NCBI GenBank assembly: GCA_024275615.1
Contig: JAJRYU010000465.1
Coordinates: 1-44,028 of the forward strand
Reading direction: 5' to 3'
DNA length: 44,028 bases
Source: Planctomycetota bacterium
Lineage (GTDB): Bacteria > Planctomycetota > GCA-002687715 > DRQF01
In this document: in pieces, positions 1-44,028 of the stretch
How positions within the stretch are numbered: the first letter of the stretch is position 1
Layout of the letters: every line of letters starts with the position of its first letter
Position numbers and translations under genes: made by a program
Notes under the pieces: generated by a model
What the model was told of the DNA's origin: nothing
Seen by the model: only the letters and a program-made list of their open reading frames with translations
Databases searched by the model: none

Positions 1-1922
1 GCACCCAAGAGGACATAGCCGAACTCAGTGATTTGAGTTTGGCGGATCTACTAGACATGGAGGTCACCTCGGTTTCGAAGAGCGCTCAGCCTCTTTCGAA
101 ATCGCCAGCTGCCATCTTTGTCGTGACCCAAGACGACATCCAAAGAGCTGGCGCACGGTCCATCCCAGAAGCTCTGCGTCTTGTTCCTGGCATTGAAGTG
201 GCTCAAATCAATCGCAATCGCTGGGCTGTCACGGCACGGGGATTCAATAGTGTCTTCGCCAGCAAGATGTTGGTTCTCATGGACGGACGCACTCTCTACA
301 CGCCCTTGTTTTCCGGTACTTTTTGGAATCAACAAACAACACCGGTGGAGAATATCGACCGCATCGAGGTCATTCGGGGACCTGGAGCCACACTTTGGGG
401 GGCGAATGCTGTTAACGGCATTATCAACATCATTACTAAGAAGGCGGAGGATACTCTGGGAGGACGCGTCAAGACTATCGTTGGCTCCAACAACATTGAA
501 GGCGTCTTCACTTACGGTACAAAGGTCGGCGAGGACGCTCACCTGCGTGTCTACGGCCAATATTTCGACCGCGACGACTATGTCGATGCAAACAACAAGG
601 ACACCAACGCCGATTGGAATATGGCGCAGTTTGGTTTCCGCCTCGACATGCTCCTCTCAAGCGTCGATGAGCTGACCGTTCAGGGTGACGTCTACAACGG
701 TAACGCCGAACAGACTATCGATATTTCCGATCCAACATCGCCAAACTTGGCCAACGTCTTGAACGACACGATCGCCTTGGCTGGTGCCAATCTCAATGCC
801 AAATGGACTCACAAAGTTAGCGATACTCAGGACCTGACTTTGCGCATTTATGTCGATCGCACTGAAAGAACAGATGGACTCTTCAAGGACACGCGCAATA
901 CCTATGACTTGGATTTCCAACATCGCTTCGCGCTGAGCGATTCTCACCAAGTGATCTGGGGGCTGGGATATCGCTACATTTCGGACGACATTGATGGTGG
1001 CTTCCAGATTTTTGCTGCTCCCTCTGATAGGCAGTATCAGATTTTCAACGCCTTCGTTAAGGACGAAATCAGCCTGGTTGAAAACGAACTCAAGCTCATC
1101 GTCGGCAGTAAGTTCTCACACAACGATTTCAGTGGCTTCGAAATTCAGCCGAGTGTTCGCCTCATTTGGACACCCGCAGCCGAGCACACCGTCTGGATCG
1201 CTGCTTCACGAGCTGTCGAGACTCCTCAACGGGCTCCGCAGGATCTAACCCTGAGGGTTGCTCCTGTCGATCTCGGCGGCGGACCGATCATCCCGCTGAT
1301 ACTTGCCAACCAGTACGCGCAGTCCATCGACATGCTGGCTTTCGAAGCTGGTTATCGCGTGCGGCCATTGGAGAATCTCTCATTCGACATTGCACTCTTT
1401 TACAATGACTACGATAACTTGGCCACTGATGACATCTTGGGGCCTTCCATCATTGGTGGCATTCCATTCCTTGTCGCCATCAATGACAACAAAGCTAAGG
1501 GTGAGTCCTGGGGTGTGGAGGTCGCTGCACAGTGGCGCCCCGTCGAATCCATCAAGCTCTCAGCAAGTTACAGTTTCATCGACGTCAGTATTCATGATGC
1601 AGGTTCGACTGACCCACAGTTCAACTCGGCTGAAGGAGCGAGCCCAAGTCATCGTGTGGTCTTCAGGGCTAATTGGGATATCACCGAAGATCTGCAATTC
1701 AATACGACGCTGTATTGGACTGACAACATTCGCTCACGTGACATTCCGAGTTTTTTCCGCGTTGATTTACAAATCAGATGGCAAGTCTTGGAGAATTTGG
1801 AAGCGGCTATAGGCGTTCGCAACCTCCTTGATGATCGTCACCCTGAATTCACAGGAACTTTTGGCCGGCGGTCTAGCGAAATCGAACGCACTGCATATTT
1901 CTGGTTGGACTTCACTTTCTAA
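1..1922 (+). CDS. TonB-dependent outer-membrane receptor, 5'-truncated by the window edge
   Basis: Frame 3 is open from nt 3 (TQEDIAELSDLSLADLLDMEVTSVSK...). Plug-domain motifs are present (IFVVTQDDIQRAG, SIPEALRLVPGIEV, VTARGFN, LVLMDGR, IDRIEVIRGPGATLWGANAVNGIINIITK). A long barrel region follows and the protein ends in an aromatic residue (YFWLDFTF*). No signal peptide lies inside the window, so the true start is upstream. Confidence 0.9.
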   Translation, partial: TQEDIAELSDLSLADLLDMEVTSVSKSAQPLSKSPAAIFVVTQDDIQRAGARSIPEALRLVPGIEVAQINRNRWAVTARGFNSVFASKMLVLMDGRTLYTPLFSGTFWNQQTTPVENIDRIEVIRGPGATLWGANAVNGIINIITKKAEDTLGGRVKTIVGSNNIEGVFTYGTKVGEDAHLRVYGQYFDRDDYVDANNKDTNADWNMAQFGFRLDMLLSSVDELTVQGDVYNGNAEQTIDISDPTSPNLANVLNDTIALAGANLNAKWTHKVSDTQDLTLRIYVDRTERTDGLFKDTRNTYDLDFQHRFALSDSHQVIWGLGYRYISDDIDGGFQIFAAPSDRQYQIFNAFVKDEISLVENELKLIVGSKFSHNDFSGFEIQPSVRLIWTPAAEHTVWIAASRAVETPQRAPQDLTLRVAPVDLGGGPIIPLILANQYAQSIDMLAFEAGYRVRPLENLSFDIALFYNDYDNLATDDILGPSIIGGIPFLVAINDNKAKGESWGVEVAAQWRPVESIKLSASYSFIDVSIHDAGSTDPQFNSAEGASPSHRVVFRANWDITEDLQFNTTLYWTDNIRSRDIPSFFRVDLQIRWQVLENLEAAIGVRNLLDDRHPEFTGTFGRRSSEIERTAYFWLDFTF

Positions 1923-2542
1923 TGACACTCTGGCATTCGACAAAGAGACCGAAACGAGGAGCACTCGCGCTTTTGTGCATTTTCGTGCTCGCAGTCGGCG
2001 GCCATGCAGTGAGCGATATCAGTCCAGTTGAAGAGGCCGAGGGACGCACAACAGATACCGGTTCGCTGCTCGACAACGAGTATCGCATCAAGGCCCTATT
2101 TATCTACCGGATCATCCGCTGGGTGACCTGGCCAAAACAGGCGCTTCCAGCGAAGTCCAAGACCATCGTCGTCGGCGTCGTGGGTAAAGACCCATTCGGC
2201 AAGAACCTTGACCTCTTATCAAAGCTGAAACCGATTAAGAAAAGAAAAATTGTCGTTAAGAGATTCAAGAACTTGAGTGATATCAGAAAGACACAGGTTT
2301 TGTTTGTCAGTAGTTCTCTCTCAGATGCCGAAGTAACAAGAGTCGTTGACCTTGCTCGAAGGAATTCCATTCTACTCGTTGGCGAAAAGAAGAAATTCGC
2401 TGACCAAGGAGGAATGATCAACCTTCTGATCGTGAACAAGAAGATCGCCTTCGAGGCGAACCCAAACGCAGTGAAAGCTGCCAAAATGAAGATCTCATCG
2501 CAGATCCTCAAGATGGCAGCGCGGATAGTGAAGAAGAAGTAG
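1922..2542 (+). CDS. YfiR/DUF4154-family periplasmic protein
   Basis: Its ATG overlaps the receptor stop (TAATG at 1920-1924). It has an N-terminal signal-like hydrophobic segment. The family-typical layout is present: [78 protein letters not shown]. Confidence 0.75.
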
Positions 2543-2543
2543 C

Positions 2544-4895
2544 GTGAGACATTTTCGCGACATTTCGATTCGAGCCAAAATCACATGGGTCATCATGTGC
2601 TCCTGCGTACTTGTGTTGACTCTGGCCTGCGGCGGCCTCTTTCTCGCCAACATGCGTATGCTCCGATCCAACAAGATCGATCAGGTCAAGACCATCGCTA
2701 AAGTCATCGCAACAAACGTCCGCGCCCCACTCCAGTTCGAATTGAAGGATGACGCCGAGGCTGGGCTCAGTGTCTTGAAGGAACAATCCCACGTCATCAA
2801 TTGCGTCGTCCTCGACGTAAACGGTGAGCCTTTTGCCTCTTACACTCGCAAGCAGAGCGAACCATGGGAACCGAAGAAACTCAATCAAAAAGGTGCTCAG
2901 TTCACTGACGATACGGTTTCCGTGACTCAGTTGGTTCAATTGGATGGCCAGATCTTGGGGCACATTGCAATCCGCAGTGACAGAAGTGATGAAAAACTAC
3001 TCCGGGGTCGCCTCGTTCAAATGGCGCTCCTGCTTATGGTCACCATCTTGGGCTTGGCCTACCTCTTGGCCATGCGCATGCAGAAGATCATCTCTGATCC
3101 GATTGCCAGTCTCTCGAGTGTGGCTGTGCGCATCTCGGAGAACAAGGACTATTCATTGCGGGCCCAGAAACTGGGCAATGATGAAATTGGCCGGCTCGTT
3201 GAATTGTTCAACTTGATGTTGGCTCGTATTCAACAAAGAGATGTTGAACTCGCCAACTACAGCAATAACTTAGAGAGTGAAGTCGAAGAGAGAACCTTCG
3301 AACTCATCCAACTCAACAAGAATTTGGTCCGGGCCAAAGAGAGAGCAGAAGAAGGGACGCGATCGAAATCAGAATTCTTGGCCAACATGAGTCACGAAAT
3401 TAGAACGCCACTCAATGGCATCATTGGGATGACAGAACTAGCTCTCGATACCGACTTGGACGATGAGCAAAAAGAATACCTTGAGATCGTCGACTCTTCG
3501 GCTGAAGCGCTCTTGATCATCATCAATGACATTCTCGACTTCTCCAAGATTGAAGCAGGCCGCATGGAACTTGACCTGCACAAATTCAGTATCCACGATC
3601 ACGTTTGCGATACTGCGCGTGTTCTTGCGCATTCGGCGAATGCCAAGAATGTACGTATGCTCTGCCGCTCTGAACCGACCATCGCCACAATCGTAAATGG
3701 CGACTCAGCAAAGCTAAGACAGATCTTGATCAATCTGATCGGCAATGCCATCAAGTTCACAGACAAAGGTAGCGTCGCTGTTGAAGTCGAGCGCCAATCG
3801 GAAGAGAACGGTATTATCGACCTTCACTTCATGGTGAAAGATAGCGGCATCGGCATTGCCGAAGACCAACTCGAAGCGATCTTCTCGCCCTTCATCCAAG
3901 CAGACGGTTCAACGACACGGCAGTATGGTGGAACTGGCCTCGGCTTGGCAATTTCGAAACAACTCGTCAATCTGATGGATGGCAAGATTTGGGCCGAAAG
4001 CAAACCAGGTTCCGGTAGTACGTTCCATTTCACTGCGAAAGTTGAAAGAGCAAGTGAAAGCGACGGCCCGATGGACAGCGGAAGCAACAACCCTCAGATG
4101 GAGGGTCTGCCCGTCCTCGTTATAGAGAGCGACGAAACGGAAACGCGCAATCTCGACGAACTACTCAGGTCGTGGAAACTCAAGCCTGATTTTGTTTCAG
4201 ACCTTCCATCGCTGCTCTCAAAACTGTCTGAACAGACACAACATGCCTCAAACTACGAAGTGGCTATCGTTGATTTGGATCTCGATTCCAAATCGTGCGA
4301 TGAATTCATCAAGACCATCGACGAGGCAGCCGGTCCGAAACCCCGCGTCATCACGGTCGGAGGCCAGCTAAGAGGAGGCGAGCTGACGAACAAGAGCCCT
4401 CTGCATCTCTTCAGGCCATTCAAAGCGTCAGAACTTTACAATCTGTTGCTCCAAGCACTCAACCAAGTCGACGAAAAGGAAGACTCCGTGGTAGAAATCG
4501 AAATCACACCGCCACGCTCAGATAGTCCCAAGAAGGGACGCGTGCTTGTGGTAGAAGACAACCTGATCAATCAGAAACTCATTGTCAGCATGTTGCACAA
4601 ATGGGGATTTGAAACATTCTTGGCTGAGAACGGTGCGATCGCCCTCGACATGACTGAAGCCGACGACGACTTCGACATGATTCTCATGGATCTACAGATG
4701 CCAGTCATGGGGGGCTTAGACGCCACTCACGAACTTCGAGAACGTGGCGTTGAGATCCCTATCGTAGCGGTGACGGCCAACGCCATGAAAGGCGATCGCG
4801 AGATCTGCATCGACGCTGGTATGGACGACTATGTGTCCAAGCCCATCAAGCCGGAAGTCCTTCGTGAGGTGATCGGCAAGTATTTTGGCGACTAA
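2544..4895 (+). CDS. Hybrid sensor histidine kinase (periplasmic sensor, HAMP, HisKA, HATPase, degenerate receiver, canonical receiver)
   Basis: The GTG start lies 1 nt after the yfiR-like stop. Two TM helices flank a periplasmic domain of about 130 aa, which looks CHASE8-like by eye. HAMP ([28 protein letters not shown]), H-box ([16 protein letters not shown]), N/G boxes ([32 protein letters not shown]) and a C-terminal receiver ([24 protein letters not shown]) are present. A middle receiver-like domain lacks the acidic pair. Confidence 0.9.
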
Positions 4896-4905
4896 CCACA
4901 CTCGT

Positions 4906-4960
4906 CACGACCTTGCGGCCAAGGGCAGCAGCATAGCGCCTAACCTCGTCGTCATTCGCC
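4906..4960 (+). repeat. Intergenic repeat, copy A (partner at 41511-41565 in inverted orientation)
   Basis: 46 of 55 nt are identical to the reverse complement of 41511-41565. This includes a perfect 17-mer, ggcagcagcatagcgcc (4924-4940). The copy begins 11 nt after the kinase stop codon. Confidence 0.8.
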
Positions 4961-5129
4961 GCTCACGACCGATGGACGCTCGCCGCTCATTCCTCGAATT
5001 CGAGCACACCGCTGCCATTGAACATTCAAGAGCAATCATGAATGAATCGGAGAGTTGACCTTTGAGTCCGACTCAGTGCAAACGCACAAATCGTGACCGC
5101 AATTGAGCCCGATCCAATGAGTCGGAACG

Positions 5130-6050
5130 CTATCCTCGCTCAACAGGAATTTGGGCATGAAGTTCAAAGTACTTGGTGCCATGGGCGAACGGGCGGCCAA
5201 TAAAGGACTCGAAACATGGTTGTGCAGACGGTACGTAGCCACTCGTTGGCAGCCATGTCCCGAAGAGCCAGTCTAGAGCACGTACTTCCAATTCGACTGA
5301 ACCTTTGAGCTCGACCTCTGCCACCAACATGGCTGGAAAACTGAGACTGCCGATTTCGCCTTCAGATTCAAAGTGATCAATTTCAAGCCCTATGTCGTAA
5401 CGACAATCCTTGAGGGCAACGATTTCCGGGTCGTCCCACATGTAGCCGAGCCATTGACCGTCGGCCAAGCCGCGGTTTTCCGCCCAAACAATTAAGCGTT
5501 CCGCAGCGCCAGCGACAGCGTCGATGTGGTAGGGATCCAGGATACGAATGTAGGCGACGGTGCGAGCAGGAAGCTCGCGCATGTTGACCACAAAACCATC
5601 TGGATTCTCGCCAGGTGACAAGCGGTCCAAGTGAAAGCCAGTATCTGCCAAGGTGGCGGCGTTCAATTCTGCTCGCTTCTTTTCGCGATGCCCCAAAATG
5701 TCGTAGCGACTTGGTGGTGCGCCATAGGCCTGTTTGAAGACCCGAGAAAAATTTGAAGGAGACACAAAACCGCAGGCCAATGCAATCTGTGTTATCGACT
5801 TCCTTGGGTCACGAGTCAACATGCTCATGGCACGTTCAAGCCTGACGCGAGTAATGAAATCTGCTAGGGTTTCCCCCATCAGAGAACGGAAGACTCGGTG
5901 AAAATGAAAGGGTGAAAAGCAAGCAACTCGAGCAACGTCATCCAGCTTGATTGGCCGACTCAATTGCTCAAGAACGAAGTCAATCGCCCAGTTCACACGT
6001 TGGACATAGTCCGGTGGCGACTTCGGCCCATTTTCGACAATCTCTTCCAT
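5130..6050 (-). CDS. AraC-family transcriptional regulator with a C-terminal GyrI-like effector-binding domain
   Basis: The HTH_AraC region reads LDDVARVACFSPFHFHRVFRSLMGETLADFITRVRLERA..ITQIALACGFVSPSNFSRVFKQAYGAPPSRY. The C-terminal half is GyrI/Bmr-like. The ORF is open to 6191, but that N-terminal extension is Arg/Cys-rich and unlike protein. I prefer the ATG at 6050 (MEEIVENG...). Confidence 0.8.
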   Translation of the reverse strand: MEEIVENGPKSPPDYVQRVNWAIDFVLEQLSRPIKLDDVARVACFSPFHFHRVFRSLMGETLADFITRVRLERAMSMLTRDPRKSITQIALACGFVSPSNFSRVFKQAYGAPPSRYDILGHREKKRAELNAATLADTGFHLDRLSPGENPDGFVVNMRELPARTVAYIRILDPYHIDAVAGAAERLIVWAENRGLADGQWLGYMWDDPEIVALKDCRYDIGLEIDHFESEGEIGSLSFPAMLVAEVELKGSVELEVRALDWLFGTWLPTSGYVPSAQPCFESFIGRPFAHGTKYFELHAQIPVERG

Positions 6051-6285
6051 GCTTGCACGAACCCTTGGTCGAAAAGACAACAGCGGCCAAAAATCTCTAT
6101 GACAGCAAGACCTGGAAAAAGTCGGTCTGTTTCGCAAGATTTGACAAGCAGAGTAGTAGCGCCTTCGATAGACTGCAACCATAGAATCCAATAAACCCAG
6201 TCGAAATATTCTCCTGCTTTATGCGCGTGCATGTCCGCCAATACCGGACACTCGAGGAAGCAGCAATCATGAGGAACGATCTTTT

Positions 6286-6780
6286 ATGTATAACTTGAAC
6301 GTCTTTCTTGTTGTCGGGCTCGTCGCTCTTTTGTCTTTCAGATCTTCTCCAAGTGAAGCTGGGACAGCACCTGCTGACAATCAGAAGGTCAACAAGTTAC
6401 AATTAGGCGCGTTTTCAGTCAGCCTTGCGGTCAAGGACATCGCCAAATCACGTGCCTTCTATGAGAAACTCGGCTTCAAGAAGTTCCATGGTGTTCAGAA
6501 ACAAAATTGGCTGATCATGAAGAACGGCGATTGCGTCATCGGGTTGTTCCAAGGCATGTTCAAGAAGAACATCATGACATTCAATCCAGGCTGGAATCAA
6601 AACAAGGAGACTCTCAAGCAGTTTACTGACGTGCGTGACATTCAACGTAGTCTGAAGAAATCTGGCTTGAAATTGACGAATGAAGCAGACGAGTCAAAGA
6701 CCGGACCTGCGAGCTTCGTTCTTGAGGATCCTGACGGCAACAGCATCCTTTTTGATCAACACGTCAAGAAGGCGAAATAG
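6286..6780 (+). CDS. Secreted VOC/glyoxalase-fold protein
   Basis: It has a signal peptide (MYNLNVFLVVGLVALLSF..SEA). VOC-like motifs are present: LGAFSVSLAVKDIAKSRAFYEKLGF, GDCVIGLFQG, ASFVLEDPDGNSILFDQH. It is divergent from the AraC/GyrI regulator. Confidence 0.7.
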   Translation: MYNLNVFLVVGLVALLSFRSSPSEAGTAPADNQKVNKLQLGAFSVSLAVKDIAKSRAFYEKLGFKKFHGVQKQNWLIMKNGDCVIGLFQGMFKKNIMTFNPGWNQNKETLKQFTDVRDIQRSLKKSGLKLTNEADESKTGPASFVLEDPDGNSILFDQHVKKAK

Positions 6781-6807
6781 TCGCGACGTCGATCATCACT
6801 TTCACGA

Positions 6808-6837
6808 GCCACTGGTAATTGCCAGCGGCTTTTTCTC
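6808..6837 (+). terminator. Candidate rho-independent terminator after the VOC gene
   Basis: The arms gccactgg and ccagcggc form an 8-bp stem with one A.C mismatch and a 6-nt loop (taattg). The stem is followed directly by TTTTTCTC. Confidence 0.5.
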
Positions 6838-6927
6838 GGTCCTCTTTGAGTCGCAAGATGGTTGATGCGCGTTCTTGGCGTCGTACGCCAGCGGATGAAC
6901 CAATTAGGAAAGAAAGGAGAATCAACG

Positions 6928-7095
6928 ATGAAGAACAAGCACATATTCATCTTCCTCACCGTCATGCTTGCCCTCATTGTATTCTTCACTTGGCTCATGT
7001 TCTGGCTGAAAAGGGAATCGACTGGCATCGAGGTTGGAAGCAACGTGAGTTTGCAGTTTGTAAACAAAAATGATGATGGGCATTCTTTGGGTTAG
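6928..7095 (+). CDS. Small hypothetical membrane protein (55 aa)
   Basis: The ATG is preceded by a strong RBS (gaaAGGAGaatcaacgATG). There is one clear TM helix (IFIFLTVMLALIVFFTWLMFWL). I recognise no homology. The longer ORF-track version (6862) lacks an RBS. Confidence 0.4.
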   Translation: MKNKHIFIFLTVMLALIVFFTWLMFWLKRESTGIEVGSNVSLQFVNKNDDGHSLG

Positions 7096-7254
7096 ATCGC
7101 CACACTCGTCAAATCACCACAAATCAATGGCACTCGCCTGAACCTCATCGCGGATTCGTCCCCACAAGAGCTGAGGAGCAATCAAGTTTGGGGGTAGCTC
7201 GGCTTTTCTTGACCTGGGGTCTGGTGTTACACCTTTGGCAACAAGGGAGCGCTC

Positions 7255-8736
7255 GTGTCAACATCAAGTGAATATCATAATGCAACCAAGTATGACCCCG
7301 AGACGATCGGCAATATGCCCGAAGTGGACTGGAGCGCTCAACCCAGGCCTTTCAAGGAATTTCATTCCAAGACGCGCGTGGAATTGCGGCCACACCTCCT
7401 CTTAGCACGTGACGAAGAAGACGACCGGCCAATCCTCCAACAACCTGATCCGACTTCACCCGACTATGAATTGAGCAGGCTGGCAACCTTGCTCCTCCAC
7501 ATCAACGGAGTGACGGCGCAACAACCGACTCACGACGAACCGGTGTTCTTTCGATCTGCGCCTTCAGCTGGTGCACTCTACCCCACTGAGATCTATGTCG
7601 CTCTCCGCCAAGTCAACAATGTTGAAGATGGGATTTACAACTTCCAAGTCAAGGACCACACTTTGGCACCCGTCTTGGAAGGCGACTACTGGCGCGACCT
7701 GCAAGCCCACACGAATGAACCTCTATCCTTGGGGACTGCCAAGATCGTCATCTTGTTGAGTGCCGTTTTTCTTCGGTCGAGCTGGCGCTACCACGACCGC
7801 GCTTATCGCCGCATCCTCTTGGACACAGGACACGTGCTTGGCAACCTCATGACTTTCGGAAGCGAGCTTGGTTACGCTCCGACGACAATCAGCCACTTCA
7901 ACGATCAAGCCATTGATGAGATGATGTTTTTCAACAAGGAGGCTGAGTCAACCTTGATCTTGGCCGCGCTGCCTGATGACACAGCCCCGGTCGAACCCTT
8001 GGGTGTCAGTACTGCAATCACAGGGAATCTAGTCGAGAACAACATCCAAAGAGTGCATCAGGCGGCCATGATCACGGCCCAAGAGTCACCGTCCACACGC
8101 CCCAAGATGCCTGAGCCCTTGGTGGGCAGCACCGCTCAACTCACCTTTGCATTGAGTCGCCGCCCCATCTCTTGGGAAGACGACCTGGGCCCGACAATCC
8201 TCCTCCGGCGATCAACCAGAACATTCACTGGTGCCACCATGACGAGCGAACAGTTGGGAATGATCTTGGGTTTCGGATATCGCGGAATCAAAGCGGACAA
8301 GAGCGGTCAGTTTCTTGATCCAGCTCGCATTGCCACATACTTGTCGGTCCATCGAGTCGAAGGATTAGACGCGGGGCTTTACCGCTACGATCCCTGTAAT
8401 TCACGTGTACTTCTACTGCGCCGGGGTTATTTTGCTCGCGAAGATTGCGAGATCGGGCTCGGACAAGAACTCATGCGAGATGCCAGTGTCATTGTCTATC
8501 ATCTCGCCGACATAGACGATGCTGTGACATCCACGGGCGAGCGTGCCTATCGCTATCTGAACCTAGATGCCGGTCACATTGGTCAACGTATCAATTTGGC
8601 GGCCCTCAAGCTCGATCTTGGGGTCAGTGGTATCGGCGGGTACTTTGACGACCAAGTCAACGAACTTTTTCATCGCCCACTCACCGAAGGTGTCATCTAC
8701 GCCACGTGCATTGGCCAACCTCAACCGCAGGGCTAA
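7255..8736 (+). CDS. SagB/ThcOx-type dehydrogenase with tandem nitroreductase-like domains
   Basis: The GTG start has an RBS (aaGGGAGcgctcGTG). The N-terminal half carries the SagB signature ([32 protein letters not shown]). The C-terminal half is nitroreductase-like ([36 protein letters not shown]). Confidence 0.8.
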
Positions 8737-11147
8737 GCAAACCCAGGGGTCGGAGTCGCTTTGTCAAAGACCTCCACGGGAAAACTATCGACTTGAATAG
8801 CGTCGTTACGAGCGGCCACCGCTTGCTTGAGAGTCTCGGCTTCTTGCTTAGTTATCACTCCAGCTTCAATGGCCTCGTATAAGCGTGCTTCTGGACGCCC
8901 GCGCTCGAGTCTCCCCTCCTTCATGCTTTGTTTGATCTTGCTGGCGATCCGAAGACCTTCAGTAGCGATCACAAGGGCTTGCTCCAAACGCCCCAAGGCC
9001 TCGTCCTTGGATTCGGGTACGTACATCAAGTCGAAAAGCCGCTCGCGTTGAGGACCCGGATGTCGAAGAATGGCTGCGACTTGACTCCCCAAGCGATCGT
9101 GGTGACTGCGCCCTATTGGGTTGAGTCGGGACCAAAGGGCCACTGGGCCGCCCATGATCTTGCCCAAATAGGGCACAGGAAAATTGGGGTAAGCGGCATC
9201 GAAGCCCTTTTGGATCTCTGCAAGGCACTCTTCGGCGGCGAGTTTGACCAGAGGTAAATCTTCTTCTCGCCGGCCGTCCGATTCATAGCGTTTCAGAACA
9301 GCGGTCAGAAAGTACATCCAAGAAAGAACATCTCCTAACCGTGCCGAAAGCCTCTCGTGGCGTTTCAGCTTACCGCCCAAGGAGATCATGGCGCAATCAG
9401 AAAGGAGGGCGAAGGAAGCAGAAGCCCACTTGAGCTTACGCCAATAGTGGGCAGTGGGGCCAGTGACCGGACTGCTCGCCAACCATCCTCGACTGACACT
9501 GAGCAGGACACTGCGAAACAAGTTCCTGGTAAAATGGCGCACGTGACTGAAGAAAGCGCGGTCAAATGCAACGATGTCATCCTTTGCAAGTGCGTCGACT
9601 TGGGCACGAGCCCATGGGTGACAGCGCATCGCACCTTGCCCGAATATGATCATCGAGCGAGTTAGGATGTTTGCACCTTCCACAGTAATCGCGATTGGAC
9701 TGGCGATATGACTGTTGGCCAAGATGTTTCGAGGACCTTGCGAAATACCAGCTCCGGCGACAATGTCCATTCCATCATTCGTAACTCGACGGGACATTTC
9801 AGTAAAATGACATTTGACAATCGCAGAAATCACCGAAGGTTTGTGTCCTGAGTCGAGAGCGGAGCAGGTGTAGCGTCGTGCCGCTTCCATGAGGTAGGTC
9901 ATGGCACCAATCCGAGACAAGGGTTCTTCGATGCCTTCAAATTTGCCGATTGGCATGCCAAACTGATAGCGCAACATGCTGTAGGCGCCGCTGGCCCGTG
10001 AAACCAACTTGGCGTTGGCCACCATGGCTGCAGGCAAAGCGATTCCTCGGCCAGCGGCGAGGCACTCCATGAGCATGCGCCAGCCTTGACCGGCAAAGGT
10101 GGGGCCACCAATAATCGTATCAACCGAAACGACGACGTTCTCACCGTAGATCGCACAGTTGTGAAACGGTACGCCGAGGGGGTCATGCCTTTCGTTTGCC
10201 GAAACCCCTGGAGTTTCTGTCGGAATGAGGGCACAAGTGATGCCAGGGGACACGCCTTGACCCAGGAGATTCTCAGGATCATGCAATTTGAAGGCTAGGC
10301 CAATGATGGTGCTGACAGTGGCCAGACTGGTATATCGTTTGTTCCAATTCAGCTCGAGCATGAGCTCGCCAGCTTCGTTCTTAAACACCTTCCCATCCGC
10401 TTCAATCGATCCGGCATCGCTTCCAGCGTTGGGTTCGGTGAGAGCAAAGCAAGGCATGTGCTCGCCACTGGCTAGTTTGGGGAGATATTCAGTTTTTTGT
10501 TCATCCGTACCATAGAGATGCAGGAGCTCTGCCGGGCCAAGGGAATTGGGAATCATCACGGTCACACTGAGAGCGAAGGACCTGGACGCCAATTTGTGAA
10601 CCACGGCACTCAAGCCACTCGAACTCAATTCCAAACCGCCATGTTCCTTCGAAACAATAAGACCGAAAAAACCGTTCTTCTTGAGAAAGGTCCATACCTC
10701 TGGAGGCAAGTCCTTGTCTTTCCAGCATTGTAGGTCATCAACCAAACGACAGACTTCTTCCACCGGCCCGTCCAAGAAGGCTTGTTCGTCAGGGCGCAGT
10801 ACCGTGTCCTTAGGTTCCAGGAGTTTCTTGGTATCAGGGTTGCCGGAGAATAACTCGCCATCCATCCAAACCGTCCCGGCTTCGAGAGCAACACGCTCCG
10901 TCTCCGAGATAACAGGTAGTAGGCCCGCTTTTTTGAGAAAGCCCGCAATTTTTCCGCCGAAGAGTCGAGACCGCAGAGGTGGAATACAAAAGAGTAAGAA
11001 TGGCAACACCAGAAGTACGATGAGCCACGTGGGGGCTCCCAGAAAGTAGAGCATGCCAGTAAAAGCTGCGGTCCAGATAATCAAGGGAGCCCCCAGGAAA
11101 CCTAAGATCAAGATCGCAATAGTGATCGCCAGTGTTGTCCACGTCAT
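8733..11147 (-). CDS. fadE: Long-form acyl-CoA dehydrogenase (FadE-type)
   Basis: The protein is 804 aa with N-terminal TM helices ([32 protein letters not shown]). An acyl-CoA dehydrogenase core follows ([40 protein letters not shown]). The long C-terminal helical domain resembles enterobacterial FadE. Confidence 0.9.
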
Positions 11148-11329
11148 GACATTCTCCTGTAGTTCCGCGCGCCATGTGGGCGTTCAACTTTCGAAAGGAC
11201 AAGCCTCTCAAATGTTGATTCAACCTTGAGCAGCCGAGTACTTCCCCACACTATCATCGGCAGAAGAAACCCCAAAGTGTGACCTGGAAGTGTCACCAAA
11301 GCGCCTCACCGCAGAAAGAAGAAGAAACA

Positions 11330-11866
11330 ATGAACTCGACAGAAAAAACAGGGTCGTCGATGACGTTTTGGCTGCTGGGTGGTTGGCTCTTTCTGAGCAT
11401 TTCCATGGCCTATGTCGCTGGCAGCACATTTTCGACTTTGAAACCCAATCGGCTCAGACGAGCCAACGAAATTTTTTCCCAACTTGAAGCGGAAACTGCC
11501 AGGCCGCAGGCACTGCGCTACGTCGCATCTGAACTCAACAGGAAGTTTTTTCTCCACTACGGAAACGCACAATTGGCACTTGGACTCTGCGCCGTCTTGT
11601 TGCTCTTGAAGAGCCGTCGCCGTTGGGCAATCGTGGCCGCAACCTTGGCTTTTCTGCTGGCACTCGTGTTTCGATTCTATCTCATCCCAGAAGCTGTTGA
11701 GGTTGGCCGAGCCATTGACTTCACTGCAAGAGACGTCTTGACGGACGAACGCCTTCGCTTCAACAATCTCCATCGCGCCTCCACAACAATCGAAGGCATC
11801 AAGATGTTCCTCATCCTCGGGGCGACTTGGGGCTTATCTCGTTCCCGGCCTCCCAAAACAACCTAA
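11330..11866 (+). CDS. Hypothetical multi-pass membrane protein (possibly DUF4149-like)
   Basis: There are four hydrophobic segments. I prefer the ATG at 11330 (MNSTEK...) over the ORF-track start at 11279. The family assignment is tentative. Confidence 0.5.
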   Translation: MNSTEKTGSSMTFWLLGGWLFLSISMAYVAGSTFSTLKPNRLRRANEIFSQLEAETARPQALRYVASELNRKFFLHYGNAQLALGLCAVLLLLKSRRRWAIVAATLAFLLALVFRFYLIPEAVEVGRAIDFTARDVLTDERLRFNNLHRASTTIEGIKMFLILGATWGLSRSRPPKTT

Positions 11867-12023
11867 TCAAGAGATGCCCAACACCAGAGAAACTGCTCCG
11901 TATCAAGCTATTGGGCGTTATGTCCGATAGAGAAGTGGGGGGATGTTGCCTGCATCCTTGCAAGCTCAGTGTAATGGGCTGGGATGATCTCAGGCACTTG
12001 GCTTGAAATGCGGGGAGGTTTCT

Positions 12024-13526
12024 ATGAGATCTCGATGGGACGAATGCGACCCCAAAGAGACCAAGCGGATGCAGATCAAGAAATTGCGCCGCTATCTCAC
12101 CGAGCAAGTCCTGCCGTTTAGTCCCCACTATCGCCATCTCGCCAAGATAGGGCACATTCCGCTCGACGATCTCAAAGACCTCTCGGACTTGGCCCGGCTC
12201 CCCTTCACAAGCAAAAAAGAACTCTTGCCCAACGCGGAGGCAGGAAGCGGCCCCAGAGACTTCATTCTGCAGCCGTCCAAAGAACTCATCCAACAGGAAT
12301 TGCCAACCGGTGCCAAATTGAAATTCCTGCTCCGGCGGTTGATCAAGGGAGAAGAAGGATTGCAACAGGAATTGTTGCGCGAATACAATCCAACGCAGAT
12401 GTTCTTCACCACCGGAAGAAGCGCATCATCTATTCCTTTTTTCTTGACTCCTTATGACCAAGCTCTACTTCGTGAAACCGGACGACGCATCGTTCGCGTC
12501 TTGGGGTTAGATCCGAAAGCCGACAAAGTTCTGAGCTTCTTCCCCTACGCTCCTCACTTGGCGTTTTGGCAAGTGGCAGCCTGTGCTGAAGCCGGTGGCA
12601 TCCTCACGCTCAATACTGGTGGTGGCAAGGCCATGGGAGGCACAAGGATCATTGACCTGATGCAGAGAATGGAGCCCACTGCAATCGTTGGTATGCCCGG
12701 ATATGCCTATCACCTGCTCCGCTCGGCTCATCGGGCTGGCGCGAGACTCTCGTCCATTAAGCGCGTGGCTCTAGGCGGCGAAGCTGTCTCCCGAACCCTT
12801 AAGAAAAAGATTATTAGCTTGCTTCAGGACATGGGTTCAGAGAACGCGAAGGTGGCCAGCGTTTTTGGATTTACTGAAGCGAGACAATGTTGGACAGAAT
12901 GTGTCGGCGCAGACAACACAGGATTTCATCTCTCACCCGATCTAAGCATTGTTGAAATTGTCGATCCGAAGACGGGCGAGATCATGAATGACGGAGAAAG
13001 CGGCGAATTGGTCTATTCCACTCTTGAAGGTCGTGGTTCAGCGCTCTTGCGCTATCGAACCGGTGATCTCATCGAAGGTGGCCTGACTTGGGAACGCTGC
13101 CCCGGATGTGGCAGGAGGTTGCCACGCATGTCCAGCATCGTTCGCCGTGTTTCCAACGTCAAAAATCTCGAATTGTCGAAAATCAAAGGAACCTATGTCA
13201 ATTTCAATTCGATTTTTGAACTCCTAGATGCAGAGGCCGACATTGAAGAATGGCAAATTGTCATCAGCAAGCCCGATGACGACCCATTCGAGGTTGATGA
13301 ACTCACCTTGCACCTCGCCTTGGCTGAAGGAACGGAATTTAGAGCGATCATTGATCGCATTCAACAGCGTTCCAGAGCCTGTGCTGAAATTCAGTTCAAC
13401 AACATCCGAATCCACAATCTCGATGAAATGCTCGAGCGAATCGGCATGGAAACCGAAACCAAGGAACAACGCATCCTGGACCTTCGCCCCATGCGCGACT
13501 CAGCACTGAACAAGGTCGCAGAGTGA
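12024..13526 (+). CDS. Adenylate-forming enzyme of the PaaK/coenzyme-F390-synthetase-like family (acyl-CoA ligase-like)
   Basis: The RBS is GGAGGtttctATG at 12024. Family motifs are present: [13 protein letters not shown] (a divergent P-loop), [50 protein letters not shown]. There is a CPGC insertion ([12 protein letters not shown]). Confidence 0.7.
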
Positions 13527-14467
13527 AACGGTCTGAGAGAAAAAGAGCCGGAGGTACGACACTCATCCTTGGCGGAGGCGGAGCACGGGGATTCGCCCAT
13601 TTCGGCGTTCTTCAGGTCCTCGAACAAGCTGGATTCCAAATCGACCGGATCATCGGAGTTTCCATCGGCGCTTTCGTGGGCGCTCTTTATTGTGATTGCC
13701 CTGATGCTGAGCTCATCACGCAGCGAGTTCATGACTACGTCCACGACCCAAAATTCTTGCGGTACTACAACCGCATGCTCAAGGCATCAAGAGGAGCGGG
13801 TCATTCGACCGACGACGACCCATCCGGACTCAGCGAATCCGCGCGAGCTTGGGGCCGAATTGTTGGCCGAGTTCGTAGCTACTTGCGAGCCACAGTGGCT
13901 TTCCACCGTTTTGTTTCACGCCCGGGGATCTTGAGCAATCGTCCGATGGAGGATTGCCTCGATTCGCTCATGAAGAACGTACCCATCGAGGAGCTTACTA
14001 TCCCTCTCACCATCGTCGCCGCCGATCTGGTCTTGGGCGAGAGAGTTGATATTGCTGAAGGAGAGGTTTTCTCCGCCATCATCGGCAGTACGGCTCTGCC
14101 GGGCATTTTTCCGCCCGTCTTGCGAAATGAGCACGTGTTATCGGACTACGGTGTCCTCTGCGCCATTCCCATGGAAACAGCCAAGAAACACAAACCGGAT
14201 TTGGTGGTCGCTGTTGACCTCTCTCCACCCTTAGAAAAGAAAACAAGTTTTGAATCTGGCCTTGAGGTTATCAATCGTATGGACGCGATTGGCTGCCAGC
14301 TTTTTAACGATCAAGCTGCCTTAGAGGCAGATCTTGTTATTCGCCCTGATCTTGGCAATACCAGTTGGGCTGACTTCCTGGAGATGGACGAGATTTTGGC
14401 CATGGGACGCTCTGCAGCCTTGACAGCGCTCCCTCGGCTCCATGCTCTGAGAACGAACGTCTCTTGA
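13523..14467 (+). CDS. Patatin-like phospholipase (RssA-like)
   Basis: Its GTG overlaps the ligase stop (GTGA). The oxyanion motif is [17 protein letters not shown] and the nucleophile elbow is GVSIGA. An Asp-containing motif lies late in the sequence (SDYGVL). Confidence 0.85.
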
Positions 14468-14578
14468 CCATCGACAAAATTTTGTCGGAGTACACTCCGA
14501 CTTGGGCCATTTTGAGTATCTTGCCGATCCAGCGACACCTTCTGAGTTGGTGTCGCGGCGAAATCGGAAAGGCCGCTG

Positions 14579-16651
14579 ATGGCAACCCATGATTTGGACA
14601 ACTTGACTGCCCTCCAATTGGCGGTGGACGATGGCATCTTCCTGCTCACCCTTGGCGAACCAGGAGGCCGCCCTTTCATCTTGAATCCCGAGACCATGGC
14701 CCAATTCGAGACCGTTCTGGCCCACCTGGAGGGCCAACAATCGCACGCGCGAGGCCTCATTATCACAGGCCAGCAGACCGCAGTCTTTTGTGCGGGAGCT
14801 GACCTCGATGTTCTGGCTCAATACTCAAGCGAAAAGCAGATATCAGATTTCATCGTCCGTGGGCAAGATCTCTTTTGCCGCCTGGAGGCCCTGAGTTTTC
14901 CGACTGTTGCTGCCATCGCAGGAACCTGCGTCGGTGGTGGTTTGGAATTGGCGCTCGCCTGCAACATCCGTTTGGCGAGTGACGACGCAAAGACGAAGTT
15001 GGGCCTTCCGGAAGTTCGCCTCGGTATCCTCCCGGCTTGGGGAGGTACGACCCGACTCGTCAATAAGGTGGGGTTGAAAGAGGCCTTACCCATGCTTCTC
15101 TCAGGTCGACTCGCATCTGGCAGACGTGCTAGAAAAATCGGGTTGGTGGCAGAGTGTTGTCCCCAAAGTCTTCTTCAGGGTCGAGCCAGATTTTGGCTTG
15201 ACAATCTCAATGCCGCCATCGCTCATGGACATACCGGCAATCCCGTATTTCGCTCAGTCGGCTTGCTGGATTACCTCGTCCAAGAGATCGCTTTGGTTCG
15301 GAAGATCTTCATAGGTCTCGCCGGCAGAAAAGTCATGGCGCAAACACAAGGCCATTACCCCGCCCCTCTTGCCTTGTTGTCCATTCTCAGGCAGTCAACA
15401 AAAGCGAGCTTGGAAGAACGACTGGATTTCGAACATGATGGGGTTCTAGCTCTGGCGCAAGGTGAAGTCGCGAAGAACCTGATCTCCATTTTTCGCCGCA
15501 ATCGCGACAAGGACCGTGGTTCCCCTTATGACTACGATGCCAAGCGTCTAGCACCAATTAATCGTGTCGCTGTCATTGGTGCCGGAGTCATGGGATCAGG
15601 CATTGCCACGGCATTGCTGACTGCGGGAAGAAACGTCGTCTTGCTTGACCCTTTGGGCAAAGCTCTTGTTGCCGCCAACAAGGCCATCGACAAGGAACTG
15701 GCCCTGCGCGTCAAACGCCGACGCCTCACGCCCCATGCAGCGCGCACCATCAAAGATCGATTGATACTCACTGATGACTATAGAGACTTGAGCGCTGCCG
15801 AACTCGTCATCGAATCTGTACCCGAAATAGCCGAACTCAAGAGCCAAGTTCTTGCTTCGATCGTCGAACATGCCAACAAGACAGCGATCATCTGCACGAA
15901 CACGTCGAGTTTGAGCATCGCCGATTTGTCCAAGGCTCTCCCCGGCCGAAGGCGCCTCTACGGATTGCACTTTTTTAACCCTGCGCCCAAGATGCCCCTC
16001 GTTGAAATCGTCCGTGGGCCAGGAGCAACCGACAAGACTCTCGCACGACTCACTCGGTTCTGTCGACACTTGGGCAAGACGCCGGTCATTGTTGCAGACT
16101 GTCCGGCCTTTGTGGTCAATCGTCTATTAGCCCCCTATCTTCTTGAGGCCCAAAAGCTACTAACCGAAGGGGCACCCCTGGCCGCCATTGAATCGGCGGC
16201 ACGTAGATTCGGACTCCCCATGGGGCCTTTCGAACTGATGGACTCGGTCGGACTCGACATCATCAAACACGTTTGCGACTATCTTGCAAGTATCCCGGAA
16301 TTGGGATTTGAGTCGCCCTTGCTCCTTACAAGGCTCGTCGAACGCGGTGAATTTGGCCGCAAAACAAAGACTGGCTACTATCGGTGGCGAGGTAGAAAGA
16401 AGAAGGCGCGTAGCGACCAAGAACTTCATCGTTTGGCCCAAGTCCACCCGGAAGCGCGCACATGGTCGAAGCAAGTCATTGAAGACCGCCTCACTCAGGT
16501 CCTACGCCGAGAGGCTCAGCAGATTCTTTCGGAAGGTGTCGTCAAAGACTCGAACGATCTCGACCTCGCTTCTGTCTTCGGCATGGGATTCCCACCATTC
16601 ACTGGCGGCATCGGCACCTGGGCAACAACAAAGAAGGAGGCGCTCTCTTGA
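14579..16651 (+). CDS. fadB: Bifunctional enoyl-CoA hydratase / 3-hydroxyacyl-CoA dehydrogenase (FadB/FadJ type)
   Basis: Crotonase motifs are FCAGADL and CVGGGLELALAC. The NAD-binding motif is VAVIGAGVMGSGIA. 3HCDH motifs are GLHFFNPAPKMPLVEIV and PAFVVNRLL. Confidence 0.9.
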   Translation: MATHDLDNLTALQLAVDDGIFLLTLGEPGGRPFILNPETMAQFETVLAHLEGQQSHARGLIITGQQTAVFCAGADLDVLAQYSSEKQISDFIVRGQDLFCRLEALSFPTVAAIAGTCVGGGLELALACNIRLASDDAKTKLGLPEVRLGILPAWGGTTRLVNKVGLKEALPMLLSGRLASGRRARKIGLVAECCPQSLLQGRARFWLDNLNAAIAHGHTGNPVFRSVGLLDYLVQEIALVRKIFIGLAGRKVMAQTQGHYPAPLALLSILRQSTKASLEERLDFEHDGVLALAQGEVAKNLISIFRRNRDKDRGSPYDYDAKRLAPINRVAVIGAGVMGSGIATALLTAGRNVVLLDPLGKALVAANKAIDKELALRVKRRRLTPHAARTIKDRLILTDDYRDLSAAELVIESVPEIAELKSQVLASIVEHANKTAIICTNTSSLSIADLSKALPGRRRLYGLHFFNPAPKMPLVEIVRGPGATDKTLARLTRFCRHLGKTPVIVADCPAFVVNRLLAPYLLEAQKLLTEGAPLAAIESAARRFGLPMGPFELMDSVGLDIIKHVCDYLASIPELGFESPLLLTRLVERGEFGRKTKTGYYRWRGRKKKARSDQELHRLAQVHPEARTWSKQVIEDRLTQVLRREAQQILSEGVVKDSNDLDLASVFGMGFPPFTGGIGTWATTKKEALS

Positions 16652-17925
16652 AGCAACAAGATCAAGAACTCGTCGTCGTTGATGGTGCGCGCACTCCTTT
16701 CGCCTTGGCCAATCGGGAGTTCGCCAACATCGGCGCCGATGAACTGGGCAGCATCGCTTGCAAACATCTCTTGGCGCGCCATCCCGAAATGGCACAGCGG
16801 ATTGCCGAAGTGATCTTCGGTTGCGTTGGGCCTGACGCTACGGTTGCCAATATCGCGCGTGTTATCAGCTTGCGTGCTGGCATCGATGAATCCGTCCCAG
16901 CACTCACGGTTCAAAGGAACTGTGCTTCAGGTATGGAGGCCCTGGCTCAGGTTTTCCATCGTCGAGATCGACCATCAAACCGAGTATTTTTGGTGGGCGG
17001 AACCGAATCGATGAGTTCCTATCCATTCTACTTCGGCAACGAAATGAAGTCCCTTTTCTCACAACTGGGCCGCGCCAAGACCTCTGTGGCGAGAATACGT
17101 GAGCTACTCAAGTTCCGCCCGCGATTCTTGCGCCCACGGATTGCCCTCTTGGAAGGCTTGACCGATCCCATCTGTGGCTTGAGCATGGGCAAAACCGCGG
17201 AAAACCTGGCCAGGGAATTTGGCATCACGCGGGCGGCTCAAGACGAATATGCGCTCATGAGCCACCAGCGGGCGGCTCGATCTCAGGAACGTCTCCGAGA
17301 AGAGTCCGTTGTTTGTATCACCGAAGCCGAGGCGATTAGAGACGATACTTCTGTCAGACCCAATCAGGATTTGGCAGCCCTTGCGAAACTTAGAAGTGTT
17401 TTTACTCGCAACTATGGCACAGTGACGGCGGGGAACTCCTGCGCTGTCACTGACGGCGCTTGCGCCATGCTCGTGGCGAGCCCTCAGGCACTTGAACCCG
17501 ATACTGAAACACTTGGTTATGTTCGAGACTGCGTTACCGTCGCCTTAGCACCACAGAGGATGGGCTTAGGTCCCGTTTACGCCATGGCGGCTTTGCTTGA
17601 GAAGAATGGGCTCGAATTGAGCGACATCGATTTGTTTGAAATCAACGAAGCGTTCGCAGCTCAAGTCCTTGCTTGTTTGCAAGCTTCAAAATCAAAGAGT
17701 TTTTGTCGCCAAGAGTTGAATCGTAACCGCAGCCTCGGGGAGATACCACTTGAGCGACTCAACGTGAACGGGGGCGCAATTGCTCTTGGGCATCCAGTTG
17801 GCGCTAGCGGTGCCCGCATCGTGTTGACGATGCTGAAAGAAATGAAGCGCCAAAACTTAAGGTACGGGATCGCTGCCCTTTGTGTCGGTGGCGGCCAGGG
17901 TTCAGCCGTACTGCTTGAACGATAG
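16648..17925 (+). CDS. fadA: Acetyl-CoA C-acyltransferase (3-ketoacyl-CoA thiolase)
   Basis: Its TTG start overlaps the fadB stop (TTGA). Thiolase motifs are VQRNCASGMEAL, GNSCAVTDGA, NVNGGAIALGHPVGASGARI and CVGGGQG. Confidence 0.9.
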   Translation: MKQQDQELVVVDGARTPFALANREFANIGADELGSIACKHLLARHPEMAQRIAEVIFGCVGPDATVANIARVISLRAGIDESVPALTVQRNCASGMEALAQVFHRRDRPSNRVFLVGGTESMSSYPFYFGNEMKSLFSQLGRAKTSVARIRELLKFRPRFLRPRIALLEGLTDPICGLSMGKTAENLAREFGITRAAQDEYALMSHQRAARSQERLREESVVCITEAEAIRDDTSVRPNQDLAALAKLRSVFTRNYGTVTAGNSCAVTDGACAMLVASPQALEPDTETLGYVRDCVTVALAPQRMGLGPVYAMAALLEKNGLELSDIDLFEINEAFAAQVLACLQASKSKSFCRQELNRNRSLGEIPLERLNVNGGAIALGHPVGASGARIVLTMLKEMKRQNLRYGIAALCVGGGQGSAVLLER

Positions 17926-17933
17926 GAAGACTC

Positions 17934-19025
17934 ATGACAGAGACGATCGCCCCAAAAACCCTTGCCCGCATGCCAAAGGTTCTCCTTCACAATCACTTGG
18001 ACGGGAGTTTGCGACCACAGACAATCATTGAGTTGGCCCATGATGTTAAGGACCTCACCTTGGCCACTGAAGACCCAGAAGAGCTGGCTCAGTGGTTTTT
18101 TCGCGGTGCCAACAAGGGCAACTTAGTTGAGTATTTGGAGGGATTTGGCGTCACCTGCGGAGTCATGCAAACGGAAGAGGCTCTCACACGTGTCGCAACT
18201 GAGCTTATCGAAGATCTTCACGCCGATGGCGTAGTCTACACTGAAGTTCGCTTCGCACCATTGCTCCATGTTTCCAAGGGTCTTAACTACGAACAAGTCA
18301 TGAGTGCCGTCATTCGTGGTCTGGAACAAGGTAAGGCTAAGACCGGAGTCAGTTGGGGCATCATCGTCTGTGCTCTACGCAACATGGAGCCGAGCTTGTC
18401 GTTGGAAATGGCTGAATTGGCCGTCGCGTTCAGGGATCGGGGTACAGTTGGTTTTGACTTAGCTGGAGATGAAAACGGGCATCCTCCAAAAGCACACCTC
18501 AAGGCATTCCATTATTGCCAACGGGAGAATTTCAACATCACGATTCACGCCGGCGAAGCATTCGGTGCCGCGAGTATCTGGCAAGCCCTCCAATACTGTG
18601 GCGCCCATAGAATCGGCCATTGCACTCGTCTTGTCGAAGATATGACAATCCAAGACGGAAAAGTCACAGCGATGGGAACGCTGGCCGCCTACGTCCGTGA
18701 TCACCGAATTCCCTTGGAAATCTGCCTTCAAAGCAACGTCCACACAGGGGCTATTGCCGCCCTCGAAGACCATCCTTTCCGGCCCTATTTTGACGCGCGA
18801 TTCCGCGTCACGCTCAATACCGACAACTGCCTGATGTCGAATACCACGATGTCGGAAGAATTTGCCGTCGCCAACCGTACCTTCGGGCTCACGGCTACAG
18901 ACTTAGAAAAGGTCACCGTCAACGCCATGAAGAGCGCGTTCGTCGGCTACGACGAACGTCTGGTCTTGATCTATGAGAGTATCAAGGCTGGTTATCAAGT
19001 CATTCGGGATGAAGGTTTGATTTGA
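17934..19025 (+). CDS. add: Adenosine deaminase
   Basis: Signature motifs are LPKVLLHNHLDGSLRP, GFDLAGDE, ITIHAGEA, RIGHC and TLNTDN. Confidence 0.9.
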   Translation: MTETIAPKTLARMPKVLLHNHLDGSLRPQTIIELAHDVKDLTLATEDPEELAQWFFRGANKGNLVEYLEGFGVTCGVMQTEEALTRVATELIEDLHADGVVYTEVRFAPLLHVSKGLNYEQVMSAVIRGLEQGKAKTGVSWGIIVCALRNMEPSLSLEMAELAVAFRDRGTVGFDLAGDENGHPPKAHLKAFHYCQRENFNITIHAGEAFGAASIWQALQYCGAHRIGHCTRLVEDMTIQDGKVTAMGTLAAYVRDHRIPLEICLQSNVHTGAIAALEDHPFRPYFDARFRVTLNTDNCLMSNTTMSEEFAVANRTFGLTATDLEKVTVNAMKSAFVGYDERLVLIYESIKAGYQVIRDEGLI

Positions 19026-19093
19026 CTTGGAACAAGTTCGTGAATTCGTGACCACAAGCGACGACAATCTCACGAACAAGACGGGTTTGCACC

Positions 19094-19729
19094 CTATTGA
19101 GCCGGATCGATGTCAATGAGAGCGAAGCGCTCGCTACCCTGGCGCCCGGGGGCTCGGACTGGTTCGTCGCATCTGAGATGCGCTTTCTCGCCTAAGACAG
19201 CCAACATGTCGCCCACGGAGATACCAAAAGGCGGGCCGCCATCCGCAAGTTCTTTCCCAAATGGGAAAATCAAAGCCCCCACAGTGCCGCCTTCTGGCAA
19301 AGCCGCCAGCACACTCGCGCCCCATTTTTGCCGCAAGTTTGGTGGAATGGCACAAAAGAAGGTGTGATCCCACCATAAGTCGTAGACTTCGCCTTCAGCC
19401 AGGCAGAAAGCGTCGCGCACAAGAAAGCGGGAACCTGAAGCCGTCAATTCTGGGAGTCGATGAGGAACCAATTCCTCTGCCAGATCAACGGCTGTCACAT
19501 CCCAACCGTGTTTTGCCAGACACAGAGCATCGTGCCCACGCCCACATCCAGGCACATAAGCTCGGCCCTTGCCGCCAAGCTCAACCATGCGCCTCAAGAG
19601 TTCTGGATGAGGTCCTCCCAAGTCCCAAGGAGAGACGGAATGCCGCCAAAAGTGATTCCAGAAAGACGGATGTTCGCTCGATTCCAACGGGACTTCGAAC
19701 CCCTCGGGTAGATGATCTTCAATTCCCAT
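19094..19729 (-). CDS. TPMT-family SAM-dependent (thiol/halide/chalcogen) methyltransferase
   Basis: The TPMT-family layout is present: FWNHFWRHSVSPWDLGGPHP, AYVPGCGRGHDALCLAKHGWDVTAVDLAE, WDHTFFCAIPP..R..W and GGPPFGISV. Confidence 0.7.
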   Translation of the reverse strand: MGIEDHLPEGFEVPLESSEHPSFWNHFWRHSVSPWDLGGPHPELLRRMVELGGKGRAYVPGCGRGHDALCLAKHGWDVTAVDLAEELVPHRLPELTASGSRFLVRDAFCLAEGEVYDLWWDHTFFCAIPPNLRQKWGASVLAALPEGGTVGALIFPFGKELADGGPPFGISVGDMLAVLGEKAHLRCDEPVRAPGRQGSERFALIDIDPAQ

Positions 19730-19781
19730 GGCTTCACCGATTCCAAAATTCGAAAAGAGTTAGCGATTTGGCATTTGTTAT

Positions 19782-20582
19782 TTGCCAAGCTTCGATAAGA
19801 CAACAGTATATCTGAGAAACCATTCTGCGAAATCCAACGGAGCCCAATCTTTGCCACTCTCCTGCATTATCTACGACCTCGATGGCACTCTTATCGATTC
19901 TGCCAGCGACATCACCATCGCTATCAACTTGGTTCGCCATCACTATGGTCTCGAAGCTCTGTCTGAGCTTGAAATCCGGGCATTCGTGGGTGACGGTGCT
20001 GAGAAGCTCGTTTGCCGGGCAATATTTGGTCAAGTCGACGATCCGGCCACGAGACCAGCCCAACGATTGCCCAAGTCAGCAGCCAGCGCTGAAGAGCTAG
20101 TCACGCGGTTTCGTGACATCTACGCCGCCGATCCAGTCATTGAAACGACGGTCGCGAAAGGGGCTGAGAAGATCCTTGCACACTGGCAAGGTCTCGGCGT
20201 GGCGCAGGTTTGCTTGACCAACAAACCTCACACCATCGCTATCGCCGTCTTGGAGCAACTGGGATTAGCGACCTTTTTCGATCTCATCGTCGGCGCTGGG
20301 GCAAAAGATGATGATGACGAGGTCTTGCCGCCAAAACCCAGTGCCGCTGTCATCGATTTCATCCTCGATCAAACGGGGGCATCCCTTGAGGAGACGATTA
20401 TCGTTGGTGATGGAATCGCCGACATCGAAGTAGCCAAGAATTCAGGCATCATGTGCATCCCGATTCTCGACGGATACACCTCTTCCGAGGCCATCCTTGC
20501 TGCTGCAACTGATTTGGACTTAGTGTCCACTTCTTTCCGACACGCTGGAGAGCTTCTGCTCAAGATCAACCAATCGATTTAG
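19782..20582 (+). CDS. HAD-superfamily hydrolase (phosphoglycolate-phosphatase-like)
   Basis: The motifs are DxD (IIYDLDGTLIDS), motif II (CLTNK) and motif IV (IIVGDGIADIEVAKNSG). The start is uncertain. An in-frame TTG at 19851, with GGAG upstream, would place the DxD motif at the usual distance from the N-terminus. Confidence 0.8.
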   Translation: MPSFDKTTVYLRNHSAKSNGAQSLPLSCIIYDLDGTLIDSASDITIAINLVRHHYGLEALSELEIRAFVGDGAEKLVCRAIFGQVDDPATRPAQRLPKSAASAEELVTRFRDIYAADPVIETTVAKGAEKILAHWQGLGVAQVCLTNKPHTIAIAVLEQLGLATFFDLIVGAGAKDDDDEVLPPKPSAAVIDFILDQTGASLEETIIVGDGIADIEVAKNSGIMCIPILDGYTSSEAILAAATDLDLVSTSFRHAGELLLKINQSI

Positions 20583-21507
20583 AAACTTGGTCGTGAAGTG
20601 GCAGTGTGACGGCGAGATGGCGATCTGCCCAGCACCAATTGTGAGCAGCGTTCGGAGCGAAAACAAGATTGTCACGGAATGAGTTGGCGACGCCCGCTTC
20701 TTCCAAGTGCCGGTCGAGCTCAATGCAGCGATCAATGTTGCCGAGGATTTCAGAGCCCGCCGCATGCATGTGAACTTGAAGACTTCGCAAGTCTGCGCGG
20801 CGCTTGCTGTTAGACCGGGAGACCCAAAAAATCGGGTTCGACCTCTCCATTTTGTGCAGGTCCCAACCGTGCGGCCCACAGAAGTAAGGTGCGCAAGCAT
20901 CGGACAACCACAGTCGACAGCCACGCCCGCTCGGTTTGAGTCTTGGGTCAATCTGATGAGGCCACATGAAACTGCCGTCATAGGCACCCACGGAGCCGAA
21001 CAGGTTGGGATACTTCAACCCCAAGTACATGGCACTGAAGCCTCCCATGCTGAAGCCGTCGAGGGCCGCGTGCCGTCGACCGATGCGAACGGAAAAACGT
21101 TCTTCGACAATAGCCTTGATCTCGAAGAAATGGCGCTCGAATCGCCCATTGCCGACGCCACGGTGACGGCCGTCCGCTAACCAATCGACGGGTATACCCT
21201 GAGCTCGACCGGAAGGCTCCATGAGACCAGGCATGACGACAATCAGGGGCTCAATGACCTCATCGTCGATCAATCGATCGACAAGAACCTTGAGGCCCTC
21301 TCTTTGGTCTTGGGCCTCTGCCCATTCCCGTTCAGCACCACGAAAAAGGTACAATGCCGGGTAACCACGCGTACTTTCCCCATAACCTCTTGGCAAGTAG
21401 ACGCCAAACGATCGCCTCACTCCCAGGACAGATCGTGGAATTGTCACCCATTTGACGAAGGACTCCTCCGACTGGCTCGGGTGTTTTTCTCTCTGCTTGC
21501 TTCGCAT
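20566..21507 (-). CDS. Alpha/beta-hydrolase of the 'putative esterase' (esterase D / enterochelin-esterase-like) family
   Basis: Motifs are YPALYLFRG, GFSMGGFSAMYLGLKYPNLFGSVGAYDGSF (a GxSxG elbow) and a distal H (AAHNW). I prefer the ATG at 21507. The 77-codon upstream extension to 21738 looks non-coding. Confidence 0.7.
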   Translation of the reverse strand: MRSKQREKHPSQSEESFVKWVTIPRSVLGVRRSFGVYLPRGYGESTRGYPALYLFRGAEREWAEAQDQREGLKVLVDRLIDDEVIEPLIVVMPGLMEPSGRAQGIPVDWLADGRHRGVGNGRFERHFFEIKAIVEERFSVRIGRRHAALDGFSMGGFSAMYLGLKYPNLFGSVGAYDGSFMWPHQIDPRLKPSGRGCRLWLSDACAPYFCGPHGWDLHKMERSNPIFWVSRSNSKRRADLRSLQVHMHAAGSEILGNIDRCIELDRHLEEAGVANSFRDNLVFAPNAAHNWCWADRHLAVTLPLHDQVSKSIG

Positions 21508-21754
21508 GGTTCGTTTTCTCGAGGCTTTTCCACTATGTGTCCAAACGGCTTTTTCACAAGGACTTAGACCACAACATACAGATATTCTCAAGCCGAAGAA
21601 AAGATAGGCCCACAGCAACAAATCGACCGCGCCCGCCGTCAAAAAAAGAGAAAAATGGAGAGCTTGTCGGATTCTGGGCCAACACTCTATGATTCTAATA
21701 CCTGGGGATGATTGCCGTTCCCCGCCCATAACAAACAAGAAAAGGTGAGTAACG

Positions 21755-24067
21755 ATGACCTACCATCGCTTGATGTCAAGCCTGTGCTGCCTCTTGGCAA
21801 TCGCTTCGATTTGCGGTGCTCAAGTTGGACCCTCCGGATCAATTGAGTTTCAAGACTACTATACATCTGGGTCCATCACGCAAACCGGCACAGAAACCGG
21901 GAGTGTCCATCGCAAGGTCTTTCAGTACGCCTCAGCATCTTCTTTGCGTGTTGTCTTCAGCTCCTACACCTTAGGGGCGAATGACTGGATTGAAGTCTAT
22001 TCACCGGCAACCGGCGAACGTCACAAACTCAACAACGCTGAGTTGATTAAGTGGCAGGGCACCTCGGGATTCTTTAACGGAGACACCCTTTGGATCGACC
22101 TTTACTTGGCCCCCGGATCCACCGGCAGCTTTGATATCGTCAGTTATTTCGTCGGCGCAAACAGCCAAAATACAGGTTACCAGACGATCTGTGGTAGCGA
22201 CGACCGTGTAGCATCAATGGACAATCGCTCCGGTCGTTTCGTGACGAATGGCACCACACTTGGAGGTGGCTGTACCATATGGCTGGCAAGCTCAGATGGT
22301 TGCGCCGTTTCCGCAGGGCACTGTTTCTCCGGTGGCTCCCTCATGCTGGCGGAATTCAACGTCCCGCTTTCATTGTCGAACTCAAATCTCCAGCATCCCC
22401 CGATCGCCGATCAATTCCCCATCGACGTGAGCACAGTGAGTTTCACCAATGGTGGTGTTGGCAACGACTGGGGCGTGTGTAAGCTCTTCACGAATAACCT
22501 GGGCCAAACCGCTGCCAGCCGCTACGGCTTCTACAACGTTGTTTCCACCGTACCCAGTCTCAGCAACACGATTCGCATCACTGGCTATGGTGTTGATAGT
22601 GGTGTTGACAACCAAACCAATCAAACCAATACTGGCCCCCTCGTTGGCAACAGCGGTACTACTTTGGGTTATCAAGTTGATACTCAGGGTGGAAATTCAG
22701 GTTCACCTGTGATTGACGAAGCAAGTGGCAATGCGGTTGGTGTCCACACTCACGGTGGCTGTAGCTCGAATGGCTCGGGAAACAACTCGGGAACCTCAAC
22801 AAGCCACTCCGGATTCCAGGCAGCCTACTTGTCCCTTTGCAATCAAATTCCAGCGATTCCAGTTGCCAGTTTCACATCATCCGTGACGGCCATTGTTGTT
22901 GGACAGTCGGTGACGTTTGCCGACACGTCCACGGGAGTTCCAACGTCTTGGGCTTGGGACTTTGATGGCGACTCGATCATTGACGCGAGCACGCCCACAG
23001 CAACATTCCAATACTTGGTTCCTGGCACCTACAACGTCAGCTTGACAGTCACCAATGGCATGGGAAGTGACACATTGACTCAGACCGGTCTCATTGCCGT
23101 CAATGCCATCAGTCCCGCGAGTCTGCCCTATTCACAGGACTTTGCTGGCGGCTTGCCGGGCACAGGTGAATGGGTTTTCCAAAGCAGCAATTCCTTTGGC
23201 AGAATCCAAGCTTCGAGCTATGGCTCAGCAGCACCGCTTTCTGGTTCCCCATCTTTGGTGATGGACTCCTCGGTCAACGGCAACTACGTCACCAATGAGT
23301 CAATCCTGTTCTTGGATCTTGCCAGCTCAGGCGGAGGCATCTTGAGCTATTGGTTCAAAGAGACAAATGACGAGCCTGATCCCGAAGATGGCGTGTTCCT
23401 CTCTGATGGCACAACCGAGATCAAGATTCAGGACCACGGTGATGGGCCTCAAGTGTGGACAGAATTCATCATCAACTTGAATACGGCTGCTGCTGCTGCC
23501 GGTTTGACCTTGACCAACAACATGCGACTCATATTCCGCCAGCGTGACAACTACAACATTGGTGTCGATGGCCACCTCATCGACGATATCAGTATCGTGG
23601 CTCCTCCCACCCCAGACATCGGCCAAGCCAATCGTCCTCAGTCCTCGCTGACGGCGACGGGAATGGTCGACAAGGATGGTTTTGTCCCAATACTGAACCA
23701 AAAAGGTCCGTTCTTTGTCACGGTTCCCCATGGAGGCACCTTGAGTCTTCAAGTCATGGGGCCGCCTTCCGGATTCATGACACTCTTTGCCAGTACACTC
23801 AATCGGAACAACGCCAATTTCGGCACAAACGGCCAATTGGATGTCGGCTTGTTGGGCCCCACTGATTTCACGGACATCGTACTGCTCATCGATGCTGCCA
23901 ATCCGGTTAATTTGGTTGACGCATTCGGTGTCCTCACACCCGCAGGTACTCAAGCGTTCTCAGCGGTTTTGCCGACAATCCTGCCATCTGGAAATGTCTT
24001 CGCCTTCCAAGCATTGCTCTACCCCAACCTGCAACTCACAGCAGCAATTGAACTCATCATTCCGTAA
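21755..24067 (+). CDS. Secreted trypsin-fold (Glu-specific-endopeptidase-like) serine protease with PKD and jelly-roll domains and a shared C-terminal module
   Basis: The RBS is aAAGGTGAgtaacgATG and there is a signal peptide. The catalytic triad context is CAVSAGHCF, NDWGVCKL and DTQGGNSGSPVID. A PKD domain is present (VTFADTSTGVPTSWAWDFDGD..YNVSLTVTNGMGSD). The C-terminal 123 aa (23696-24064) resemble the tails of the genes at 30128 and 38254. Confidence 0.8.
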   Translation: MTYHRLMSSLCCLLAIASICGAQVGPSGSIEFQDYYTSGSITQTGTETGSVHRKVFQYASASSLRVVFSSYTLGANDWIEVYSPATGERHKLNNAELIKWQGTSGFFNGDTLWIDLYLAPGSTGSFDIVSYFVGANSQNTGYQTICGSDDRVASMDNRSGRFVTNGTTLGGGCTIWLASSDGCAVSAGHCFSGGSLMLAEFNVPLSLSNSNLQHPPIADQFPIDVSTVSFTNGGVGNDWGVCKLFTNNLGQTAASRYGFYNVVSTVPSLSNTIRITGYGVDSGVDNQTNQTNTGPLVGNSGTTLGYQVDTQGGNSGSPVIDEASGNAVGVHTHGGCSSNGSGNNSGTSTSHSGFQAAYLSLCNQIPAIPVASFTSSVTAIVVGQSVTFADTSTGVPTSWAWDFDGDSIIDASTPTATFQYLVPGTYNVSLTVTNGMGSDTLTQTGLIAVNAISPASLPYSQDFAGGLPGTGEWVFQSSNSFGRIQASSYGSAAPLSGSPSLVMDSSVNGNYVTNESILFLDLASSGGGILSYWFKETNDEPDPEDGVFLSDGTTEIKIQDHGDGPQVWTEFIINLNTAAAAAGLTLTNNMRLIFRQRDNYNIGVDGHLIDDISIVAPPTPDIGQANRPQSSLTATGMVDKDGFVPILNQKGPFFVTVPHGGTLSLQVMGPPSGFMTLFASTLNRNNANFGTNGQLDVGLLGPTDFTDIVLLIDAANPVNLVDAFGVLTPAGTQAFSAVLPTILPSGNVFAFQALLYPNLQLTAAIELIIP

Positions 24068-24088
24068 CTCTTCAATACAAGACATGAA

Positions 24089-24119
24089 CCGGAGCCCCCC
24101 TGGAGCTCCGGTTTTTTTT
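24089..24119 (+). terminator. Rho-independent terminator after the protease gene
   Basis: ccggagc (24089-24095) pairs with gctccgg (24105-24111) across a 9-nt loop. Eight T residues (24112-24119) follow immediately. Confidence 0.75.
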
Positions 24120-24210
24120 GTGCCCATTCTCCTCGCGGTGGTTTCATTCCAGATCGCCGCGACAAATTCCGATAGGTTCTTTGTACGTACGAGCTTGGGA
24201 GCGTTCCATC

Positions 24211-25470
24211 ATGGCAAGCCACTTGGCAAGCAACACCAATTCTGTCCTCAAGGTTGAAGCCTCTGCGCTAGTCCCGACTTACGTCGGCAGGCAGCCCATG
24301 TTCAATGAAAACCTCGAGACAAGAGCTTACGAGCTGCTCTACCGCAATAGTTGCGACAATTGGGCCAACATCCACGATAGCGACATCGCCACAGGTCAAA
24401 CGTTCTGGAACACTTTCATTGAATTGGGCCAAGACCACGTAGCCGATGGACAAAGAGCCTACGTCAATGTCACCCCAGTTTTCCTGCGGTCCAATTGCGT
24501 TCAGATCTTCCCAAAAGACAAACTTGCCCTTGAATTAAGTCCCAGAGACCTGGCTGATCCAGCTGTCATTGAGGTGGTAAAAAAACTCCGAGAGGACGGC
24601 TACCGCATTGTCCTTGATGGACAGGGTCCTGATTCAATCGACGAAGCCACTTTCGCTTTCATTGACGAAGTGAAAATCAGCGTCGCGGCTGGTGCCCCCA
24701 GTGATAGTTCAGCGTTGGTGGCAAAGGCCAACGAATCTGGCATCACAACCATCGCCAAGTGCATTGAGACCTTTTCTTGTTTTGAAGATTGCCGACGCAC
24801 TGGATTCAAACTCTTCCAAGGTCACTTCTTGGCGAAGCCGCAGATTGTCATGGGTGGTCGTTTACCTGCTGATGGGCTGGCACGCATGCGCCTTCTGGCG
24901 GCAGTTAACGAATCTGAATCTGGCATCGAGAAAATGCAAGAGGCAATTTCTCAAGACGTCGGCCTAAGCTACAAGTTGCTTCACTACGTCAATTCAGCGA
25001 TGTTCGCCTTTCGGACCGACGTCGAATCGATACAACACGCCGTCATGATCTTGGGGATGCGTTGGGTCCGTACTTGGGCCAACCTGGTGATCCTCTCAGG
25101 AGTAACCGACAAACCTGCGGCCATCTTCAACACCGCCGTCATTCGCGGCAAGATGTGCGAATTGCTGTCAAGGGAGACCGGCTCGGATGAACCAGAAATG
25201 TTCTTCACGGTTGGATTGCTCTCCACTCTTGAATCTCTACTTGACCGTCCCATGGAAGAGATCCTAGGAGAACTACCCGTTGCCGAGCATCTAAAGTCGG
25301 CGCTCCTTCAAGGAGAAGGCCAACTGGGAGAAGCGCTGCAATGTGTTCTCAAGTATGAGCGATCAGCATGGGACGATGTCGACTTCGCTGGCTTGGAATC
25401 CGGCACAATACGTGATTCCTATCTCACCGCTTTGCAATGGGCCGCGGAATTGCGTGGTACCTTGGGGTAG
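24211..25470 (+). CDS. EAL-like plus HDOD domain signalling protein
   Basis: The N-terminal EAL-like signature is YVGRQPMFNENLETRAYELLYR. The HDOD region is LSYKLLHYVNSAMF..SIQHAVMILGMRWVRTWANLVIL. I prefer the ATG at 24211, because the upstream extension overlaps the terminator. Confidence 0.8.
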   Translation: MASHLASNTNSVLKVEASALVPTYVGRQPMFNENLETRAYELLYRNSCDNWANIHDSDIATGQTFWNTFIELGQDHVADGQRAYVNVTPVFLRSNCVQIFPKDKLALELSPRDLADPAVIEVVKKLREDGYRIVLDGQGPDSIDEATFAFIDEVKISVAAGAPSDSSALVAKANESGITTIAKCIETFSCFEDCRRTGFKLFQGHFLAKPQIVMGGRLPADGLARMRLLAAVNESESGIEKMQEAISQDVGLSYKLLHYVNSAMFAFRTDVESIQHAVMILGMRWVRTWANLVILSGVTDKPAAIFNTAVIRGKMCELLSRETGSDEPEMFFTVGLLSTLESLLDRPMEEILGELPVAEHLKSALLQGEGQLGEALQCVLKYERSAWDDVDFAGLESGTIRDSYLTALQWAAELRGTLG

Positions 25471-25595
25471 AGACCCTGGTCATCGTTGGCTCCGTTCGTA
25501 GGGATTCGCGGGCAGGGTTCCCGAGTTCTTGGAAATCAAGAACAGGCAAGACCAACGAGTCCGCGAAGACAACGGCGGTCCTGCCTGATCGACTT

Positions 25596-27122
25596 TTACT
25601 TGGTGCCAAAAACACGGCCATAGCGATAGTAGACTTCCAGGCACATAGTCATGAGAGCCGTTGAATACACTCGTCCCCCAGACTCCGCCCAAGGTCCCTT
25701 GGGATCCCACGATCCAGAGAAGGCACCGTCTACTCTCTGGCGATCAATAACAGCTTCCTTCATAGCGGCATTCCATTTCTTCCATGCGACACCGCCATAC
25801 TGAAACATGGCCAAAGTCCCGTAGTACCAGTAGTACATGTCGATCGAACCACGAGCTTGGTCCCAAACAGGGAGCTTCTTCAAGAGAAGATTCTCGATCC
25901 CCAGTTTTACCAGGCGGCTATTCTTGGGGTCTTCTCCTGAGAAAATGCGCGTGCAAATTCCTGCAGCTGTCATCGCTTCAGACTCGTCAGAAGGAAACTC
26001 GGCTTTCTTGCTTGGTTCGCGCGCCGTTGGCTCACCCGGTCTGACATAACCCACTCTACCGGTCTCTTCGCTAGTCATCTCAATGATGTAGTCCCGCGCC
26101 CATACCAGGCTCCGCTCGTCAAAGTCCAGCTTGGCATTCTTCGCAGCCTTCAAAACCATCGCCATCCAGCCAGTTACACTGACATCGTTTTGACTATTGG
26201 CCACACCATAGCGCCAAGCCTTGTAGGGATTCTGCATTGACAAGCAAAACGCGAGCCCCTTCTTTGCCGACCGCTTGATCGATGGCAACCGCGATAAGTC
26301 ATAGGCCTCAATCATGGCTAAGGTGGCGATCGCCTGGTTGTAGGAGAAATTAGAAATGCTCCTGCTGGTAAAACATCCTTCGCCATCCTGGCTTTTCATC
26401 AACCACCGTACACCTTTGGCGACGGTCATACGATAGTCTCCTCGCCTAGGCGACTCACCGGCACCGAGGAACGCCAAGAGTGCTAGCCCGGTCACGCCGG
26501 TATCATAGACTGCACCTCCGCGACTTCCCGCGAGACAAGGGCCGCCGCCGTCTTGGCATGAGAAACCATCTGCATCCCAAAACCCTGCTGGCGACTGATG
26601 CCGAGACAGCCACTCGAGCCCCTTGTCAACAACCTGTTCAGTCTTCTTGCTACCTTTGCGACGTCCACTGCGACGTCCTCCTCGCCCACTACCACCACCA
26701 GCACCACCGCCCAATCCAATGGCATCGTTCTTGTTGAAACTCGTCAAGGTCGCTTCACCAACAAAATCAGATTCACCTACCGTCTCTTCATAGGGCGCAT
26801 CAACATCGGTGGTGTCAGTCGTGTCAACAACTTCAATCTCGTCCGTCGGATCCGTGTCGTCCGGTTGCACCTCTGGGTCAGTCGTTGGCGGATCTATTTC
26901 GATGGGTTCGTCCGGAATCTCGTCAGCTTCTGCCAAGGTCACATTGGCCAAGGACTGAGATTCATCCTGGGGATCAGGAGAGACGAAGAGCATAAGGATG
27001 ACAACAATAAGAGCATGGAAGCCGCCTGAAAACAAGATCCAAGGCGTTCGGCTGAGTTGCTCCACAAGCACTTCGTTGAAGTCTTTTTGGGCACACGGGT
27101 AGCGTAGAATGTCGGCTGACAT
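25596..27122 (-). CDS. Membrane-anchored prenyltransferase/squalene-oxidase-repeat (alpha/alpha-toroid) protein
   Basis: The RBS is AAGGAGGttcccATG at 27122. One TM helix is followed by an acidic Pro/Asp/Thr linker and then a Gly/Arg tract. Repeat motifs are LEWLSRHQSPAGFWD, GVRWLMKSQDGEG and the C-terminal TALMTMCLEVYYRY. Confidence 0.8.
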   Translation of the reverse strand: MSADILRYPCAQKDFNEVLVEQLSRTPWILFSGGFHALIVVILMLFVSPDPQDESQSLANVTLAEADEIPDEPIEIDPPTTDPEVQPDDTDPTDEIEVVDTTDTTDVDAPYEETVGESDFVGEATLTSFNKNDAIGLGGGAGGGSGRGGRRSGRRKGSKKTEQVVDKGLEWLSRHQSPAGFWDADGFSCQDGGGPCLAGSRGGAVYDTGVTGLALLAFLGAGESPRRGDYRMTVAKGVRWLMKSQDGEGCFTSRSISNFSYNQAIATLAMIEAYDLSRLPSIKRSAKKGLAFCLSMQNPYKAWRYGVANSQNDVSVTGWMAMVLKAAKNAKLDFDERSLVWARDYIIEMTSEETGRVGYVRPGEPTAREPSKKAEFPSDESEAMTAAGICTRIFSGEDPKNSRLVKLGIENLLLKKLPVWDQARGSIDMYYWYYGTLAMFQYGGVAWKKWNAAMKEAVIDRQRVDGAFSGSWDPKGPWAESGGRVYSTALMTMCLEVYYRYGRVFGTK

Positions 27123-27312
27123 GGGAACCTCCTTGTGATGTTGCTTGATTCGCCGGCCCACTTTGCAGCTCATAGTTCTGAGTCCTGCAGAAGTGAACAT
27201 CTTTCGTCAGCCCCGGGGATGGTTGACAACTATGAGAACGATCAAGAATCGGAGCGGTTCATAGAAACTCCTCACAAAGGAAAAGGTTGCCGATCGTAAG
27301 CCGATACATGAC

Positions 27313-28368
27313 ATGGGCCTCCTCATCAGCTATACCACAGCTATGACAATCAAGACGACATCTCTTATCAGCGCCTTCTTCGTTGCTTTTTTCCTTTTTC
27401 CGCACTTAGGATCGGCACAGGAAATGGCCCAAGCAGGACAGGCTCTCCCAGACTTTCGTTTTCGGCAAGTCGTCATGAACAACGACGGCAGAGTCAGTCG
27501 GGACGACTTCGTTGGCCGCCCTTTGCTTCTTGAGTTTTGGGGCTTTCGCTGAGGGCCATGCATGGGCGTTGCCGTGCCGCATGCCGTTGAACTCGACAAG
27601 AAATATCGCCAGCAAGGTTTGGCCGTTGTCCTAGTCCACGTCCAAGACGGCCCAGTAGACTTAGCGGCATTGATGATGAAGAAATTCCCATCGAATACTG
27701 CCATGGTCACTGCAGACAATCCAGTCCCGGTCGGTGCATCAAGGAACCTGAAACTCCCTATGGCTGCATTGATCGGCGTTGACGGCAAGATCTTGGCCGT
27801 TGGTCACCGCACTAAGGTCGGCGCCTTGATCGATAAACTCATCCCTAAGGAACTCAAGAAGATGAATTCTGGTTGGGGTGCCGCAAAGGAAATCGCCAAG
27901 GCGAGATCCTTGATGCACGCAAAAAGCAAACTCACCGACGCCAAGAAGATCCTCGACGGCTTCCAAGCAAGGAACAAAACCATCCAGACAGACCTCAATC
28001 TTGCCCGTCACGAATTAGAATTGCGCTTTAGAACAGATCACAAATCCGTCAAGTATCTGATGGCCTCAGGGCAGTGGATCGATGCTAAGAAACAACTCCT
28101 TCGTTTGGACCGTGGCACGCAAGGCGTTCCCAAGTGGCAAGAGGCTTGCCAAAAACTCCAAGACAAGTTTGACGACTACATCGGCAAAGACGAACTCAAG
28201 CTCGACAAGGCCGTATCTAAGATCATCGCCCAGTCACGCCAAGGAGTAAAAAGTGGCATGATCGTCAAGATGCGAAAGATCGTCGCCAAGAAGGAGGGCC
28301 TTAAGGTCTACGGTCGAGCCATGTGGTACATCAGCGTCTGGAAGCGCCTAACGCTCTTAGGGAACTAG
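27313..28368 (+). CDS. Candidate selenoprotein: secreted TlpA/ResA-like thioredoxin-fold protein with UGA (27550-27552) at the first position of the redox motif (U-G-P-C), plus a helical C-terminal domain. The alternative reading is a nonsense-mutated pseudogene.
   Basis: Track ORFs 27313-27552 and 27562-28368 are in the same frame and separated only by TGA GGG CCA TGC. Read-through gives GRPLLLEFWGFR-U-GPCMGVAVPHAVELDKKYRQQGLAVVLV. A signal peptide is present only on the upstream part (an alternative start is ATG 27343, MTIKTT...). TGA acts as an ordinary stop elsewhere in the window. Confidence 0.55.
27560..27584 (+). other. SECIS-like stem-loop beginning 8 nt after the in-frame UGA
   Basis: gcatgggc (27560-27567) pairs with gcc-g-catgc (27576-27584), giving 8 bp with one bulged G (27579). 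The 8-nt apical loop, guugccgu, starts with GU. Confidence 0.35.
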
Positions 28369-28532
28369 CGTAAACCCAACTTCCCTCAAGCAAGAGTTTC
28401 TTGGCAAATAGTTGCGCCCAGATGACGGCCCCGGAAGATGGTCCCTCAGCCTCAAGGAGGCAGCTGAGAAACAATCTGTCTTGACACAATAGAGCCGCAG
28501 AATCTGACCAGGATCGCCTGAACACGCTGTCG

Positions 28533-29528
28533 CTACTTATCGGCATTCGCCTGATCGATCGCCATGAATGCCTTGCTTAGTTCCAAACAACGGGTAGCAC
28601 GCCGAGAGAGAAACGGGTCCTCGGAACTCGCGATGAAAGCAGTCAAACTGTCAACGACTTTCTGTGTGGCTTTGGCCTTAGCCAGCGGCTTGATCAATCT
28701 CAGGAGTTTCTTCTCCTGCTTGATGGCGGCCTTTTTGTATTTCGCCATGAATTCGGCCTCATTCTTCGCCACCTCATCTTCCCATTTCTTTCGACCACGA
28801 ACAGACTTGGTCAATGTTTTGCAAGCGGCACGTACATCTTTGTAGCGGCCTTCACGGTCGAGCCAACGGAGTTGGCGAATACGATGTGCGAACAGGTCGT
28901 TCATGTCATGAGCTGAGTCCGTGACTTCTTTGGGAACTCTCGAACCGACAGCCAACAAGTAGAAATACGCTTTCGATAGTGCACTGCCGCCAAAGGCGCG
29001 GGCACGAATCCCCACAGCAATTGTGTGATTGCCCCAGCCTTTCTTTCGCAAATCCAGTTGCCGCCTGATGGCCTTTTCGACTTTTTCTCTTTTGCCAATT
29101 TCCAAGTTGCGATGGAGCGGAAGCCCGCTCACAGAAATCCAGGTCAGTCGCGGAGAAGCGCTGACTTTGAGGTCCAACGGTGGGCTGGCCGAGGCACAAA
29201 GCCAAACAAGGGACTTTGGATTTATCCGCAGCAACCTCGCATACTCCAAAGTCGGTGTCGCTACAGTTTCTTCCGTCCAAAGAATGACAACCAGACCTTT
29301 CTTGGCATACTTTGATGCTAGTTGAGAAGACACCTTCATTGCCTCGGCCGATTTCTTGGCAACGACCACAACCACGGGATGGCCCTTGAGATCAGCTATG
29401 GTCTCGGAACCATCGTAATTATATAGGTCTTCGAAGTGCCAAAAAATGGGGTTCGCGGACTGCGCGGAAAGGGAAACGGTTAGGACGAGTAGCGCCAGAG
29501 AAGACCGTGTAGTGTAAGGAAGGATCAT
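28533..29528 (-). CDS. Secreted thioredoxin-fold-like protein lacking CxxC; distant paralog of the 27313-28368 gene
   Basis: It has a signal peptide (LALLVLTVSLSAQSA). The architecture matches its neighbour by eye: DG..L.GxP, ..KYxxxGLxVxL, LxxKKGWG..A..RA, and a helical Lys-rich tail containing KW.E. The position of the redox motif reads VVAKKSAEAM, with no Cys or Sec. Confidence 0.6.
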   Translation of the reverse strand: MILPYTTRSSLALLVLTVSLSAQSANPIFWHFEDLYNYDGSETIADLKGHPVVVVVAKKSAEAMKVSSQLASKYAKKGLVVILWTEETVATPTLEYARLLRINPKSLVWLCASASPPLDLKVSASPRLTWISVSGLPLHRNLEIGKREKVEKAIRRQLDLRKKGWGNHTIAVGIRARAFGGSALSKAYFYLLAVGSRVPKEVTDSAHDMNDLFAHRIRQLRWLDREGRYKDVRAACKTLTKSVRGRKKWEDEVAKNEAEFMAKYKKAAIKQEKKLLRLIKPLAKAKATQKVVDSLTAFIASSEDPFLSRRATRCLELSKAFMAIDQANADK

Positions 29529-30127
29529 TCTATGCTCCTATCAAGTTCAATGGGGCGACGGCGTCTTGACCCATGTTCACAAACTCGCTTTACCGTACAT
29601 GGCCAATGAACGACGTCAGACCTAATGCCTATTCATGATGCGAAAACATGGGGCAGGGCTAGACCTTCGTAGTAGGGAGACAAGGGACGACCCAAGAAAC
29701 GCCGAGAGTTAACTAGGGATTCTTTTTCCGGTCACGATATTTGCCAAATTCTGAGAATCCCGGCACTGATCGGTCGCCAGCTCCAGCAATCGAGCCTGGT
29801 TCTGCCACCGGCCAGTTCGGTGCTCCGTAAGTTTGGACCGTGGCAAACTGGCCGTTGGCATTCGCAGTGATGGACACATTGGACAGCAATATCGAGAGGA
29901 ACTTGTTCACGGTAATAGACCGCTTCTATTTTCTCGGGCAAGAAACCTACGCCTGCTATTGAATGTTACTGTCAAGTAGCACATTTCAATCGGACGGCCT
30001 TGGTGATGATATCAAACCCCAGAAACGAGGCGGGATCGGGTGAACAGCGCCATCTGAGTCTGGCATGAATATTGCGGAGAACCTCCCGGGAAGCGCATTC
30101 TCTACTCAAGACCCTACGGAAAACACC

Positions 30128-31858
30128 ATGTCATTGCGGAACACGATTCTCTTGGTCTTTCTTACGCTCCCCGCTTTCGCGCACGCACAACAGGCGCCGC
30201 TCACAACTACAGTCTCGCTGCCAAGCGCTGTTCCCGGGCCACCTTTTCTGGCCTGCACCGACGCGGGTGATGTCGACAATGATGGCTTCGGCGACTACGC
30301 CGTTGCCGATCCATACGAATTTGTCAATGGGCTGCCATCCGGCGGAAGGGTTCGTCTCATATCCGGCGCAACCGGTGCCACTTTGTCGTTGTTGACTGGG
30401 GCTTTGACTGGCGAAGTCTACGGCACGGCGATTGAGTCCGGAGACTTCAACGGCGATGGTAGATTAGATATCTTTGTTGTTGTCTCTTCGGTGACTTCCT
30501 GGCGCATCGAAATCGTTGATACCGCGACAGGAGGAATTCTCGGCAATATCATTGCACCCACCTCTACGTCTCCACCAAATCGTGTAGTCAACAGCCTGGA
30601 CTTTCAAGACATCAACGGAGATGGCCAGGTCGAACTGTTGCTGGCTGCCCAAGACTTCAGTGGCACAACCCTCACTGGTTATGTCTATCTCTTCGCCGGA
30701 GGGACCGGTACACTCATATCAACCCTTGTTGACAACACAGTTTATGATTTTGCTCAAAACGCCAAGTTCCTCGACGATCTCAATGCCGATGGTGTCCCTG
30801 AGATCCTGGTTGTTGCTCAGCAAATCCCTGTGACCGGCGCGCCAACGGCAACAGTCCCTTCTGGCCGCTACGGCGTATACGACACCGTCACCATGACGAA
30901 CCTCTATCAGGCCACCGGTGTTGCATTCGATGAAGAGTTAGCAAAACTCTACGCTGTTGTTGACGATCAAGACAACGATGGCTTCCTTGACTTCATTGTC
31001 TCCAAACAAGTCGTCACGTCGGGAACGTCAGCTTCAGTAAACCAATTCTATACGACGATTTCGGGACTGACCGGCGCGACGATACAAGTCAATCAGGGAG
31101 CAACTCTCCGTCTACCTCGTGGTCCCATGCTTCTTTGCACGGATCTGGATGGTGACGGCATGAAAGATCTTTCGGTTCGGAGCCAGGTTGTTGCGACGCC
31201 GCAGTTCCAGACCATTGACATCTATTCCTCGGCAACATTGGTACATCTGGATTCCCTCAGACTTCCCGCCAATGCCGCGAACTACAGATTCAGCTATGCT
31301 GTGCTTCCAGACCCATCGGCAACTGGCTACGACGATTTCATCATCGATTCCTATGTGCAATTCTCAACGTCCTACCAGGCTGACCGTATTGCCGTGAGAC
31401 CAGTCCTGTCGCCTCTGGCGGCTGGAAATCATCCCTTGGGGGCCGAACTGCTCAAGGTCAATAACAGCTCTGGGATACCCGCGCGGCGTGTCGACATTGC
31501 TGTGAGTGCACCTTTCACTATCAAGTTCGAATCAGACTCCACGACCACCGGCCCAACAGATTTTCTTATCTTTGGCATGATTGGTGTGCCAGACGCGTCG
31601 ACAGTCTTTGTGTCTTCGATCGGCAGTTTCGTGTTTCCTCCACGGCCCGCCGCGCCGGGATTGCCCTGGCTATTCACGCTTGCAGATTCAGTCGCCTATG
31701 ACCCCGGTGCCCTCTTCACAGTGGGTCCAGCTCCCTACGGTCTTTCAGCTCCCTTGGGTATTGCTTTTCCTGTAACGTTTGTCCTGCAAGGAGTCTCGAT
31801 CACGGGCGGAGGAGCAAATTTGGCCATCTCAAACGCCATCTTGGTGGACATCAGGTAG
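30128..31858 (+). CDS. Secreted FG-GAP (integrin-alpha-like) beta-propeller protein with a shared C-terminal module
   Basis: The signal peptide is at ATG 30128 (MSLRNTILLVFLTLPAFAHAQ). The Ca-binding-type repeats are DVDNDGFGDYAV, GDFNGDGRLDIFV, QDINGDGQVELLL, DDLNADGVPEILV, DDQDNDGFLDFIV and TDLDGDGMKDLSV. The C-terminal 148 aa (31412-31855) are homologous by eye to 39652-40125. Confidence 0.8.
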   Translation: MSLRNTILLVFLTLPAFAHAQQAPLTTTVSLPSAVPGPPFLACTDAGDVDNDGFGDYAVADPYEFVNGLPSGGRVRLISGATGATLSLLTGALTGEVYGTAIESGDFNGDGRLDIFVVVSSVTSWRIEIVDTATGGILGNIIAPTSTSPPNRVVNSLDFQDINGDGQVELLLAAQDFSGTTLTGYVYLFAGGTGTLISTLVDNTVYDFAQNAKFLDDLNADGVPEILVVAQQIPVTGAPTATVPSGRYGVYDTVTMTNLYQATGVAFDEELAKLYAVVDDQDNDGFLDFIVSKQVVTSGTSASVNQFYTTISGLTGATIQVNQGATLRLPRGPMLLCTDLDGDGMKDLSVRSQVVATPQFQTIDIYSSATLVHLDSLRLPANAANYRFSYAVLPDPSATGYDDFIIDSYVQFSTSYQADRIAVRPVLSPLAAGNHPLGAELLKVNNSSGIPARRVDIAVSAPFTIKFESDSTTTGPTDFLIFGMIGVPDASTVFVSSIGSFVFPPRPAAPGLPWLFTLADSVAYDPGALFTVGPAPYGLSAPLGIAFPVTFVLQGVSITGGGANLAISNAILVDIR

Positions 31859-31900
31859 CACGACTTCCGATTCCTGTTTTCATGTGGCCGCTTAAGATTA

Positions 31901-31970
31901 GCATGGCCGTGGCAATATTATTGGGGCCACCCGACGATAGGTTGGCGTCTATAATATTGCCACAACATGC
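31901..31970. repeat. Long inverted repeat (5 + 13 bp stem) in the leader/promoter region of the helicase gene
   Basis: gtggcaatattat (31909-31921) is the perfect reverse complement of ataatattgccac (31951-31963). The flanking gcatg (31901-31905) pairs with catgc (31966-31970). The spacer is 29 nt. The right arm contains TATAAT (31950-31955). Confidence 0.7.
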
Positions 31971-31987
31971 GAAAACAAGGAATGTAG

Positions 31988-33940
31988 ATGAGTGACACGA
32001 GCGAAGTTGCTAGAGAAATCCTGAAGGACAGATTCGGATTCGACCAATTCAAACCCGGGCAAGAAGACGTCATTGGACATCTTCTGTCCGGTCACTCTGC
32101 AGCTGCGGTGTTCCCCACCGGCGGCGGCAAGTCGCTGTGCTACCAACTTCCGGCCTTGGCGCTACCAGGCCTCACCGTTGTTGTTTCGCCCCTTATTGCT
32201 CTGATGAAGGACCAAGTGGATGCTTTGGGAGCCCTGGGGATTGGCGCCGTACGATTGGACTCTTCGCTGGACAAGGATGCTTACCGCGACGCCATGGAAG
32301 GGATCCGGCGTGGACGCATCTCTCTCGTCTATGTTGCGCCGGAACGATTCAACAATGAGCGCTTTCGCGAATTCATTCAGGCCCAGAAGATCGCGCTCTT
32401 TGCCGTGGACGAAGCACATTGCATTTCCGAGTGGGGGCACAATTTTCGTCCGGACTATCTCAAACTTGCCCAGTTCGCCAAAACGGCAGGTGCTGAGCGC
32501 GTATTCGCCCTGACAGCGACTGCGACCCCGGATGTCTTGGACGAGATGTGCCGACTCTTTGCAATCGACCCAGAGTGCGCAGTCCGAACCGGCTTCTATC
32601 GAGCGAATCTCTCTCTGCACGTCCGAGCCACTCATCCATCAAGTCGTGATGTTGCTCTCTTGGACGAATTGAATTCTCACCCTCCGGGGCCGACGATCAT
32701 CTATGTGACCGTGCAAAAATCGGCGGAACGTGTCGCCGAATTCCTGCGTCAATCTGGGCGCGACGCCAAAGCCTATCATGCGGGAATGAGCGCCGAAGAG
32801 CGAGCGGCCACCCAGGAGTGGTTCTTTCCCTGTCAAGCTGGCATCGTCGTGGCCACCATTGCTTTCGGAATGGGCATCGACAAATCGGACATTCGCTATG
32901 TTCATCACTACAATTTAGCCAAGAGTTTTGAAGGACTCTCACAGGAAATTGGGCGGGCTGGACGAGATGGGAAACCGTCACGATGCGTGACGTTCTACTG
33001 CCCAGAAGATCTGGTGACATTGGAGAATTTTGTCTTAGGTGATACACCCACTCTAGCTGCCGTGAGGAGTTTTCTTGACGATATTTTCTCTCAGGGAGAT
33101 CAATTGGAACTTGCGCTTCACAGTTTGTCTGCGGCCCACGACATTCGCATCCTCGTTCTTCGCACGCTCTTGGTCTATCTCGAATTGGAGGGGTTGATTG
33201 AAGGCGGCACGCCAATTTACACGTCCTACCGCTTCATTCCTCAGGTTTCTTCAACCGAAATCCTCAGCGCCTATGAGAACGATAGACGCCCGTTTCTGAG
33301 CGAGCTCTTTAAGTTGTCCAAAAAAGGGCGGACGTGGTTCACCCTTGATGCTGCCAACGCAGCAAGCGCGCTTGGTGTCGATCGCCTTGCCGTTGTGAGG
33401 GCCTTAGATGAACTGGCGGAAAGAGGTTTCTTCGAATTAGAAGCTAAATCCGTCAAACATCGTTTTACCGTCTTGAGACGTCCACAAGATCAAGGCGCGC
33501 TAGGGCAAGCGCTTTTCAGCAGGCTTTGTCAGCGAGAGGAAAGGGACATTCAACGTCTCGAGGACGTCGTTCAGTTGCTTCAATCAGACCAGTGTATTGT
33601 GAACGCACTGGCGGAGTACTTCGGAGAGAGACGCACACAGCCTTGTGGGCATTGCAGTGTTTGTTTGCAAGAAGACCGAGGACAATTCCGCTTCTGCGAC
33701 GTCGATCCTGATTTCGAATGGCCGGATTTTCGGGCCATCGCTCTCATAGCCCCCCAAGTCCTGGCAACCCCCCGTTCATTGGCGCGTTTCCTCTGTGGCA
33801 TCAACTCTCCGGCAATCTCCAAGGCGCGGCTTAAGAAGAATGACAGCTTCGGTTTGCTTGCAGCTTTGCCCTTCGATCAAGTACTGGCTCAAGTTGGCAA
33901 GGCAAAAGGCGGGTTAGACGATGTCAAAATCGCCAAGTGA
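31988..33940 (+). CDS. recQ: RecQ-family ATP-dependent DNA helicase
   Basis: The RBS is AAGGAatgtagATG. Helicase motifs are FKPGQEDVI, PTGGGKSLCYQLPA, VVSPLIALMKDQV, DEAHCISEWGHNFRPDY, ALTATAT, YHAGMS, ATIAFGMGIDKSDIRYVHHYN and QEIGRAGRDG. A CGHCSVC cluster lies near the C-terminus. I recognise no obvious HRDC domain. Confidence 0.85.
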   Translation: MSDTSEVAREILKDRFGFDQFKPGQEDVIGHLLSGHSAAAVFPTGGGKSLCYQLPALALPGLTVVVSPLIALMKDQVDALGALGIGAVRLDSSLDKDAYRDAMEGIRRGRISLVYVAPERFNNERFREFIQAQKIALFAVDEAHCISEWGHNFRPDYLKLAQFAKTAGAERVFALTATATPDVLDEMCRLFAIDPECAVRTGFYRANLSLHVRATHPSSRDVALLDELNSHPPGPTIIYVTVQKSAERVAEFLRQSGRDAKAYHAGMSAEERAATQEWFFPCQAGIVVATIAFGMGIDKSDIRYVHHYNLAKSFEGLSQEIGRAGRDGKPSRCVTFYCPEDLVTLENFVLGDTPTLAAVRSFLDDIFSQGDQLELALHSLSAAHDIRILVLRTLLVYLELEGLIEGGTPIYTSYRFIPQVSSTEILSAYENDRRPFLSELFKLSKKGRTWFTLDAANAASALGVDRLAVVRALDELAERGFFELEAKSVKHRFTVLRRPQDQGALGQALFSRLCQREERDIQRLEDVVQLLQSDQCIVNALAEYFGERRTQPCGHCSVCLQEDRGQFRFCDVDPDFEWPDFRAIALIAPQVLATPRSLARFLCGINSPAISKARLKKNDSFGLLAALPFDQVLAQVGKAKGGLDDVKIAK

Positions 33941-35008
33941 GAAGTACCACTCGTTCATCAGATCGCGCTCGGTGGCAAACTCCGGGGCATAGGTATGAGA
34001 TACGAGCCGAAATTGAGTCTTTTCCAAGTCGTAACCGAGATCTTCAAACACGCGGGATTCCGGAACATTGTGATTGAGGAAACACTTGACGCTGGTCATG
34101 CCACTGCGCCTAGCTGCCTCCTCGCAAACTTTGATGAGCGCCTCAGACGCTCCCGTCCTGTCCATGTCAACCAGCCAATCAGCAATGACAAAATGTGGTT
34201 GGTCGAGCCACCCCGCACGGCAGACAGCCGATGCCACCAAGACACCATCTTCTGGATCCCGTAACTCAAAGGTCAAATAGTCAAAATGGGGATTCTTGCG
34301 GTAGCGCCAGTCCCAAAACTCTCGATTGCGCCAAGTAATGATGCGATGTTTGTCCTTGACCCGACTCCAAAGATCGTCATGGTCGGAAGCAAAATCTGTG
34401 GTCATCGACACTTGGTAGGTCGTCCCCAGTCCTTTTACTTCTGTTGAGAGATCTGTTTGAACGTCCTGTGGGTTGACGGCCTTGTTGTGAACATAGGCCT
34501 TGGTCATGGGCACGTAGTAGCACGTCTGAGACCCAAGACGGTAGGCCAGAGGATTGGGGAGCCCCATTTGAAAGCACTCATCTTCCAAATGCCCATGCGC
34601 GTACGAATGATTGAGAAGAGTGAGTGCAAAAAGCCCCTTCTTCTTCAGGCCGCTCCTGCATTTGGGGTGAACCATGGAGTCAACGATCTGTGAAAACAGC
34701 ACATCACGATCAAAAACTTTGGCCTTGGTCAGAAGACCAGTGTATTGACTCACAACTGTTCCATCCGCCAACTTGCCCAAGTAGATGTGCATGCCATTCG
34801 GATTATCACGGAATTCCCAGTTCCATTGATCACGTGTCCGCTCAACCTTGAAGACCGTCCTAAAGAGCTCAAGAATGCTCTCCTCGTCTCCAGGTTGATA
34901 GGGTCCGATCTTGACTGGACCAAGACGAGTGTCCAGCTCACTCAGGGGTTTTTCGGTCTTGACGATGAACTTGACTGCTGAGCGTCTTGTGCCTTTTGCA
35001 TCGGTCAT
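33914..35008 (-). CDS. GNAT-like (two-lobe) acetyltransferase-family protein
   Basis: The N-terminal lobe reads YQPGDEESILELFRTVF..W.WEFRDNPNG. The C-terminal lobe has an acetyl-CoA-like region (EALIKVCEEAARRSGMTSVKCFLN). Its 3' end overlaps the helicase 3' end by 27 nt. Confidence 0.55.
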   Translation of the reverse strand: MTDAKGTRRSAVKFIVKTEKPLSELDTRLGPVKIGPYQPGDEESILELFRTVFKVERTRDQWNWEFRDNPNGMHIYLGKLADGTVVSQYTGLLTKAKVFDRDVLFSQIVDSMVHPKCRSGLKKKGLFALTLLNHSYAHGHLEDECFQMGLPNPLAYRLGSQTCYYVPMTKAYVHNKAVNPQDVQTDLSTEVKGLGTTYQVSMTTDFASDHDDLWSRVKDKHRIITWRNREFWDWRYRKNPHFDYLTFELRDPEDGVLVASAVCRAGWLDQPHFVIADWLVDMDRTGASEALIKVCEEAARRSGMTSVKCFLNHNVPESRVFEDLGYDLEKTQFRLVSHTYAPEFATERDLMNEWYFSLGDFDIV

Positions 35009-35082
35009 TGTGATCTACCTCAACATGGGAGTTTCTATGGCCACTATCGGAGCAAGAGTCGCATAGCACAACGCATAAAGTC

Positions 35083-37719
35083 TCAATGATGTTGAGTTTC
35101 TCTGTTGCCTTCGCTCAAGGCACGACCGGAACCCGCCACACAACGTGCGTGAAATATCGCATTCAAATATAGGCGCTCGGTTCCCCGCCAATAGGCGCGA
35201 AAATTCATGTCGTCGGCGAAACGAACGACCACACCCGCCCCAACCCGGTCAACACTTGCCGCAGGAGTTTCGGCCAGAGATTTCTGGGCGGTTGCGCTGG
35301 CAAATCCACTCAAGAGCGGATCTTTGAGATAGCGCATTGGATTACTAGTCGACCCCTTTGAAGCCAGCATAGGTGTTGTCCCCTTGCGCCACAGCGCAAC
35401 TTTGCTGTCAGCAAAACCCCAACCAAGGGGATGAGTGATATCGAGACTAGCCTTGAAGATCGCGCCGCCGATTCGCCTTTTTGCCGAATTCTTGTTGCGG
35501 TCGGCGTAGGTCCCCAGGACCTTGGCAGCCACCTTCTTCTTCTCCTTGGTCTTGGATTTCGCTGCCTTCAAGCCCAAGATATCTGTCCCAGCCCAACGGG
35601 CAGCGCTCCTTTGTGTGATCAAAATACCGCCACGCGAAAGCCAGCGCTTGAGATCGTCCTTTTTCTTGCCAAGGGCGCTTTCAGAGCCCGACACCCCCAA
35701 GATGTGGGTATAGTTGGCTAAGTTAAGGCGTTCAAGTTGCCGCCCTTCAATGAGGGAAGTTCTGACTCCAAGCCTAGCATCAAGAAGATGCCAGACCTCG
35801 CCCGCCTCGTAGGAGGAAACCCTATCCCCCACCACGATGAGAGCTTTCACCGGACGCAAGGACCCAACCGTGGGGCTACCCAACTCAACACCTTTTTTTG
35901 TCATGCCACTCTTGATGGCGAAGACCTGAGTGCCAAGTGTTCGAGCTTCCTGGTCAACAATCTTGCTGACCTCCGCAAAGGGGAGTGTTTGGACGCCTCG
36001 GGGAATCACGATACTGCCGCGGTCAAACTTGCGTGTGAGTGCATCACCACACAGTTGTGCGGCAAGAGGTGAACCAAGAGCTAGGGCTTCAACTCCTTGG
36101 TCCAAAAGTCGATTCAAGAGTTTGGCCGCTTCGAATGAACTCCAGTGAAACATGAAGGCGTAGGGTTGAGGTGCGCCTTGAGCCACGGCGTTTGTGACAC
36201 CACCTTCATTTTGATTCATCTTCAATGTCGACATGTCGAGAGATTTGATTTCCCGGGCATCGAGACCAACATAGTCCAAGTCGAAAGCAGCGAACATGTT
36301 CCAAGCGGACACGTCGTAGAATACCGGATCAAGAAATTCAGTGCGAATCTCAAAGAGTGACTTCAACAGGCGATACTGAGGTTGACGGCCAACGACGACA
36401 AAGGCTTCATTTGCCTTAAACTTCAGCTTTCCTTTGGCGAAGTCTGCCCTCAAGGATTTGACTTCAATGTGATGGCGACCCAAGAGCTCAACCAACTTGC
36501 TCGCTCGGCTGGGTGATTCAGGTGAAGAAAAAACCCAAGCCTTGGTGTCGTCAGCAGCAGCAGCATCGAGTGCGGACTTGCAGAACTCCCGCTGGTATTC
36601 CAGAAGATCCAAACGCATGTTCAGAGCTGCTTCATGGCTAGAAAGTGAAGTCTTCAGTTGATTGCGAATAGTGAATGGGAACGTGAGCTTGCCGAAACGA
36701 TTCATTTGTGCATGACCACGAGAACTAGCTTGCTCAAACAAGATGCCTACCGAGCCATGCACATCCGGATAGGTCGAGCCTTTACCAAAATAGAAGTCGT
36801 CGTAAGACTCGCGCGTGTAATAGAGCGAGCCAATTTCATCAAGAGCCTGCGCATGAAACTGGGCCACTCGTGCGGTGAGGTCATAGTTCTTGGCAGGAAT
36901 GAGCGGGTTGTGTCGACTGCGCACACCGGGCTGAAAAAAGTAGCTGGAGTTAGTGCCCATCTCGTGAAAGTCCGTGACGATATTAGGCCGCCAGGCATGA
37001 AAGACCCGAAGGCGGGCTTGGCTTTCTGGGTTTTGACCGAGGAGCCAATCTCGGTTGAGGTCAAACCAATAGTGATTGCTACGACCGCTAGGCCAGGGCT
37101 GACGATGCTCCCGATGATTCGGATCTGCGATCGCCCGCTTGCCATGGTGCATGTTGGCCCAATGGGCAAAACGACCCAGGCCATCAGGATTCAAGCAAGG
37201 GTCCAAGAGCACAATTGAGTCTCTTAGCAGCGCTTCGATCCGAGCGCCTTGGGCTGCGGCGAGGTGATAGGCATAGAGCAAGGATGCGTTGGCGCCGCTG
37301 GGTTCATCGCCATGCACGCTGTAACCGATCCACAAGACAACGGGCATAGACTCCATGGCTGGAGGTTGTCGGTTCGGGTCCCGCAACTGCTCTCTTTGTT
37401 CGCGTATTTCTGGCAGGCGTGCCAAGTTCTCCTTTGCACTGATCGTCAAGATTACCTGGGGGCGGCCTTCATGGGTCCGGCCATAGATCTGGAATTGACA
37501 GCGGTCCGAGGCTCGGGCAAGTGCTTGAAGGTACGTCACTATTTGGTCAGGTCGCACGTGCCAATCACCAACTTCATAACCAAGTACACTCTTGGGTGTC
37601 GGTATGTTCACGTCGTAGGTGACATCTTGGGGCAGATAGTAGTCCAAGCCAGATTGTGCCGGTGTCCTCAGTGCCCATAGGTTGACTAGGAGAAACAAGA
37701 CAGCGAGATTCTTCATCAT
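35083..37719 (-). CDS. Secreted M14-family zinc carboxypeptidase-like protein (large, multi-domain)
   Basis: The RBS is GAGGAtcgaaATGATG at 37719, followed by a signal peptide (MMKNLAVLFLLVNLWALRTPAQS). Zinc motifs are YSVHGDEPSG and FHEMG. I treat the 131-codon open extension to 38112 as non-coding. Confidence 0.85.
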   Translation of the reverse strand: MMKNLAVLFLLVNLWALRTPAQSGLDYYLPQDVTYDVNIPTPKSVLGYEVGDWHVRPDQIVTYLQALARASDRCQFQIYGRTHEGRPQVILTISAKENLARLPEIREQREQLRDPNRQPPAMESMPVVLWIGYSVHGDEPSGANASLLYAYHLAAAQGARIEALLRDSIVLLDPCLNPDGLGRFAHWANMHHGKRAIADPNHREHRQPWPSGRSNHYWFDLNRDWLLGQNPESQARLRVFHAWRPNIVTDFHEMGTNSSYFFQPGVRSRHNPLIPAKNYDLTARVAQFHAQALDEIGSLYYTRESYDDFYFGKGSTYPDVHGSVGILFEQASSRGHAQMNRFGKLTFPFTIRNQLKTSLSSHEAALNMRLDLLEYQREFCKSALDAAAADDTKAWVFSSPESPSRASKLVELLGRHHIEVKSLRADFAKGKLKFKANEAFVVVGRQPQYRLLKSLFEIRTEFLDPVFYDVSAWNMFAAFDLDYVGLDAREIKSLDMSTLKMNQNEGGVTNAVAQGAPQPYAFMFHWSSFEAAKLLNRLLDQGVEALALGSPLAAQLCGDALTRKFDRGSIVIPRGVQTLPFAEVSKIVDQEARTLGTQVFAIKSGMTKKGVELGSPTVGSLRPVKALIVVGDRVSSYEAGEVWHLLDARLGVRTSLIEGRQLERLNLANYTHILGVSGSESALGKKKDDLKRWLSRGGILITQRSAARWAGTDILGLKAAKSKTKEKKKVAAKVLGTYADRNKNSAKRRIGGAIFKASLDITHPLGWGFADSKVALWRKGTTPMLASKGSTSNPMRYLKDPLLSGFASATAQKSLAETPAASVDRVGAGVVVRFADDMNFRAYWRGTERLYLNAIFHARCVAGSGRALSEGNRETQHH

Positions 37720-38253
37720 TTCGATCCTCAAGCAAGTAGAGTCCAAAAGTCTACTCTGAGGAAGAGTTGTTGGCGATATGGGAGGCAGCGATAGAAGGAG
37801 TTTCTGAAGAAACAGGAGAGAAAAATCGGCCACGCGGTTTTGATCTCGGGATCCCGTGCCTGGGTATCCCTCTTGATGTGCGTACCAAGAACAAGAAAGA
37901 TGAAGAGTTGAAACACACATTTCAACTCCAAGAGACCAGCGCCGCGTGACGTGCTCTGCTAATCGCAAGTGCTGTGCCAAGACCCGGAAATGGGTCATTT
38001 CCTCTTGGAAGCGCCCATTCAAGCTGATTTCAGGCAATAAATTCCACCGAAACCAAGCATGGACGTCACCAAGTCGTAACAACGTCACAATTCGGCAACG
38101 CCCAATCAGCAAATTGAATACTCTATTCGCGCCACCGGTCGATCACAGCAATAGGGGCAGTCGATCGCAGCAGTACGCGTCCAAGCAAGCGACCCGTCAA
38201 GGTCATGAACTTAGTCAACCCTCGTTCTCACGGCGCAGAAATAGGAGGCTCCC

Positions 38254-40128
38254 ATGAAAAAACAACTCTATCTTGCACTTCTATTCGTGGCCATGAACGT
38301 CTGCGGACAAGCACAAACGGTCTTTAATGTTCCAAGTTCAAGTTTCTCAACCATTCAAGCAGCAGTAAACGCCGCCAGCAACGGTGACACCATTGTCGTT
38401 GCGGCAGGCACCTATTTCGAAAACATCAACATCAGTAACAAGTCCATCACACTTCAAGGTGCAGGAATCGGACAGAGCATCTTGGACGGCGGGGGAATAG
38501 GATCGGTTCTGAAGGTAACGGATGCTGCGAGTTTTGATCTGGACGGCTTCACCATCCAAAACGGCCTCGGAGACATCTGGTACGCAGGAAGCCCAACCGG
38601 CCCTGGGTGGTCCTCCGGCGGGGGCGTGTACGCAATAGGCAGCACAAGCAGTCCATCAACGCCATCGTACATCACCATCAAGCACTGTCACTTCGACAGC
38701 AACTCTGCTTTCGACGGCGGGGGAATTTGGGCGTTCAACGGGGTCTTCTTGACGGTCGAAGATAGCCTTTTTACGAACAATTCTACTGTTATCGCGCCAG
38801 GAGCAATTGCGAGTGGAGCCCCCGCGATTCGGGGACTTCAAAACCTAACGTTGACTATCCGTCGCTGCGAGTTCGCCCAAAACACACTGGATGGCAACAT
38901 CTCAGCAACGATCACCCTCACAGCAGGAAGCCTGCTCATCGAAGACTCCGAGATCCATAACAACGATGGCTGGGGAGTATTGACGACTGGGCTTTCCACC
39001 TTGGATGGTGTCACTCTTCACGACAACGAAACAGGAGGTGTGTACTTTGGCCAAAACAGCAACGGCCAAAGGCACTTACTGCGCAATTCATTGATCTATT
39101 CCCACAACGATCCTCAAACGATCGCTGCTGTCTTCACGAAAGGCAACGTTGATATCGAAGGTTGCACCATCGTCGATAACGTCGGAGCCACCACACTGAA
39201 CAGCGATGTGGGGGGTGCCCCCATGACCGGCGGAGGTGTAGTTGGCATGAGCAAATGGGGAACCATTCCGACTGTGGTCAACATCATAAACTCCATCGTT
39301 TACGGCAACCTGCCTGCGGATACAGTGCGCTTCATCCCGCCCGCATCCATACAACCGCCGCCCCAGGCCTTGCCACCAGGGGTTCCCGGTGTTGGCATTG
39401 TTTTCCTATCCATCAACTACTCTTGTACCGGGCCAAGTATTGAAAACGCTTTCGGCGTCGCCAATACGACGCTAGATCCCATGTTTGTCGACCCCTTGGC
39501 ACAGGACTATCGTTTGGATCCGCTGTCCCCAGCAATCAACAATGGAGACGTCAATTCGCCAGACATTGCCCCTGTCGATATTTTGGGTTCGCCACGGGTG
39601 GTTTTTGGGGTCATCGACATGGGGGTTTATGAAAATACCCATGTGGGATTAGGCCCCTTCTTCAATGGCAATGTTGGTCCAAGCCCGGCGAATTTGTTCT
39701 TCGACCTGCTCAAAATCAACGGCACAGCTGGCGATCTTGTCAACCGCGTGACCGTTCCCATTGGTTCGTCATCGACGATGACCTTGGACCAGCCCTACAC
39801 CAACCCCATGCCATCAAACTTCCTTATCTTTGCCCTCTGGGGCGAGCCGACGGTTTTTGATTCCTACACGTTACCGGGCACCATCGGCGACATGGCATTT
39901 GTTCCATGTCCAGCGGCACCCAGTCTATCGGCCTTGACTTTCGTCTATGCTGGTTCCTTCGTCTTCGGAACCGGATGTAATCCGCTCTTTCTGACTGGGC
40001 CGACACCTTGGAACTCTGGCCCCAGTCCAGCCATCTTCTTTCCCTTGAAATTGACTTTCCAAGGCGTGATCGAAGAAACCCCAGGTGTCTACAAAGTGAC
40101 CAATGGCATTATTTGGGAATTGAAGTAA
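38254..40128 (+). CDS. Secreted right-handed parallel beta-helix repeat protein with a shared C-terminal module
   Basis: The RBS is tAGGAGGctcccATG and there is a signal peptide. The beta-helix N-terminal cap reads GDTIVVAAGTYFENINISNKSITLQGAG..SILDGGG, and repeated GG/N-rich turns follow. The C-terminal 158 aa (39652-40125) are homologous by eye to 31412-31855. Confidence 0.75.
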   Translation: MKKQLYLALLFVAMNVCGQAQTVFNVPSSSFSTIQAAVNAASNGDTIVVAAGTYFENINISNKSITLQGAGIGQSILDGGGIGSVLKVTDAASFDLDGFTIQNGLGDIWYAGSPTGPGWSSGGGVYAIGSTSSPSTPSYITIKHCHFDSNSAFDGGGIWAFNGVFLTVEDSLFTNNSTVIAPGAIASGAPAIRGLQNLTLTIRRCEFAQNTLDGNISATITLTAGSLLIEDSEIHNNDGWGVLTTGLSTLDGVTLHDNETGGVYFGQNSNGQRHLLRNSLIYSHNDPQTIAAVFTKGNVDIEGCTIVDNVGATTLNSDVGGAPMTGGGVVGMSKWGTIPTVVNIINSIVYGNLPADTVRFIPPASIQPPPQALPPGVPGVGIVFLSINYSCTGPSIENAFGVANTTLDPMFVDPLAQDYRLDPLSPAINNGDVNSPDIAPVDILGSPRVVFGVIDMGVYENTHVGLGPFFNGNVGPSPANLFFDLLKINGTAGDLVNRVTVPIGSSSTMTLDQPYTNPMPSNFLIFALWGEPTVFDSYTLPGTIGDMAFVPCPAAPSLSALTFVYAGSFVFGTGCNPLFLTGPTPWNSGPSPAIFFPLKLTFQGVIEETPGVYKVTNGIIWELK

Positions 40129-40233
40129 CTGCCGCGCCGCTCGTTGATCATGGCGATTGAGGTGAAGGCGCAGACTCCATCTCAGGGAAGGATGAGAGGA
40201 AGTATCGCGCGCGCAGCATTGTTCAGATGTTGT

Positions 40234-41427
40234 TCACGGTAGCGAGCCGAGTTCCATATCGATCTTCTTGCCAAGCGTGCGCCAAGAATAAAAAGCACCG
40301 GTGGATCGGACTTGTGTCTCTGCCCCGCCATAGACAACGGCTGGTTCTAAGTCGCTGTCGGTGACGATTTTCTTGAGCTTAAGAGGAGCCTTGATGAACT
40401 CTGCCAGGGGTGTCGCTGATGACTTGCACTCAATCGCCATGAGTTGATCGGCTGATAGCTGCAACAGAATATCAACTTCAAAAGTCTGATCCCGCCAGAA
40501 GAACGCTCGCGGCCGTTCACCCCGGTTATAGAAGGCCTTCAATGATTCGACGACACACCAATTTTCGAATACAGCACCGCGAAATGGTGAGAGTGTCAGG
40601 TCGTTAGGCGACCGAATGTCCAGTATGCGGCAGAGTAATCCAGTGTCGTAGAAATAGATCTTCGGGCTCTTGATAATGCGCTTAGAGAAATTCTTGAAGT
40701 AGGGTTCAAAGCGAAATGCGATGAATCCTGTTTCAAGAATGTCCATCCAGCTCTTGACCGTATTGTGGCTCAGACCTGCGTCATTGCCGATACCTGTAAG
40801 GTCCAACAACTGGCTCGCGCGCCCAGCACAAAGGCGCAAGAATCTGCGAAATGCGTTCAGATCCGAGATGTTTCGAATCGAGCGTACGTCCCTCTCCACA
40901 TAAGTTTGGGCATAACTGTCCAGCCATGTGGTAGCCGCTTCTGGTGCATCATGGACGAGAGGATAGCCGCCACGCAAAAGGTGCTCTTCGAGTGTGGCGG
41001 TTGCACCGCCGGCGTCTTGCAGCTCAATGTAAGACAGAGGAAGCAAATGGCGTATGGCAGTTCGACCGGCGAGGGATTGACTCACATGATCCAAAAGGAG
41101 CAGATTGTGCGACCCCGTGACTGCGAAGCGGCCAGGCACGCGGTCTTTGTCCACCGTCGCTTGAATTTGGGAAAGAAGTTTTGGTGCTCGCTGAATCTCA
41201 TCGATGATCACTTCGTGGTCGTAATTCGCGATGAATCCTAAGGGATCTTCTTGGGCAAACTCCAACATGTGAGGTTCTTCGAGATTCACGTATCGCCACG
41301 TTGGCAGCAGCCTTTGCAACAAGGTGCTCTTTCCGGACTGCCGAGGGCCGGTAAGTGTTAGGACTGGAAAAGTCTCCAAATCAGTGAGACAGACTTGTCC
41401 AAGCGTGCGTTCAAGAAATTTCATCAC
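40234..41427 (-). CDS. AAA-type ATPase with a DUF4143-like C-terminal domain
   Basis: Walker A is LTGPRQSGKSTLL. The Walker B context is VIIDEIQRAP. The C-terminal region is typical of the ATPase/DUF4143 family (FENWCVVESLK). Confidence 0.8.
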   Translation of the reverse strand: MMKFLERTLGQVCLTDLETFPVLTLTGPRQSGKSTLLQRLLPTWRYVNLEEPHMLEFAQEDPLGFIANYDHEVIIDEIQRAPKLLSQIQATVDKDRVPGRFAVTGSHNLLLLDHVSQSLAGRTAIRHLLPLSYIELQDAGGATATLEEHLLRGGYPLVHDAPEAATTWLDSYAQTYVERDVRSIRNISDLNAFRRFLRLCAGRASQLLDLTGIGNDAGLSHNTVKSWMDILETGFIAFRFEPYFKNFSKRIIKSPKIYFYDTGLLCRILDIRSPNDLTLSPFRGAVFENWCVVESLKAFYNRGERPRAFFWRDQTFEVDILLQLSADQLMAIECKSSATPLAEFIKAPLKLKKIVTDSDLEPAVVYGGAETQVRSTGAFYSWRTLGKKIDMELGSLP

Positions 41428-41510
41428 GTTAGGTTAGAGAATTCTTGACCATTTGGCAATCCAAATGCCCGATAGTCAGCAATTCCGCTCCAGAAAAACC
41501 CTTGGCGCCT

Positions 41511-41565
41511 GGCGAATGACAACGAGACCTGGCGCTATGCTGCTGCCTTTGGCCGTAAGGGTGTG
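41511..41565 (-). repeat. Intergenic repeat, copy B (partner at 4906-4960)
   Basis: The reverse complement matches 4906-4960 at 46 of 55 positions, including a perfect 17-mer. On the minus strand it begins 22 nt after the aminotransferase TAA. Confidence 0.8.
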
Positions 41566-41586
41566 CGCGTTCGACGCGTATCTGGC

Positions 41587-42852
41587 TTATCCCTTCAGCA
41601 TGGCTTCCAGGCGGTCCAATCCCGCTTTCACAGCATCGAGGGGCGGTCCGAAGGAAAAACGCATCCATTGGTCAAACTTGCTCCCCACCTCACGTTGCTT
41701 ACCAGGATTGACGTCGAAGAAGAAACCGGGGACTGTCAGGACTTTTTCCTTGAGTGCGGCATGAAAGAATTCCTCGGCGTTGTTGTAGGGAGCTGGTAGA
41801 CCATCAAGGCAACCCCACAAGTAAAATGTGCCTTCTGATTCACGGGTGAAACGGACCCCCATCGTTTTCAACCGATCGATCATGAGGTTGCGTTTCTTGG
41901 TAAACGTCTTTCTTAGTGCCGTTGTTTCCTGGTCTGCTCGAGACGGTTCCAAGATATCAACCGCAGCTCTTTGCAAGACCCGCGCCGGTCCGCCATCCAA
42001 AGCGCTGCCAGCGGTAATGAAACACTCAATGAATTTTTTCGGCCCGACTACCCAACCTATGCGCCAACCGGGATAGCGGAAGCACTTGGTGAGCCCATCA
42101 AAAATGAGAACCGGATCTTCTTCGACGTTGTCAATGACAGAAGCGGCACTCACAGGCCCATCGGCGACGGAGCCGTCTAAGTTGTAAATGAAGTGCGAGT
42201 AGAATTCGTCCGACAGAAGGACGCAATCGTTGTCCCGCGAGGCTGTCACCCACCCCTTAAGGTCATCACCTTTCACCACAACTCCAGTCGGATTGCATGG
42301 GTTGCTAATGATGACGGCTCCGAGGTTCTTTTCCTTGATCTCCACAGCCAAACGATCACCTGGCAGGGCGAAACCGTCTTCTTCTTTGGCATGTATGGCC
42401 ACAGGTTCAATGCGGGGCATCTGGCCAGCTAACATGTCTTCATAGGCGCTGTAGTCAGGCACTTGGTAGCCCACCCGTGCCGGGGCGAGAGAAAACGCAG
42501 CCCGCGACAAGGCCAAGCGGCCCCCCGATGCGATGGCCACATTGTCCGGACCGTATTGGCTCATCATCCCCCGGCGAAAGAGGCGGTTGTAGTGATCCGC
42601 GACTCTTTGACGCAGCTCCTGGGTGCCATGCACCGGACCATAGGCGTGATCGATGGGTTCAAAACTGATCTGCGCAACACGTTCGGGCGCACCTTCGATT
42701 TCGCCAACTTCAGGTTGACCTTGGCCCAAGTTGATCCAGTCAGGATCACCGTTGGAAAAACCAAGTTTTTCTGCTTCCGCAACGACTGCGATCACACCCA
42801 TATAAGGTAAGCAGCGCAGAGCACCGCGCTTCTCTTCCCTTGCGTCTTTCAT
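41587..42852 (-). CDS. Class I/II PLP-dependent aminotransferase
   Basis: The RBS is AGGAGctttcATG at 42852. Motifs are NLGQGQPE, a PLP-Lys context (FDGLTKCFRYPGWRIGWV) and MRFSFG near the C-terminus. Confidence 0.85.
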   Translation of the reverse strand: MKDAREEKRGALRCLPYMGVIAVVAEAEKLGFSNGDPDWINLGQGQPEVGEIEGAPERVAQISFEPIDHAYGPVHGTQELRQRVADHYNRLFRRGMMSQYGPDNVAIASGGRLALSRAAFSLAPARVGYQVPDYSAYEDMLAGQMPRIEPVAIHAKEEDGFALPGDRLAVEIKEKNLGAVIISNPCNPTGVVVKGDDLKGWVTASRDNDCVLLSDEFYSHFIYNLDGSVADGPVSAASVIDNVEEDPVLIFDGLTKCFRYPGWRIGWVVGPKKFIECFITAGSALDGGPARVLQRAAVDILEPSRADQETTALRKTFTKKRNLMIDRLKTMGVRFTRESEGTFYLWGCLDGLPAPYNNAEEFFHAALKEKVLTVPGFFFDVNPGKQREVGSKFDQWMRFSFGPPLDAVKAGLDRLEAMLKG

Positions 42853-42899
42853 GAAAGCTCCTACCGTAAAAGCCCAAACCAAAAAGCGGAATCGAACGA

Positions 42900-43634
42900 A
42901 TGAAGAGACTGACACTGTCTTTGGCCTTAGTCAGCCTGCTGATCGCATGTAGCGACAAGATTGAGGGCCCAGTTTATCCAGAACGCCAAGTAAATCTGCC
43001 CCCAATTGGGCAAACTAGGACAATTTCTGGACACATTCGCTTTGCTGGGACAGCTCCTAAGAGTCGCGACATTGGCGTTTGCCAAGGCAGCAACCTTCCT
43101 ATCCCGAATCAAGAGGTTCGTGTGGAGAATGGCAAGCTCGCCGATGTCCTGGTCTACATCAAAAGCGGGCTGGATAAATACACATTCCCCTACAACAAGA
43201 CACCCGCGGTTATTGACCAAATTGGCTGTATTTTCGAGCCCCACGTCTTGGCGGTGCAGACCTACCAGCCGATCACCATCAAAAATAGTGACCCCATGGT
43301 CCACAACATCAATTTTGGATCAAAACTGGCGGGCCAGAGTTTCGTAGCAACACTGACACCCAGCCAAGGGTCGATCACTCATCAAGTGCGAAAGGAAGAG
43401 ATCGGCATCAACGTCACCTGCGACATCCATGCCTTTATGTTGATGTATGTCCACGCCTTGCCCCATCCATTTTTTTGTGTGTCCAAAGCTGATGGCACTT
43501 TTGTCATCACGGATTTGCCCTACGGCGAATACGTCATTGAGGCCATCCACGCCAAACTTGGCAAGCAGACAAAAAAACTCGTGGTCACCCAGGGCGGGGC
43601 AAGCACGAGTCTAGAATTTGTTTTTGGCAGTTAG
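42900..43634 (+). CDS. Lipoprotein with a cupredoxin-like domain followed by a carboxypeptidase-regulatory-like beta-sandwich
   Basis: The lipobox is LLIAC. Putative type-1 Cu ligands are H in PMVHNINF plus TCDIHAFM, with amicyanin-like C-x2-H-x2-M spacing. The tail reads DGTFVITDLPYGEYVIEAIHAKLG. Confidence 0.6.
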   Translation: MKRLTLSLALVSLLIACSDKIEGPVYPERQVNLPPIGQTRTISGHIRFAGTAPKSRDIGVCQGSNLPIPNQEVRVENGKLADVLVYIKSGLDKYTFPYNKTPAVIDQIGCIFEPHVLAVQTYQPITIKNSDPMVHNINFGSKLAGQSFVATLTPSQGSITHQVRKEEIGINVTCDIHAFMLMYVHALPHPFFCVSKADGTFVITDLPYGEYVIEAIHAKLGKQTKKLVVTQGGASTSLEFVFGS

Positions 43635-44028
43635 ACGCTGCCTTTGCGGGCCAAGACAGCAAGCAAGTGCACCACGGCCATACCTATCACAAACATGAGA
43701 GCCATGTGGCCGTAGTGAAAAGCAGAGAAATTGTGGGCAAAGACCATCAACATCAGCATCGGGCCGGAAAGATATAGGTTGATATCGCCTAAGCGCCCGG
43801 CCCTTGCCATCTCGCTGTCGCTTGGGCCAATACCGGCCTCAAACGAGGCAGCGATCCGCTTTTGTAAGGGGGTGATGAGAAACCAAAGGTTCGCCCACAT
43901 AGCAACCGCCAAGGTCATGCCCCACATGATGAATTTGCCACGGCCAGAAAGGCCAGTGGCTTCACTGTGGTAAACACCCTGGAACCAGATATGCCCAAGG
44001 ACCCCCACACCTAGCAAGAGCGTCGCCA
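43631..44028 (-). CDS. Integral membrane protein, 5' end beyond the window edge
   Basis: The frame stays open to nt 44028 upstream of the track's TTG start. There are three or four hydrophobic helices. I recognise no family. Its 3' end overlaps the lipoprotein gene by 4 nt. Confidence 0.45.
   Translation of the reverse strand, partial: ATLLLGVGVLGHIWFQGVYHSEATGLSGRGKFIMWGMTLAVAMWANLWFLITPLQKRIAASFEAGIGPSDSEMARAGRLGDINLYLSGPMLMLMVFAHNFSAFHYGHMALMFVIGMAVVHLLAVLARKGSV

Follow-up and report, generated by a model that had tools for sequence, protein, structure and literature searches.

Positions 27313-28368 of the window (the whole 44,028-nucleotide stretch of DNA analysed here) had been singled out as one thioredoxin-like gene, made of two ORFs that share a frame and are broken only by a TGA at 27550-27552. 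Translation of the interval in one frame bore this out. Its single internal stop is that TGA: the upstream piece ends there, the downstream ORF spans 27562-28368, and the open frame 27343-28368 closes with a TAG at 28366-28368. Around the stop the read-through product reads ...LLLEFWGFR*GPCMGVAVPHAVELD..., so that the UGA opens a U-G-P-C redox motif, as the original prediction had it. Written by its flanks the site is ...GRPLLLEFWGFR-[UGA]-GPCMGVAVPHAVELDKKY..., and the peptide spanning the putative selenocysteine (Sec) would be FWGFR-U-GPCMGVAVPHAVELDK. The extent first proposed, 27313-28368, holds for the single frame and for the end of the gene but not for its beginning: the start codon is likely the ATG at 27343 rather than the one at 27313, as the N-terminus MTIKTT lines up with MNIKTT in the orthologue at locus L003, and in all three close orthologues a TATACC box precedes the ATG by 6 nt. 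The features of the locus are as follows.

27343..28368, + strand: candidate complete selenoprotein coding sequence, 341 codons plus the TAG stop, with Sec as residue 70
27313, + strand: alternative upstream ATG
27343..27420, + strand: predicted N-terminal signal peptide, MTIKTTSLISAFFVAFFLFPHLGSA followed by QE, read from sequence
27424..27870, + strand: TlpA/ResA/DsbE-like thioredoxin-fold (Redoxin) domain, from Pfam, NCBIfam and the structure matches of a homologue
27550..27552, + strand: in-frame UGA, putatively Sec, at the first (nucleophilic) position of U-G-P-C; TGA in 11/11 members, Cys in 12 full-length clusters
27558..27587, + strand: SECIS-like hairpin of the window copy, MFE fold, with its core at 27560-27567/27576-27584
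27559..27561, + strand: TGC codon for the resolving Cys of UxxC; the Cys codon is invariant among members (TGC 9/11, TGT 2/11)
27574..27585, + strand: GUGCCGCAUGCC, the 3' part of the loop and the 3' arm of the family SECIS, codons Val-Pro-His-Ala (alignment columns 34-45)
27871..28365, + strand: G-W-G linker and all-helical C-terminal domain of ~165 residues, from the conserved tail and the model

With Cys substituted at the UGA, the read-through protein scored 27.0 bits against the Pfam Redoxin model (cutoff 26.6), and a sequence search of the PDB returned a Redoxin domain protein at 1.8e-08. For the NCBIfam ResA subfamily E was 2.6e-12, yet the score of 47 bits stayed under the cutoff of 170, and the TlpA equivalog gave 19.9 bits with a cutoff of 230. 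Because these two scores lie far below the curated family cutoffs, we conclude that the protein is a distant member of the TlpA/ResA superfamily and not an orthologue of ResA or TlpA. The N-terminus shows a basic n-region, a hydrophobic core and a GSA-Q cleavage-like site, with an equivalent segment in all read-through relatives; since it resembles a cleavable signal peptide, the protein is probably periplasmic after export.

We used AlphaFold2 to model the Cys homologue P0010 with a 66-sequence family alignment. The model is confident (pLDDT 94, pTM 0.89) and adopts a thioredoxin fold, in which Cys66, the residue aligned with Sec, follows strand 56-62 and sits at the N-terminus of helix 67-87 (alpha-1). 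A G-W-G linker then leads into eight helices (residues 178-331), a tail that is modelled with pLDDT above 90 and kept across the family. The model of this homologue displays the TlpA-like architecture with a helical tail proposed from the sequence, and the remark that neither ORF piece makes sense alone also agrees with it, as the UGA would split the thioredoxin fold between strand beta-1 and helix alpha-1. When the model was compared with the PDB using Foldseek, only the N-terminal domain found matches (DsbE 3gl3, SPOA0173 3eyt, the C-terminal domain of DipZ, ResA 1st9/1su9 and CcmG 2b1k; target TM ~0.75). The tail matched no Pfam or NCBIfam family and gave weak TPR-like similarity only.

TGA is an ordinary stop codon in this DNA, as had been noted: it ends 8 of the 28 other long ORFs in the window, next to 12 ended by TAG and 8 by TAA. 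The TGA stops at 13524 and 16649 were seen directly, and the ORF ending at 19025 is counted among the 28. A screen of the window for a second TGA-split pair of same-frame ORFs in otherwise uncoded space found none.

The codon at 27550 is TGA in all 11 distinct relatives with readable DNA and TAA or TAG in none of them, at protein identities of about 30-62% where measured (about 31-62% among the five aligned in full). Motifs across the members include WGFR-U-GPC, WGVH-U-GPC, WGTR-U-GGC, WGTH-U-PPC, WGTH-U-STC and WGIN-U-GPC. The closest relatives, in a Planctomycetota MAG (GCA_047639315.1) and an SRA assembly, read WGYR-TGA-GPCLGHAVPHA and WGFK-TGA-GPCLAHAVPHA, and the read-through orthologues at L001 and L003 can be aligned with the window protein over its full length (58-61% identity). 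The relatives' contigs repeat the layout of the window, with a ~66-codon ORF ending in TGA and a called gene that begins 24 nt further on. In five further representatives (loci L019, L022, L023, L024, L026 and L027, including one pair from two representatives) the TGA again lies exactly 24 nt before the called start, and the gene table of representative P0012, whose DNA was not read, has the same split layout. Assemblies with family genes include GCA_047639315.1, GCA_040263335.1 and GCA_041601735.1.

More distant members came from a DNA-pattern scan of metagenomes that permitted any TGN at the site. Two of its 13 loci, L006 and L008, are true relatives: they are ~31% identical to the window protein and share its architecture, and both carry TGA. 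The remaining loci were rejected as chance matches in non-coding frames. A metagenome scan with peptide patterns gave no matches, and the sole match of a genome-collection scan was the MAG already known.

The original prediction had named further stops or frameshifts in relatives as a sign of decay. Frame disruptions other than the TGA are absent from all 11 TGA-carrying relatives. Between the window and L001, pN/pS was 0.28/0.63 upstream of the TGA and 0.26/0.65 downstream, with similar values in other pairs; both flanks of the TGA are under purifying selection.

To place these genes in a wider family we searched protein databases. A word-indexed search returned four proteins, every one of them the downstream fragment, and because all of these matches are truncated it could supply no Cys homologues. 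A profile built from the four fragments was then run against 1.84 billion representative proteins (E up to 0.001). This exhaustive search found 152 clusters, of which 150 are listed. Among those listed, 50/150 have as their first residue the Val of V-P-x-A, which lies 8 codons past the TGA, and are truncated calls; 17/150 are other clusters of 240-299 aa that mostly begin within ~20 residues of that Val; 65/150 are full-length (300 aa or more); and 18/150 are short fragments. No full-length U-containing protein occurs among the best 150 of the 152 representatives. In every database entry of a Sec form that was inspected, the ORF is cut short to ~260 residues, is missing the active site and is either unnamed or labelled "hypothetical protein"; all named members bear that label.

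Twelve of the 65 full-length clusters listed have CxxC aligned with U-x-x-C (P0010, 23, 25, 31, 39, 43, 94, 108, 121, 128, 144 and 146), as in P0010, WGNH-CPPC-LGFAVPHA. The question posed at the outset, whether homologues carry Cys or TGA at this column, is thus answered with both, Cys in these 12 clusters and TGA in 11/11 genes, which is the classic way in which Sec and Cys forms pair. Other motifs among the same 65 are SxxC (5/65) and WxxC (1/65), and in ~45/65 the redox motif is absent; judged from these alignments, many paralogues have lost it entirely. Sec forms appear to outnumber Cys forms, which is unusual, by about 50-67 to 12 clusters at 50% identity among those listed.

The original prediction had also asked whether a hairpin downstream of the UGA covaries. 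For the family it does. We aligned 11 TGA-containing genes without gaps (TGA at columns 10-12) and found a 7-bp helix between columns 26-32 and 39-45, which begins 13 nt after the UGA and encloses the loop (C/G)GUGCC; RNAalifold, run unguided, predicted the same helix. Standard pairs fill 87% of its cells, and double compensatory changes occur at 5/7 pairs, for example at columns 29/42, where A-U becomes C-G, G-C or U-A. The covariation score was 0.473 against 0.139 ± 0.051 in shuffles, and 0/500 shuffles reached it. As a control, sliding the 3' partner by 1-3 columns left pairing at only 30-47%. The fixed-register count understates the helix because in L023, read from sequence, the same helix has its 3' arm moved by one nucleotide, with a 7-nt loop. 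A nine-sequence version also shows compensatory changes, and a five-sequence version was uninformative because the 3' arm is invariant there; the comparison became informative once distant members were added.

The bacterial SECIS model, as outlined in PMC13188914, has a loop of 3-9 nt, a stem of 4-16 bp, a G in the first two loop positions, a spacing of 16-37 nt and an MFE at or below -7.5 kcal/mol. The family element, with its 7-bp stem, a 6-nt loop in which a G among the first two positions is followed by U, 20 nt from UGA to loop and -9 to -13 kcal/mol in 7/11 members, lies within this model for loop, stem, G in the loop, spacing and energy. Codon choice at the site is constrained as well. 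GTG CCG CAT GCC is identical in the window, L001, L003, L006 and L008, whose proteins are 31-65% identical; among the other columns with invariant residues, 10/50 keep one codon in all five members (Fisher p = 0.02 for the 11-codon window past the TGA). In L028, the Cys-form gene that encodes P0010 and the single control of this form, AVPHA is written GCG GTC CCG CAT GCG and the helix is essentially gone (-1.2 kcal/mol). The GUGCC of the loop is also under constraint from the conserved Val-Pro residues.

The hairpin of the window copy differs from this family element. The stem first proposed at 27560-27584 does exist: 27560-27567 pairs with 27576-27584, with G27579 bulged and the loop GUUGCCGU, at -11.7 kcal/mol, giving 8 bp with one bulge and an 8-nt loop that starts GU, and the MFE fold widens it to 27558-27587. 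Its stability, however, is not beyond that of dinucleotide shuffles (27545-27620, z = +1.27; 27550-27594, z = -0.17, with 80/200 shuffles at least as stable), and as a version of the family element it is atypical, with a loop that starts 15 nt past the UGA, one nt short of the model's 16-37. The canonical helix keeps 4/7 pairs in the window, at -0.7 kcal/mol, and GUU stands where most relatives have the His or Tyr codon of its 5' arm, CAU or UAU. Two positions upstream, the Leu codon that is CUC or CUU in nearly all relatives is AUG in the window. With this Leu-to-Met change a new arm, GCAUG, arises and pairs with GCAUGC, the 3' arm that has been kept, so that the window hairpin combines the conserved 3' arm of the family with a new 5' arm 6 nt upstream. 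The arrangement looks more like compensation through a substituted 5' arm than like decay; in all other respects the gene is undamaged, and selection acts on it.

Gene order in the window matches that of the Planctomycetota MAG contig, apart from several lineage-specific insertions in the window. The shared order runs from a FadB-like ECH/3HCDH gene through a thiolase, an adenosine deaminase, a HAD hydrolase, an esterase and an EAL-HDOD protein to a divergently transcribed SQHop_cyclase_C-like repeat protein (prenyltransferase/SQHop-like), the target gene, a GNAT gene and an M14 peptidase; synteny of the neighbours is kept in L001, L002 and L026. No ccm or res genes lie near the target in the window, and the neighbourhood offers no functional clue past the conserved synteny. 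We found no selA, selB, selC or selD within the 44-kb window or the fetched loci. ARAGORN reported no tRNA in the window, nor in nine fetched loci, and a scan of the window at Rfam gathering thresholds gave no matches. Complete Sec machinery has been documented in Planctomycetes (PMC4807772).

Taken together, the TGA in 11/11 genes, the Cys homologues at the same column and the covarying downstream hairpin uphold the selenoprotein interpretation. From these comparisons it is highly likely that the family is a genuine selenoprotein family, and 27343-28368 is very probably one gene for an exported thiol:disulfide oxidoreductase whose UGA at 27550-27552 is decoded as Sec. One competing idea is that a nonsense mutation has split a Cys-type TlpA-like gene; a lone in-frame stop inside the domain does resemble a fresh nonsense mutation, and annotators call two ORFs here. 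We regard this pseudogene as excluded, since pN falls far short of pS in both flanks and the TGA is kept in all 11 diverged relatives, none of which has other lesions; these relatives, at identities of 31-65%, are not assembly copies of one sequence, and a covarying hairpin downstream speaks against a dead gene as well. It is also very unlikely that the UGA is read as something other than Sec, be it through a reassigned code (Trp or Gly), near-cognate read-through or translation as two coupled polypeptides. UGA is the leakiest stop codon, and a GTG or ATG start that gene callers use lies 10-24 nt downstream. Yet code reassignment is excluded because TGA ends 8/28 genes in the window, the site aligns with a catalytic Cys in homologues and not with Trp or Gly, neither piece can fold alone because the thioredoxin fold is cut between strand beta-1 and helix alpha-1, and a covarying hairpin with SECIS geometry has no role in any of these schemes.

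A subtler alternative accepts the family as true selenoproteins and places the decay in the window copy, where loss of the canonical 5' arm would have weakened the SECIS so that the UGA mostly terminates and expression is poor. The energy of the canonical helix in the window, set against the -9 to -13 kcal/mol of most relatives, fits this account, as do the spacing and loop size of the alternative hairpin, both atypical for the family, and a folding energy no better than that of shuffles. We nevertheless consider it improbable. All 341 codons form an intact frame that no other stop or frameshift interrupts; in comparison with the closest orthologues, pN is far lower than pS on either side of the UGA; the CUC to AUG change supplies a new arm that pairs with the 3' arm, at -11.7 kcal/mol; and the alternative hairpin stays within the bacterial SECIS model for loop, stem, G in the loop and energy. 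We infer that the relocated hairpin of the window copy still binds SelB.

Under the preferred reading, a selenoprotein gene that is functional in the window, the mRNA would be translated from 27343, and the hairpin inside the coding sequence would recruit SelB·GTP·Sec-tRNA(Sec) at the UGA at 27550, where Sec would be inserted. Where helix alpha-1 begins, Sec would then stand in for the nucleophilic Cys and give a U-G-P-C redox centre, in which the Sec70 selenolate and the Cys73 thiol, acting as a pair, could carry out thiol:disulfide (selenenylsulfide) exchange on substrates in the periplasm. The helical tail plausibly binds a partner or substrate. Sec insertion, redox exchange and the role of the tail are drawn here from known bacterial Sec decoding and from enzymes of the TlpA/ResA type, and by the same analogy the protein may act as a reductase or an isomerase.

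If so, these results provide a well-supported selenoprotein gene, together with its SECIS, from a little-studied Planctomycetota-like lineage and imply that the lineage of the window uses selenocysteine. They also correct a systematic mis-annotation, in which Sec forms are recorded as truncated hypothetical proteins: because the SECIS loop sits on invariant Val-Pro codons, gene callers systematically begin truncated ORFs at the GUG inside the loop. The window copy itself would be a natural example of SECIS remodelling with a swapped 5' arm. The Sec, Cys, Ser and motif-less forms on one scaffold provide a series with which to ask why Sec is preferred in extracytoplasmic thiol:disulfide exchange.

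ResA, TlpA and CcmG/DsbE are extracytoplasmic thiol:disulfide reductases that serve cytochrome c maturation and copper-centre assembly. The family described here shares their fold, the W-x-x-[C/U]-x-x-C motif after strand beta-1 and the N-terminal export signal, but differs in having Sec for Cys, an extra helical domain and no ccm/res neighbours. With the E. coli fdhF-type SECIS and the bSECISearch consensus, the family hairpin has in common a stem-loop 3' of the UGA, a G-U that opens a small apical loop and a distance of ~20 nt. Its sequence is unrelated to that of fdhF, its loop (C/G)GUGCC sits on invariant Val-Pro codons, and the window copy departs further with its shifted 5' arm, 8-nt loop and 15-nt spacing.

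The kind of selenoprotein is already known, because UxxC thioredoxin-fold selenoproteins and Sec-decoding Planctomycetes are both documented. Among predicted bacterial selenoproteins, those with a UxxC thioredoxin fold are the most common, and 111 families are catalogued. Table 1 of PMC13188914 includes TlpA-like (cd02966) UxxC families, and published families include 'thiol-disulfide isomerase-like' and 'Prx-like 3', with MGB1650493.1 among the published representatives. Like these, the present family has Sec in place of the N-terminal Cys of CxxC in a TlpA/Redoxin-like fold, homologues with Cys and, within the ORF, a SECIS hairpin that closely follows the UGA. Compared by description, it differs from them in its ~165-residue helical C-terminal domain, and further in that Sec forms outnumber Cys forms and many paralogues have no redox motif. 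The suggestion that the family is undescribed therefore stands in part: there is no dedicated Pfam or NCBIfam model for it and its entries are truncated hypotheticals, but TlpA-like UxxC selenoprotein families have already been published. UGA decoding in this family would follow the textbook mechanism, and the family itself may be uncatalogued. It is possible, at somewhat below an even chance, that these proteins form a new selenoprotein family of exported TlpA-like oxidoreductases fused to a helical domain, in Planctomycetota-like and other uncultured bacteria. Three features set the family apart: the helical tail, the excess of Sec over Cys forms, and the position of the SECIS loop on Val-Pro codons.

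Automated gene calls place the start of this selenoprotein family's truncated ORF within the predicted SECIS hairpin. In seven relatives, the called start is a GUG (Val) codon that lies 24 nt past the UGA and falls within the apical loop (L001 10001; L019 3466; L022 5220; L023 850; L024 10001; L026 1652; L027 156). Because gene callers start the ORF at this GUG, 50 representative protein clusters, among the 150 listed of the 152 from the profile search, begin with M/V-P-x-A. This N-terminal signature is a possible handle for finding mis-annotated family members. The active-site Cys/Sec/Ser is missing from about 45 of the 65 full-length clusters among those listed, including P0030, P0033, P0034, P0038, P0041, and P0047, and these retain the thioredoxin-like domain and the helical tail. 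These clusters resemble paralogues that have lost redox activity, suggesting that the family scaffold has a function for which the redox centre is not required.

At the likely 5' end of the gene, the three close orthologues share the hexamer TATACC (window 27331-27336; L001 about 9758-9763; L003 about 1050-1055), separated from the start ATG downstream by exactly 6 nt, and no obvious Shine-Dalgarno sequence precedes the ATG in any of the three. One possibility is that the hexamer serves as a -10-like box for a transcript with no leader or almost none.

The gene neighbourhood in the window includes the following features:

19094-19729, minus strand, thiopurine S-methyltransferase (TPMT) family protein (Pfam TPMT, 1.7e-24)
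25596-27200, minus strand, divergently transcribed 534-aa protein with a borderline match to SQHop_cyclase_C (prenyltransferase/terpene-cyclase repeat)
28533-33940, insertion of about 5.4 kb, encoding a 331-aa protein with no Pfam family, a 597-aa FG-GAP repeat protein, and a 650-aa RecQ-like helicase
33914-35008, GNAT gene, after the insertion
35083-38112, M14 peptidase gene, after the GNAT gene
40234-41427, minus strand, AAA_14/DUF4143 ATPase

In both L001 and L002, too, the gene for the SQHop_cyclase_C-like protein is next to that for the selenoprotein. Downstream, the selenoprotein gene is followed directly by the GNAT (Acetyltransf_9) and M14 peptidase genes in L001, L002, and L026, whereas in the window the insertion lies between it and these two genes. 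L022, an unrelated locus, also has an AAA_14/DUF4143 ATPase gene (791-2065, minus strand) close to its member of the family; since such genes are common and mobile, its presence at both loci is probably a coincidence.

The TPMT gene has no counterpart in the syntenic stretch of L001 or L002. Methylation of selenite and selenocysteine by bacterial TPMT (Tpm) yields dimethylselenides, which are volatile. Given this activity on selenium compounds, the TPMT gene would be a second selenium-related gene in the window, 8 kb from the selenoprotein gene.
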